This document shows, one piece after another, positions 1-23,442 of a DNA stretch of 23,442 bases. The notes below the pieces were generated by a model. The model ran no database searches, was not told the origin of the DNA, and saw only the letters and a list, made by a program, of their open reading frames with translations. The stretch's first letter is position 1; each line of letters starts with the position of its first letter. The stretch spans positions 1-23,442 of the forward strand of contig JABMQQ010000185.1 of the NCBI GenBank assembly GCA_013202495.1, in the 5' to 3' direction. Source of the stretch: Fidelibacterota bacterium (GTDB lineage: Bacteria > Fidelibacterota > UBA8477 > JABMPR01). The position numbers and the translations under genes are program-made.

Positions 1-352
1 CCGAGGGATTTTAAGTCCTGAATATATCTCTGATAGTCAGTAGGTTACGGAAATTGTGTCAAATAAATATTGGGAAACATTCGCCCAGAAAGTACTGATG
101 AAGATGGTTGTTCATCGAGTGTGTGTCCCCTAATTAAACCTTCTACTTGAATAGCAGAAAACCAAGGGTTTATTAACGACATGGGAATTTTCAGTCCCCT
201 GCTCACCTTCTGTATCTGGCTGTCTAACAGTTAGTTACGGGGATAAATAAATTTGTGTGTGCATTATATGTGCAGATTGGTTGTATTTTCTGAAAATGGA
301 CAGCAGAGTCCGTTCAGTTGGACTGAGATCAATAACTTGCTAAATCTATTCG

Positions 353-397
353 CATACAAAAAGTAAACGAGGCTGCCAGCGTCAGGTGACAGCCTCG
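353..397 (-). terminator. Intrinsic terminator for the minus-strand SPFH gene. The stem is CGAGGCTG / CAGCCTCG (368-375 pairs with 390-397) with a 14-nt loop. On the minus strand it is followed by UUUACUUUUUGU.
   Basis: Inverted repeat read directly. The T-rich tract lies immediately 3-prime on the minus strand, about 55 bp past the stop at 453. Confidence 0.5.
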
Positions 398-452
398 ATA
401 ATGGTGGTTCTAAGAGCCCTACTTAGTTTTATCACAACGATGTGTAAGATAG

Positions 453-1253
453 TTATTTACCGCCGGTATCTACTATAACCGGTAACCCATCCTTTCCTAG
501 GGGAACAAAATAAAATGTAGAATTGCCACTCCTACTTAACATCTCTTGAGCTTCTACAGCTTTAAATTGCAGGTATTTCTTCGTGAGACCTTCGTCAATT
601 ATCTTCTGCGCATCTCTTTGACCTACAGCTTGAATTCTCTGAATCTCTGCATCTTTTTCAGCAATCCCAAGTTCATATTCTTTCTGCTCTAATCTTTGCT
701 TGATGACTAGTTTTCTATCAGTTGCCTGGGTGACGAGTGGTGAATACATAATGTGATCAAGTACTACGCTGTCAAACTCTACATACTTCTCATCCATCCT
801 CTCGCGCAGTTGCGATAAAATCTCTTCCTCAATTGGAATGCTATTTTCGGCCAGCAGATTATGCTCATACTTGGCCATAACATTTCTTGTAATCGTGTAA
901 AATTTAGGTCTCACTAAATGTTCATAATAATCTGAGCCAACTTCTAATTCCAACTGAGCTAGTTTCGCAGGGTTGGGTCTTAAAATTGCTGTGACATTCA
1001 CGACCATGTGAAGGTCATCTGATGTTAATATTTGAATCTCTTCCGGGAAACTTGTCCAGCGAACCTCATATTCAATTACGTTGTTCCAGGGGTAATGCCA
1101 AACAATACCATCAGTGTATAACTTATCCATTTCTAATCCTGAAGACCATGGCCTCCATTTCAATCCTTGGTTGCCAGGGCTGATGACGGACGCGCAACCC
1201 GTGAACGTGACAACCATGATGATAATTACACTGGTTAGTAATAACTTTTTCAT
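453..1253 (-). CDS. SPFH / band-7 (prohibitin/HflC-like) domain lipoprotein
   Basis: 266-aa ORF. The N-terminus MKKLLLTSVIIIMVVTFTGC carries a lipobox Cys. The central SPFH-like core is followed by a coiled-coil region (QRLEQKEYELGIAEKDAEIQRIQAVGQRDAQKII) typical of HflK/C and prohibitin family members. An AAGGAAA RBS sits about 9 nt upstream on the minus strand. Confidence 0.85.
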   Translation of the reverse strand: MKKLLLTSVIIIMVVTFTGCASVISPGNQGLKWRPWSSGLEMDKLYTDGIVWHYPWNNVIEYEVRWTSFPEEIQILTSDDLHMVVNVTAILRPNPAKLAQLELEVGSDYYEHLVRPKFYTITRNVMAKYEHNLLAENSIPIEEEILSQLRERMDEKYVEFDSVVLDHIMYSPLVTQATDRKLVIKQRLEQKEYELGIAEKDAEIQRIQAVGQRDAQKIIDEGLTKKYLQFKAVEAQEMLSRSGNSTFYFVPLGKDGLPVIVDTGGK

Positions 1254-1420
1254 AATAAAATTTCCTTTATTGCTTACTTTTCATTTTCAGCGTGCGGTGA
1301 GTATTTCACCACGAAGACTGTATTAAACTCTTATCTGAACTTGGTGTAATTGAGTTCAGCAAGTAAAAATGATTCAGACATTCCAATATCCTCCTCACCA
1401 CCACAAAACCCACTATCACT

Positions 1421-1762
1421 CTAAATCAGGAGAGGTGCATTGAGGGGTCTGACAGAGTTGGTATTGTATTGCTTATTGTAGTTACCCTGAGAGACCAGAA
1501 ACTTGGATGGAGTATTTGATTCTCTGCTTGAGAGCGCTAGAACTATATCTGGACTCCGCTTCGAGAACAGGAAGGTTGTGACTTGATGAACTGTGCTACA
1601 AAGTTCTGGCTTTGAGCAACAGCTACCGTACAAAAGTGTAACACCTGATGATATAGCCTCATCATGAATAGACTTTTCACACCGAGACTTTAGAATAGGG
1701 TTGAGGACAAAAACAAGCCCTACAAGGAATAGCACTAAGAGTTTTGTAGTGTTTTGCTTCAT
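1421..1762 (-). CDS. Hypothetical small secreted protein (possible; weak)
   Basis: This is an internal Met of the 1421..1930 ORF. MKQNTTKLLVLFLVGLVFVLNP looks like a signal peptide. The RBS is poor and there is no recognisable domain, so it may be spurious. Confidence 0.2.
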   Translation of the reverse strand: MKQNTTKLLVLFLVGLVFVLNPILKSRCEKSIHDEAISSGVTLLYGSCCSKPELCSTVHQVTTFLFSKRSPDIVLALSSRESNTPSKFLVSQGNYNKQYNTNSVRPLNAPLLI

Positions 1763-2122
1763 GCGCTTCTCGGAGTAGCGATTGTGTATAGCTTGTTGAT
1801 TGTTCTCTGCTTTCATAATGCAAATAACTCTCAATATGCATGCCACAGTTTTTGAATTGGGAATGACAGGTGATGTAAGCCTTAGTAAATATAGATATAT
1901 AGGTGTGTCTATATAGGACAACGCGAACAAATCCGATGCAATCGGTAGCTAGTAAACTGTCGATTATCCCACAGTTGATTGCACATAATTCATCAGCTTC
2001 CATAGCCATTCACTGAAAACTCACTTGAAATAAATGCGAAAATTGATGCGTTCTAATTACCGTGTCTTTTTGATTTACAGATGGGGTGGCGATGTTGTGT
2101 AGATTATTGTCCACGTATTGGT

Positions 2123-2144
2123 GAATACTCTACAGATCCTATCC
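2123..2144 (+). promoter_or_regulatory. Copy of the recurring GAATAnTCTACA motif (TGAATACTCTACAGATCCTATCC), a putative enhancer/UAS
   Basis: It matches the GAATAkTCTACA core seen at 3991, 4015, 6281, 8885, 8908 and 16131. It lies about 155 bp upstream of a sigma-54-like element. Confidence 0.35.
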
Positions 2145-2278
2145 AGATTCAGTCATAGCACTATCTAAAATCACATGTTGTTAAGTAAATTGGTACTGCA
2201 TGTAAATGTAAGTATAACAACAATATACAGGCCTGCATATTGTACATTTTCCAACACACTACTGTTAATAGCACGTAA

Positions 2279-2294
2279 TGGCATTGTTGTTGTC
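2279..2294 (+). promoter_or_regulatory. Weak sigma-54-type -24/-12 candidate (TGGCAT-N5-TTGT)
   Basis: GG and TTG fall at the canonical 10-bp spacing. Two bases deviate from the other TGGCAC / TTGCA-like elements in the window. The site is about 185 nt upstream of the 2479 start. Confidence 0.3.
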
Positions 2295-2478
2295 AATGTA
2301 GGTATATGATTATGAACAAAAACATTAAGCAGGGAGGAGCCGCATGTAGATGATCGAATGAATCTCTGTTTGCTGTTCTGGATAGAGCCAGGATGAGGGG
2401 TCGCTCAACTGCTGCGGGCAAAAGGAGCAGAAATAAATATACAAAGCTTAATAACAAGTAATCAGAAAGAACCAAAAC

Positions 2479-3864
2479 ATGAAAGATTTGAATAAGGTAA
2501 TTCCGATTTCGCTCCTGCTAATCGTAGGAGGCTTAGTCGGCTGCTCAGAAAGTGAATCAATAGTATCTTCAATTGTAATTGATCCTCTGAGTGTGACAAT
2601 AACTGAAGGAACAACTCAACAATACACAGCCAATGTACTTGATGATCATGATGAAGTCGTGAGTGATGAAGTGATTGTCTGGTCAAGCACCGACGAAAGT
2701 GTAGCAAGTATTGATGCTGCAGGATTAGCAACTGGCTTGATACAAGGCACAACTACTATTACGGCATCAATTGGTGATGTTGTCGCATCTTCACCACTCT
2801 CTGTTGAAATACAATATCCCTTAGGCTCAATGATATCCAGACCTATTACAAACCCTCCAACCGAGAACGCTTCAATAGACCTTTTTTGGGCAGATGTTGA
2901 GGGTCTTGATGTTGAAACAGTTGTTGCAAATTATTATGCCGATTCTGATGGCCATGACATTTGGTGGGATGAATACGAAGGTATGGAGATAGACGTAAGT
3001 ATGAAGTCTGTCTATACTGATGAGGACATCTACTTTTTGTATGAATGGAACGATGAGGCCGATTCGAAGACTCGCCAGGCTTGGTTTCATAATGCAGACA
3101 CAGATACATGGCAGCAAATGGGAAAAAAGATACCCGATGCATTCGGTAATCCTCCCGCTTACGAAGATAAATTCACAGTATTTTGGAACATGTCTATAAA
3201 TGATTTTGAATCTGCAGGTTGTGCCAGCTTATGCCACGGATCTAGCATGAGGACAAATGGTGATGGTGAATTAGCTGACATTTGGCATTGGAAGCGTGAT
3301 CGAACAGCTCCCGTGAACCAAATCGATGATAAATGGCTTGATAACACAAATCCAAATGGACGCCATAGCGACACCGGCACAGGGGCCTATAGTGACAATG
3401 TCCAAACACTTTCGATAGATGGTGTTGACATCAATGCTCCCGCATTTTGGATTCCAGAGAGAACTGATTATCATTGGATACTCCAATCTGAGATTGACGA
3501 TGGAACAGCGAAGGCTATTGTTAGTCTCGATGCTGACAATAACTGGGTCGACGAAGACGGTACGGTCTTGGTCAAATCTAATTTCACATATGACAGCAAT
3601 TTTGTCATCCCAAGTTTAATGGGCATAAAGCCTGGAACCGATAGCCGCGGGGATGTATCCGCATGGCACAATTGGGCAGATGGAAAGTGGACTCTGAAGG
3701 TCAAGCGATCGCGTACAACAAGTACTGTTGATCAGGATGTTCAGTTCACTGAAATTGGTGTTCCATACTGGTTCTCCATTGGTGTGATGAACGGAGCTGC
3801 GATAGCGCATGCTACTCCTGGTGGCTATAGTGGAACAGCATCTCCATTATTTCTAGGAAGATAA
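2479..3864 (+). CDS. Secreted lipoprotein with an N-terminal Big_2 (bacterial Ig-like) domain and a roughly 330-aa C-terminal domain of uncertain family
   Basis: Lipobox LLLIVGGLVGCSES. The Big_2 signature is ITEGTTQQYTANVLD...VWSSTDESVASIDAAGLATGLIQGTTTITAS. The C-terminal domain contains GCASLCHG (a CX3CH arrangement) and many Trp/Asp residues. It could be a DOMON/EB_dh-like binding domain, but that is unverified. Confidence 0.8.
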   Translation: MKDLNKVIPISLLLIVGGLVGCSESESIVSSIVIDPLSVTITEGTTQQYTANVLDDHDEVVSDEVIVWSSTDESVASIDAAGLATGLIQGTTTITASIGDVVASSPLSVEIQYPLGSMISRPITNPPTENASIDLFWADVEGLDVETVVANYYADSDGHDIWWDEYEGMEIDVSMKSVYTDEDIYFLYEWNDEADSKTRQAWFHNADTDTWQQMGKKIPDAFGNPPAYEDKFTVFWNMSINDFESAGCASLCHGSSMRTNGDGELADIWHWKRDRTAPVNQIDDKWLDNTNPNGRHSDTGTGAYSDNVQTLSIDGVDINAPAFWIPERTDYHWILQSEIDDGTAKAIVSLDADNNWVDEDGTVLVKSNFTYDSNFVIPSLMGIKPGTDSRGDVSAWHNWADGKWTLKVKRSRTTSTVDQDVQFTEIGVPYWFSIGVMNGAAIAHATPGGYSGTASPLFLGR

Positions 3865-3919
3865 GTAGTAAATTATATCACTATTGCGAGAAGATTGTAA
3901 TAAAGGGTAAGCCTTACAA

Positions 3920-3960
3920 AGCCTCGATTGGTTACAGATTGATCGGGGCTTTTTGGTTTT
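3920..3960 (+). terminator. Intrinsic terminator. The stem is AGCCUCGAU / AUCGGGGCU with one G-U wobble and a 13-nt loop, followed by UUUUUGGUUUU.
   Basis: Read directly. It lies 55 bp after the stop of the 2479-3864 gene. Confidence 0.6.
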
Positions 3961-3990
3961 AGTATGACCACTGAACTGTATTGAATTAGG

Positions 3991-4034
3991 TGGAGAATAT
4001 TCTACAAACCCGATGAATAGTCTACACAATATCC
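3991..4034 (+). promoter_or_regulatory. Two tandem copies of the recurring motif, with centres about 21 bp apart: TGGAGAATATTCTACA (3991-4006) and GAATAGTCTACACAATATCC (4015-4034)
   Basis: Palindromic core GAATATTC flanked by TCTACA. The same family appears at 6281, 8885, 8908 and 16131. Confidence 0.5.
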
Positions 4035-4159
4035 CGTGTCAGTCGGATAGAAATATATTTGACTCTTAAAGTAGCATCTCCAGATAGATTGCGTAACACC
4101 AATAAATACAAACACTAATATTTCTTCACCAATTAATGAAAAAAAGTTTGCCAGTTGAG

Positions 4160-4175
4160 TGGCATGCTAGTTGAA
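4160..4175 (+). promoter_or_regulatory. Sigma-54-type candidate TGGCATG-N4-TTGAA
   Basis: It has the same TGGCAyG-N4-TTGnA architecture as the elements at 9036 and 16220. It lies about 130-170 bp downstream of the tandem motif and about 95 nt upstream of the histidine-kinase start. Confidence 0.35.
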
Positions 4176-4255
4176 ATATAGTGTCAAAGCCAGCGGTGAT
4201 ATTTCACCAGGGTGAGATGTATGTACCAGCCGATGGATTTTAGACAGTAAAACAA

Positions 4256-6145
4256 TTGAGGGATTGGAATAATAATCAACTGATCATGCTAACCATCAAG
4301 AAAATACGTAATCTTTTATTGGCGGGATTTGAATTTTCAATCTGGAAGGCAGTTACCTTGATGCTGTTGATTCCTACAATTTCATCTCTGTTAGTTTTAG
4401 CTTCTATCTACAGGTATCTGGACGAAGCAGAAGAAAATTTGCTTATGTTTAGCACTGTTAGCGAGCAGCGACTCATAGCTGAGCAAATTGGGATATATTC
4501 TCACCTTCTGCACCAAATGGGAAATCAAGAAGCAGAGGTAGTTCTTAGAAACCTGAGAGTTTCGTTTGATCGAACAGTGCAATCGATTCGGAACATACCA
4601 ATTTCTGACAATACACAGGGTGCTGAACATTTTCTAAATTCAATGCATGAACTTAAAGGGATTGTAGCTCTTTGGGAAGAAACTGATCAGTCACTAACAA
4701 GTATCATGGATAAAAATCAGGTATTGCCGACAACTAATAAAGCGTATGAGGTTATTAGTCTAAATATTCCAAAGCTAAGCAACTCACTAAATCGGTATAT
4801 AATAATTTTAGAGGCTAATCGAGTACAGGAAAGGAGGCAGATGCTCATTTTCCTCACCTCAACTTTTATCTTTAACTTTCTCATGCTTCTAACAGGATTT
4901 ATTGTTATAAAATACTATTTGGAGGAAAGGAATAAGTCGGAGAAGGAGCTTGAAGCCGAGAAAGACTTCAATGGAAAAATCCTAAATAATGTTGACGAGA
5001 TTATTTATAGAACATCAGCTCATAGGGATATTGATAAACCTTTAAAGATACAATTTGTAAGCCAGGGAATTGAAAGAATTTTAGGGTATTCAGCTGATGA
5101 ATTTCAAATCGACAAACAATTGTGGCTGGCGTTGATTCATCCAAAAGATCGGAATGGTGTGATTAGATCTACCCTGCGCTTAATTTCGAAAGGAATCACC
5201 CATAAAAGAGAATATCGGCTTATGTCAAAAAAAACAGGTCAATATCGTTGGTTTTCTGACAATCCAACTGCTGAGTTCGGTTCAGATGGCGCAATTGTTG
5301 GGATACTTGGGGTGGCAAGGGATATCAATGATATAAAAAAATCAGAACAGCGCTTAATCAAGGCAAAAAATGAAGCTGAAATTGCAAACAAAGTAAAATC
5401 TGAATTTCTGAATAACATCTCACACGAGATTCGAACACCTCTTACTTCAATACTTGGATCAATAGAGTTAGTTGAGTATCAATTAAAACACAAGATTGAC
5501 CATAAAATCCGCAAGTTCTTCAAGTTAGTTAGAAGTAGTAGCAATCGATTATTGATCACGGTTGAACAAATTATGGATATTGCGCAGATAGAAGCTGGTG
5601 GTGTAGTATTTTTACCCAATGTGGTACAGCTTTCTGCGTTAGTGGGGGGAATGCATCATGATTTCAATCAAGAGGCGCAGGAGCGTGGTCTAACCTTCTC
5701 ATTTGAAAATTTGACTGATAAGAGCTGGGTGAAGATTGACAGGAAAATGATTCAATCAGCCATCTCCAAACTAGTTGCCAATGCAATTAAATTCACCCAC
5801 GAGGGGGGCGTTAATCTCATTCTAATTGAGAGTGAGGAACAATTGGAATTAATAATCAAGGATTCAGGCATTGGTATAGCTGAAGAGTATCTGAAAAACC
5901 TTTATACCACCTTTTCACAGGAGAGCGTTGGGTTTACCAAAGAGTATCAAGGTCTTGGACTAGGACTTGCTATCGCTAAGTGCTATCTAGATTTCAATGG
6001 TGTCATTACCAATGTGGAAAGCGCTAAAAATGTTGGAACTACAATAACGCTCAAGTTTGATTTTGCTGATGAATTTGAGTTGCCTGTGTTGAATTCAAAA
6101 AACCCCCTAACTGAAATAGCAACCCGAGGTAGAAACTTGGCTTGA
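4256..6145 (+). CDS. Sensor histidine kinase with two transmembrane segments flanking a roughly 150-aa periplasmic loop, a PAS domain, HisKA and HATPase_c. There is no receiver domain.
   Basis: H-box NISHEIRTPLTSILGS and G-boxes GGVNLIL...DSGIGI / GLGLGLAI. The PAS-like region is ILNNVDEIIYRT...EYRLMSKKTGQYRWFSD. Position 4256 is a TTG codon. The ATG at 4286 (MLTIKK...) is the more likely start. Confidence 0.9.
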   Translation: MRDWNNNQLIMLTIKKIRNLLLAGFEFSIWKAVTLMLLIPTISSLLVLASIYRYLDEAEENLLMFSTVSEQRLIAEQIGIYSHLLHQMGNQEAEVVLRNLRVSFDRTVQSIRNIPISDNTQGAEHFLNSMHELKGIVALWEETDQSLTSIMDKNQVLPTTNKAYEVISLNIPKLSNSLNRYIIILEANRVQERRQMLIFLTSTFIFNFLMLLTGFIVIKYYLEERNKSEKELEAEKDFNGKILNNVDEIIYRTSAHRDIDKPLKIQFVSQGIERILGYSADEFQIDKQLWLALIHPKDRNGVIRSTLRLISKGITHKREYRLMSKKTGQYRWFSDNPTAEFGSDGAIVGILGVARDINDIKKSEQRLIKAKNEAEIANKVKSEFLNNISHEIRTPLTSILGSIELVEYQLKHKIDHKIRKFFKLVRSSSNRLLITVEQIMDIAQIEAGGVVFLPNVVQLSALVGGMHHDFNQEAQERGLTFSFENLTDKSWVKIDRKMIQSAISKLVANAIKFTHEGGVNLILIESEEQLELIIKDSGIGIAEEYLKNLYTTFSQESVGFTKEYQGLGLGLAIAKCYLDFNGVITNVESAKNVGTTITLKFDFADEFELPVLNSKNPLTEIATRGRNLA

Positions 6146-6280
6146 GCGAGGGTCTAGGATCAATGAACAGGAATGGTAAAGGCGGTAATTCACAACTTAT
6201 GCATATATTACATTGTCACATTGAATCGCAGAAATATTTAATGGGCAGGCGGTCCATACTAACGAGGCCACCATATAAAC

Positions 6281-6296
6281 TGTGGAATATTCTACA
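6281..6296 (+). promoter_or_regulatory. Single copy of the palindromic motif, TGTGGAATATTCTACA
   Basis: It is a near-perfect 16-bp palindrome 53 bp upstream of the 6349 start. It overlaps a possible -35 (TTCTAC) that sits 17 bp upstream of a TATTAT -10-like hexamer at 6313-6318. Confidence 0.45.
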
Positions 6297-6348
6297 GTTT
6301 AGTCTTATTATCATGAGCTTACTCAATCAATAAAATGGAAGCTCAAAC

Positions 6349-7515
6349 ATGTCTGTGATCGAAAAGTTGAACAAAAACCGCATTTTAATGTGGCGGGTCG
6401 TAATTGTTATCTCTACCATATTAATATCCTATTTTCACTTCACAACACCCCCTGATGAAGGTCATATACACCTCATTCTAATGCAGTTTTACCTCATCCC
6501 AATTCTTATCGGTGCTGTCCAGTTTGGAGTCATAGGAGGATTTGGAACTGCCATAGTGATAAGTGTGATTGTTGCTCCACACATTATTTTTCAATGGATC
6601 GGGGGTGCTCAACACCATTTGTTGGGATATCTGCAAATTGCCATCTACAACGCAATCGGCTATTTAACTGGGTTGAAATCCCAGCTAGAAATGAAGGCTA
6701 GAAATCATCTTGCTGCCACGGCTGATCAGTTAACCCAAACACTTACTACCCTAGAAAAACAATCTGAAGAGATGGCGGAGCTTGAAGAACAGGTGAGTCA
6801 TTCAGAGCGCTTATCCGTGATCGGCGAACTCATGGCAAGTTTGGCGCATGAGCTAAGAAACCCTTTAGCATCTATTCGTGGGAGCGTGGATATCTTGAAG
6901 AAGGAGCTAAGCGAACACGAGAAGCGAGGTGAGTTCTTCCAAATACTGGTAAATGAGACAGAAAGAATGAGTGGGGTTGTTGAAAACTATTTGGCACTCG
7001 CTAGGCGTAGCAAGGGTGTCGAAGTTGAGTATGATATAATTGAGATCATAAGAAACACTTCCCTTTTATTAGCCAGTAGGGGACGCCGTGATCAAATAAT
7101 CATTAAGTGTAATCTTCCAGAGGAACCACTCGTGATAATGGGTGATCCAAACGACCTAAGACAAATATTGGTCAATCTGATTCTTAATGGGATTCAAGCA
7201 ATGGATAACCCGGGTGCAGTTTCTATTACCGCTCAGATAGAAGATAACGCTGAAAAATTATGTATCATCAACATAGAAGATGAGGGTACAGGTATTCTCG
7301 ATGAGCAATTCGAAAAACTGTTTGAACCATTTTTCTCAACCAAAGAGCAAGGGACAGGATTGGGTTTGAGCATTGTTAAGCGAATAGTTGAGAATAGAGA
7401 ATGGCAAATCCGAGTGGAGAATCGGAAACCCACGGGTAGTAATTTTACACTATCAATCCCTCTTGAAATAAATGAACCAGACCAGGCAACACAAGGATCA
7501 CAAACAAATGTATAG
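6349..7515 (+). CDS. Sensor histidine kinase with a membrane-embedded sensor of 4-5 transmembrane helices. It resembles NtrB, ZraS and AtoS partner kinases of sigma-54 regulators.
   Basis: The N-terminal roughly 110 aa are all hydrophobic helices carrying His residues (HIHLIL, APHIIF, AQHHLL). A coiled-coil follows, then the H-box MASLAHELRNPLASIRGS and HATPase_c motifs (LNGIQAM, GTGLGLSIVKRIVE). Its stop overlaps the response-regulator start by 8 bp. Confidence 0.9.
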   Translation: MSVIEKLNKNRILMWRVVIVISTILISYFHFTTPPDEGHIHLILMQFYLIPILIGAVQFGVIGGFGTAIVISVIVAPHIIFQWIGGAQHHLLGYLQIAIYNAIGYLTGLKSQLEMKARNHLAATADQLTQTLTTLEKQSEEMAELEEQVSHSERLSVIGELMASLAHELRNPLASIRGSVDILKKELSEHEKRGEFFQILVNETERMSGVVENYLALARRSKGVEVEYDIIEIIRNTSLLLASRGRRDQIIIKCNLPEEPLVIMGDPNDLRQILVNLILNGIQAMDNPGAVSITAQIEDNAEKLCIINIEDEGTGILDEQFEKLFEPFFSTKEQGTGLGLSIVKRIVENREWQIRVENRKPTGSNFTLSIPLEINEPDQATQGSQTNV

Positions 7516-8860
7516 TGTTTTACTTATTGATGATGATATGAGCCTAAGTCGGGTGTTGGGCTACCAACTGGAGCAAAGCGGATTTGATGTAGTTGTCGTG
7601 AATAGTGGCAAAGATGGTCTTGAACAGTTTAAAGAAAAGAGTTTCGATATTGTCGTCACAGATATTCAAATGCCAGATATGTCTGGAATTGAAGTCCTGG
7701 GCGAGATACGTAAAATTGATGTAAATATTGTCATTATTCTCATAACTGCCTATGGGAGTGTTGACAACGCCATCGAGGCTTGCCGTCTGGGGGCAGATGA
7801 TTATCTAACCAAGCCATTTGGCCAAGAGCAGCTGCTATTTGTAATTGAAAAGGCAATGCGTCTCCGGGAGCTTCAGTCGGACAACACAAAGCTCAGACGT
7901 GAATTAAAGGGCAAACATAATTTCAGCAACCTTGTCACGAATAATTCCGAGATGGAAAGTGTATTGGAAATGGCTGGGCAAATAGCAGATAGTGAAACAA
8001 CGACACTAATTCTTGGCGAGAGCGGTACGGGCAAAGAGCTCATAGCTAAAGCTGTTCATTACAATAGTTCTCGTGCCAAGAAACCACTTATCACGGTAAA
8101 TTGTCCTTCAATTCCCGACAATCTACTTGAGAGTGAGCTATTTGGACACGTTCGTGGATCCTTCACCGGAGCTATAAGGGACCGTAAGGGCAAGTTTGAA
8201 ATGGCTAATGGTGGTACAATTTTCCTCGATGAGATTGGAGACTTGCGTGAAACGGTGCAAGCTAAGTTATTGAGAGTTTTACAGGAGCAAGAAATTGAAC
8301 GTCTGGGTGATTCCAAAACTACAAAAGTAAATGTACGAATAATTGCAGCCACTAATAAAGACTTATGGCAACTCTCCCAAACGGGAAAATTTAGAGAGGA
8401 TCTATATTACAGGTTGAGTGTAATCCCTATCACAATTCCTCCACTGCGCGATAGATCCGGGGATGTACCGATACTAATAAATCATTTCCTAAAGAAATAC
8501 TCTAGAAGCAAAAACTTCAAAATAGATAGTGAAGTCTTTGATATTCTCGATCATTATTCATGGCCAGGTAACATCCGGGAACTTGAAAACCTTGTGCAAA
8601 GACTTGTTACCCTGACAAAAGGGGAGCTGATAACATCAAGTGATCTCCCAGGCCACATACGGTCATCAGAAGCTAATCTCAATCCTCTGTCGCTTAAAAT
8701 CCCTGCTGATGGTCTCTCCCTTCACGAAGTGGAAGAAAAACTCATCCGAGAAACACTTCAAAAAGCTAATGGCAACCAATCCAAGGCTGCAAGATTGCTA
8801 AAAATCCCCAGACATGTCCTATTGTATCGTTTGAAGAAATTAGGAATCGTCCACCAATAA
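7508..8860 (+). CDS. Sigma-54-dependent response regulator (NtrC family; REC + AAA+ sigma-54 activator + Fis-type HTH)
   Basis: REC domain: MYSVLLIDDD...DIVVTDIQMPDMSG...KPF. Walker A is GESGTGKE and Walker B is IFLDEIGDL. The sigma-54 contact loop reads VRGSFTGA, a GSFTGA variant of GAFTGA. The C-terminal HTH is QSKAARLLKIPRHVLLYRLKKLGI. The start at 7508 was chosen because it places the ATG overlapping the upstream kinase's TAG (ATGTATAG). Confidence 0.95.
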   Translation: MYSVLLIDDDMSLSRVLGYQLEQSGFDVVVVNSGKDGLEQFKEKSFDIVVTDIQMPDMSGIEVLGEIRKIDVNIVIILITAYGSVDNAIEACRLGADDYLTKPFGQEQLLFVIEKAMRLRELQSDNTKLRRELKGKHNFSNLVTNNSEMESVLEMAGQIADSETTTLILGESGTGKELIAKAVHYNSSRAKKPLITVNCPSIPDNLLESELFGHVRGSFTGAIRDRKGKFEMANGGTIFLDEIGDLRETVQAKLLRVLQEQEIERLGDSKTTKVNVRIIAATNKDLWQLSQTGKFREDLYYRLSVIPITIPPLRDRSGDVPILINHFLKKYSRSKNFKIDSEVFDILDHYSWPGNIRELENLVQRLVTLTKGELITSSDLPGHIRSSEANLNPLSLKIPADGLSLHEVEEKLIRETLQKANGNQSKAARLLKIPRHVLLYRLKKLGIVHQ

Positions 8861-8884
8861 TATCCCAATTTAGTTTTCAATAAC

Positions 8885-8930
8885 TGTAGAATATTCTGCA
8901 CAATACCTGTAGAATATTCTACAAAATATC
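8885..8930 (+). promoter_or_regulatory. Two tandem 23-bp copies of the motif: CTGTAGAATATTCTGCACAATAC and CTGTAGAATATTCTACAAAATATC. The core TGTAGAATATTCTACA is a perfect 16-bp palindrome.
   Basis: Direct repeat with a 23-bp period, read directly. It lies about 105-150 bp upstream of the sigma-54 element at 9036. Confidence 0.6.
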
Positions 8931-9035
8931 ATCTATATCCAATTCTGGGCACCTATTAAGCTAGCTCAATAATTAACTTTAATATACTGTAAATACTAGA
9001 TATAAGCATTTCCAATCCTCGCGATATTTTGACTT

Positions 9036-9051
9036 GGCACGCAAGTTGGAA
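9036..9051 (+). promoter_or_regulatory. Sigma-54 promoter, TGGCACG-caag-TTGGA
   Basis: It matches the TGGCACG-N4-TTGCW consensus except for one base (TTGG in place of TTGC). The identical architecture recurs at 16220. The predicted TSS is near 9061-9063. Confidence 0.6.
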
Positions 9052-9061
9052 TAAGAGAGGC

Positions 9062-9436
9062 ATGATGAGCCTTAGAAAAGTACATACTAAAATGCAACAG
9101 AAAGGGCGGAATTATGTTTCCGGCCTGCTCATCCTGATAGGACTCTCAGGTGCAATACTCTTTTTCCCGATAGACATGGGGGGAACGGAAACATGCATCT
9201 TCGAAAGCGTAAATCCCAATGTTGATATATTCCATCATGCCGCAACTGGTCAGGGATTGTCTCTCATCGTACAAGAGGAGTCATCTTTCGAGCACTATCT
9301 GAGTTATTACTCAACTTGGTGGTGGGGCAGTTTGGTCCTACTAGCCATGGGGGTTTTCTTTTTAACAACTCGGTCCATAGTGCTGGATCGAATAGTTCCT
9401 TTTAATAATTATCTAAAAAGTGGGAAAGACATTTAA
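9062..9436 (+). CDS. Small hypothetical membrane protein with two predicted transmembrane helices. It is the first gene of the efflux operon.
   Basis: Its stop codon TAA at 9434-9436 directly abuts the ATG at 9437. An AGAGAGG RBS sits before the ATG at 9062. The annotated 9029 start would place the sigma-54 promoter inside the ORF, so I moved the start downstream (9062, or 9092). Confidence 0.45.
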   Translation: MMSLRKVHTKMQQKGRNYVSGLLILIGLSGAILFFPIDMGGTETCIFESVNPNVDIFHHAATGQGLSLIVQEESSFEHYLSYYSTWWWGSLVLLAMGVFFLTTRSIVLDRIVPFNNYLKSGKDI

Positions 9437-10708
9437 ATGCAAATCCAAAAATTGTTACTGCTAGTCACTCTAACGAGCCTAAGCTTTGGTCAAGTGACTG
9501 CAATTAAGCAAATAGACCTGCAGGATCTTATTAAGGAAGGTCTTTCTAACAATCCATTTAGACAGGCATACTATGAAGATATTGGCATTGCCGAATCTAA
9601 GGTTTCACAATCAGGAGCCCTGCCTGATCCGATGTTATCGCTCAACTTAATGAATTTACCTTTTGAGAATTTTGGGTTTGATCAAGAGCCTATGTCTGGG
9701 AAGCAAGTTGCATTTAAGCAGGGAATACCCTTTCCGGGAAAACTAGGCCTTAAGGAACAGATTGCAAAAGTAGGGGTTAAGATTTCGAACGACCAATATG
9801 CCGAAGTAAGCAACGGACTCGTAAGAGATATTTCTAAGACCTATTATGATCTATTCTTTGTGGACGAAGCGATAGCCACAATCGACAAAAACCGTCAATT
9901 AGTTTCTGAACTGCTCAAAGTAGCCGAACAAAAATATGCAGTTGGTAAAGGTTTACAGCAAGATGTACTAAAAGCCCAAGTAGAACTGTCACTTATGACA
10001 GAGAGACTCATTTCACTGAATCAAAGCAGAGACCGTATTGAAGCTAACCTAAACGCACTCTTAAATCGACCAATTGACCAATCTTTTGGATCCATACAGA
10101 AACCCCAGATCAAACAGTATTCACTGTCATTTGCTGAGCTTAAAGCAATTGGCGATGAGAATCGACCCCTGCTTAAGCAATGGCAGAATCGTATTGAGAG
10201 AAGTGGGAGAAAAATCGAATTAGCTAAGAAGAATCTTTTACCGGATTTTGCAATAAGCGCGGCGTATACCCAACGTGATATTCTTCAGAGCGGAATGGGT
10301 GGCGCTGACTTTCTTTCTACTGGGATTAGCCTCAATCTCCCGATTTATGCGAAAAGCAAACAAAAGCAAAATATCAACGAGAAACGGATAGAGCAGAAAA
10401 GTTTAGAGGAAAGACGTGAAGGTGTCCAGCAGAAAGTATACCGAGATATAAGTAACGGCTTAACAGAGCTAATCGAAAATACAGAATTGCTGGAGTTGTA
10501 TCGGACGGGAATTATCCCCCAGGCAGCACAGTCATTAGAATCAACGCTTACCGGATACCAAACTGACAAAGTGGATTTCCTGACACTTATCAGTAGTCAA
10601 ATGACACTGTTTAATCTCGAACTTGAATACGCAAAACTAATTAGCAAACATAACAAAAATATAGTTGATCTAGAGTTTTTCATTGGCACGTCTTTGCCTC
10701 TGAATTGA
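9437..10708 (+). CDS. Outer-membrane efflux protein (TolC / OEP family; CusC- or CzcC-like outer-membrane factor)
   Basis: Signal peptide MQIQKLLLLVTLTSLSFGQVTA with no lipobox Cys. It has the two-repeat OEP architecture with coiled-coil segments (LNQSRDRIEANLNALLNRPID, LELYRTGIIPQAAQSLESTLTGYQTDKVDFLTLISSQ). Confidence 0.85.
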   Translation: MQIQKLLLLVTLTSLSFGQVTAIKQIDLQDLIKEGLSNNPFRQAYYEDIGIAESKVSQSGALPDPMLSLNLMNLPFENFGFDQEPMSGKQVAFKQGIPFPGKLGLKEQIAKVGVKISNDQYAEVSNGLVRDISKTYYDLFFVDEAIATIDKNRQLVSELLKVAEQKYAVGKGLQQDVLKAQVELSLMTERLISLNQSRDRIEANLNALLNRPIDQSFGSIQKPQIKQYSLSFAELKAIGDENRPLLKQWQNRIERSGRKIELAKKNLLPDFAISAAYTQRDILQSGMGGADFLSTGISLNLPIYAKSKQKQNINEKRIEQKSLEERREGVQQKVYRDISNGLTELIENTELLELYRTGIIPQAAQSLESTLTGYQTDKVDFLTLISSQMTLFNLELEYAKLISKHNKNIVDLEFFIGTSLPLN

Positions 10709-10735
10709 TCGGCATAACCACGAGGGGAGCACATT

Positions 10736-12241
10736 GTGTTTCGGAGAATAAAAATGAGAACAGTAGTAAAAATATTGATAGTTGTACTAAGCATAGGGTT
10801 GGCGGCATTTGTTGTCAGTTGTGGATCAGCTAATTCAGACAGTAAGCATGAGCATACGAAAAATGCAGAGGGTCTATACACCTGTGGAATGCATCCCGAG
10901 GTTATTCTGGAAGGACCAGGCCAATGTCCTATCTGTGGTATGAACCTGACTCCCTTGAAACAGAATTCTGTCTCAACAGCCTCTTCCCAAAAACCAGATA
11001 GTGAGCGTAAAATACTGTACTGGCAAGCTCCCATGAATCCTGAAGAAATATATGATGAGCCCGGCAAGTCGAACATGGGAATGGATTTGGTCCCTGTATA
11101 TGATGATCAAACCAGCTCAGGTAGTCAAGTTTCAATCGATCCAAGTACAGTTCAAAACATGGGAGTTCGTACTGCTACTGTTCAGAGGCGGGACTTTAGC
11201 AGAAATATCCGAGCATTGGGCAAGATCGATTACAATGAAGAAAATATTTATGAGGTTTCCTCCAAGATATCTGGTTGGATCGAAAAACTATATGTGGACT
11301 ATACCGGGAAACCAGTCCGCAAAGGTCAGGCTTTATTGGAGTTATATTCTCCTGATTTGGTCACTACACAGCAAGAGTATCTGCTGGCTTTGAAAAACAG
11401 GGAGTTGATCAGCGAATCTAGCTTTGCGAGCATTCGCGAAGGTGCTGAATCCCTACTCTCATCCACCCGCCAAAGATTAGCCTATTGGGATATTCCTGAA
11501 AAAGAAATCCTACGCCTTGAGGATGGCGGCGTCGTCAGTAAGACCATTACTTTTGAATCACCTGCAGATGGAATTGTGATTCATAAGAACGCTGTTGAGG
11601 GCAAGCATATCAAAGAAGGTAGCTCTCTTTATCGAATAGCTGATTTGTCAACAATCTGGGTATTTGCAAGTCTCTATGACAATGAGGTACCGTGGGTGGA
11701 GGTTGGTCAGACTGCAGAAATGGAACTCTCATATGCTCCGGGAAAGATTCTGAAAGGAAAAGTGGCTTACATTTATCCTTATTTGAATGAAAAATCGCGT
11801 GATGTGAAGGTTCGCTTAGAATTTCCAAATCCAGATATGATGTTAAAACCAGGTATGTATGCGAATGTGAGCATTAAGACTCAATCCATCAAGGATGCAA
11901 TGGTTATTCCTTCTGAATCGGTGATCCGGTCAGGCGAAAGGATACTAACATTTATTGCAAAGGGTGAAGGCCGTTTTGAACCTCGTCCAATCAAAGTTGG
12001 GCAAGAGGGAGATAATGGAGAGGTTCTGGTTCTCGCTGGATTGACTGAGGGCGAGGAGATAGTTACCTCAGCTCAGTTCTTACTTGATAGTGAAAGTCGT
12101 CTACAAGAGGCTATCCAGAAGATGCTAAGTGAGAAATCGGCAGCAAGAACTGCAATGGAGCCAGAAGAGGAAGATATGGAGACAACCTCCATGGAATCCA
12201 TGGAGCAAGACTCTGATTCTGATATGGATCATTCTCACTGA
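10736..12241 (+). CDS. cusB: RND efflux periplasmic adaptor (CusB-like membrane-fusion protein) with an N-terminal CxxC heavy-metal-binding domain (HMBD) and an acidic, Met-rich C-terminal tail
   Basis: GTG start with a GAGGGGAG RBS 6 nt upstream. Lipobox VVSCGS. The HMBD (about 10877-10960) reads YTCGMHPEVILEGPGQCPICGMNLTPL. The HlyD/CusB-like core includes YSPDLV...EYLLA and GMYANVSIKT. The C-terminus is EPEEEDMETTSMESMEQDSDSDMDHSH. Confidence 0.85.
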   Translation: MFRRIKMRTVVKILIVVLSIGLAAFVVSCGSANSDSKHEHTKNAEGLYTCGMHPEVILEGPGQCPICGMNLTPLKQNSVSTASSQKPDSERKILYWQAPMNPEEIYDEPGKSNMGMDLVPVYDDQTSSGSQVSIDPSTVQNMGVRTATVQRRDFSRNIRALGKIDYNEENIYEVSSKISGWIEKLYVDYTGKPVRKGQALLELYSPDLVTTQQEYLLALKNRELISESSFASIREGAESLLSSTRQRLAYWDIPEKEILRLEDGGVVSKTITFESPADGIVIHKNAVEGKHIKEGSSLYRIADLSTIWVFASLYDNEVPWVEVGQTAEMELSYAPGKILKGKVAYIYPYLNEKSRDVKVRLEFPNPDMMLKPGMYANVSIKTQSIKDAMVIPSESVIRSGERILTFIAKGEGRFEPRPIKVGQEGDNGEVLVLAGLTEGEEIVTSAQFLLDSESRLQEAIQKMLSEKSAARTAMEPEEEDMETTSMESMEQDSDSDMDHSH

Positions 12242-12314
12242 TTTTGATCAGCGTGAAATCGAACGACAATACGTATTAAAACCGCCATTGGCGAAAAAAA
12301 TATAGAGAATTATT

Positions 12315-15300
12315 ATGCTAGAAAAGATTATTGAAGCTTCAGTGAATAACCGATTCCTGGTCATCTTATTTACGGCTCTGATTGCTTTAGGGGGAATCTA
12401 CGCGGTTCTCAATACACCGATTGATGCTATCCCTGACCTCAGCGATGTTCAGGTTATCATTTTTACGGAATTTCCAGGACAAGCACCTCAGGTTGTCGAG
12501 GATCAGGTTACCTATCCACTTACCACAGCCATGTTGGCAGTTCCATATGCAAAAGTAGTCCGGGGATATTCATTCTTTGGTCTCTCATTCGTTTATATCA
12601 TTTTTGAGGATGACACTGATCTTTATTGGGCCCGAAGCAGGGTTCTTGAGTATCTGAATTACGTATCAAGTCGTCTCCCTGAAGGAGTTACACCGACCTT
12701 AGGTCCTGATGCGACTGGAGTAGGTTGGGTATACGAATATGTGCTGGACGGTGGAGATGAATATGATCTTCAACAGCTCAGATCTATTCAAGATTGGTAT
12801 CTCCGTTACCAACTAACTGGTGTGCCCGGTGTGGCAGAAGTGGCCAGTATTGGTGGCTATGTCAAACAGTATCAGGTAGAGATAGATCCCAATAAACTAC
12901 TCGCATATAACATTCCTATTCAAAAAGTGAAAATGGCTATCAAGCGCAGCAATAATGATGTTGGTGGAAAGCTCATTGAGATGGGCGAGACGGAATTCAT
13001 GGTGCGTGGACTGGGATATATCAAAAACAAAGAAGATATTGAGAAAATTGCGCTGGGCGTAGACTCCGAAGGAACACCCATTCTCATTAAACAGATTGCC
13101 AATGTCAATATAGGCCCTGAGTTACGTCGAGGAATAACTGATTGGAATGGTGAAGGAGAGGCCGTCGGAGGTGTAATTGTTATGCGCTCTGGCGAAAATG
13201 CTCTCAAAACTATTGAGCTTGTGAAGGAAAAACTTGAAGAATTGAAGAAAGGCCTTCCGGAGGGTGTGACTATCAAGTCTGCCTACGATCGTTCAGGCCT
13301 AATCAATCGAGCTATCGACAATTTGAGCTTAAAGTTACTTGAAGAGTTATTGGTAGTGGCGATCGTGTGTATTGTTTTCCTGCTCCATTTTCGGAGTGCA
13401 TTTGTAGCACTCTTCACATTACCAATGGGCATACTGGTATCATTTTTCATTATGTATTTCCAGGGTATTAATGCCAACATTATGTCCCTGGGAGGAATCG
13501 CAATAGCCATTGGAGCTATGGTTGACGCTGCTATTGTGATGATTGAGAATGCTCATAAGCACCTCGAAAGAGACAAAGGTAAAAAAGACCACTGGCAAAT
13601 CATTATCGATTCTTCCAAAGAAGTAGGACCGGCTTTATTCTACTCATTGTTGATTATCACAGTATCCTTTCTACCAGTATTCACACTAGAAGCACAGGAA
13701 GGACGCTTGTTCAAACCCCTCGCATTTACAAAAACGTATGCCATGGGTGCCTCAGCCTTCCTGGCGATTACCATTGTTCCCATTCTTATGGGTTATTTCG
13801 TTCGTGGTAAGATTCTCCCTGAAAACAAGAATCCAATAAGTCGCTTTCTTATGAAGATATATAGACCCATTATTCATGCAGTGTTGCGTTTTAAATGGGC
13901 AACCATTGTTATTGCCATAGTAATCATGGCAATAACCATAATTCCCCTTGGAAAAATTGGATCAGAATTCATGCCTCCACTCAACGAGGGTGATCTTCTA
14001 TACATGCCAACAACTGATCCTGGTATCAGTATTACTAAGGCAAAGGAACTTTTACAACAGACCGATAGGATCATTAAGAGTTTCCCTGAAGTTCACCACG
14101 TTTTTGGTAAGATTGGTCGTGCTGAATCAGCAACAGATCCTGCTCCTTTATCTATGATAGAAACAACAATAATGTTGAATCCTACAGATACCTGGCGTGA
14201 TGGAATGACCATTGAAAAGCTCATCCTTGAGCTGGACGCAGCTATCCAGTTTCCTGGATTAACCAATGCCTGGACCATGCCCATAAAAACGAGAATCGAT
14301 ATGCTTGCTACCGGTATCAAAACCCCAGTAGGCATCAAGCTAATGGGACCAGATCTGGAGGTTCTTTCAGACTTGGGACAAGAAATAGCCGGTGTGATCA
14401 AGGATGTTGAGGGGACCTTAAGTGTATTCCCCGACAAAACGATAGGTGGAAACTTCCTGGACTTTGACATCAAGCGTGACGAAATCGCCCGTTATGGTCT
14501 AACCGTCGGTGATGTACAAGATGTAATCATGTCCGCTATAGGTGGAATGAACGTGTCCTATACAGTTGAGGGGTTGGAGCGTTATCCAATTAATGTCAGA
14601 TATAGTCGTGAATTACGTGATAATATTTCAGCATTGAAAAGAGTTTTGGTTCCAACACCTTCGGGAGCTCAGATTCCAATGGAATATTTAGCAGAAATCA
14701 AGATCGTCAAGGGTCCCCCCGTCATAAAAAGTGAAAACTCACGCCAGACAGCCTGGCTATATGTTGACTTGAGAGGAATTGATGTTGGTACTTATGTAGA
14801 AAACGCAAAAAAGGTTGTGGAAGCCAATATATCATTTCCAGAGGGTTATAGTCTCGTTTGGTCTGGTCAATATGAATATATGGAACGTGCGGCAAAGAAA
14901 TTAAAGATCGTTATCCCTATAACTCTGCTAATCATCTTTTTGTTGCTATATTTCAATTTCAAGAACTTTACTGAAAGTGTGATTGTGATGTCCTCCCTAC
15001 CATTTGCTTTGGTAGGTGGTATCTGGTTCATGTATTTTCTGGATTACAACTTTAGTGTGGCTGTAGGTGTGGGATTTATCGCACTGGCTGGTCTAGCTGC
15101 AGAAACAGGTGTCGTCATGCTGGTCTACCTTGATAATGTGTTTGCTGAAAAAGTGAACAGTGGAAAAATGAGAAGCCTGACAGATCTTTATGATACTGTG
15201 ATCGTTGGAGCTGTTGAACGCGTTAGACCCAAGCTGATGACGGTAACAACCACCATGTTTGGACTTGTACCGATCCTTTGGGGAACTGAGGCTGGATCCC

Positions 15301-15569
15301 AAACTATGAAGCGTATTGCCGCGCCCATGGTTGGCGGAATGGTCTCCTCAACTATACTAACTCTCATAGTTATTCCTGCAATTTATTATCTCTGGAAATC
15401 GCGAGAAGTGAAAAGCATTATCAGCAAACTACAATTAGATGGTTCAACTGAGCCTGTTGAACTCATTTCCATTGATGCACACTCTGAAGAGACACCAATT
15501 GAAATCGAGGCAAAGCCAAATGAGAATCTCGATGATAATAATTCTACCAAGCTGGGACCAAACGAATAA
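12315..15569 (+). CDS. cusA: Heavy-metal-efflux RND pump, CusA-like (Cu(I)/Ag(I) type)
   Basis: 1084 aa with 12 transmembrane helices and two large periplasmic loops. The TM4 region AIAIGAMVDAAIVMIENAHK...GPALFYSLLIITVSFLPVFTLEAQEGRLFKPLAFTKTYAM is near-identical to the CusA signature as I remember it, and it lacks the CzcA-type acidic TM4. A roughly 60-aa acidic C-terminal extension is present. Confidence 0.95.
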   Translation: MLEKIIEASVNNRFLVILFTALIALGGIYAVLNTPIDAIPDLSDVQVIIFTEFPGQAPQVVEDQVTYPLTTAMLAVPYAKVVRGYSFFGLSFVYIIFEDDTDLYWARSRVLEYLNYVSSRLPEGVTPTLGPDATGVGWVYEYVLDGGDEYDLQQLRSIQDWYLRYQLTGVPGVAEVASIGGYVKQYQVEIDPNKLLAYNIPIQKVKMAIKRSNNDVGGKLIEMGETEFMVRGLGYIKNKEDIEKIALGVDSEGTPILIKQIANVNIGPELRRGITDWNGEGEAVGGVIVMRSGENALKTIELVKEKLEELKKGLPEGVTIKSAYDRSGLINRAIDNLSLKLLEELLVVAIVCIVFLLHFRSAFVALFTLPMGILVSFFIMYFQGINANIMSLGGIAIAIGAMVDAAIVMIENAHKHLERDKGKKDHWQIIIDSSKEVGPALFYSLLIITVSFLPVFTLEAQEGRLFKPLAFTKTYAMGASAFLAITIVPILMGYFVRGKILPENKNPISRFLMKIYRPIIHAVLRFKWATIVIAIVIMAITIIPLGKIGSEFMPPLNEGDLLYMPTTDPGISITKAKELLQQTDRIIKSFPEVHHVFGKIGRAESATDPAPLSMIETTIMLNPTDTWRDGMTIEKLILELDAAIQFPGLTNAWTMPIKTRIDMLATGIKTPVGIKLMGPDLEVLSDLGQEIAGVIKDVEGTLSVFPDKTIGGNFLDFDIKRDEIARYGLTVGDVQDVIMSAIGGMNVSYTVEGLERYPINVRYSRELRDNISALKRVLVPTPSGAQIPMEYLAEIKIVKGPPVIKSENSRQTAWLYVDLRGIDVGTYVENAKKVVEANISFPEGYSLVWSGQYEYMERAAKKLKIVIPITLLIIFLLLYFNFKNFTESVIVMSSLPFALVGGIWFMYFLDYNFSVAVGVGFIALAGLAAETGVVMLVYLDNVFAEKVNSGKMRSLTDLYDTVIVGAVERVRPKLMTVTTTMFGLVPILWGTEAGSQTMKRIAAPMVGGMVSSTILTLIVIPAIYYLWKSREVKSIISKLQLDGSTEPVELISIDAHSEETPIEIEAKPNENLDDNNSTKLGPNE

Positions 15570-15599
15570 TCCTGCACCGACAGGCGATAGGAGAATCAG

Positions 15600-15941
15600 A
15601 TGAAAGAGGTTAAAGCATTTATCCGGGGTGACAAGGCAGACGAAGTTATTGCAGCCTTGGAAGAAGTAGGAGTTATCAACTTGACTGTAATCAATGTGAT
15701 GGGTATAGGCCGGAGTCTTGCGCCTTCGAAAGGTGCAAAATACTCTGTTGATCTGACTCAGAAATATTCAACTATAGCCAAAATAGAGATTGTATGCAGA
15801 GCATCTGATACTGCGAAGATAGTGGATGTATTGCGGCAGTCTGCTTACACAGGCATGCAAGGCGATGGGATGATCTATGTTGTCCCAGTTGAAACAGCTG
15901 TCAAAATTAGAACTGGAGCATATGGGGGGGATGCGTTGTAA
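15600..15941 (+). CDS. PII-like (GlnB-fold) signal-transduction protein. It resembles the 'PII new group' linked to heavy-metal RND loci.
   Basis: It aligns by eye to GlnB: MKEVKAFIRGDK..VIAAL.EVGV..LTV..V.G.GR...KIEIV...D.AKIVDVL..SAYTG..GDGMIYV.PVE.AVKIRTG. The T-loop is shorter and lacks the Tyr51 context. The gene sits immediately after cusA, and a terminator follows it. Confidence 0.8.
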   Translation: MKEVKAFIRGDKADEVIAALEEVGVINLTVINVMGIGRSLAPSKGAKYSVDLTQKYSTIAKIEIVCRASDTAKIVDVLRQSAYTGMQGDGMIYVVPVETAVKIRTGAYGGDAL

Positions 15942-15981
15942 CCCCCCGACAACAATTCTTCCCCGCTTCAGCTTCCATATA

Positions 15982-16036
15982 AGATGGGTGGGCTTTGATC
16001 CTCAATAGGATTAGGGCTCATCCATCTTTTCGTTTT
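15982..16036 (+). terminator. Strong intrinsic terminator with a 21-bp stem: AGAUGGGUGGGCUUUGAUCCU-CAAU-AGGAUUAGGGCUCAUCCAUCU, followed by UUUCGUUUU
   Basis: All 21 positions pair when six G-U wobbles are allowed. It ends the efflux operon 40 bp after the PII-like stop. Confidence 0.7.
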
Positions 16037-16130
16037 AATAGCTTACAATCCACAAAGCACCGCGCCAGATACCACAAAAACAAGACGGATATTACTTGTA
16101 CATTATTCAACACCGACGTCTAGATAATGA

Positions 16131-16148
16131 AGAATAGTCTACAATATC
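16131..16148 (+). promoter_or_regulatory. Copy of the motif, AGAATAGTCTACAATATC
   Basis: Same family as 4015-4034. It lies about 72-90 bp upstream of the sigma-54 element at 16220. Confidence 0.5.
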
Positions 16149-16219
16149 TTAATCTGGATGTTTTTGAAAATATCATCTAACAAACGTAATAACAACAAGA
16201 TAAAAGATATGTATGATTT

Positions 16220-16235
16220 TGGCACGTGATTTGGA
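16220..16235 (+). promoter_or_regulatory. Sigma-54 promoter, TGGCACG-tgat-TTGGA
   Basis: Its architecture is identical to the element at 9036 (TGGCACG-N4-TTGGA). The predicted TSS is near 16246. Confidence 0.6.
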
Positions 16236-16433
16236 TTAAGTAGTCATGTGAAATTAAAATTTATACAGAACCAGCCCTTCAACATGACACAGCCGAGAGG
16301 GGTAAAAATTGAGGGCAGATTGCAACGTGGAGCTCAGGCGAGTTCAATGTCTCAGGTATACGGACACAGCACAGCCGATCTGCCCTATGAGAACAAGGCT
16401 TATAACGAGCCAATAAATAAAAGGAGTAGTAAG

Positions 16434-17006
16434 ATGACGAGAATGCAGTTTCTCACCAAAACGATGATGATGTCTTTGATGGTCTTTATCGCCGTTTCAA
16501 ATGTCAACGCCCAACATATGGGGGATAATCATCAAGATCAGGATCAAATGAGCGGGGATCAGACCACCCAGCATATGCATGAAAACATGCAGAATATGCA
16601 GCAAATGCAGCAGTCAAATATGATGACCATGGACGGTCAGAGCATGATGATGTCTATGGAAGAAATGATGGAGCATATGAGTCAATTGATGAACCATAGC
16701 GAAGCCATGCTTTCCAGCCTTGAAGACAGCGGCGATCACGGGTTAATGTCCATGTTCAGGGGTGATGATTCCGAGACTCATATGATGGAAATGACTGAAG
16801 ACATGACTGAGATGATGACAGGGATGAATGGATTAATGGAAAATATGCAGTCCATGATGGGCGATCAGGACATGATGAGCGAGGAAGGCATGCAGATGCA
16901 AATGGATAATATGCAATCGACTCTCAACGAAATGGTGGCATCAATGGATCAGATGATGGACAATATGCATAATATTCAAAAGCTTACTCCAAAAGTTAAG
17001 AAATAA
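16434..17006 (+). CDS. Secreted, extremely Met-rich acidic low-complexity protein, a putative periplasmic Cu(I)/Ag(I)-binding 'methionine sponge'
   Basis: AAGGAG RBS 7 nt upstream of the ATG at 16434. The Sec signal peptide is MTRMQFLTKTMMMSLMVFIAVSNVNA|QH. The mature part is packed with MxM, MxxM and HxxM motifs (MQNMQQMQQSNMMTMDGQSMMMSMEEMMEHM...MMEMTEDMTEMMTGMNGLMENMQSMM). The track's GTG start at 16248 would be leaderless relative to the sigma-54 TSS and adds 62 residues before the signal peptide, so it is unlikely. Confidence 0.7.
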   Translation: MTRMQFLTKTMMMSLMVFIAVSNVNAQHMGDNHQDQDQMSGDQTTQHMHENMQNMQQMQQSNMMTMDGQSMMMSMEEMMEHMSQLMNHSEAMLSSLEDSGDHGLMSMFRGDDSETHMMEMTEDMTEMMTGMNGLMENMQSMMGDQDMMSEEGMQMQMDNMQSTLNEMVASMDQMMDNMHNIQKLTPKVKK

Positions 17007-17025
17007 AGAACCTCTAGAACAAATC

Positions 17026-17832
17026 ATGCGCACCAAGAATCAAATTGTCAAAAAGCGTCTCCAAACGACGTGGCTGTTGCTAGCCTGGGTTGCAGGTTCT
17101 GCCCAGGCCGGCCAGTCATGGTCTCTTGCTACTTCAATGTCCTACAATCAAGGCACTTATGTGTATGAAAATACCATTGAAAATTATTACTTAAATTTAG
17201 GAGTAAGGTACAAACAGCCTCTGTGGTCAATCGCAGTAACTCTCCCAATCTTAGCTCAACAGGATAATCTTGAATTGGCTAGCTTTCCGGAGTCAGGCGT
17301 TGCGGATAGTAACGGCGTTCTGACTAACACCCACTGGGGTAACGTAAAAATGGGTGTAGGTGATTTATACATCTTTGGTCAACGCACAGTATGGCAGAAT
17401 TTTAAATCCAAAAGCTCGCTGTCTGCAACCTTTCAATTCAAAGTGCCCCTTGGATTTTCAAGTCAAACTTTTAGCTCACAGAAAAAGGATTACGGTGCAG
17501 GAATTCTATTTAAACAGTATCGGGGAGATTATTCATTTTTCACCGATTTGGGGTATCTGGTTTTAGGTAATCCTGAATGGGGAATCTACAAAAACCCAAT
17601 TAGCTATGGTGCCGGGATTGGCAGGACTTTCCTTCGTAAAACACTTTCCATGTCCATGTACTACCGTGCCTATACAGAAATAATAGACGGGATCTCTCCT
17701 CCTCAGCAGATTTCATTTGGCCTTTATGGCCGACTAAACCGCCAGTCTAACATATCAATAAATTGGACTCAGGGATTGAGTGAGAGCAGCCCGGATAGAG
17801 GCATATCTATGGGGCTAAGTAGGAAATTATAG
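17026..17832 (+). CDS. Putative outer-membrane beta-barrel protein
   Basis: Signal peptide ...LLLAWVAGSAQA. The mature part shows alternating hydrophobic/polar beta-strand periodicity with many Tyr, Gly and Trp residues. The family was not recognised. Confidence 0.55.
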   Translation: MRTKNQIVKKRLQTTWLLLAWVAGSAQAGQSWSLATSMSYNQGTYVYENTIENYYLNLGVRYKQPLWSIAVTLPILAQQDNLELASFPESGVADSNGVLTNTHWGNVKMGVGDLYIFGQRTVWQNFKSKSSLSATFQFKVPLGFSSQTFSSQKKDYGAGILFKQYRGDYSFFTDLGYLVLGNPEWGIYKNPISYGAGIGRTFLRKTLSMSMYYRAYTEIIDGISPPQQISFGLYGRLNRQSNISINWTQGLSESSPDRGISMGLSRKL

Positions 17833-17897
17833 AGTGCTGGACTTGATAGTAAGTTGAGACTCCAGAATAGATAAACACCAAGCAGAAAGGCTACAAC

Positions 17898-18290
17898 ATG
17901 AAATCAATGATCGCAATTATAACACTTAGCACAGGAGTCCTCCTTGGTTGCCAGGATAAGGCCACAGAGCAGGTTAAACAAAGTTCAAGTATGGAACGGA
18001 TTCAAAAATCCGATGTGAGTCATGAGGATCACGATCATGCTAGTATGGAGAAGGCTGTTAGCCCTGAATACTACACATGTCCCATGGAGAGCCACAAGCA
18101 TATTAACAGTCAAGAGGCTGGAAGTTGTCCCGAATGTGGTATGACGTTAGTACCAGTAGTCGAAACGACCGCTGAAGATGCTGAATTTTATGGGTGTCCA
18201 ATGCCTGAACATAGTCATGTCAGAGCAGAAGAAGCAGGGTCATGCCCAGAGTGTGGAATGAACTTAAAACCGATGAAACTTGGCAGCTAA
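17898..18290 (+). CDS. Lipoprotein with two tandem CxxC heavy-metal-binding domains (HMBD), a putative periplasmic Cu(I)/Ag(I) chaperone
   Basis: Lipobox VLLGCQD. The His-rich linker is SHEDHDHASMEK. HMBD1 is YYTCPMESHKHINSQEAGSCPECGMTLVPV and HMBD2 is FYGCPMPEHSHVRAEEAGSCPECGMNLKPM. Both share the motif found in the CusB-like adaptor and the CopA N-terminus. Confidence 0.75.
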   Translation: MKSMIAIITLSTGVLLGCQDKATEQVKQSSSMERIQKSDVSHEDHDHASMEKAVSPEYYTCPMESHKHINSQEAGSCPECGMTLVPVVETTAEDAEFYGCPMPEHSHVRAEEAGSCPECGMNLKPMKLGS

Positions 18291-18345
18291 ACCGAATTAT
18301 CAAAATGACATTATGCGCTGATAGAATAAATGTGAAGGTCCTGAA

Positions 18346-18762
18346 ATGAATAAAAGAACGCTTATGGTAGCAGCAATAATTCTGGGTGCATGCTTGCTAT
18401 TTTTTCAACCCATTTTTGCCAATGCGCTACCCGAAGATTGGGTAGCTCCCGCCAGTGCGGATTCTCTCCAAAGTCCGATAAAATCAAATTCTGATTCTTG
18501 GATGCCGGGGGAAGCCATATACAAAACAGCCTGTGGCGTATGTCATGGTGTAAGTGGGTTCGGTGACGGCATTGCCGCTGTAGCTCTAAATCCGAGACCT
18601 GCTGATTTAACATCCAAAGTGGTGCAAGATCAAAGTGATGGAGCCCTTTTTTGGAAGCTCACAACAGGTAAAACCCCCATGGCCAGTTATAAGGATGTGT
18701 ACACCGATCAGCAACGTTGGGAACTGGTTGAGTACATCCGCAACCTAGAGAAGAAGGATTAG
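18346..18762 (+). CDS. Monoheme class-I c-type cytochrome (periplasmic)
   Basis: Signal peptide followed by a single CGVCHG (CXXCH). A downstream ...DGALFWKLTTGKTPMASY... stretch supplies the Met sixth-ligand context typical of c552/c6-like cytochromes. It ends ...RWELVEYIRNL. Confidence 0.8.
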   Translation: MNKRTLMVAAIILGACLLFFQPIFANALPEDWVAPASADSLQSPIKSNSDSWMPGEAIYKTACGVCHGVSGFGDGIAAVALNPRPADLTSKVVQDQSDGALFWKLTTGKTPMASYKDVYTDQQRWELVEYIRNLEKKD

Positions 18763-18764
18763 AT

Positions 18765-19943
18765 ATGAAATATATTACAACACTATTGATTACGATTTGT
18801 GTATCTGTGTATGGTCAGGACTATTCAGATTTGCTCAAAAAAATTGAAAGCTCGAAACCTGGTGATAGCCAATTTCTGCTTCGGGGGTATGCTCACTCAG
18901 GATATGAAAAAAGGGGTGAAGAATCCAGTTTTGTGGGTGGAAGTTTTAATCCAATATTCCTATGGCGTCAATCTGATAAACTACTTTTTGAGGCGGAACT
19001 GGAATTAGAGCTCGAGCATGGAGAAACCGCTCTTGCTTTAGAATATGCAAACATGGCTTATGAGCTTCGGGACAACTTAACTGTCCGCGTTGGCATGTTT
19101 TTGCTTCCCTTTGGGACCTTCAGTGAACGTCTCCATCCTCGTTGGATAAATCGTCTACCTTCTAGCCCTCTAGGATTTGGCCATGATCCTATTGGTCCTA
19201 TGCGTGACATGGGAATCGAACTTAGAGGAAATACAAAACTCGGAAGCAGAAGCCTTAGCTATTCTCTTTATTCAACCAACGGACCCTCTTTAAATGACGG
19301 GGAAGATCACGATTTGAGTGAAGACGAGGCAGGGATGCTCAATTATCTAAACTTTGAGGACAATAATTCAAATAAAGCGATCGGTGGAAGGCTGGGAATA
19401 TTTCCACTTGCATCACCGGCTCTGGAGTTAGGCTTTTCGGGTCAGATCGCAGAAGTAGGTAATCACGAAACTGAATATGAAAACACTGCTGCCAATCTAT
19501 ATGCACTCGATATGTCATATGTTAATAATATCATTTTCCTAAAGGGTGTTGTAGATCTAAAGGGACAGTTGAATCAAATCAATGTTGATGATGAAAGTTA
19601 TTTCTCGGACGAGGATTCCTCCTCCTACTCATTTTTAAACCAAAGTCAAGCTTCCTATCTGCAGGCATCTTTTAGACCCGCATACGTGAGGAATTCATTT
19701 GTGAAGAATCTAGAAATAGTAGGAAGATACTCCCAAATTGAAACTCCTGAGGGAGCGCTTTGGGAATCAAATCAGTCACAATATGTAGTTGGTCTCAATT
19801 ATTGGTTGGATTGGCGAACTGTTCTCAAAATTGCCTACCAGGTAAATGAGAGCTCCGCAGCAGGTGGCCATGTTGAAGAAGACGAGCACGGGGATGAAGG
19901 TGGGGATAACGCAATACTCATTCACTGGGCATTTGGATTCTAA
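18765..19943 (+). CDS. Porin-like outer-membrane beta-barrel protein
   Basis: Signal peptide MKYITTLLITICVSVYGQ. The C-terminus is aromatic (ILIHWAFGF, ending in Phe), which is typical of outer-membrane proteins. An acidic His-containing loop (HVEEDEHGDEGGD) sits near the C-terminus. The gene starts 3 bp after the cytochrome stop. Confidence 0.65.
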   Translation: MKYITTLLITICVSVYGQDYSDLLKKIESSKPGDSQFLLRGYAHSGYEKRGEESSFVGGSFNPIFLWRQSDKLLFEAELELELEHGETALALEYANMAYELRDNLTVRVGMFLLPFGTFSERLHPRWINRLPSSPLGFGHDPIGPMRDMGIELRGNTKLGSRSLSYSLYSTNGPSLNDGEDHDLSEDEAGMLNYLNFEDNNSNKAIGGRLGIFPLASPALELGFSGQIAEVGNHETEYENTAANLYALDMSYVNNIIFLKGVVDLKGQLNQINVDDESYFSDEDSSSYSFLNQSQASYLQASFRPAYVRNSFVKNLEIVGRYSQIETPEGALWESNQSQYVVGLNYWLDWRTVLKIAYQVNESSAAGGHVEEDEHGDEGGDNAILIHWAFGF

Positions 19944-19972
19944 GTATACTTCACAATTAGAAGGAAATTAAC

Positions 19973-20245
19973 ATGATAAAATCAATAAAAACGACATTAG
20001 GTCTAGCCACAATAATAATATTGTCAACAATGTTCATAACCGCATGTAGTTCACAGAATCCTCCTCTTGAGAAATCTGGTGCACAACTATGGGGTGAAAA
20101 TTGTGTTCGCTGTCACAACGCACCATCTCCATCAGCTTTTAGTGATAACCAATGGGAAACCGTGGCCATGCATATGAAAATCAGGGCAAACCTGAATTCA
20201 TCCGAAACTGCAGAAATTGTTGAATTCCTGCAAATGGCAAATTGA
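19973..20245 (+). CDS. Small monoheme c-type cytochrome lipoprotein
   Basis: Lipobox FITACSS and a single CVRCHN (CXXCH) motif. At 90 aa it resembles small soluble cytochrome c family members. Confidence 0.65.
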   Translation: MIKSIKTTLGLATIIILSTMFITACSSQNPPLEKSGAQLWGENCVRCHNAPSPSAFSDNQWETVAMHMKIRANLNSSETAEIVEFLQMAN

Positions 20246-20269
20246 CAAGAATAGAAAGAGAGAAATATA

Positions 20270-20659
20270 GTGAGTGTTTACAGTATGACCTCTGTTTCAG
20301 AGCGTAGCTTTGACGAAACAGTTGATATGGTAACAGAGGAATTGAAAATAGCAGGATTTGGTGTGCTCACGGACATAGATGTCAAAAGCACGCTGAACGA
20401 AAAGTTGGGTGTAGATATACCACGATATCGGATTCTTGGAGCCTGCAATCCACAGTATGCTTATGTGGCTTTGAAAACTGAAGATCATGCTGGTCTCTTT
20501 CTGCCGTGCAATGTAGTTGTACACGAGCTGGGAAAGAATGAGGTTGAGGTTACGGTCCTCGATCCCGTTGCTGCAATGCAAGCGGTATCAAATCCAAGGC
20601 TAAAGGCTGTAGCTTGGCAAGTTCGAGAAAAGCTTGAAGCTGTAATAGAGCGTATCTGA
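20270..20659 (+). CDS. DUF302-domain protein
   Basis: Characteristic DUF302 layout: SFDETVDMVTEELKIAGFGVLTDIDV...RILGACNPQYAYVAL...LPCNVVVHE. Position 20270 is a GTG start. The alternative ATG is at 20285. Confidence 0.8.
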   Translation: MSVYSMTSVSERSFDETVDMVTEELKIAGFGVLTDIDVKSTLNEKLGVDIPRYRILGACNPQYAYVALKTEDHAGLFLPCNVVVHELGKNEVEVTVLDPVAAMQAVSNPRLKAVAWQVREKLEAVIERI

Positions 20660-20688
20660 GTTTCGATGTCGCTCGAAAGGGTGTCACT

Positions 20689-20892
20689 ATGGAAGTCGAG
20701 TGGATGTTTGGGTTGTTCTTTCTCTCAATGGCAGTTGGAATAGCTATTCGAGCTATGACTCAACCCTCAAAAAGGGAAGAGGGTAACCTGGATAGTGAAG
20801 CAATAGAAATTGCAGAGAAACGCTACGCAAAAGGTGAAATAAGTGCGCAGGAATTTGAGAGAATGAAATCAAATTTAAAGAGCACACAGTGA
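20689..20892 (+). CDS. Small membrane protein with a C-terminal SHOCT domain
   Basis: One N-terminal transmembrane helix (MFGLFFLSMAVGIAIRAM) followed by a SHOCT-like AEKRYAKGEISAQEFERMKSNL. Confidence 0.6.
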   Translation: MEVEWMFGLFFLSMAVGIAIRAMTQPSKREEGNLDSEAIEIAEKRYAKGEISAQEFERMKSNLKSTQ

Positions 20893-20940
20893 GATGATAC
20901 TTAACCAACATTATGAAAATAATAGAAGGCATATAAAAAA

Positions 20941-22011
20941 ATGAATCTTTTACCCGAATGGGCTCCGAATATCCACCCCATGCTCATTCACTTTCCAATT
21001 GTACTCCTCCTCCTGGCACCTCTGTTTGACGTAGGAGCATTAGTATTTAAGAAATCACCCTGGTTACTACCAGCGGCGAATTTCTTGTACTTTTTAGCAG
21101 GATTCAGCGTGGTACTTGTATTCATCTCTGGCAAGCTTGCGGCACAGAACATCGACATTCCAACCGATGCCTATGTAACCATTTCAAAGCACGCGAACTG
21201 GGCTCTTTACACACTCATTCTTGCGGGCATAAATGGAGCAATTCGAGTGTTCTTAATGATAAATATTAAGGGGGAATCCTTTTCTAGATGGTACATGCTA
21301 ATACCCGGACTGCTTGGAATTGTATTTCTCATCAATACTGCAGATCAAGGTGCAAAATTAGTATTCGCACATGGTGTAGGTGTATCCGCAAAAATGAACA
21401 GTAACCATCACAAAATGGAAGTTCAGATTGAGTCTGAGGCAGCAGTACACACGCATGAACACGCAGATCCAGATGTCGAGTCACTGCAGTGGTCGGCCGC
21501 AACCAGCACACTTGAGAGCTTTAGCCATAGATTTGAATGGTTAATTACGCAACCAGAAGAAATGGGAATATCCAAGGGCAACAATGAAAATGGAACAGCC
21601 TTTAACATTCATCTAGAAGATCAGGAAACTCTAATCCTTTTTCCTGAATTTGTTTCGAATCTTGAGCTTCAAACCCAACTCAACTTCGATAAGTTTGAAG
21701 GTATTGTTAGATTGGTGCACCACTTCTCAAGCCTCGATCAATATGATTTCTTAGAAGCAAGCTCGACAGAAGTACTACTTGGAAGAATCGTGGGGGGTAA
21801 AAAGAAGATCTTCGATTCTGCAAAGACCAACCTCTCAAAGGCAGTGACTTTAAAAGCCGTCGGCACTGAAGGGCATTTTAGAGGATATGCAGATAACGAA
21901 CTCCTGACCCATGGTCATGGACCAGATTTCCCTGCGGGCAAACTTGGCTTATATTTAAAGGGGAGCGGATTAATTAGTTTAAATGAATTGAGTGGGACTG
22001 AAATCGAATGA
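20941..22011 (+). CDS. DUF2231-like four-transmembrane membrane protein fused to a roughly 200-aa C-terminal soluble domain of unknown function
   Basis: N-terminal HPMLIHFPIVLLLLAPLFD is the hallmark HFPIAL-type motif of DUF2231. Four hydrophobic helices follow. The C-terminal region has a His cluster (HTHEHADPD) and no recognisable motif. Confidence 0.6.
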   Translation: MNLLPEWAPNIHPMLIHFPIVLLLLAPLFDVGALVFKKSPWLLPAANFLYFLAGFSVVLVFISGKLAAQNIDIPTDAYVTISKHANWALYTLILAGINGAIRVFLMINIKGESFSRWYMLIPGLLGIVFLINTADQGAKLVFAHGVGVSAKMNSNHHKMEVQIESEAAVHTHEHADPDVESLQWSAATSTLESFSHRFEWLITQPEEMGISKGNNENGTAFNIHLEDQETLILFPEFVSNLELQTQLNFDKFEGIVRLVHHFSSLDQYDFLEASSTEVLLGRIVGGKKKIFDSAKTNLSKAVTLKAVGTEGHFRGYADNELLTHGHGPDFPAGKLGLYLKGSGLISLNELSGTEIE

Positions 22012-22340
22012 AGATGCTCACGTTTCTTCATTTGATCAGATCGTGGACTCGGCCCGGGTTAGAATCGATCAATAAGCTTGGATTTCCGTTAGTTCTGGCT
22101 TCCCACTCAATGCTTTACGATAACCCATCTAGCAATCAAGATGGTATGAGAAATGATGTGAGCGGGATAAAGATCGATAAAGGGCCGCGCATGGACCAAT
22201 ATCGATTTGGAAAGGGGATGCCTATCAATCCAAAACCGATCCATATGCTGGGGTGTCAACATGCTCCAGCTCCCCGCTCATATTTCTTGTTAAATATGTT
22301 TAAAAGTGAATTAAAGGGAGAGAATAATAATGCCAATTGA
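22008..22340 (+). CDS. Hypothetical 110-aa protein (uncertain)
   Basis: It overlaps the upstream stop by 4 bp (ATGA) and the downstream CopA start by 11 bp. This translational-coupling geometry is the only support. There are no motifs and no transmembrane segment. Confidence 0.25.
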
Positions 22341-23442
22341 TCCTGTGTGCGGTATGACTGTAAATGAACCGAGTTCTTACACATCTGATTATAGAGGAAC
22401 AAGATTTCATTTTTGCAGTGCTCATTGCGTAGAACGATTTGAGCAGAAACCAGAGAAATACCCTGAGAGTCATGATGCTCAAATAAATGATGAGGCCCTC
22501 TATACTTGCCCAATGCACCCTGAGATCAAAGAGTCAGGTCCAGGTGCTTGCCCGAAGTGTGGCATGTCCCTTGAACCACTTATGCCAGCTGTCAAGGCAG
22601 ATGCCCCTGAATACACCTGCCCAATGCACCCCGAAATCATTCAGAATCAGCCCGGATCGTGCCCCAAGTGTGGAATGGCACTCGAGCCAATGATCGCCAC
22701 AGAAGATGAGGAAGATCAGGAATTGACTGATATGAGCAGAAGGTTTTGGGTGAGCTTAATCCTGTCTTTGCCCCTTGTCTTTATAACTATGGGCGAACTG
22801 TTTTTTCAGTCGTCCCTGTTTCATTGGAGTTGGCGACCCTATCTTGAATTAACTTTGGCTACACCAGTTGTTCTCTGGGCAGGTGCAACATTCTTTCAAC
22901 GTGGCTGGGCTTCAGTCGTTAATCGAAGTTTAAATATGTTCACTCTGATCGCTCTTGGGACTGGTGTAGCATATGTTTATAGTGTGGTTGCAGTAATATT
23001 TCCACAAATATTTCCCGCTGCATTTAAATCGCCTGAAGGTGTAGTTGCTGTTTATTTCGAAGCCGCAGCGGTCATTACAATGCTGGTCCTTTTAGGGCAG
23101 GTTCTCGAACTGAGGGCTAGGCATCAGACAGGGAGCGCAATTAGAGCTTTACTGGGCCTGGCTCCGAAAATAGCAATGATCATTCAGGAAGATGGAACCG
23201 CTAAGGAAATCCCTTTAAGTCATGTAAAAGTAAACGATCTCCTGCGTGTTAGACCAGGGGATAAAATTCCTGTAGATGGAATTCTCATTGAGGGATCCAG
23301 TACGGTCGATGAGTCAATGATCACCGGAGAGCCAATGGCAGTCAAAAATGGAGAGGGCGATTCTGTTACGGCAGCAACTATTAATCAAACTGGTGCATTT
23401 TCCATGAGAGCGGAAAGAGTACGTGCAGACACTCTATTGTCC
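22330..23442 (+). CDS. copA: Copper-translocating P1B-type ATPase (CopA-like), partial because the C-terminus lies beyond the window. The N-terminus carries a TRASH/YHS-like domain plus two HMBD modules.
   Basis: AAGGGAG RBS 8 nt upstream of the ATG at 22330. Translation runs to the window edge with no stop (371 aa). The TRASH/YHS-like region is DPVCGMTV...[17 protein letters not shown]1 is [27 protein letters not shown] and HMBD2 is [27 protein letters not shown]. Transmembrane helices and the actuator-domain motif [16 protein letters not shown] (TGE) follow. This gene is absent from the ORF track because there is no in-window stop. Confidence 0.95.

Follow-up and report, generated by a model that had tools for sequence, protein, structure and literature searches.

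Introduction

The canonical sigma-54 promoter is described by the consensus TGGCACG-N4-TTGCW (Barrios et al. 1999, as quoted in PMC2725144 and PMC4551910). Few bases of sigma-54 promoters vary as little as the C at -12, which is placed where sigma-54 keeps the DNA closed before the activator acts. A C at -12 is reported for 96% of bacterial sigma-54 promoters, and the base is reported to restrain basal transcription (PMC4551910). In mutants of the -12 region of glnAp2 (Wang and Gralla, as described in PMC4551910), altered surroundings of the -12 GC weaken the fork-junction lock; for a single -12 C-to-T mutation in Cereibacter sphaeroides the authors suggest lower expression (PMC11999139), an example of the weight that the base normally carries. 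Sigma-54 promoters of Flavobacterium are reported to have 'typical -24/-12 elements' (PMC9723704). Two promoters of Escherichia coli, pspA (TTGGCACGCAAATTGTA) and pspG (TTGGCATGATTCTTGTA), are true sigma-54 promoters that keep the TTG and lack the -12 C; both drive the envelope-stress response.

Two examples of metal-responsive two-component systems that act through sigma-54 serve for comparison. ZraS/ZraR of E. coli, with its target zraP, is Zn/Pb-responsive, and consists of a kinase and a REC-AAA+-HTH_8 activator that control envelope metal-stress genes from sigma-54 promoters. CorS/CorR of Myxococcus xanthus, with its target curA, is a copper-responsive kinase and sigma-54-dependent response regulator; the cluster holds several putative sigma-54 promoters and encodes a CopA ATPase and a cytochrome c (PF13442) that resembles subunit III of cbb3 oxidases (PMC3707914). 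Our search found no literature on sigma-54 in Marinimicrobia, and a full-text literature search for sigma-54 together with 'leaderless' found no paper describing the combination.

Here we analyze by computation a stretch of 23,442 nucleotides (the window: contig JABMQQ010000185.1 of assembly GCA_013202495.1) from the metagenome-assembled genome of an uncultured marine bacterium, referred to throughout as Candidatus Marinimicrobia (SAR406). Two elements in the window, P3 and P4, are very probably sigma-54 (RpoN) -24/-12 promoter cores which, together with two weaker relatives (P1 and P2), would make up the regulon of an adjacent kinase and activator.

Results

Two predicted promoter cores with G at -12

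The sequence TGGCACGNNNNTTGGA (TGGCACG-N4-TTGGA) has two exact matches in the window, both on the plus strand, and no match in 100 dinucleotide-preserving shuffles, which bears out the view of a first-pass annotation of this DNA that two copies are unlikely by chance. The predicted core ahead of operon 1, P3 (TGGCACGCAAGTTGGA), occupies positions 9035–9050 of the plus strand, with the -24 G at 9037 and the -12 G at 9049: the element reported by the annotation is present, but its coordinates (9036–9051) were one base too high. The predicted core ahead of operon 2, P4 (TGGCACGTGATTTGGA), is found exactly where it had been placed, at 16220–16235 of the plus strand (-24 G at 16222, -12 G at 16234). 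Comparison with TGGCACG-N4-TTGCW agrees with the further statement that each core departs from the consensus at one position only: the sole mismatch is the C of the -12 GC. The C at -12 by which a sigma-54 promoter is recognized is thus missing from both cores, and G stands in its place.

A looser motif, TGGCAY-N5-TTG, occurs six times in the window against an expectation of 0.60, and six matches were reached by no shuffle. Four of these are P1–P4. The weaker relatives listed by the annotation at 4160 and 2279 were both found, with the spacing unchanged: P2 (TGGCATGCTAGTTGAA; TGGCATG-CTAG-TTGAA; 4160–4175, plus strand) is a weaker predicted sigma-54 promoter that precedes the gene for a PAS histidine kinase, and P1 (TGGCATTGTTGTTGTC; TGGCATT-GTTG-TTGTC; 2279–2294, plus strand), likewise weaker, precedes the gene for a Big_2/EB_dh haem-domain protein. 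A fifth match, at 1845 on the minus strand (TGGCATGCATATTGAG; 1830–1845), is an uncertain candidate promoter in an intergenic, gene-poor gap. The sixth, at 22560, was discarded as a promoter candidate: it falls within the gene for a CopA-like ATPase, where it spells the heavy-metal-binding (HMBD) motif CPKCGM, and is a coding artefact. Scans for sigma-70-type hexamers around P3 and P4 gave matches at chance level only. An Rfam scan of the window, including the 190-nt region 3' of P4, returned nothing at gathering thresholds.

A sigma-54 activator next to two metal operons

Directly upstream of P3 lie two genes on the plus strand. One encodes a membrane histidine kinase (6349–7515; HisKA and HATPase_c), presumed to be the metal sensor, and the other a sigma-54 activator: a response regulator of 450 aa with the arrangement REC / AAA+ Sigma54_activat / HTH_8 (7508–8860). 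The start assigned to the activator is Met-13 of an open reading frame that opens at 7472, and a protein record (P0001) that is 100% identical also has 450 aa. The domains found are REC, Sigma54_activat (PF00158, E=2e-70), AAA_lid_14 and HTH_8, and the loop reads GSFTGA in the window and GSFTGA or GAFTGA in orthologs: the protein is an NtrC-type enhancer-binding protein. No further sigma-54 activator was found in 10 kb added to the left of the window (on the right the contig ends), and no RpoN box in any of the loci fetched, among them ~33 kb of the host genome.

Operon 1 (9062–15941, plus strand) opens with an ATG at 9062, 13 nt past the -12 base, and encodes a small membrane protein, an outer-membrane channel, a CusB-like adaptor with an HMBD, an RND pump of the CusA/CzcA family and a P-II-like protein; the pump passes the CusA/CzcA NCBIfam cut-off and the best match of the adaptor is CusB. 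Between operon 1 and P4 is a hairpin resembling an intrinsic terminator (15981–16040, plus strand), with a stem of 20 pairs and a T run. Operon 2 (16246–23442, plus strand) continues beyond the window and has an ATG (16246) and a GTG (16248) at the predicted +1. Its first genes encode a Met-rich secreted protein, a 268-aa protein of unknown nature (17026–17832) and a protein with two HMBDs; these are followed by genes for cytochromes c, a porin-like protein, DUF302 and DUF2231 proteins and a CopA-like P-type ATPase whose best match is CopA. A PF13442 protein is encoded within the operon at 18346–18762.

The motifs do stand, as had been claimed, in front of two metal operons – RND efflux genes behind P3, and genes for HMBD proteins and the CopA-like ATPase behind P4 – and the locus as a whole joins an adjacent kinase and REC-AAA+-HTH_8 regulator to metal-homeostasis genes that follow predicted sigma-54 promoters. 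Judged from gene annotation, the metal signal is most likely Cu(I)/Ag(I).

Paired palindromes upstream of the predicted promoters

A 16-bp palindrome with the consensus TGTAGAATATTCTACA has eight matches in the window at three or fewer mismatches, against 0.22 expected, and all copies lie upstream either of P1–P4 or of the kinase gene. The putative activator sites of P3 are a pair spanning 8885–8923 (TGTAGAATATTCTGCA at 8885–8900, and the consensus itself at 8908–8923), with centers 144.5 and 121.5 bp upstream of the -24 G. Those of P4 span 16097–16143 (TGTACATTATTCAACA at 16097–16112, TGAAGAATAGTCTACA at 16128–16143), the centers being 117.5 and 86.5 bp upstream of the -24 G. The putative sites of P2 (3991–4026) comprise TGGAGAATATTCTACA at 3991–4006 and a weaker partner, CGATGAATAGTCTACA, at 4011–4026, and those of P1 (2098–2134) comprise TGTAGATTATTGTCCA at 2098–2113 and TGGTGAATACTCTACA at 2119–2134; the P1 palindromes may also serve the candidate at 1845 on the minus strand. 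The pairs of P3 and P4 fall in the range of roughly 80–150 bp upstream of a sigma-54 promoter in which enhancers are sought, and the layout of the palindromes as a whole is the classical arrangement of enhancer sites for a sigma-54 activator.

A lone palindrome (TGTGGAATATTCTACA, 6281–6296) is situated 53 bp upstream of the kinase gene, and one is present upstream of this gene in all ten orthologous loci examined. No -24/-12 motif was found between the palindrome at 6281 and the kinase gene; what follows the palindrome in every ortholog is a conserved -10-like sequence (CTTATTATC), with an ATG a few bases further on in most. The palindrome at 6281 is probably an autoregulatory site, and the arrangement suggests that the kinase gene has a leaderless sigma-A promoter under autoregulation. 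The same layout of CTTATTATC and ATG suggests that leaderless starts may be common in these organisms.

Geometry is fixed in diverged DNA

Orthologous loci, with activators 61–90% identical to that of the window, were available from Marinimicrobia-like contigs (L002, L082, L162, L163, L165, L167, L168, L169 and L170) and Calditrichia-like contigs (L003 and L173). Among cultured organisms, Caldithrix abyssi is the nearest that carries the orthologous system. A Fodinibius-like ortholog (P0036) stands outside the promoter counts, since the promoter of its efflux operon lies beyond the end of the contig. Gene order is conserved across the Marinimicrobia-like and Calditrichia-like contigs: kinase, activator, in some cases a small ORF, outer-membrane channel, CusB-like adaptor (with HMBD), RND pump and P-II-like protein.

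The P3 core (TGGCAYR-N4-TTG) and the two palindromes that precede it are present in 11 of 11 orthologs, and in all 11 the center of the proximal palindrome lies 118.5–121.5 bp from the -24 G. The P4 core is conserved in eight orthologous loci; the corresponding distance, in the six Marinimicrobia orthologs, is 85.5–87.5 bp. Within each pair the palindrome centers are 22–23 bp apart at P3 and 30–31 bp apart at P4. Core, palindromes and spacing have been kept while the intervening and flanking DNA has diverged, which is what an enhancer-looping mechanism predicts; some tolerance is evident from the ortholog in L002, whose spacer is shorter by 1 nt. We regard this fixed geometry as the strongest computational support for function. 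Taken with the adjacent activator, the paired palindromes and start codons that track the predicted +1 (below), it supports the sigma-54 reading proposed in the first-pass annotation.

The base at -12

In 17 Marinimicrobia promoters (a set that excludes the ortholog in L002) T-G-G, A and T-T-G are invariant, and all but one of the 17 have C at -23. The TTG, with its G at -13 exactly 10 nt past the GG, keeps the canonical spacing in every case; the base at -11 and the spacer vary. At -12 this matrix holds 13 G, 3 A, 1 T and no C. The wider set of 21 palindrome-linked promoters from at least 11 genomes – which are phylogenetically related, so that the counts are not independent events – holds 14 G, 5 A, 2 T and no C. 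The annotation's description of the -12 element as non-canonical is correct and extends to the orthologs, where G is conserved and C never occurs.

Elsewhere the picture differs. A tally by eye of 54 validated promoters of E. coli and Desulfomicrobium (table of validated promoters, PMC12316311 S2) gave approximately 47 C, 4 T, 3 A and no G, the T cases including pspA and pspG. Matches to TGGCAY-N5-TTGN in 2.28 Mb of other activator loci, mostly from Ignavibacteria and other phyla, have C in 33 cases, A in 9, T in 6 and G in 4, the counts for A, T and G being near background. With no C in 21 promoters, against 96% C in published promoters and mostly TTGC elsewhere, the G at -12 is conserved and is not noise. 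Judged from these counts and from the typical elements of Flavobacterium, the non-C -12 base is real and conserved, and is not general across the Fibrobacterota-Chlorobiota-Bacteroidota (FCB) superphylum, in which Marinimicrobia are placed together with these other lineages.

Two simple accounts of the substitution were rejected. The -12 G does not co-vary with an A-to-S change in the GAFTGA loop of the activator: two orthologs (L162 and L170) combine GAFTGA with TTGG. Nor has the GC been shifted one base downstream as a rule, TTGGCA being found only in L168 and L170.

Start codons at the predicted transcription start

If the fourth base of TTGG is taken as -12, the predicted +1 falls at ~9061 for P3 and at ~16246 for P4, in agreement with the first-pass annotation (9061–9063 and 16246–16248). 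All ten Marinimicrobia orthologs of P3 have an ATG 13–14 nt past the -12 base, and each such ATG opens an ORF: a small membrane protein (124–139 aa), an outer-membrane channel extended at its N terminus or a short remnant ORF. The start of the small membrane protein is also the choice of independent gene callers. At the P4 orthologs an ATG or GTG lies 12–16 nt past the -12 base; in four genomes the ORF from this start extends the Met-rich protein in frame by 62 codons, and the extension is conserved, while in two others the start opens a different, Cys-containing ORF of 60 aa. At P1 an ATG 13 nt past the -12 base opens an ORF of 15 codons. The mapped transcription start of E. coli pspG is likewise 13 nt past the base equivalent to -12. 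Since start codons in Marinimicrobia stand just 12–16 nt past the -12 base, leaderless mRNAs, or leaders of a few nucleotides at most, are predicted. The Calditrichia orthologs have Shine-Dalgarno leaders instead.

Discussion

A model for activation

The arrangement described above lends itself to the following model. A metal signal, most likely Cu(I)/Ag(I), would activate the kinase, and the phosphorylated activator would bind the two palindromes as dimers, on one face of the DNA given that the palindrome centers are two or three helical turns apart. The activator would then oligomerize into an AAA+ ring and, by looping over ~120 bp (P3) or ~86 bp (P4), remodel and open the closed complex of the sigma-54 holoenzyme. 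Transcription would start ~13 nt past the -12 base, which in Marinimicrobia is at the start codon or 1–3 nt from it. Sigma-54 is presumably still held in place by the invariant TTG with its G at -13. Absence of the -12 C probably leaves the repressive fork-junction lock looser, and a change in basal activity or in ease of activation is to be expected; the promoters may open more easily, or their sigma-54 may read the base differently.

Why G at -12?

The missing GC at -12, the hallmark of the class, is what might lead one to read the motifs as something other than sigma-54 promoters: a chance likeness, or the binding site of another protein. We consider this extremely improbable. The motifs are enriched over shuffles and have a sigma-54 activator next to them, their distances to palindromes and start codons are fixed across genomes, and sigma-70-type matches there do not exceed chance. 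Given, then, that P1–P4 are very probably sigma-54 promoters, the -12 base could be a leftover: weakly read, with G retained from an ancestor and devoid of function. That seven of the 21 promoters have A or T agrees with relaxed constraint, as does the relatedness of the loci, by which shared ancestry inflates the count of G. Yet the base at -11 and the N4 spacer have diverged freely while 13 of 17 Marinimicrobia promoters retain G at -12, the G spans two paralogous classes of promoter (P3 and P4), and, with C at ~20% of background, its absence from all 21 is itself mildly unexpected; we regard a functionless leftover as distinctly unlikely.

Two further possibilities invoke function. It is quite possible, if tentative, that the host sigma-54 prefers TTGC elsewhere and that the metal regulon has been selected to do without the -12 C, a weaker fork-junction lock allowing metal-defence promoters to open more easily, faster or with slight leakiness. 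Non-consensus bases at -12 correlate with activator-bypass transcription and the C is reported to restrain basal transcription (PMC4551910); pspA and pspG, stress promoters of E. coli, have TTGT and likewise do without the C; every clear non-C promoter found here carries the same palindromes; and relatives in the superphylum use TTGC, as judged from the 2.28 Mb of other loci (C33, A9, T6, G4) and from the typical elements of Flavobacterium (PMC9723704). Against such tuning of a single regulon, no canonical TTGC promoter, and hence no contrast within the organism, was found in any of the Marinimicrobia or Calditrichia DNA fetched, and simple loss of C does not predict the strong preference of Marinimicrobia for G over A and T. 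The other possibility is a shift of the whole lineage: sigma-54 of Marinimicrobia, and perhaps of Calditrichia, would take TTGG or TTGR as the normal -12 element because the part of the protein that contacts -12 (region I / ELH-HTH) has changed. C is absent from 21 of 21 promoters in at least 11 genomes with activators 61–90% identical, only G, A and T interchanging, and two further sites – the minus-strand candidate at 1845 and an intragenic TGGCACCGGTCTTGGAA at 16944 of L171, from the same genome – lack C as well. These two are candidates only, however, and all well-supported examples belong to one orthologous regulon; a lineage-wide shift strikes us as rather unlikely. The fuller claim, that sigma-54 of Marinimicrobia (perhaps also of Calditrichia) has TTGG/TTGR as standard -12 element and routinely gives leaderless mRNAs, we hold to be unlikely. 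Of these accounts of the -12 base, tuning of the metal regulon is by a small margin the most probable.

Implications

A regulon that has a base other than C, mostly G, at -12, kept across many genomes of an abundant uncultured phylum of the ocean, is a natural experiment on the lock. It suggests either that the promoters of a metal-stress response have been tuned or that sigma-54 reads -12 in an altered way. Were the rule to prove lineage-wide, the shift would be at the very position that sets the activator-dependent 'lock', and the finding would gain in interest. There are also practical consequences. Scanners that demand GC at -12 will miss such regulons in Marinimicrobia and Calditrichia, for which the combination of palindrome, promoter and predicted leaderless start offers a usable search model; the activator and promoter would also form a defined, portable pair for use in a heterologous host.

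Relation to known systems

The promoters resemble the canonical sigma-54 promoter in having TGGCAY at -24 and TTG, with G at -13, 10 nt past the GG, and in having putative activator sites ~85–145 bp upstream and the gene of an AAA+ activator adjacent. They differ at -12, where G (or A/T) is found here and C in none of 21. The nearest precedents at the level of the promoter are E. coli pspA and pspG (TTGT), from which it is clear that the -12 C is not obligatory; the -24 half and spacer of pspA are almost identical to those of P3. The psp promoters nevertheless have T rather than G at -12, are controlled by PspF and not by a two-component system, and give mRNAs with leaders. Mutants of glnAp2 and activator-bypass promoters provide a parallel of another kind: weakening of the lock, as seen there, is the proposed likely consequence of a natural G at -12. 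Those cases are laboratory mutants or rare E. coli promoters, whereas here a base other than C is the conserved natural state of a whole predicted regulon.

At the level of the system, ZraS/ZraR offers the same combination of kinase, REC-AAA+-HTH_8 activator, envelope metal-stress genes and sigma-54 promoters, and of the named families ZraR and ZraS score among the best for the activator and kinase of the window. They are not orthologous: the activator scores 400 bits with the ZraR model against a cut-off of 760, and the kinase 176 with the ZraS model against 479. The zraP and zraS promoters, unlike those of the window, have canonical TGCA/TGCT at -12, and it is RND and P-type efflux genes that the system of the window would control. 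CorS/CorR of M. xanthus (PMC3707914) is similar in pairing a kinase with a sigma-54-dependent response regulator – the copper response being established for CorS/CorR, while the metal role here comes from annotation – and in genes for a CopA ATPase and a PF13442 protein that lie in a cluster with several putative sigma-54 promoters. M. xanthus belongs to another phylum, its CorS carries a sensor domain in the periplasm, the CorSR cluster is without an RND pump, and neither a conserved -12 G nor a leaderless design is reported there. The type of system is thus a known one, of which ZraSR and CorSR are examples; what is new, on the sequences compared here, is the conserved G at -12 and the predicted leaderless starts.

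Start codons downstream of the sigma-54 promoters

In all Marinimicrobia orthologs of the metal island (loci L162-L170, L082 and L002) each sigma-54 promoter has a start codon 12-16 nt past its -12 base, which in the window's motifs at 9035 and 16220 is the last G of TTGG. For P3, the promoter of the CusCBA-like efflux operon, an ATG follows 13-14 nt past the -12 base in 10 of 10 such orthologs; the corresponding start codons in the window fall at 9062-9064, 16246-16250 and 2306-2308. A distance this short implies that mRNAs from these Marinimicrobia sigma-54 promoters would be leaderless or near-leaderless. Calditrichia orthologs, unlike those from Marinimicrobia, carry Shine-Dalgarno leaders.

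P3 of L002 (6050-6066; TGGCATG-TTA-TTGGAG) has a spacer one base shorter, yet retains both the downstream ATG and the distance to the palindromes (16-bp presumed binding sites of the NtrC-type activator). Either this is a tolerated spacing variant, or TGGA is read in the canonical register.

A single palindrome ahead of the kinase gene

A lone activator palindrome is situated approximately 50 bp 5' of the histidine kinase gene and is kept in all loci (window 6281-6348, plus L002, L082, L162, L163, L165 and L167-L170). It is followed by a conserved, -10-like CTTATTATC and, in most loci, by an ATG a few bases further on; between palindrome and gene (window 6281-6348 and the equivalent sites in orthologs) the -24/-12 motif is absent. 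Judged by these elements, the kinase gene looks like one with an autoregulated, leaderless sigma-A-type promoter.

The boundary between the two operons

The conserved last gene of the CusCBA-like operon encodes a P-II (GlnB-like) protein in most fetched orthologous loci (window 15600-15941; operon end in L002, L163, L165, L167-L170 and L173). Directly 3' of it, an intrinsic-terminator-like hairpin with a 20-bp stem and T tail (15981-16040) divides the two sigma-54 transcription units.

Beyond P4, the promoter of the second operon, 62 codons separate the predicted start from the ATG of the Met-rich protein (16434), which is itself preceded by a Shine-Dalgarno sequence. This stretch is in frame and conserved at the protein level (GRLQ.G..SSMS.V.GH..DLP) in four genomes (window 16248-16433; L163 19883; L165 12176; L167 12347), an unrelated 60-aa Cys-containing ORF occupies the equivalent place in two genomes (L082 12742; L169 11699), and Rfam gave no match between the P4 start and the Met-rich protein's ATG. 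The region would either extend the Met-rich protein at its N-terminus or encode a leader peptide of its own.

Additional sigma-54-like matches

The minus-strand match TGGCATGCATATTGAG (1830-1845) falls within 1.2 kb where no gene is confidently called (gap 1254-2478), and 15 nt past its -12 base an ATG opens an ORF (MKAENNQQ...MKQNTTKLLVLFLVG...). Palindromes at 2098 and 2119 may be common to this candidate and the divergent promoter at 2279. Some 6 kb left of the window in the same genome, TGGCACCGGTCTTGGAA (L171 16928-16944, minus strand) matches the TTGG variant perfectly; it is within a Phenol_MetA_deg-like gene adjoining an HMA-domain gene, has no palindrome nearby, and could be a chance match or an internal promoter. 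TGGCATGTCCCTTGAA (22560-22575) resembles a sigma-54 promoter and was rejected, being inside the CopA-like gene, where it codes for the HMBD motif: loci rich in such motifs will yield false sigma-54 matches.

Possible mobility of the metal island

In one ortholog (L163/L164 2236-5022) a phage-type integrase and excisionase-like HTH_17 genes stand ahead of the metal island, and a further copy of the window's genome has a transposase gene after a truncated CopA (L172 12531-12967). The island may be mobile.

What the first reader, a model, noticed from the sequence alone, without database searches (positions are those of the whole stretch)
16434..17006. An extremely methionine-rich secreted protein, a candidate periplasmic Cu(I)/Ag(I) sponge
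After a clear Sec signal peptide, the roughly 165-aa mature protein is about 30% Met and rich in Asp, Glu, Gln and Asn. It has dozens of MxM, MxxM and HxxM motifs and essentially no hydrophobic core. Met-rich motifs are the established Cu(I)/Ag(I) ligands in CusF, CusB, PcoE/SilE, CopB/PcoB N-termini and Ctr1 (established knowledge). This protein is far more Met-dense than any of those and is low-complexity, so it is unlikely to be a simple homologue. It is the first gene of a sigma-54-driven operon that also encodes an HMBD chaperone.
Basis: partly seen in the sequence, partly recalled or inferred. Interest (0 to 1): 0.7.

Follow-up and report, generated by a model that had tools for sequence, protein, structure and literature searches.

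The report
Methionine-zipper periplasmic protein of copper island
A real, conserved gene in a marine Marinimicrobia copper/silver-efflux island encodes an exported protein that is one-quarter methionine. It belongs to an unnamed family that is nearly always encoded next to an outer-membrane barrel protein, and it probably captures Cu(I)/Ag(I) in the periplasm, though metal binding has not been shown.

Summary
The ORF at 16434-17006 is real. It is under purifying selection (dN/dS 0.09-0.24) and starts at the ATG, not the upstream GTG. It encodes a signal peptide plus a 163-aa mature protein with 42 Met (25.8%), no Cys and a net charge of about -24.

It has no Pfam, NCBIfam or PDB relative and is not homologous to SilE, PcoB or CusF/SilF. 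It belongs to a small unnamed family: 42 cluster representatives among 1.84 billion, with named members only in Marinimicrobia, Calditrichota and Bacteroidota.

In 12 of 13 distinct contexts the next forward-strand gene is a homologous ~260-295-aa putative outer-membrane barrel (weak FapF/MetA-pathway similarity). In 10 contexts it sits in CusCBA/CopA-type gene sets, and one more has DUF411/CopG and a TonB receptor.

Here it heads its own unit behind a terminator. That unit has a sigma54-like promoter and the same upstream palindromes as the cusCBA promoter. The neighbouring CusA keeps the Cu(I)/Ag(I) three-Met site, and no CusF was found.

Best reading: a multi-site Cu(I)/Ag(I) binder working with the barrel and the Cus pump. 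Metal binding is inferred only.

The parts
15982..16037 (+). Intrinsic-terminator-like hairpin (20 pairs) plus T-run that ends the cusCBA/P-II unit.
   Evidence: It is the only + strand terminator-like site between 15500 and 23442.
16097..16143 (+). Two copies of the palindrome TGTAGAATATTCTACA (16097-16112 and 16128-16143). Probable upstream activating sites for the local sigma54-dependent response regulator.
   Evidence: 8 sites in the window against 0.22 expected. A pair at 8885/8908 lies upstream of the cusC promoter. The sites are conserved in L001 and L002.
16220..16234 (+). Sigma54-like promoter TGGCACG-N4-TTGG. The predicted transcription start is near 16245.
   Evidence: one of two exact matches in the window, the other at 9035 before the cusC operon. 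The same motif lies 187-216 nt upstream of the ATG in L001, L002, L010 and L011. The -12 element reads GG instead of the consensus GC.
16313..16385 (+). Conserved Y-shaped structured element in the ~188-nt 5' leader. Function unknown.
   Evidence: MFE -29.4 kcal/mol, z -2.9, with 2 compensatory pairs among 3 sequences. No Rfam hit.
16421..16426 (+). Ribosome-binding site AAGGAG, 7 nt before the ATG.
   Evidence: A GGAG-type site is found before the start codon in all 7 loci examined.
16434..17006 (+). Met-rich protein gene (190 codons plus stop).
   Evidence: dN/dS is 0.09-0.24. Met columns are invariant in 25 of 42 cases against 21 of 121 for other columns (p = 6e-7).
16434..16511 (+). Predicted Sec signal peptide (residues 1-26, cut after VNA).
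   Evidence: Read from the sequence. The family alignment keeps the AQ junction. Predicted as a helix, residues 2-24.
16512..16652 (+). N-terminal mature segment (residues 27-73). It is rich in His, Met, Asp and Gln, has low model confidence, and is largely specific to the Marinimicrobia subgroup.
   Evidence: pLDDT below 50 at residues 27-42 and 66-71, and a low-confidence helix at 46-64; gaps in most other family members.
16656..16985 (+). Family-conserved antiparallel three-helix coiled-coil domain (residues 75-184) with Met at the a/d positions.
17026..17832 (+). 268-aa exported protein, a putative outer-membrane beta-barrel and the constant genomic partner. It starts 19 nt after the Met-rich stop codon.
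   Evidence: Homologues lie downstream of the Met-rich gene in all but one context (E 1e-83 to 1e-23). Weak hits to DUF3187, Phenol_MetA_deg and FapF.
17898..18290 (+). Lipoprotein (LLGC lipobox) with two HMBD metal-binding domains.
   Evidence: PF19335, E 8e-22, two stretches. Sequence.
12315..15569 (+). CusA-type Cu(I)/Ag(I) RND pump of the upstream operon.
   Evidence: 1260 bits to E. coli CusA against 560 to ZneA. M573, M623 and M672 and the TM4 motif A-x5-D-x6-E are conserved.
10736..12241 (+). CusB-type adaptor lipoprotein with an N-terminal HMBD and a Met/Asp/His-rich C-terminal tail.
9437..10708 (+). CusC-type outer-membrane factor.
   Evidence: OEP, E 5.5e-40.
15600..15941 (+). P-II-like protein that follows cusA.
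   Evidence: Conserved in the window, L001, L004, L007/L008 and L009; absent in L002 and L018 and replaced by an HMA protein in L012.
6349..8860 (+). Histidine kinase (6349-7515, membrane-embedded with no large periplasmic domain) and NtrC-type sigma54-dependent response regulator (7472-8860, GSFTGA motif).
8885..9049 (+). Palindrome pair (8885 and 8908) and sigma54-like promoter (9035-9049) of the cusCBA operon. The motifs match those before the Met-rich gene.

Best explanation
Architecture (shown by computation):
- The gene encodes a Sec-exported, very acidic periplasmic protein of an unnamed family found in FCB-group bacteria.
- The mature protein has a disordered His/Met/Asp tail followed by an antiparallel three-helix coiled coil.
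- The heptad a/d core positions of that coiled coil, and many flanking positions, are methionine.

Genomic association (shown):
- The gene is co-encoded with a putative 12-strand-type outer-membrane barrel, with spacers of 2-32 nt in the 7 contexts measured and an oppositely oriented small gene between them in L018/L019.
- In this genome it heads a transcription unit that carries the same sigma54-like promoter and upstream palindromes as the adjacent cusCBA operon.

Mechanism (inferred):
- When the local kinase/NtrC-type regulator is activated by copper or silver stress, the protein is made together with the pump.
- Layers of Met thioethers between the helices, helped by His/Asp/Glu in the tail, bind several Cu(I) or Ag(I) ions. 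This would resemble the Met triads of Ctr1 and CusA.
- That buffers periplasmic Cu(I).
- The bound metal is passed to the partner barrel for exit across the outer membrane and/or to CusB/CusA.
- The protein would thereby fill the roles that CusF, PcoE/SilE and the His/Met-rich N-terminal region of PcoB play in enterobacteria.
For: The gene is real and exported:
- dN/dS is 0.09-0.24, and Met columns are 7-fold more often invariant than other columns.
- The start is fixed by upstream stop codons in four loci and by a conserved ribosome-binding site.

Fold:
- Heptad Met periodicity, z 3.6.
- AlphaFold2 pLDDT 71-88 for three helices.
- PDB profile hits are antiparallel coiled-coil designs.
- Across the family, columns that are Met in the window are Met in 61% of cells and other hydrophobic residues in 25%. 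Overall composition is M 20.1% against L 4.4%. Met is therefore preferred at core positions.

Copper context, repeated in independent lineages:
- The window group.
- P0053 at 29% identity, P0017 and P0009, each after CusCBA plus a P-II or HMA protein.
- A Bacteroidota member after CusBA-DUF2231-DUF302-SHOCT-CopA-cupredoxin-YHS.
- P0037 with a TonB-dependent receptor and DUF411/CopG.
- The one Met-poor member examined (9.8% Met) has no copper genes nearby but keeps the barrel partner.

Pump and regulation:
- CusA keeps the three-Met Cu(I)/Ag(I) site.
- No CusF-type domain is found in any locus.
- Shared sigma54-like promoters and palindromes, and a terminator before the unit.

Precedent: Met triads formed by three helices bind Cu+ in Ctr1 (PMC6437178). 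The His/Met-rich region of PcoB is needed for copper efflux (PMC12509749).
Against: - No metal-binding, expression or localisation data exist for any family member.
- The model is of medium confidence (mean pLDDT 70.9, pTM 0.46), and I could not inspect its coordinates to check that Met layers face each other.
- A Met-filled core could be purely structural, since Met is hydrophobic and is replaced by L/I/V/F in 25% of family cells.
- The family was collected with a Met-rich profile, so Met conservation across it is partly circular.
- The link between Met content and copper context rests on a single Met-poor case.
- The -12 promoter element is TTGG, not TTGC, and the regulator's signal is unknown.
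- One member (P0054) is followed by a cytochrome c rather than the barrel.
Confidence: 0.5

Rival explanations
1. The Met-rich protein is the cargo, not the partner, of the downstream barrel. Like FapF with its unfolded substrates, the barrel would export it across the outer membrane. It would then act on the cell surface or outside the cell as an extracellular copper trap.
For: The only solved relative of the barrel profile is FapF (E 0.0076, three colinear segments). FapF is a 12-strand gated channel that secretes unfolded proteins (PMC5557850). The gene pair is tightly coupled in most contexts, the cargo-like protein is Q/N-rich, and part of it has low model confidence.
Against: The FapF match is weak. 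The family also matches generic MetA-pathway/DUF3187 channel families. No FapD-like protease and no other fap-like genes were seen nearby. The protein is predicted to be a stable helical bundle, not an amyloid-type substrate.
Confidence: 0.13
2. It is a periplasmic helper of the barrel or of envelope proteins, such as a chaperone, plug or regulator in the manner of Spy/CpxP/ZraP. Its flexible Met surfaces would bind unfolded or hydrophobic clients. Met richness in copper islands would only protect that function, or tune it, under copper stress.
For: The helix-bundle plus barrel pair also exists without copper genes in a Met-poor member that lies next to a rotamase. Met positions accept L/I/V/F. 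ZraP is likewise a sigma54/ZraSR-controlled periplasmic helical protein (established knowledge), and the regulator here scores 7e-120 to ZraR, below that model's cut-off.
Against: No LTXXQ/Spy/Metal_resist Pfam match in the window protein or among the 25 families most often matched by the 31 members. The kinase has no sizeable periplasmic domain to be contacted. Met is strongly preferred over Leu across the family (20.1% against 4.4%), which an ordinary hydrophobic surface does not require.
Confidence: 0.15
3. It is a sacrificial antioxidant sink like MrpX. [quoted passage not shown]
For: MrpX is a secreted peptide with 20% Met that scavenges hypochlorite (PMC4436054). Copper stress oxidises periplasmic Met residues (PMC9302797, title and abstract). 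Secreted bacterial proteins with 21-25% Met and no Cys are known, with no assigned function (PMC3514235).
Against: No MsrP/YedY, MsrQ or MsrA/B gene appears in any of the 13 contexts. Many Met residues sit at buried a/d positions rather than on an unfolded chain. The association is with Cu(I) transport genes.
Confidence: 0.07

Closest known systems
SilE / PcoE (enterobacterial periplasmic Ag(I)/Cu 'molecular sponges')
   Same: A small Sec-exported accessory protein of a Cus/Sil-type efflux island. It is rich in Met and His, helical when folded, and is the expected multi-ion binder. SilE binds 6-8 Ag+ (PMC5008109).
   Different: No homology: hhalign probability 1.4%, covering the signal peptide only, and no tblastn hit in 72,556 plasmids although silE is present in 3191 of them. 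SilE has 10 Met and 10 His in MxxH/HxxM motifs and is disordered without metal. This protein has 42 Met and 9 His, only 2 HxxM motifs, heptad periodicity and a predicted stable three-helix bundle.
PcoB / CopB (outer-membrane barrel with a disordered His/Met-rich N-terminal region)
   Same: It combines a His/Met-rich periplasmic element with an outer-membrane barrel in a copper resistance cluster. The PcoB N-terminal region is needed for copper efflux (PMC12509749).
   Different: Here the two parts are separate genes. There is no sequence relation to PcoB in either part (hhalign 0.1% and 0.2%) and no Pfam CopB hit. The Met-rich part is largely a folded coiled coil.
CusF / SilF (periplasmic Cu(I)/Ag(I) chaperone of CusCBA)
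   Same: A periplasmic protein encoded with a CusCBA pump. A CusF gene is absent from these islands, so the role is vacant.
   Different: CusF is a small beta-barrel with one His/Met/Met/Trp site. This protein is all-alpha and Met-rich, and hhalign gives 0.2%.
Ctr1 selectivity filter and CusA three-Met site (Cu(I) bound by three thioethers)
   Same: Three helices presenting stacked Met side chains. In Ctr1, MX3M motifs from three helices form two Met triads, each binding one Cu+ (PMC6437178). The neighbouring CusA keeps its triad.
   Different: Ctr1 is a membrane homotrimer with two layers. This is a soluble single chain with up to about seven core layers, and metal occupancy is purely hypothetical.
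Csp1/Csp3 copper storage proteins
   Same: Helical bundles whose core-facing residues are sulfur ligands and which hold many Cu(I) ions (abstract of PMC5171941).
   Different: Csp proteins are four-helix bundles lined with Cys. This protein has no Cys, three helices and thioether ligands, and no sequence relation was detected.
FapF (Pseudomonas amyloid secretion channel)
   Same: A 12-strand barrel with PTG-type motifs working with a periplasmic coiled coil (PMC5557850). The partner barrel profile hits only FapF in the PDB.
   Different: The match is weak (E 0.0076). In FapF the coiled coil is fused to the barrel and is not Met-rich. No other fap genes are present.
MrpX and other secreted Met-rich proteins (MRP4-6)
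   Same: Secreted, Cys-free, at least 20% Met (PMC4436054, PMC3514235).
   Different: MrpX is thought to be unfolded, is encoded with YedY/MsrP and is under SigF control. No Msr genes are present here. Homology to MRP4-6 could not be tested because their sequences were not retrievable.

Membership tests
SilE/PcoE | Detectable sequence homology to SilE/PcoE | tested here: not met
   hhalign of the family profile against SilE gives 1.4% probability, signal peptide only. tblastn against plasmids finds no match at E<=1, although silE is in 3191 records. No NCBIfam hit.
SilE/PcoE | Repeated MxxHxxxxxHxxM / HxxMxxxHxxM motifs with conserved His | tested here: not met
   Only 2 HxxM and 1 MxxH among 9 His. 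The motifs are as defined in PMC5008109.
SilE/PcoE | Intrinsically disordered without metal, folding on Ag+/Cu binding | not testable with these tools
   AlphaFold2 predicts three confident helices and a disordered N-terminal tail. The apo state needs CD or NMR.
CusF/SilF | Small beta-barrel (OB-like) fold with a His-Met-Met-Trp site | tested here: not met
   All-alpha model, no Trp, hhalign 0.2% to SilF, no Pfam CusF_Ec hit.
PcoB/CopB (tested on the 268-aa partner and the Met-rich protein) | Homology to the PcoB barrel or its N-terminal region | tested here: not met
   hhalign A5 against PcoB 0.1%, A3 against PcoB 0.2%. No Pfam CopB hit at E<=10.
Spy/CpxP/ZraP (LTXXQ periplasmic helical proteins) | Match to the LTXXQ / Metal_resist profiles | tested here: not met
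   The window protein has no such hit at E<=0.1. Neither family is among the 25 most often matched (of 102 families) by the 31 members. The most frequent weak hit is DUF948, in 16 of 31.
MrpX-type oxidant sink | Co-encoded with, or co-regulated with, a periplasmic methionine sulfoxide reductase (YedY/MsrP) | tested here: not met
   No Msr, Oxidored_molyb or Ferric_reduct domains in any neighbourhood.
MrpX-type oxidant sink | Secreted protein with at least 20% Met | tested here: met
   25.8% Met in the mature protein, with a signal peptide.
Csp copper storage proteins | Cys-lined four-helix bundle | tested here: not met
   No Cys. Three main helices.
FapF / MetA-pathway (PF13557) / DUF3187 outer-membrane barrels (for the 268-aa partner) | Significant profile match and a 12-strand barrel fold | tested here: inconclusive
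   All hits are below the curated cut-offs. DUF3187 in 7 of 12 members (best E 9e-4) and PF13557 in 5 of 12 (best 0.012). Precomputed weak PF13557 hits on homologues. FapF at E 0.0076.
CusA (for the neighbouring RND pump) | Three-Met Cu(I)/Ag(I) site (M573, M623, M672) and the A-x5-D-x6-E motif in TM4 | tested here: met
   Residue-by-residue alignment to E. coli CusA (PDB 3t51): 1260 bits, all three Met conserved, and the TM4 segment conserved with the A, D and E motif residues intact (one I-for-V change).
Sigma54-dependent promoter | GG at -24 and GC at -12 with fixed spacing, plus an enhancer-binding protein and upstream sites | tested here: inconclusive
   TGGCACG-N4-TTGG at 16220 and 9035, conserved in L001, L002, L010 and L011. 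The palindrome occurs at 8 sites against 0.22 expected, with pairs 77-150 bp upstream of these two promoters. An NtrC-type regulator with GSFTGA is present. The -12 element reads GG, not GC, and no rpoN gene or transcript data are available.

The most novel reading that the evidence does not exclude
The family is a thioether counterpart of the Cys-lined Csp copper storage proteins. It would be a single-chain three-helix 'methionine zipper' whose stacked Met layers hold a row of Cu(I)/Ag(I) ions. It would work as the detachable periplasmic module of a previously unrecognised two-gene outer-membrane copper exit (or secretion) system, made of the helical protein plus a FapF/MetA-like barrel. This system would replace CusF, PcoE and PcoB in Marinimicrobia, Calditrichota and Bacteroidota.
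Probability: 0.2. Interest if true: 0.85.

Novelty: new variant of a known kind. Interest (0 to 1): 0.6.

Why it matters
Periplasmic handling of Cu(I)/Ag(I) is understood almost entirely from enterobacterial proteins (CusF, SilE/PcoE, PcoB/C). Marinimicrobia and their FCB relatives are abundant in the ocean and in sediments, and their Cus islands lack these proteins.

This family is a concrete, testable candidate for the missing function. If Met layers inside a three-helix bundle really bind a row of Cu(I) ions, it would be a new natural design for soft-metal binding. That design would be of interest for bioinorganic chemistry, protein design and metal recovery.

The constant pairing with an outer-membrane barrel also points to an undescribed two-component envelope module. 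That module exists both with and without copper genes nearby.

Tried and rejected
- First AlphaFold2 run with only 6 close sequences: pLDDT 53, uninformative. It was superseded by the 31-sequence run.
- Foldseek against the PDB: nothing significant. The afdb50 library was unavailable.
- Single-sequence PDB search: only spurious coiled-coil hits, BORCS6 at E 0.0027.
- Rfam scan of the whole window: no family.
- The search for related loci with the broad alignments A3 and A4 failed for lack of a conserved 7-10-column stretch.
- The word-indexed profile search added only one new protein, P0053.
- Cluster look-ups gave almost no names.
- The NCBI/UniRef label 'DUF4175 domain-containing protein' on two relatives was not reproduced. 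The window protein has no such hit, and DUF4175 is not among the 25 families most often matched by the 31 members at E<=0.1. I treat it as a composition-driven label.
- The upstream GTG start (16248), used by the gene callers for P0001 and P0002, is rejected for four reasons:
  - The extension would begin at the predicted transcription start.
  - It is impossible in four related loci because of stop codons.
  - Its apparent conservation is explained by a conserved RNA-like leader with frame-breaking indels.
  - The conserved ribosome-binding site and signal peptide sit at the ATG.
- The reverse-strand His-rich ORF (16614-16739, 41 aa) is a by-product of ATG/CAT repetition.
- The paper on Nitratiruptor copper resistance held nothing relevant.
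Full report
**1. The observation**

The ORF at 16434-17006 (+) is present as described.
- An AAGGAG ribosome-binding site lies 7 nt before the ATG.
- The first 26 residues, MTRMQFLTKTMMMSLMVFIAVSNVNA, have the layout of a Sec signal peptide.
- The mature protein has 163 residues, 42 of them Met (25.8%). Other residues: Q 11.7%, D 9.2%, S 9.2%, E 8.6%, N 6.7%, H 5.5%. It has no Cys, Trp or Tyr, and D+E = 29 against K+R = 5.
- The other 18 ORFs of the window have 1.7-7.3% Met.
- The gene is under purifying selection (dN/dS 0.09-0.24 wherever dS is not saturated).
- Its Met columns are invariant in 25 of 42 cases, against 21 of 121 for other columns among seven close homologues (p = 6e-7).

**2. 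The start codon**

Gene callers extended two homologues to an upstream GTG or ATG, and the extension looks conserved. I reject it for these reasons:
- In four related loci a stop codon lies 5-9 codons upstream of the ATG.
- The DNA alignment shows compensating 1-nt indels that change the frame between the window and L001.
- The conserved stretch folds into a Y-shaped RNA-like element with two compensatory pairs.
- The GTG at 16248 sits at the predicted transcription start of the sigma54-like promoter.
- A GGAG-type site and the signal peptide are conserved at the ATG in all loci.

**3. The protein itself**

There is no Pfam, NCBIfam or PDB sequence match.
- The word-indexed search of 5.8 billion proteins found five relatives, at 45-100% identity. 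One of them, and the identical neighbouring barrel protein, are labelled Marinimicrobia. Two genome hits are Neomarinimicrobiota MAGs.
- A profile search of 1.84 billion cluster representatives found 42 proteins at E<=1e-3. Most are 150-200 aa with a signal peptide ending in AQ, and nearly all have 10-25% Met.
- The few named members come from Caldithrix abyssi and Bacteroidota MAGs.

The family alignment shows a variable N-terminus, a first helix (MMSMxEMMxHM...), a Gly-rich linker, and two long helices joined by a D-P turn.

In the window protein:
- Met-Met spacing peaks at i+7 (19 against 10.2 expected, z 3.6).
- Helical moments peak at 100-105 degrees.
- The a/d positions are hydrophobic in 6/7, 8/9 and 9/9 cases.

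Across the family, the positions that are Met in the window are Met in 61% of cells and L/I/V/F/A/W/Y in 25%. Mature composition is M 20.1% against L 4.4%.

So Met forms the core. Met is nevertheless specifically preferred over the usual coiled-coil residues. One caveat applies: a Met-rich query favours Met-rich hits.

**4. Surroundings in the window**

Upstream, in order:
- a PAS histidine kinase;
- a membrane-embedded histidine kinase;
- an NtrC-type sigma54 activator with a GSFTGA motif;
- a small membrane ORF;
- CusC;
- CusB, a lipoprotein with an HMBD and a Met/Asp/His tail;
- CusA;
- a P-II-like protein.

CusA scores 1260 bits to E. coli CusA against 560 to ZneA. It keeps M573, M623 and M672 and the TM4 motif (residue numbers are established knowledge). 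A strong terminator-like hairpin follows the P-II gene at 15982-16037.

The Met-rich unit then begins:
- two palindromes at 16097 and 16128;
- TGGCACG-N4-TTGG at 16220;
- a leader of about 188 nt;
- the Met-rich gene.

The same promoter motif (9035) and palindrome pair (8885, 8908) precede the cusC operon. The palindrome occurs 8 times in the window against 0.22 expected. The promoter motif is conserved 187-216 nt upstream of the ATG in four related loci. In L004, L007, L009 and L012 the gene instead follows the P-II or HMA gene by 50-90 nt, inside the cus operon.

Downstream, with no + strand terminator-like site:
- the 268-aa protein;
- a lipoprotein with two HMBD domains;
- cytochrome c;
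- a porin-like protein;
- cytochrome c;
- DUF302;
- DUF2231;
- the start of a CopA-type ATPase (22330 onward; YHS and two HMBD motifs).

No CusF-like domain was found in any locus.

**5. The constant partner**

The gene after the Met-rich gene encodes a 250-295-aa exported protein. It is homologous in every context where a downstream gene is visible, except P0054. hmmsearch E-values for the most distant loci are 1e-83, 2e-53, 3.5e-46 and 1.4e-23. Spacers are 2-32 nt in the 7 contexts measured; in L018/L019 a small gene on the opposite strand lies between the two.

It has GxGD and K-x-P-(T/x)-G motifs. All similarity hits are weak: DUF3187, Phenol_MetA_deg and, alone in the PDB, FapF. That fits an outer-membrane barrel of the 12-strand type, but this is not established.

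**6. Context in distant relatives**

| Member | Identity or Met content | Context |
|---|---|---|
| P0053 | 29% identity (BLAST local alignment) | sigma54 regulator - CusCBA - P-II - gene - barrel |
| P0017 | 20% (MAFFT); 26% (BLAST local) | P-II - gene - barrel |
| P0009 | 32% identity | sigma54 regulator - CusCBA - HMA protein - gene - barrel |
| P0036 (Bacteroidota) | - | CusBA - DUF2231 - DUF302 - SHOCT - CopA - cupredoxin - YHS - gene - barrel |
| P0037 | - | cytochrome c - kinase/LuxR regulator - TonB receptor - gene - barrel - DUF411 |
| P0043 | only 9.8% Met | no copper genes, but keeps the barrel partner, next to a rotamase |
| P0054 | - | at a contig edge, followed by a cytochrome c |

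The two-gene pair is therefore the conserved unit. High Met content goes with copper genes in every case seen, although only one Met-poor case was examined.

**7. Mechanism**

Shown by computation:
- an exported protein;
- a heptad three-helix architecture with Met at the core positions;
- conserved linkage to a putative outer-membrane barrel and to Cu(I)/Ag(I) transport genes;
- regulatory motifs shared with cusCBA.

Inferred:
- induction by copper or silver through the kinase/NtrC pair;
- binding of several Cu(I)/Ag(I) ions by thioether layers and the His/Asp tail;
- hand-over to the barrel and/or CusB/CusA.

Precedent exists for Met triads formed by three helices binding Cu+ (Ctr1, PMC6437178) and for a His/Met-rich element serving an outer-membrane copper channel (PcoB, PMC12509749).

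Rivals are a secreted-cargo reading, a chaperone/regulator reading and an oxidant-sink reading. The oxidant-sink reading is weakened by the absence of any Msr gene.

**8. Comparison with known families**

Profile comparisons with real SilE, SilF and PcoB sequences, taken from a Salmonella IncHI2 plasmid, give probabilities of 0.1-1.4%. The protein is not a member of SilE/PcoE, CusF, PcoB, Spy/ZraP or Csp. It may work like a blend of them.

[quoted passage not shown] One, MrpX, is an oxidant sink (PMC4436054). I could not test homology to those.

**9. Verdict**

This is a real, rare, unnamed protein family with a distinctive 'methionine zipper' architecture and a conserved barrel partner, embedded in copper/silver efflux islands of FCB-group bacteria.
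- The structural picture changes: a folded Met-core bundle plus a disordered tail, not a coreless sponge.
- A partner gene is added.
- Novelty: a new variant of a known kind (periplasmic Met-rich copper accessory proteins).
- Interest: 0.6.

Noticed in passing
window 16313-16385 (leader between the promoter at 16220 and the ATG at 16434): A conserved Y-shaped RNA-like element. The outer stem pairs GGGCAGAUUG with the downstream GAUCUGCCC segment and encloses two hairpins. It is conserved in L001, L002, L015, L016 and L017, with 2 compensatory pairs, MFE -29.4 and z -2.9. There is no Rfam match. L010 has different sequence but two hairpins in the same place. It is absent where the gene sits inside the cus operon. 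It may be a cis-regulatory leader.
   Followed up: partly
window 2098, 2119, 3991, 6281, 8885, 8908, 16097, 16128: The palindrome TGTAGAATATTCTACA occurs 8 times against 0.22 expected. The pairs at 8885/8908 and 16097/16128 lie 77-150 bp, and the sites at 2098/2119 and 3991 about 150-180 bp, upstream of sigma54-like motifs at 9035, 16220 and 4160 (TGGCATGCTAGTTGA) and probably ~2280 (TGGCATTGTTGTTGT). The site at 6281 has no such motif nearby. This suggests a regulon of at least four transcription units, including the EB_dh/Big_2 lipoprotein gene (2479-3864) and the PAS kinase gene (4256-6145).
   Followed up: partly
window 15600-15941 and related loci: A P-II-like protein (PF00543, E 6e-19) follows cusA in this window, L001, L004, L007/L008 and L009, with a faint DUF3240 hit in L007. 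It is absent in L002 and L018, and replaced by an HMA-domain protein in L012. Its role in an efflux operon is unexplained.
   Followed up: no
window 9062-9436: A small two-TM ORF (123-124 aa, no family) begins at the predicted transcription start of the cusC sigma54-like promoter. It would be nearly leaderless, or else this region is a long cusC leader. A gene of similar size is called in L005 and L007 but not in L001.
   Followed up: no
window 10736-12241: CusB carries a lipobox and an N-terminal HMBD (CGMHP...CPICGM). It ends in a Met/Asp/His-rich tail (EEDMETTSMESMEQDSDSDMDHSH), a second Met-rich element in the island.
   Followed up: no
window 6349-7515: The kinase paired with the sigma54 regulator has about 110 N-terminal residues of membrane segments with several His (EGHIH, APH, AQHH) and no sizeable periplasmic domain. 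If it senses metal, it would do so within or at the membrane.
   Followed up: no
window 18346-20245: A cytochrome c - porin-like protein - cytochrome c cassette sits inside the copper unit. It is present in the window, L001 and L007 and absent in L003 and L004 (L002 retains only the 90-aa gene), so it is an optional insertion.
   Followed up: no
window 22008-22340: A 110-aa ORF with 7.3% Met and no family match overlaps the stop of the DUF2231 gene and directly precedes copA.
   Followed up: no
L022 6709-8059: A Met-poor member of the family (9.8% Met) keeps the barrel partner but lies among a sulfatase, a peptidase, an MscS channel and a rotamase gene, with no copper genes. This hints that the two-gene module predates its use in copper islands.
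   Followed up: partly
window 16614-16739 (- strand): A His-rich 41-aa reverse-strand ORF is simply the complement of the ATG-rich coding strand (CAT codons). It is not a gene.
   Followed up: yes

Follow-up and report, generated by a model that had tools for sequence, protein, structure and literature searches.

The window analyzed here (the whole 23,442-nucleotide stretch of Fidelibacterota DNA) contains a cus operon and, downstream of it, a separate gene cluster that includes a small tandem-HMBD lipoprotein; all of the features described below lie on the + strand. The operon encodes a CusC-like outer-membrane factor (9437..10708; Pfam OEP, E=5.5e-40), a CusB-like periplasmic adaptor (10736..12241; Pfam HlyD_D23, E=1.4e-79, plus two HMBD stretches) and a CusA-type Cu(I)/Ag(I) RND pump (12315..15569; Pfam ACR_tran, E=1e-233). 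The pump shares 54.7% identity with E. coli CusA and retains three of four Met pairs as well as the positions M573/M623/M672, which we take to be the Cu(I) Met triad. A histidine kinase (6349-7515) and an NtrC-type sigma-54 response regulator (7472-8860), both assigned by Pfam, are encoded upstream of the operon, and the same two regulatory genes adjoin the cus operon of another locus, L084, whose adaptor is of the fused type (see below). A terminator-like hairpin with a 20-bp stem and a T run (15982..16027) lies between cusCBA-PII and the downstream cluster.

The lipoprotein gene is located 3' of this hairpin, outside the cus operon, in a cluster spanning 16434..20245. It is preceded by genes for a Met-rich exported protein (16434-17006; 25.6% Met) and a 268-aa exported protein (17026-17832), and followed by genes for a monohaem cytochrome c (18346-18762), a porin-like protein of 392 aa (18765-19943) and a 90-aa CxxCH lipoprotein (19973-20245). 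The genes of the cluster share one strand, are separated by gaps of 2-66 nt with no same-strand terminator-like site between them, and are likely co-transcribed. The gene order is kept at 63% identity in locus L005, where a multicopper oxidase is encoded downstream. The neighboring cytochrome c had no tblastn match in the 71 species-level genome loci of the lipoprotein family, indicating that the cytochrome neighbor is a feature of one lineage and ruling out a cytochrome c partnership as a general feature of the family.

A sigma-54-like -24/-12 box, TGGCACGTGATTTGGA (16220..16235), lies ahead of the lipoprotein gene cluster as its candidate promoter, and a twin box (9035..9050) lies ahead of the cusCBA operon. 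The pattern shared by the two boxes, which was derived from these two sites, has two exact matches in the window and none in 100 shuffles; matches to the general sigma-54 consensus with at most one mismatch are not enriched in the window. Sigma-54-like boxes occur at equivalent positions in L005 and L008, and the position and common sequence of the two window sites, together with their conservation in these loci, suggest possible co-regulation of the cus operon and the lipoprotein cluster. A scan of the window for sigma-70 promoters returned 19 sites against 16 expected from shuffles, with no excess.

The lipoprotein gene (17898..18290, stop codon included) is an ORF with an ATG start that encodes 130 aa. 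The protein can be divided into three parts, a signal peptide ending in the lipobox LLGC (17898..17951; lipobox, 17940-17951; Cys18 codon, 17949-17951), a disordered tether rich in His, Met and acidic residues (residues 19-57; 17952..18068) and a C-terminal pair of HMBD modules. The N-terminus reads MKSMIAIITLSTGVLLG-C18 and fits the lipobox pattern [LVI][ASTVI][GAS]C; Leu at the lipobox -2 position is less common but fits the PROSITE profile. Conservation of Cys18 is 90% or higher (alignment A1). The tether includes the His-rich stretch HEDHDHASMEK, present as the initial annotation gave it. In the AF2 model of the lipoprotein, residues 22-52 of the tether have pLDDT <50 and residues 55-130 have pLDDT ~95 or more.

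The 130-aa protein matches Pfam HMBD (PF19335) in two stretches with E=8e-22 and 77.3 bits (cutoff 23.6), and the family profile matches the solved LpCopA domain (8OVL) with E=5.8e-8; these two lines of evidence support the HMBD homology that had been proposed from the letters of the DNA. Module A (residues 58-87, YYTCPMESHKHINSQEAGSCPECGMTLVPV; 18069..18158), the best Pfam stretch, has the candidate ligands C61, M63, H66, C77, C80 and M82. Module B (residues 97-126, FYGCPMPEHSHVRAEEAGSCPECGMNLKPM; 18186..18275), the second Pfam stretch, has C100, M102, H105, C116, C119 and M121 in the same roles. The candidate ligands of both modules are invariant among 30 sequences. In the alignment with LpCopA, the ligands of module A pair with C42/M44/H45/C56/C59/M61, module A having a 2-residue insertion behind CPM; it is after this insertion that H66 corresponds to LpCopA H45 in the family-profile alignment to 8OVL. 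The HMBD ligand pattern, including His in the zinc-ribbon fourth position, is thus present in both modules of the lipoprotein. In LpCopA, M44, C59 and M61 bind Ag(I)/Cu(I), and the domain has a rubredoxin-knuckle fold that resembles the N-terminal site of SilB (PMC11970713).

The insertion sets the family apart from other HMBDs. The spacing from C-x-M to C-x-x-C is 13 residues in 136 of 137 family modules, compared with 11 residues and a CPMHPE core in canonical HMBDs, and the same fraction of modules (136/137) has a His at +5. The Pfam match to the lipoprotein spans 30 residues against 28 HMBD model positions, and the 13-residue spacing therefore marks a sub-type inside the HMBD family rather than exclusion from it. 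An NCBIfam search returned rubredoxin and zinc-ribbon matches only, all sub-threshold, and a PADLOC search returned no match.

HMBD-type modules also occur in two other proteins of the window. A six-frame regular-expression scan of the window with C[PA]M..C[PA].C.M gave four matches, all in predicted frames, two in the lipoprotein ORF and two in the N-terminal part of a CopA-type P1B ATPase (22330..23442) that continues beyond the end of the window. In CopA, a YHS domain (22336-22461; Pfam E=1e-15) is followed by two HMBDs (22498-22581 and 22609-22692). The adaptor, which has a lipobox of its own (VVSC, 10811-10822), bears a Cys-type HMBD at its N-terminus (10874..10957) that matches 8OVL with E=2.5e-7. 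The second Pfam HMBD stretch of the adaptor is a Cys-less, Met-type HMBD, ILYWQAPMNPEEIYDEPGKSNMGMDLVPV (11012..11098), which aligns to the N-terminal regions of E. coli CusB (3NE5, E=1.4e-16) and SilB (5A4G, E=1e-13); these regions hold the Met metal site of the two proteins. Among HMBD-type modules, Cu(I)/Ag(I) binding is known only for LpCopA (PMC11970713) and for the Met-type sites of CusB and SilB. The initial annotation had placed one HMBD at the adaptor N-terminus and two in CopA after a TRASH/YHS-like domain, positions recovered here by Pfam and the regular expression. Its count of five HMBD copies in three proteins stands for the Cys-type modules and left out the Met-type copy in the adaptor, so that the three proteins together contain six HMBD-type modules.

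The lipoprotein belongs to a family found at 71 loci in species-representative genomes, all from uncultured Marinimicrobia/Fidelibacterota, Calditrichota, Lentisphaeria and Planctomycetota. The 70 homologues are 88-225 aa long, all match PF19335 and, where a name is recorded, are called 'hypothetical protein' or, in two cases, 'rubrerythrin'. The hallmark of the family is the 2-residue insertion CxM-xx-H-x-H with its 13-residue spacing and conserved Cys/Met/His ligand positions; both C-x-M...C-x-x-C-x-M sets are kept in 65 of the 66 full-length members from the 71 species genomes. Export, proposed earlier for the window protein, is also predicted across the family, with a lipobox-like Cys following a hydrophobic N-terminal segment in 60 of 71 related proteins; by the same regular-expression test, the members without a lipobox-like motif mostly have a Cys-free signal peptide, and a few are cut or possibly have a mis-chosen start. 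The tether between lipobox and first module varies from 23 to 73 aa and is ~3-fold enriched in Met and His (60 family members), with 9.1% Met and 5.9% His family-wide compared with 2.8% and 2.0% in background proteins from the same loci.

An exhaustive profile search returned 4517 cluster representatives. Among the best 150 of these, 73 of 143 newly returned proteins are at most 200 aa long, mostly with 2-4 HMBD modules and in most cases with hydrophobic N-termini. Free exported poly-HMBD proteins are thus common in metagenomes, and the earlier description of the HMBD as 'normally' an N-terminal appendage of transporters was overstated. These uncharacterized metagenomic proteins resemble the lipoprotein in combining a signal peptide with 2-4 HMBD modules in 88-200 aa; many of them have the canonical CPMHPE and 11-residue spacing, whereas the lipoprotein family is a sub-type with paired A/B modules and the HxH insertion. 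A collection of plasmids contained no free homologue from cultured bacteria, the matches being ATPases, adaptors and large HMBD fusions in complex-I-like operons.

Genes of the family are frequently found behind cusA. Of the 53 loci whose upstream flank reaches 3 kb or more, 37 have cusA ahead of the family gene on the same strand, and in 30 of these it is no more than 1.2 kb away; about 30% of the loci with enough flank have no cusA upstream. A CopA-type ATPase is present in 19/71 loci. All adaptors with a visible N-terminal region have a Cys-type HMBD there (19/19), a count that may lack specificity, since adaptors in these phyla may generally carry an HMBD. Other family genes are found with DUF302/SHOCT/YHS/DUF2231 genes or with a cytoplasmic HMA protein and DUF6122. 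An unrelated HMA protein of 80 aa is a neighbor in other family loci.

The tandem module is also found fused to the pump's adaptor. Among the 70 longer proteins in the best 150 of the 4517 representatives, 24 of 29 CusB-like adaptors have at least two HMBDs after the adaptor core, and at least 24 protein clusters contain CusB-like adaptors with C-terminal HMBD pairs or longer arrays, including the tandem unit of the lipoprotein. One such adaptor, P0110, is a single continuous ORF with a C-terminal tandem pair 50% identical to the window protein over 70 residues. Fused adaptors are encoded in ordinary cus operons without an HMBD-annotated small gene nearby, and none of the adaptors adjoining free tandem-HMBD genes has the C-terminal pair. 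The window has no CusF Pfam match, and an E. coli CusF probe (one probe, tblastn and phmmer) found nothing significant in the window or in the fetched loci with ~6 kb of flank on each side. The tie to the Cus pump suggested in the initial annotation is strengthened by these results, with cusA upstream of the gene in most loci, adaptor fusions in many clusters and no detectable CusF. Together, linkage and fusion point to work at the pump.

On the basis of this genomic context we propose that the lipoprotein works in the periplasm as a lipid-tethered chaperone for Cu(I)/Ag(I) that hands metal to a CusCBA-type pump, a proposal to which we give an even chance. Anchored to lipid at Cys18, it would have a flexible tether of ~40 residues, rich in His and Met, leading to a compact pair of HMBD modules of the rubredoxin-knuckle type. 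The most likely load is a single Cu(I) or Ag(I) per module, held in a sulfur-rich site similar to the LpCopA Met-Cys-Met site; the putative metal sites are M63/C80/M82 in module A and M102/C119/M121 in module B, with C61/H66/C77 and C100/H105/C116 as the presumptive zinc-ribbon positions beside them. The lipoprotein would capture Cu(I)/Ag(I) from the periplasm, possibly also from CopA, and deliver it to the N-terminal HMBD modules of the CusB-like adaptor; the metal would then move to the Met sites of CusA, on to the outer-membrane channel and out. The job done by CusF in E. coli would be carried out here with a domain matching the acceptor's own, as is the case for CopZ and the HMA domains of CopA. 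We infer metal binding, stoichiometry and the direction of transfer for the lipoprotein, as well as its localization and the membrane that holds its anchor.

Several observations count against a chaperone. The window gene lies among genes for outer-membrane-like proteins and c-type cytochromes rather than in the cus operon; the LpCopA HMBD has been interpreted as a sensor and not as a delivery site; the three Cys of each module could form disulfides in the oxidizing periplasm; and gene contexts vary, upstream cusA being absent from ~30% of loci.

Four other functions can be weighed against chaperoning. The protein could be a periplasmic buffer or sponge that sequesters Cu(I)/Ag(I), and perhaps Cu(II), at the membrane surface without directed hand-off, as proposed for PcoE/SilE or CopK. 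A disordered, His/Met-rich tether, a Met-rich exported protein encoded nearby, a gene position outside the cus operon and the abundance of free exported proteins bearing 2-4 HMBD repeats, whose multiplied sites suit storage, would all fit such a role. Nevertheless, two ordered sites per protein amount to a low capacity, and recurrent fusion to adaptor C-termini with tight linkage behind cusA favors work at the pump over bulk buffering; we consider a sponge unlikely. Improbable, in our judgment, is a metal sensor or switch, in which the loaded tandem HMBD would bind the adaptor or the periplasmic face of a kinase and activate the pump or its expression without delivering an ion, a reading that in part overlaps with chaperoning. 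In LpCopA, the HMBD is read as sensing copper and thereby relieving autoinhibition, the N-terminal site of SilB has likewise been proposed as a sensor (both PMC11970713), and kinase and NtrC-type regulator genes flank the cus operons of the window and L084. However, the 71 loci show no conserved adjacency to kinase genes, and a second sensor would be redundant on a fusion partner that already has N-terminal HMBD modules.

The neighbors of the gene in the window and in its closest relatives, a monohaem cytochrome c, a porin-like protein and a small CxxCH lipoprotein, would suit a protein that provides cuproenzymes of the periplasm (multicopper oxidase, oxidases) with copper or takes part in Cu(II)/Cu(I) or thiol redox chemistry with c-type cytochromes, as would the multicopper oxidase of L005. 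The cytochrome c is limited to one lineage, though, while the cusA/cusB linkage is general, and no cuproenzyme is consistently adjacent to family genes, which makes supply or redox chemistry quite improbable. We attach very little probability to a structural zinc-ribbon adaptor or scaffold in which Cys and His hold Zn(II) and copper plays no part. Its appeal lies in resemblance: sub-threshold Pfam matches of the lipoprotein include many zinc-ribbon families, all weak, the top Foldseek matches of the AF2 model are zinc ribbons, all non-significant, and LpCopA C42/H45/C56/C59 align with the ligands of zinc-binding domains (PMC11970713). Against it, the four Met are invariant and are not features of zinc ribbons but serve as Cu(I)/Ag(I) ligands in LpCopA and CusB/SilB, and the genes around family members are mostly copper-related.

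The chaperone proposed here has its closest functional counterpart in CusF, a soluble OB-fold protein with one His/Met/Met/Trp site. Both are small exported proteins encoded with a cusCBA-type pump, and the mature N-terminus of E. coli CusF (NEHHHETM) is His-rich in a manner comparable to HEDHDHASMEK of the lipoprotein. In contrast to CusF, the lipoprotein is predicted to be lipid-anchored, has two HMBD modules with Cys as well as Met, and is encoded after cusA or in a neighboring cluster instead of between cusC and cusB. With no CusF family match and a negative E. coli CusF probe, the lipoprotein is not a CusF member and is proposed only as a functional analogue. The fold difference from CusF put forward earlier agrees with this lack of a sequence match; fold searches with the AF2 model were uninformative, and the difference is to be read as probable from sequence. 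The proposed role is that of CusF, which feeds the N-terminal metal site of the adaptor (PMC8277102).

SilB of Cupriavidus metallidurans provides a precedent for a chaperone fused to the adaptor C-terminus, and the same alternation of free and fused forms is seen for the tandem HMBD. The N-terminal site of SilB matches the Met-type HMBD of the window adaptor (5A4G). The domain fused in SilB is reportedly CusF-like, with an OB fold; in the adaptors described here, by contrast, the C-terminal fused domain is an HMBD. The LpCopA domain (8OVL) is homologous to the lipoprotein modules (E=3e-4 with a single sequence, 5.8e-8 with the profile) and shares with them the C-x-M...C-x-x-C-x-M pattern and a His-rich disordered stretch ahead of it. 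The LpCopA domain is cytoplasmic and occurs once in its P-type ATPase, where it has been assigned a regulatory sensing role, whereas the lipoprotein modules are free-standing, tandem and predicted to be exported, with CPMxxHxH instead of CPMHPE. CopZ/Atx1-type HMA chaperones and MerP follow the same logic, in which a small free protein serves a transporter that has a domain of the same fold, and they use CxxC chemistry; MerP shows that CxxC metal carriers can function in the periplasm. HMA domains have a ferredoxin-like fold (PF00403), and Pfam gave no HMA (PF00403) match in the window lipoprotein.

To our knowledge, CusF is the only described type of chaperone for Cus-type pumps, and many bacteria have cusCBA without CusF. 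A conserved family of uncultured marine bacteria that has no functional database name and is repeatedly encoded beside CusBA or fused to CusB is a concrete candidate for the feeder of such pumps. Tentatively, and with somewhat less than even confidence, we extend the proposal to several uncultured phyla (Marinimicrobia/Fidelibacterota, Calditrichota, Lentisphaeria and some Planctomycetota), in which a lipid-tethered tandem-HMBD chaperone would replace CusF, donor and acceptor would be matched in fold, the pair would have been fused to adaptors repeatedly, and the HxH insertion and His/Met tether would enable the chaperone to accept periplasmic Cu(II)/Cu(I) as well as CopA-derived Cu(I). If CusF is replaced in this way, free poly-HMBD proteins in general would form a large group of copper carriers outside the cytoplasm that has been overlooked. 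The advance is incremental and not a new kind of system, as domain, pump and chaperone concept are all known; the family would nonetheless extend the HMBD mini-domain from a regulatory transporter appendage to a free extracytoplasmic carrier. Although the organisms are uncultured, the proteins are short and easily made, and the chaperone hypothesis can be tested in vitro. The literature search found no report on free periplasmic HMBD proteins, and PF19335 was found mentioned in one study only, in two versions of it, as the HMBD label on a plastid chaperone. That study describes the plastid chaperone as having an ATX1-like ferredoxin fold.

The tandem-HMBD lipoprotein is encoded by a 130-residue ORF (17898-18290, forward strand) and comprises a signal peptide closed by a lipobox (LLGC, Cys18), a linker of ~40 residues that includes the His-rich stretch HEDHDHASMEK, and two HMBD modules, YYTCPMESHKHINSQEAGSCPECGMTLVPV (residues 58-87) and FYGCPMPEHSHVRAEEAGSCPECGMNLKPM (residues 97-126). 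The initial annotation had proposed this lipobox, linker and module pair, and its HMBD assignment is supported by Pfam (PF19335, E=8e-22, two stretches); the remaining Pfam matches of the lipoprotein were to zinc-ribbon families, all sub-threshold. AF2 run on the family alignment gave pLDDT of at least 95 for residues 55-130 (both modules and the short connector) and disorder for residues 22-52.

[quoted passage not shown] This domain pairs a flexible tail rich in His with a small β core of rubredoxin-knuckle type, in which three sulfurs (M44, C59, M61) hold Ag(I)/Cu(I) beside zinc-ribbon positions C42, H45 and C56, and it resembles the N-terminal site at which the adaptor SilB binds Ag(I) (PMC11970713). 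Relative to LpCopA, HMMER aligns the window modules with two extra residues directly after CPM, which sets the invariant His (H66, H105) on LpCopA H45. The lipoprotein is a member of Pfam HMBD, with the 2-residue insertion defining a distinct sub-type, and tests of membership in the CusF and HMA families placed it in neither.

By word-indexed search 70 homologues were retrieved; they span 88-225 aa and each carries PF19335. Those named, from Marinimicrobia, FCB-group or Lentisphaeria MAGs, are called 'hypothetical protein' except for two called 'rubrerythrin'. In a 30-member alignment the linker varies in length, and the invariant or nearly invariant positions are the lipobox Cys, C61/P62/M63/H66/K67/G75/C77/C80/M82, and in module B G99/C100/M102/H105/S106/R109/G114/C116/C119/M121. 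A one-genome-per-species scan gave 71 loci, all from MAGs or SAGs, mainly of Neomarinimicrobiota/Fidelibacterota and also of Calditrichota, Lentisphaeria and Planctomycetota/Phycisphaerae, with two family copies in several genomes. Both complete ligand sets are kept in 65 of the 66 full-length proteins from these loci, every family module but one has the 13-residue spacing, and His occupies +5 in 136/137 modules. Met and His are enriched ~3-fold in the tether. By a motif test, 60 of the 71 proteins have a lipobox-like Cys; among the others, signal peptides without Cys predominate, and a few proteins are truncated or possibly have a mis-chosen start. A plasmid collection of cultured bacteria yielded no free homologue, its matches being ATPases, adaptors and large HMBD fusions.

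Within the window, a six-frame motif scan found the HMBD motif only in the lipoprotein ORF and in CopA (from 22330), where a YHS domain precedes two HMBDs as had been read by eye. In the CusB-like adaptor (10736-12241), the N-terminal copy first noticed there is confirmed as a Cys-type HMBD (10874-10957), and a second, Cys-less HMBD follows at 11012-11098. The latter aligns to the N-terminal regions of E. coli CusB (3NE5, E=1.4e-16) and SilB (5A4G, E=1e-13), where the Met metal site of those proteins resides. Adding this copy brings the total to six HMBD-type modules in three proteins; the initial annotation had named the same three proteins and listed five copies, omitting the Cys-less one.

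The cus operon of the window (OEP, CusB-like adaptor, CusA, P-II-like protein) lies downstream of a histidine kinase and an NtrC-type sigma-54 regulator (7472-8860) and ends at a strong terminator-like hairpin (15982-16027). Its RND protein (12315-15569) shares 54.7% identity with E. coli CusA and conserves the Cu(I) Met triad, at the CusA positions we assume to form it, and three of the four Met pairs; the system is therefore one that pumps Cu(I)/Ag(I). Next on the same strand comes the cluster that includes the lipoprotein gene, its genes spaced by 2-66 nt, in which a 25.6%-Met exported protein, a 268-aa exported protein and the lipoprotein are followed by a monohaem cytochrome c (18346-18762), a porin-like protein with the acidic His-rich C-terminal stretch GGHVEEDEHGDEGGD (18765-19943) and a small, 90-aa CxxCH lipoprotein (19973-20245); DUF302, SHOCT, DUF2231 and CopA lie beyond. 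Near-identical sigma-54-like -24/-12 boxes (TGGCACG-N4-TTGGA) precede both units, at 9035-9050 for the cus operon and at 16220-16235 for the lipoprotein cluster. The count of consensus matches is by itself not significant; the pairing, together with equivalent boxes in two related contigs (L005, 11-25 and 8334-8348; L008, 1137-1152), suggests joint control of the two units.

The general partner of the family gene is the Cus pump. The upstream flank reaches 3 kb or more in 53 of the 71 loci, and in 37 of these cusA lies upstream on the same strand, within 300 nt in 15 and within 1.2 kb in 30; a CopA-type ATPase is nearby in 19/71 loci. Common layouts are CusB-CusA-family gene; CusA, an 80-aa HMA protein, DUF6122 and the family gene; and DUF302/SHOCT/YHS, the family gene, DUF2231 and a GDT1-like protein. 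The entire window layout recurs in a 63%-identical relative, there with a multicopper oxidase next. No CusF was found in the window by Pfam, and an E. coli CusF probe gave nothing significant in any fetched locus. All 19 adaptors whose N-terminal region lay inside the fetched flank have a Cys-type HMBD, and many have a second inserted in the β-barrel region; none of these 19, which lie near free family genes, has a C-terminal HMBD pair.

Such pairs emerged when 1.84 billion cluster representatives were searched exhaustively with a profile: 4517 matched at E<=1e-3 (771 at 1e-10, 54 at 1e-30), and of the best 150 the 143 not returned before were examined. Seventy exceed 200 aa; 29 of these are CusB-like adaptors, 24 of them with at least two HMBDs after the adaptor core. 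By sequence the fused units belong to the HMBD sub-type of the window lipoprotein; one such adaptor (P0110), encoded by a single uninterrupted ORF, ends in ...YYGCPMPAHSHIRHDKAGKCEECGMDLKPIRLEK, and its C-terminal pair is 50% identical to the window lipoprotein over 70 residues. The fused adaptors are located in ordinary cus operons, one with the same kinase and sigma-54 regulator pair as the window, and an HMBD-annotated small gene is absent within 8 kb. The tandem-HMBD unit thus occurs either free or joined to the adaptor C-terminus. The CusF-type domain is likewise free in E. coli and fused in SilB of C. metallidurans, and in our view nothing argues more strongly than this parallel for action of the free protein at the adaptor. 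The other 73 of the 143 proteins (up to 200 aa) mostly have 2-4 HMBD modules, of both the 13-spacing and the canonical 11-spacing types, and most have a hydrophobic N-terminus or lipobox. Free exported poly-HMBD proteins are thus common in metagenomes, contrary to the starting premise that HMBD is normally an N-terminal appendage of transporters; the searched literature held no paper on them.

We propose that the lipid-tethered protein would capture periplasmic Cu(I)/Ag(I) with its His/Met tether and two Met-Cys-Met sites and pass the metal to the adaptor's homologous HMBD modules at the N-terminus, which would feed CusA. The lipoprotein, though outside the CusF family, would plausibly act like CusF; E. 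coli CopA can pass Cu(I) to CusF, and CopA may supply the lipoprotein in a similar way. We give directed transfer to the adaptor roughly even chances, and regard the weaker claim, that the protein is exported, binds Cu(I)/Ag(I) and serves copper resistance, as considerably more likely.

The protein could also hold metal as a passive buffer, which seems unlikely to us, or serve as a sensor or switch, as proposed for the LpCopA domain, which we find more doubtful still. Copper supply, or redox work with the neighbouring cytochromes, is improbable: the cytochrome c, like the porin-like and Met-rich neighbours, is almost never found across the 71 species-level loci, and all three are specific to the lineage of the window. 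The four invariant Met residues argue against a zinc-ribbon protein with no tie to copper, which we consider very improbable. For the proposed adaptor-directed protein, the HMBD domain, the Cus pump and the chaperone concept are already known; the searched literature held no description of the free lipid-anchored tandem-HMBD architecture, of how it is distributed among uncultured phyla or of its alternating with adaptor fusions.

The Met-rich exported protein (16434-17006; mature part ~164 aa, 25.6% Met, rich in Gln, Asp and His) has no Pfam or NCBIfam match, is kept just upstream in close relatives (L005, L008, L010) and is possibly a periplasmic Cu(I) binder. The cytochrome c/porin-like/CxxCH-lipoprotein trio is conserved in the closest relatives only. 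The P-II-family gene (15600-15941, Pfam E=6e-19), immediately 3' of cusA and before the hairpin, holds the same position in L005, and three genome loci also have a P-II homologue. DUF2231, in the window a membrane protein with a long C-terminal extension (20941-22011), is the commonest downstream neighbour in one layout type (12/71 loci), often with DUF302, SHOCT and GDT1-like proteins. A JGI contig (L001) matches the window exactly up to 23349, beyond which the two diverge (L001 15452-16012 against window 23349-23442); its copA stops after 365 residues and a transposase-like gene (HTH_Tnp_1) comes next, which indicates that an insertion sequence has disrupted copA in a fraction of the population.

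CusB-like adaptors upstream of the family gene at several loci (L028, L033, L057, L062, L067, L073 and others) apparently have an N-terminal hydrophobic anchor and an N-terminal HMBD variant, WTCSMHPQ...CPICFM; some of these adaptors end in a conserved FCPMAF...NPYFG..ML.CG domain. Complex-I-like subunits (NuoJ-like, NuoD-like) bearing arrays of 6-7 HMBD modules were also noted (proteins P0072 and P0089 of the profile search; loci L081, 6344-8794, and L082, 5746-7479). Plasmids of cultured Thioclava and Paracoccus encode a large 'heavy metal-binding domain-containing protein' inside a nuoA-H-J-K-L-M-N-like operon.

Follow-up and report, generated by a model that had tools for sequence, protein, structure and literature searches.

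The block at positions 18346-22011 is a real gene cluster. It lies in the copper/silver-defence island of a Marinimicrobia-like marine bacterium, and its six genes fall into three separable modules rather than a single haem-based system. All six lie on the + strand of the window, as we call the 23,442-nucleotide stretch analysed here, with intergenic gaps of 2, 29, 24, 29 and 48 bp. The first three form a cytochrome c-porin-lipoprotein cytochrome c triad, which is an uncharacterised three-gene unit; the others encode a DUF302 protein, a SHOCT protein and a DUF2231 membrane protein. A first-pass annotation of this DNA is confirmed in part. Its six domain calls are all correct, and its placement of the block between an HMBD chaperone and CopA is borne out by a lipoprotein with two HMBD domains at 17898-18290 and a CopA with YHS and two HMBD domains from 22330. 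It had counted seven genes with gaps of 3-50 bp. The genes are indeed tightly packed on one strand, but there are six, a seventh reading frame (22008-22340) being judged non-coding, and the gaps are 2-48 bp inside the block and 318 bp from the DUF2231 gene to copA when that frame is not counted.

The first cytochrome gene begins 55 bp after the HMBD gene (+ strand), whose product, a presumed periplasmic copper chaperone, has the lipobox LLGC and matches PF19335 over two stretches (E 8e-22). Further upstream are the genes for a Met-rich periplasmic protein (16248..17006, +), from its sequence a likely Cu(I)/Ag(I) binder that matched no Pfam family, and for a 268-aa outer-membrane-like protein (17026..17832, +) that has a signal peptide and no Pfam or PDB match. 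The Met-rich gene is syntenic in the related loci L003, L174, L175, L011 and L034, and in L011, L017, L018 and L034 the 268-aa gene immediately precedes the DUF2231 gene. A strong terminator-like hairpin with a 20-bp stem followed by a T-run (15981..16028, +) stands after the P-II gene and ends the cusCBA-P-II unit, and no other + strand terminator-like site was found between 15500 and 22400. The Met-rich gene, first of its unit, is preceded by a sigma54-type -24/-12-like promoter, TGGCACGTGATTTGGA (16220..16235, +), one of only two one-mismatch matches in the window; the other (9035-9050) precedes cusC. Both match at 15/16 positions and have TTGG at -12, where GC is canonical. The site before the Met-rich gene has counterparts in the same place in L003 (5263-5278) and L174 (3001-3016), and positions 7472-8860 encode a sigma54 activator (Sigma54_activat domain). 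The block shares one terminator-free stretch with the Met-rich and HMBD genes behind this conserved site; its genes, adjacent in the window, L003 and L174, are probably co-transcribed, and the whole run would constitute an operon.

The 318 bp between the DUF2231 gene and copA (22012..22329, +) form a conserved non-coding leader. Long blocks of it are common to L003, whose neighbouring proteins are 47-80% identical to those of the window, and L174 and L175 lack the element. It has no Rfam match, and a candidate long-range stem is predicted within it. The leader covers the spurious 110-aa reading frame at 22008-22340, which we rejected as a gene: by our own count in the L003 alignment the substitutions have no third-codon-position bias. 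The 5′ part of copA that follows (22330..23442, +; YHS, two HMBD and E1-E2 ATPase domains by Pfam) runs off the window, which stops 1.1 kb into the gene. The orthologues in L003, L174 and L175 are full-length, at 756-800 aa.

By its sequence features, triad gene 1 (18346..18762, +) encodes a periplasmic class I monohaem cytochrome c of 138 aa. Its haem motif is CGVCH, and CxxCHG is found in 85/88 homologues; it scores above the cut-offs of both Cytochrome_CBB3 (PF13442, E 1.8e-11, 44.6 bits against 27) and Cytochrom_C (PF00034, E 3.5e-10, 41.5 bits against 21.3); a hydrophobic N-terminal segment at residues 6-24 provides an export signal; and the distal Met ligand region, G-x-x-P-M, is conserved at 95% or more. 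The nearest solved relatives are a Kuenenia cytochrome, the ACIII subunit ActE and c552. Triad gene 3 (19973..20245, +) encodes a 90-aa lipoprotein with the motif CVRCH that falls below the Pfam cut-off (PF13442, 20.6 bits against 27) and matches the C-terminal part of TorC at 31 bits against a cut-off of 478. Family conservation identifies it as a member of a divergent family of small monohaem cytochromes: CxRCH occurs in 83/84 homologues, an HM motif is invariant, 64/83 have a lipobox-like motif ahead of the haem motif (scored with a simple pattern), and 100/100 homologues are 79-109 aa long. Its relatives are named 'cytochrome c' by NCBI.

The gene between them (18765..19943, +) encodes a porin that scores below the Pfam gathering cut-off (PF07396, 17 bits against 20.9), and some of its homologues carry a precomputed PF07396 match. 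In the structure model it has the 16-strand barrel of the phosphate-selective porins OprP and OprO (PDB 2o4v; PF07396), and its best structural match, at 13% identity, is the arginine-ladder porin OprP. The Arg ladder, named in the title of the OprP entry, is replaced here by an alternating ladder of invariant Glu residues: E76, E78 and E80 are invariant on strand 3 (residues 73-84), which also carries E82 and E84, and neither the sequence conservation nor the model contains an Arg/Lys ladder for anion or phosphate selectivity. In the long loop joining strands 5 and 6, H124, W127, I128, N129 and H140 do not vary; the constriction loop (L3) bears His, Trp, Asn and Arg, and L4 and L8 are both acidic. 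A Glu ladder combined with acidic/His-rich loops would be expected to select for cations rather than phosphate, and the substitution of the Glu ladder and a His-bearing constriction loop for the Arg ladder suggests a cation channel.

Adjacency of the three genes is obligate. Among related loci with room for flanking genes, the gene immediately before the porin gene codes for a homologue of the 138-aa cytochrome in 71/71, and the one immediately after it for a homologue of the 90-aa cytochrome in 71/71. The porin, which differs from OprP/OprO in always having this flanking pair, is thus the cytochromes' invariant partner. The first junction is 2 bp in the window, and elsewhere junctions range from overlaps to about 50 bp. 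The family spans Marinimicrobia, Calditrichota, Ignavibacteria, Flavobacteriaceae, Cytophagales and Lewinellaceae, that is, FCB-group bacteria, mostly within metal-efflux islands. Literature searches returned nothing on the triad. A 12-kDa cytochrome, we observe, is too large for a 16-strand barrel to enclose. These data bear on the view that hitch-hiking genes without shared function came together here by chance and that too much is read into the cytochrome and porin calls. Both the small cytochrome and the porin do fall below Pfam cut-offs, and relatives vary in their module content, but gene order is kept in relatives at 47-80% protein identity (the DUF2231 proteins are only 47% identical), which in such distant relatives puts the arrangement far beyond chance. 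Together with the triad adjacency on each side, the confident structure models and the invariance of functional residues, this conservation makes a chance mosaic very improbable.

The triad is linked to copper and metal-efflux genes: copper or HME genes (CopA-like, MCO or HME-RND/HMBD) were found within 10 kb in 23/30 long porin loci. Neighbours in these 30 loci include SHOCT (20), HME-RND (17), NDH-2 (17) and multicopper oxidase (MCO; 12) genes, where the jackhmmer 'MCO' and 'CusA' classes may take in other cupredoxin or RND proteins. CopA-like genes are present in only 5/30, and since general heavy-metal efflux is the more frequent neighbour, the substrate could be another metal. This last count is one of several observations consistent with a different view, that the triad performs no copper chemistry and is cargo of FCB-group stress/metal islands, a metal-tolerant back-up route travelling with efflux genes, such as spare respiratory cytochromes with a dedicated porin, or a means of handling a different redox-active cation, for example Fe(II) or Mn(II). 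The islands also contain NDH-2, Usp, GAPDH-like, DeoC and Na+/H+ antiporter genes, which resemble replacements for metal-sensitive functions; periplasmic c-type cytochrome assembly is a known target of copper (PMC4600104); and the best NCBIfam match of the 138-aa cytochrome, a weak one (39 bits against a cut-off of 280), is cytochrome 579 of iron oxidisers. Nonetheless, both cytochrome genes are obligately coupled to one specialised porin, often with overlaps, which favours a joint outer-membrane function over spare carriers. The porin has its invariant Glu ladder and a His-bearing eyelet, copper or HME genes accompany most of the long loci, and the lineage of the window has the triad inserted between the HMBD chaperone gene and copA. 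We consider the cargo explanation possible but unlikely.

Several known systems resemble the triad in part. Cyc2 of iron oxidisers is a fused cytochrome-porin (PMC8406198 / bioRxiv 10.1101/228056). By layout, the triad similarly associates one haem c with a small outer-membrane barrel, and the proposed logic is alike, in that a metal cation would enter the pore and be oxidised there, with electrons passing to periplasmic cytochromes. In contrast to Cyc2, the triad has two cytochromes, one of them a lipoprotein, its context is metal resistance rather than lithotrophy, and cytochromes and porin are separate genes in all loci. Fusions number 0 in 83, and no open reading frame matches both families, so Rosetta-stone support for a physical complex is absent. 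As in MtrCAB (PDB 6r2q), a periplasmic cytochrome, a porin and a lipoprotein cytochrome are encoded side by side, and the triad lacks the multihaem cytochrome threaded through a barrel of at least 20 strands that characterizes Mtr/Pio/Omb conduits. With the CueO/PcoA oxidases and CopI-type cupredoxins (CopI: PMC4600104) it shares the same islands and a proposed periplasmic role in copper handling downstream of CopA, but there is no homology, and the cofactor is haem in place of copper centres.

The next two genes encode proteins that face the cytoplasm. The DUF302 protein (20270..20659, +) matches PF03625 (E 6.5e-24, 84 bits against a cut-off of 23) and TT1751 (1j3m; E 2.5e-20), and neither a signal peptide nor a hydrophobic segment was found in it. 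The SHOCT protein (20689..20892, +; PF09851, E 2.7e-8, 33.7 bits against 27) has one N-terminal transmembrane helix (residues 2-24, hydrophobic, with basic residues after it), which leaves its SHOCT domain facing the cytoplasm. Because of this topology and the missing DUF302 signal peptide, neither can belong to a periplasmic chain.

The last gene (20941..22011, +) encodes a four-helix DUF2231 membrane domain (PF09990, residues 10-149, E 2.3e-14, 54.1 bits against 26.4) with a C-terminal extension of about 170 aa, comprising a disordered His-rich linker and a periplasmic ConA-like jelly roll. An HPxxxHFPI motif is common to 80 genome loci, three His are invariant at the periplasmic face, and the jelly roll carries an invariant five-His cluster. 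Short DUF2231 proteins have His-rich tails, and where the jelly roll occurs as a stand-alone lipoprotein, extreme His/Asp/Glu-rich stretches come before it. In CopC-CopD and YcnJ, a periplasmic beta-sandwich metal-binding domain is joined to a polytopic membrane domain with conserved His, and CopD has eight helices. The DUF2231 protein likewise joins a putative metal-binding beta-sandwich in the periplasm to a polytopic, His-conserved membrane domain, but with four helices rather than eight and a ConA-like jelly roll rather than a cupredoxin-like domain, and no sequence or Pfam relationship to CopC-CopD/YcnJ was found. The jelly-roll fold is that of ConA-like lectin/glucanase modules (CBM66, 4b1m; YesU, 1oq1; DUF1080, 3hbk), from which it differs in its invariant His cluster (HH, H-F-R-G-Y and H-G-H), in the His-rich tether before it, in being fused to DUF2231 or a stand-alone lipoprotein, and in a context of copper, not carbohydrate. 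The His cluster could bind Zn or Ni, or be structural. Literature searches returned nothing on DUF2231. Copper or HME genes (CopA, MCO or Cus-type) lie within 10 kb of 31/35 loci with DUF2231 and jelly roll, as against 17/45 with DUF2231 only.

The annotation had suggested that the two periplasmic cytochromes may pair with the DUF2231 protein, in effect as one membrane-anchored electron chain, to oxidise Cu(I) or otherwise buffer periplasmic copper redox state in place of a CueO-type oxidase, and it named a lack of conserved linkage to copper genes as grounds for refutation. That test does not refute it, given the 31/35 and 23/30 loci above. The pairing itself is not supported: the triad occurs without DUF2231 in 27/30 long porin loci (DUF2231 is present in only 3) and DUF2231 with jelly roll occurs without the triad in 32/35 (present in only 3), while in the close relative L175 only the triad is missing from the block, and DUF302-SHOCT-DUF2231-copA is kept. 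As for the missing oxidase, the window contains no MCO, but since it ends inside copA its content cannot establish absence from the locus, and an MCO gene follows copA in the syntenic relative L003/L004 and flanks the DUF2231 gene in L011, as in many further loci; none was found within 10 kb in L174 and L175. MCO genes accompany the triad in 12/30 long loci, with no sign of mutual exclusion, and accompany DUF2231 with jelly roll in 17/35, which argues that the module is an addition to such oxidases rather than a substitute. The electron chain would gain from the adjacency and probable co-transcription of its genes, and the invariant DUF2231 His on TM1 and TM3 could ligate haem b, but the His-rich tails and linkers suggest metal binding, not haem. 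Taken together, these data make it improbable that the cytochromes and DUF2231 form one chain or stand in for CueO with haem. The triad haems themselves may oxidise Cu(I), and Cu(II) reduction fits the data equally.

Our preferred explanation, to which we give an even chance, is that the six genes are the distal two-thirds of one sigma54-driven operon for envelope copper/silver defence and comprise three independent modules. The operon would run from the Met-rich protein through the small outer-membrane protein, the HMBD lipoprotein, the six genes and the leader to copA, downstream of cusCBA-P-II and of a two-component system with the sigma54 activator, and its modules would move independently between genomes. 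DUF302 and SHOCT may be cytoplasm-facing accessory proteins of metal islands. At the membrane surface, the inner-membrane DUF2231 protein, likened to CopC-CopD in architecture and not in ancestry, would capture copper from the periplasm, probably as Cu(II). In the triad, the porin would act as a channel for cations (copper); the two haems would dock there and may change the oxidation state of copper in transit of the outer membrane or periplasm, exchanging electrons with the respiratory chain via the ActE/c552-like cytochrome. The direction could be either Cu(I) to Cu(II), as detoxification, or Cu(II) to Cu(I), which would feed the Cu(I)-specific HMBD, Met-rich and Cus machinery.

The window carries a metal-defence island on the + strand. 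Genes for two histidine kinases (4256-6145 and 6349-7515) and a sigma54-dependent response regulator (7472-8860) are followed by cusC-like (9437-10708), cusB (10736-12241, with an HMBD metal-binding domain) and cusA (12315-15569) genes, and then by genes for a P-II protein (15600-15941), a Met-rich protein (16248-17006), a 268-aa outer-membrane-like protein (17026-17832) and a lipoprotein with two HMBD domains (17898-18290). Next in line are six genes, the ones of interest here, which encode a class I cytochrome c (cytc138, 18346-18762), a porin (18765-19943), a second, 90-aa cytochrome c (cytc90, 19973-20245), a DUF302 protein (20270-20659), a SHOCT protein (20689-20892) and a DUF2231 protein with a soluble domain of approximately 170 aa (20941-22011). 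After a 318-bp spacer, a copA gene with YHS and two HMBD domains runs past the window end at 23442. All six domain calls of the first-pass annotation proved correct. Cytc138 carries CGVCH and scores above its Pfam cut-off, while cytc90 falls below the cut-offs and has CVRCH, with the haem motif retained in 83 of 84 homologues, together with a lipobox, FITAC. Ahead of the sensor-kinase genes the window encodes a further haem protein, the third in all: a 461-aa secreted protein (2479-3864) with Big_2 and EB_dh (ethylbenzene-dehydrogenase-type haem-binding) domains and a CASLCH motif. Close protein relatives carry the label Candidatus Marinimicrobia, and two metagenome contigs, L001 (JGI sample 3300032737) and L002, match the DNA without a difference up to position ~23348.

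To place the genes in context, 80 genome loci around DUF2231 relatives and 83 around porin relatives were retrieved, and their six-frame ORFs were searched with the window proteins. A cytc138 homologue lies directly upstream of the porin gene in 71 of the 71 porin loci with at least 500 bp of upstream room, and a cytc90 homologue directly downstream in 71 of the 71 with at least 450 bp of downstream room; the junctions are short or overlapping. The porin family comprises at least 754 protein clusters at ~50% identity, drawn from Marinimicrobia, Calditrichota, Ignavibacteria, Chlorobi-like bins, Flavobacteriaceae, Cytophagales and Lewinellaceae, with many loci coming from ocean metagenomes, including TARA. 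Cultivable members of the Flavobacteriia and Cytophagia (Tenacibaculum, Mariniflexile, Pontimicrobium, Reichenbachiella) carry the three genes as well. No Rosetta-stone fusion among them, or between them and DUF2231, was found in 175 loci. We consider it very probable that this cytochrome-porin-cytochrome triad is one functional unit.

The six-gene block is three modules and not one: the triad, the DUF302-SHOCT pair, and the DUF2231 gene with its soluble jelly-roll domain. Of 35 loci with DUF2231 fused to the jelly roll, 32 lack the triad; the fusion is in turn present in only 3 of the 30 long porin-centred loci (17 kb or more). The close relative L175 has the order HMBD-DUF302-SHOCT-DUF2231-copA with no triad. 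Since each module mostly occurs without the other, the earlier proposal that the cytochromes are wired to DUF2231 is not sustained. DUF302 and SHOCT recur in these islands at varying positions. In the window lineage, the triad is inserted between the HMBD chaperone gene and copA.

Linkage of the gene set to copper genes, whose absence from a neighbourhood analysis the first-pass annotation had named as a refutation, is conserved. Within 10 kb, copper or heavy-metal efflux genes of any kind accompany DUF2231 plus jelly roll in 31 of 35 loci (~90%), with CopA-like genes in 17, multicopper oxidase (MCO) genes in 17 and heavy-metal efflux RND (HME-RND) genes in 14. For the 45 loci with DUF2231 only, the corresponding numbers are 17, 5, 11 and 6, and for the 30 long porin-centred loci they are 23, 5, 12 and 17. 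The neighbours of the triad are those of general heavy-metal efflux more than of CopA specifically. SHOCT is found in 20 of the 30 long porin loci, and a type II NADH dehydrogenase (NDH-2) in 17. In relatives of the window the NDH-2 gene sits between the P-II and Met-rich genes (L003, 3678-5021; L174, 1385-2728; L175, 5417-6646); it is absent from the window itself. The gene set is real, conserved and copper-linked, and both the triad and the DUF2231 module are likely to belong to metal or copper defence.

The cytochromes, paired with DUF2231, had been put forward as a possible haem-based alternative to CueO, and no MCO had been seen. That absence is true of the window, but the window ends 1.1 kb into copA and so offers no proof of absence from the genome. 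In the syntenic relative L003/L004, copA is followed by a 119-aa gene and a 595-aa MCO, and in L011, a Caldithrix bin, MCO genes flank the DUF2231 gene; no MCO lies within 10 kb in L174 or L175. A search for an MCO beyond the window end through the two retrievable contigs met an insertion sequence in copA, where both contigs end. L001 (12409-12969) and L002 diverge from the window inside copA (~23349-23442) and run into an IS transposase, HTH_Tnp_1, such that copA is cut after ~365 codons in those populations; it is intact in the window as far as the window reaches. Replacement of CueO by the triad finds no favour in the wider comparison: MCO and triad share a locus in 12 of the 30 long loci, so that, at the level of loci, they do not exclude each other as functional alternatives would be expected to.

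The NCBI protein under locus tag HQ556_12315 is identical to the window porin. The modelled porin has 16 strands. Strands 5 and 6 are joined by a long loop (114-146), which is where general porins have their constriction loop. This loop bears the most conserved motif of the family, R-L-H-P-x-W-I-N-R-L-P-x-x-P-L-G-x-G-H-D, in which H124, W127, I128, N129 and H140 are invariant. Strand 3 reads F-E-A-E-L-E-L-E-L-E; E76, E78 and E80 are invariant and alternate with hydrophobic residues, so that the glutamates must point into the lumen. Acidic residues also mark loops 172-204 and 364-382, the second of which is His-rich as well. The closest structure is OprP, described in its PDB title as having an arginine ladder for phosphate; the window porin has the OprP fold, but its ladder is acidic where that of OprP is basic. 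For this reason the "phosphate-selective porin" label given by annotators is probably a mis-annotation, and the sequence is most naturally read as that of a putative cation channel.

The cytochromes differ in character. Cytc138 resembles ordinary respiratory carriers, its nearest solved relatives being a Kuenenia cytochrome, ActE of alternative complex III and c552. Cytc90 is a predicted lipoprotein of ~65 mature residues, whose invariant HM pair is a candidate source of the sixth haem ligand. A barrel of 16 strands is too small to hold a cytochrome inside it; should a complex form, its haems would sit at the channel mouths. The triad belongs to neither of the known systems that it recalls: in Cyc2 cytochrome and porin are fused in a single polypeptide, whereas here they are separate genes, and porin-cytochrome conduits use multihaem cytochromes and a large barrel, in contrast to monohaem cytochromes and 16 strands. 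By analogy, it may nonetheless be these that it works most like.

The model of the DUF2231 protein (pLDDT 87.7, pTM 0.83) consists of a helical membrane domain (8-144), a disordered His-rich linker (151-178) and the jelly roll. Basic residues in the TM1-TM2 and TM3-TM4 loops argue for an N-out topology, which would place the invariant H12, H17 and H84, the nearly invariant D69 and the whole jelly roll on the periplasmic side. Within the jelly roll, H312, H324 and H326 are invariant and H260 and H261 nearly so. Searched alone against the full library, this domain returned only 306 clusters, mostly with the same DUF2231 fusion architecture. In stand-alone lipoproteins (P0294, P0300, P0328) it follows an extreme His/Asp/Glu-rich stretch of 40-60 residues, and in methanotrophs and other organisms short DUF2231 proteins terminate in long tails rich in His, such as HEHGEAHVHEHAETHAHEQ (loci L053, L059, L077, L083, L087 and L088, genes at ~10001-10600). 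Neighbourhoods of the short genes in methanotrophs consist of housekeeping genes and were uninformative. Taken together, the conserved histidines, the jelly-roll cluster and the His-rich tails and stretches speak for metal binding on the periplasmic face of the inner membrane. The invariant pair H17 and H84 might alternatively hold a haem b between them. The DUF2231 fusion resembles CopC-CopD fusions in layout only. Of its smaller neighbours, DUF302 lacks a signal peptide, and in SHOCT basic residues come after a single N-terminal helix, which puts the SHOCT domain on the cytoplasmic side. In four Calditrichia/Ignavibacteriota loci (L011, L017, L018, L034), the gene for the 268-aa outer-membrane-like protein, which has no family assignment, lies directly upstream of the DUF2231-jelly-roll gene; this arrangement hints that the two are the older pair, and that in the window lineage they were separated by insertion of the HMBD gene, the triad and DUF302-SHOCT.

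The sole terminator-like hairpin on the + strand between 15500 and 22400 follows the P-II gene (15981-16028). One-mismatch matches to the sigma54 -24/-12 consensus occur in the window only at 9035-9050, before cusC, and at 16220-16235, before the Met-rich gene, and the position of the latter is conserved in L003 and L174. Both read TGGCACG-N4-TTGGA, with TTGG and not TTGC at -12, which makes the sigma54 assignment suggestive only. If it is right, the genes from Met-rich to DUF2231 would be a single unit controlled by the sensor system that the island itself encodes. The Calditrichia locus L017 has a comparable site (7864-7879) ahead of SHOCT-P-II-OMP-DUF2231. A sigma70-type promoter scan gave 19 sites against 16.4 expected, not above chance. 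The Met-rich ORF as called starts only 13 nt after the sigma54-like site and has a plausible signal peptide, MTRMQFLTKTMMMSLMVFIAVSNVNA, beginning near codon 63; its true start is probably ~190 nt further downstream.

Seven genes had been counted in the block, and two automatic pipelines call a 110-aa ORF (22008-22340) that would make a seventh. This ORF was rejected, leaving six. It resembles L003 as DNA, in long conserved blocks, while the adjoining DUF2231 proteins are 47% identical. By our own count on the alignment, the 13 substitutions in its first 105 nt are spread over codon positions 1, 2 and 3 as 4, 6 and 3, without the position-3 excess that coding DNA would have, and we read the ORF as non-coding. 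On this sequence comparison, 22012-22329 is a conserved non-coding copA leader of ~320 nt with a counterpart at 11066-11384 in L003; its blocks are conserved, against 47-80% identity for neighbouring proteins. L174 and L175 lack the element. An Rfam search of the leader found no family at the gathering threshold, only a chance-level match (E 0.6). Folding gave a z of -1.6, two sequences being too few to prove structure; a candidate long-range 8-bp stem would pair 22159-22166 with 22274-22281.

How might the haems act? The Cu(II)/Cu(I) potential is strongly ligand-dependent and spans the range of class I cytochromes. The Met-rich and Cys/His HMBD proteins and Cus would serve as the Cu(I) ligands of the island, and His-rich or acidic sites on the jelly roll and porin as Cu(II) ligands; a haem pair at a cation channel could plausibly interconvert the two states, coupled to the respiratory chain. 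The sequence is compatible with either direction, Cu(I) oxidation or Cu(II) reduction. That the haems act on copper at all is possible, with the odds somewhat against it; that they do so specifically as an O2-independent Cu(I) oxidase is unlikely. Equally speculative is the fuller picture, by analogy with Cyc2, of the triad as a minimal, split, two-haem porin-cytochrome machine for Cu(I) oxidation or Cu(II) reduction at the outer membrane, in electron exchange with the respiratory chain.

In the literature searched, neither the triad nor the function of DUF2231 is the subject of any publication, and there are only incidental mentions of DUF2231, of DUF302 or SHOCT with copper, or of cytochrome plus porin in Bacteroidetes copper islands; CopJ of R. 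gelatinosus is described with a CxxC motif, not as a cytochrome. Out of an apparent miscellany come two well-defined, widespread and unstudied candidates, the triad and the DUF2231-tethered His-cluster jelly roll. They bear on an open question in the field, namely how Gram-negative bacteria control periplasmic copper redox state without, or alongside, O2-dependent MCOs, especially at low oxygen. Because the triad is present in cultivable carriers, the hypotheses are directly testable. If the Cyc2-like reading is right, the triad would give FCB-group bacteria, including Marinimicrobia of oxygen-minimum zones, an O2-independent complement to MCOs.
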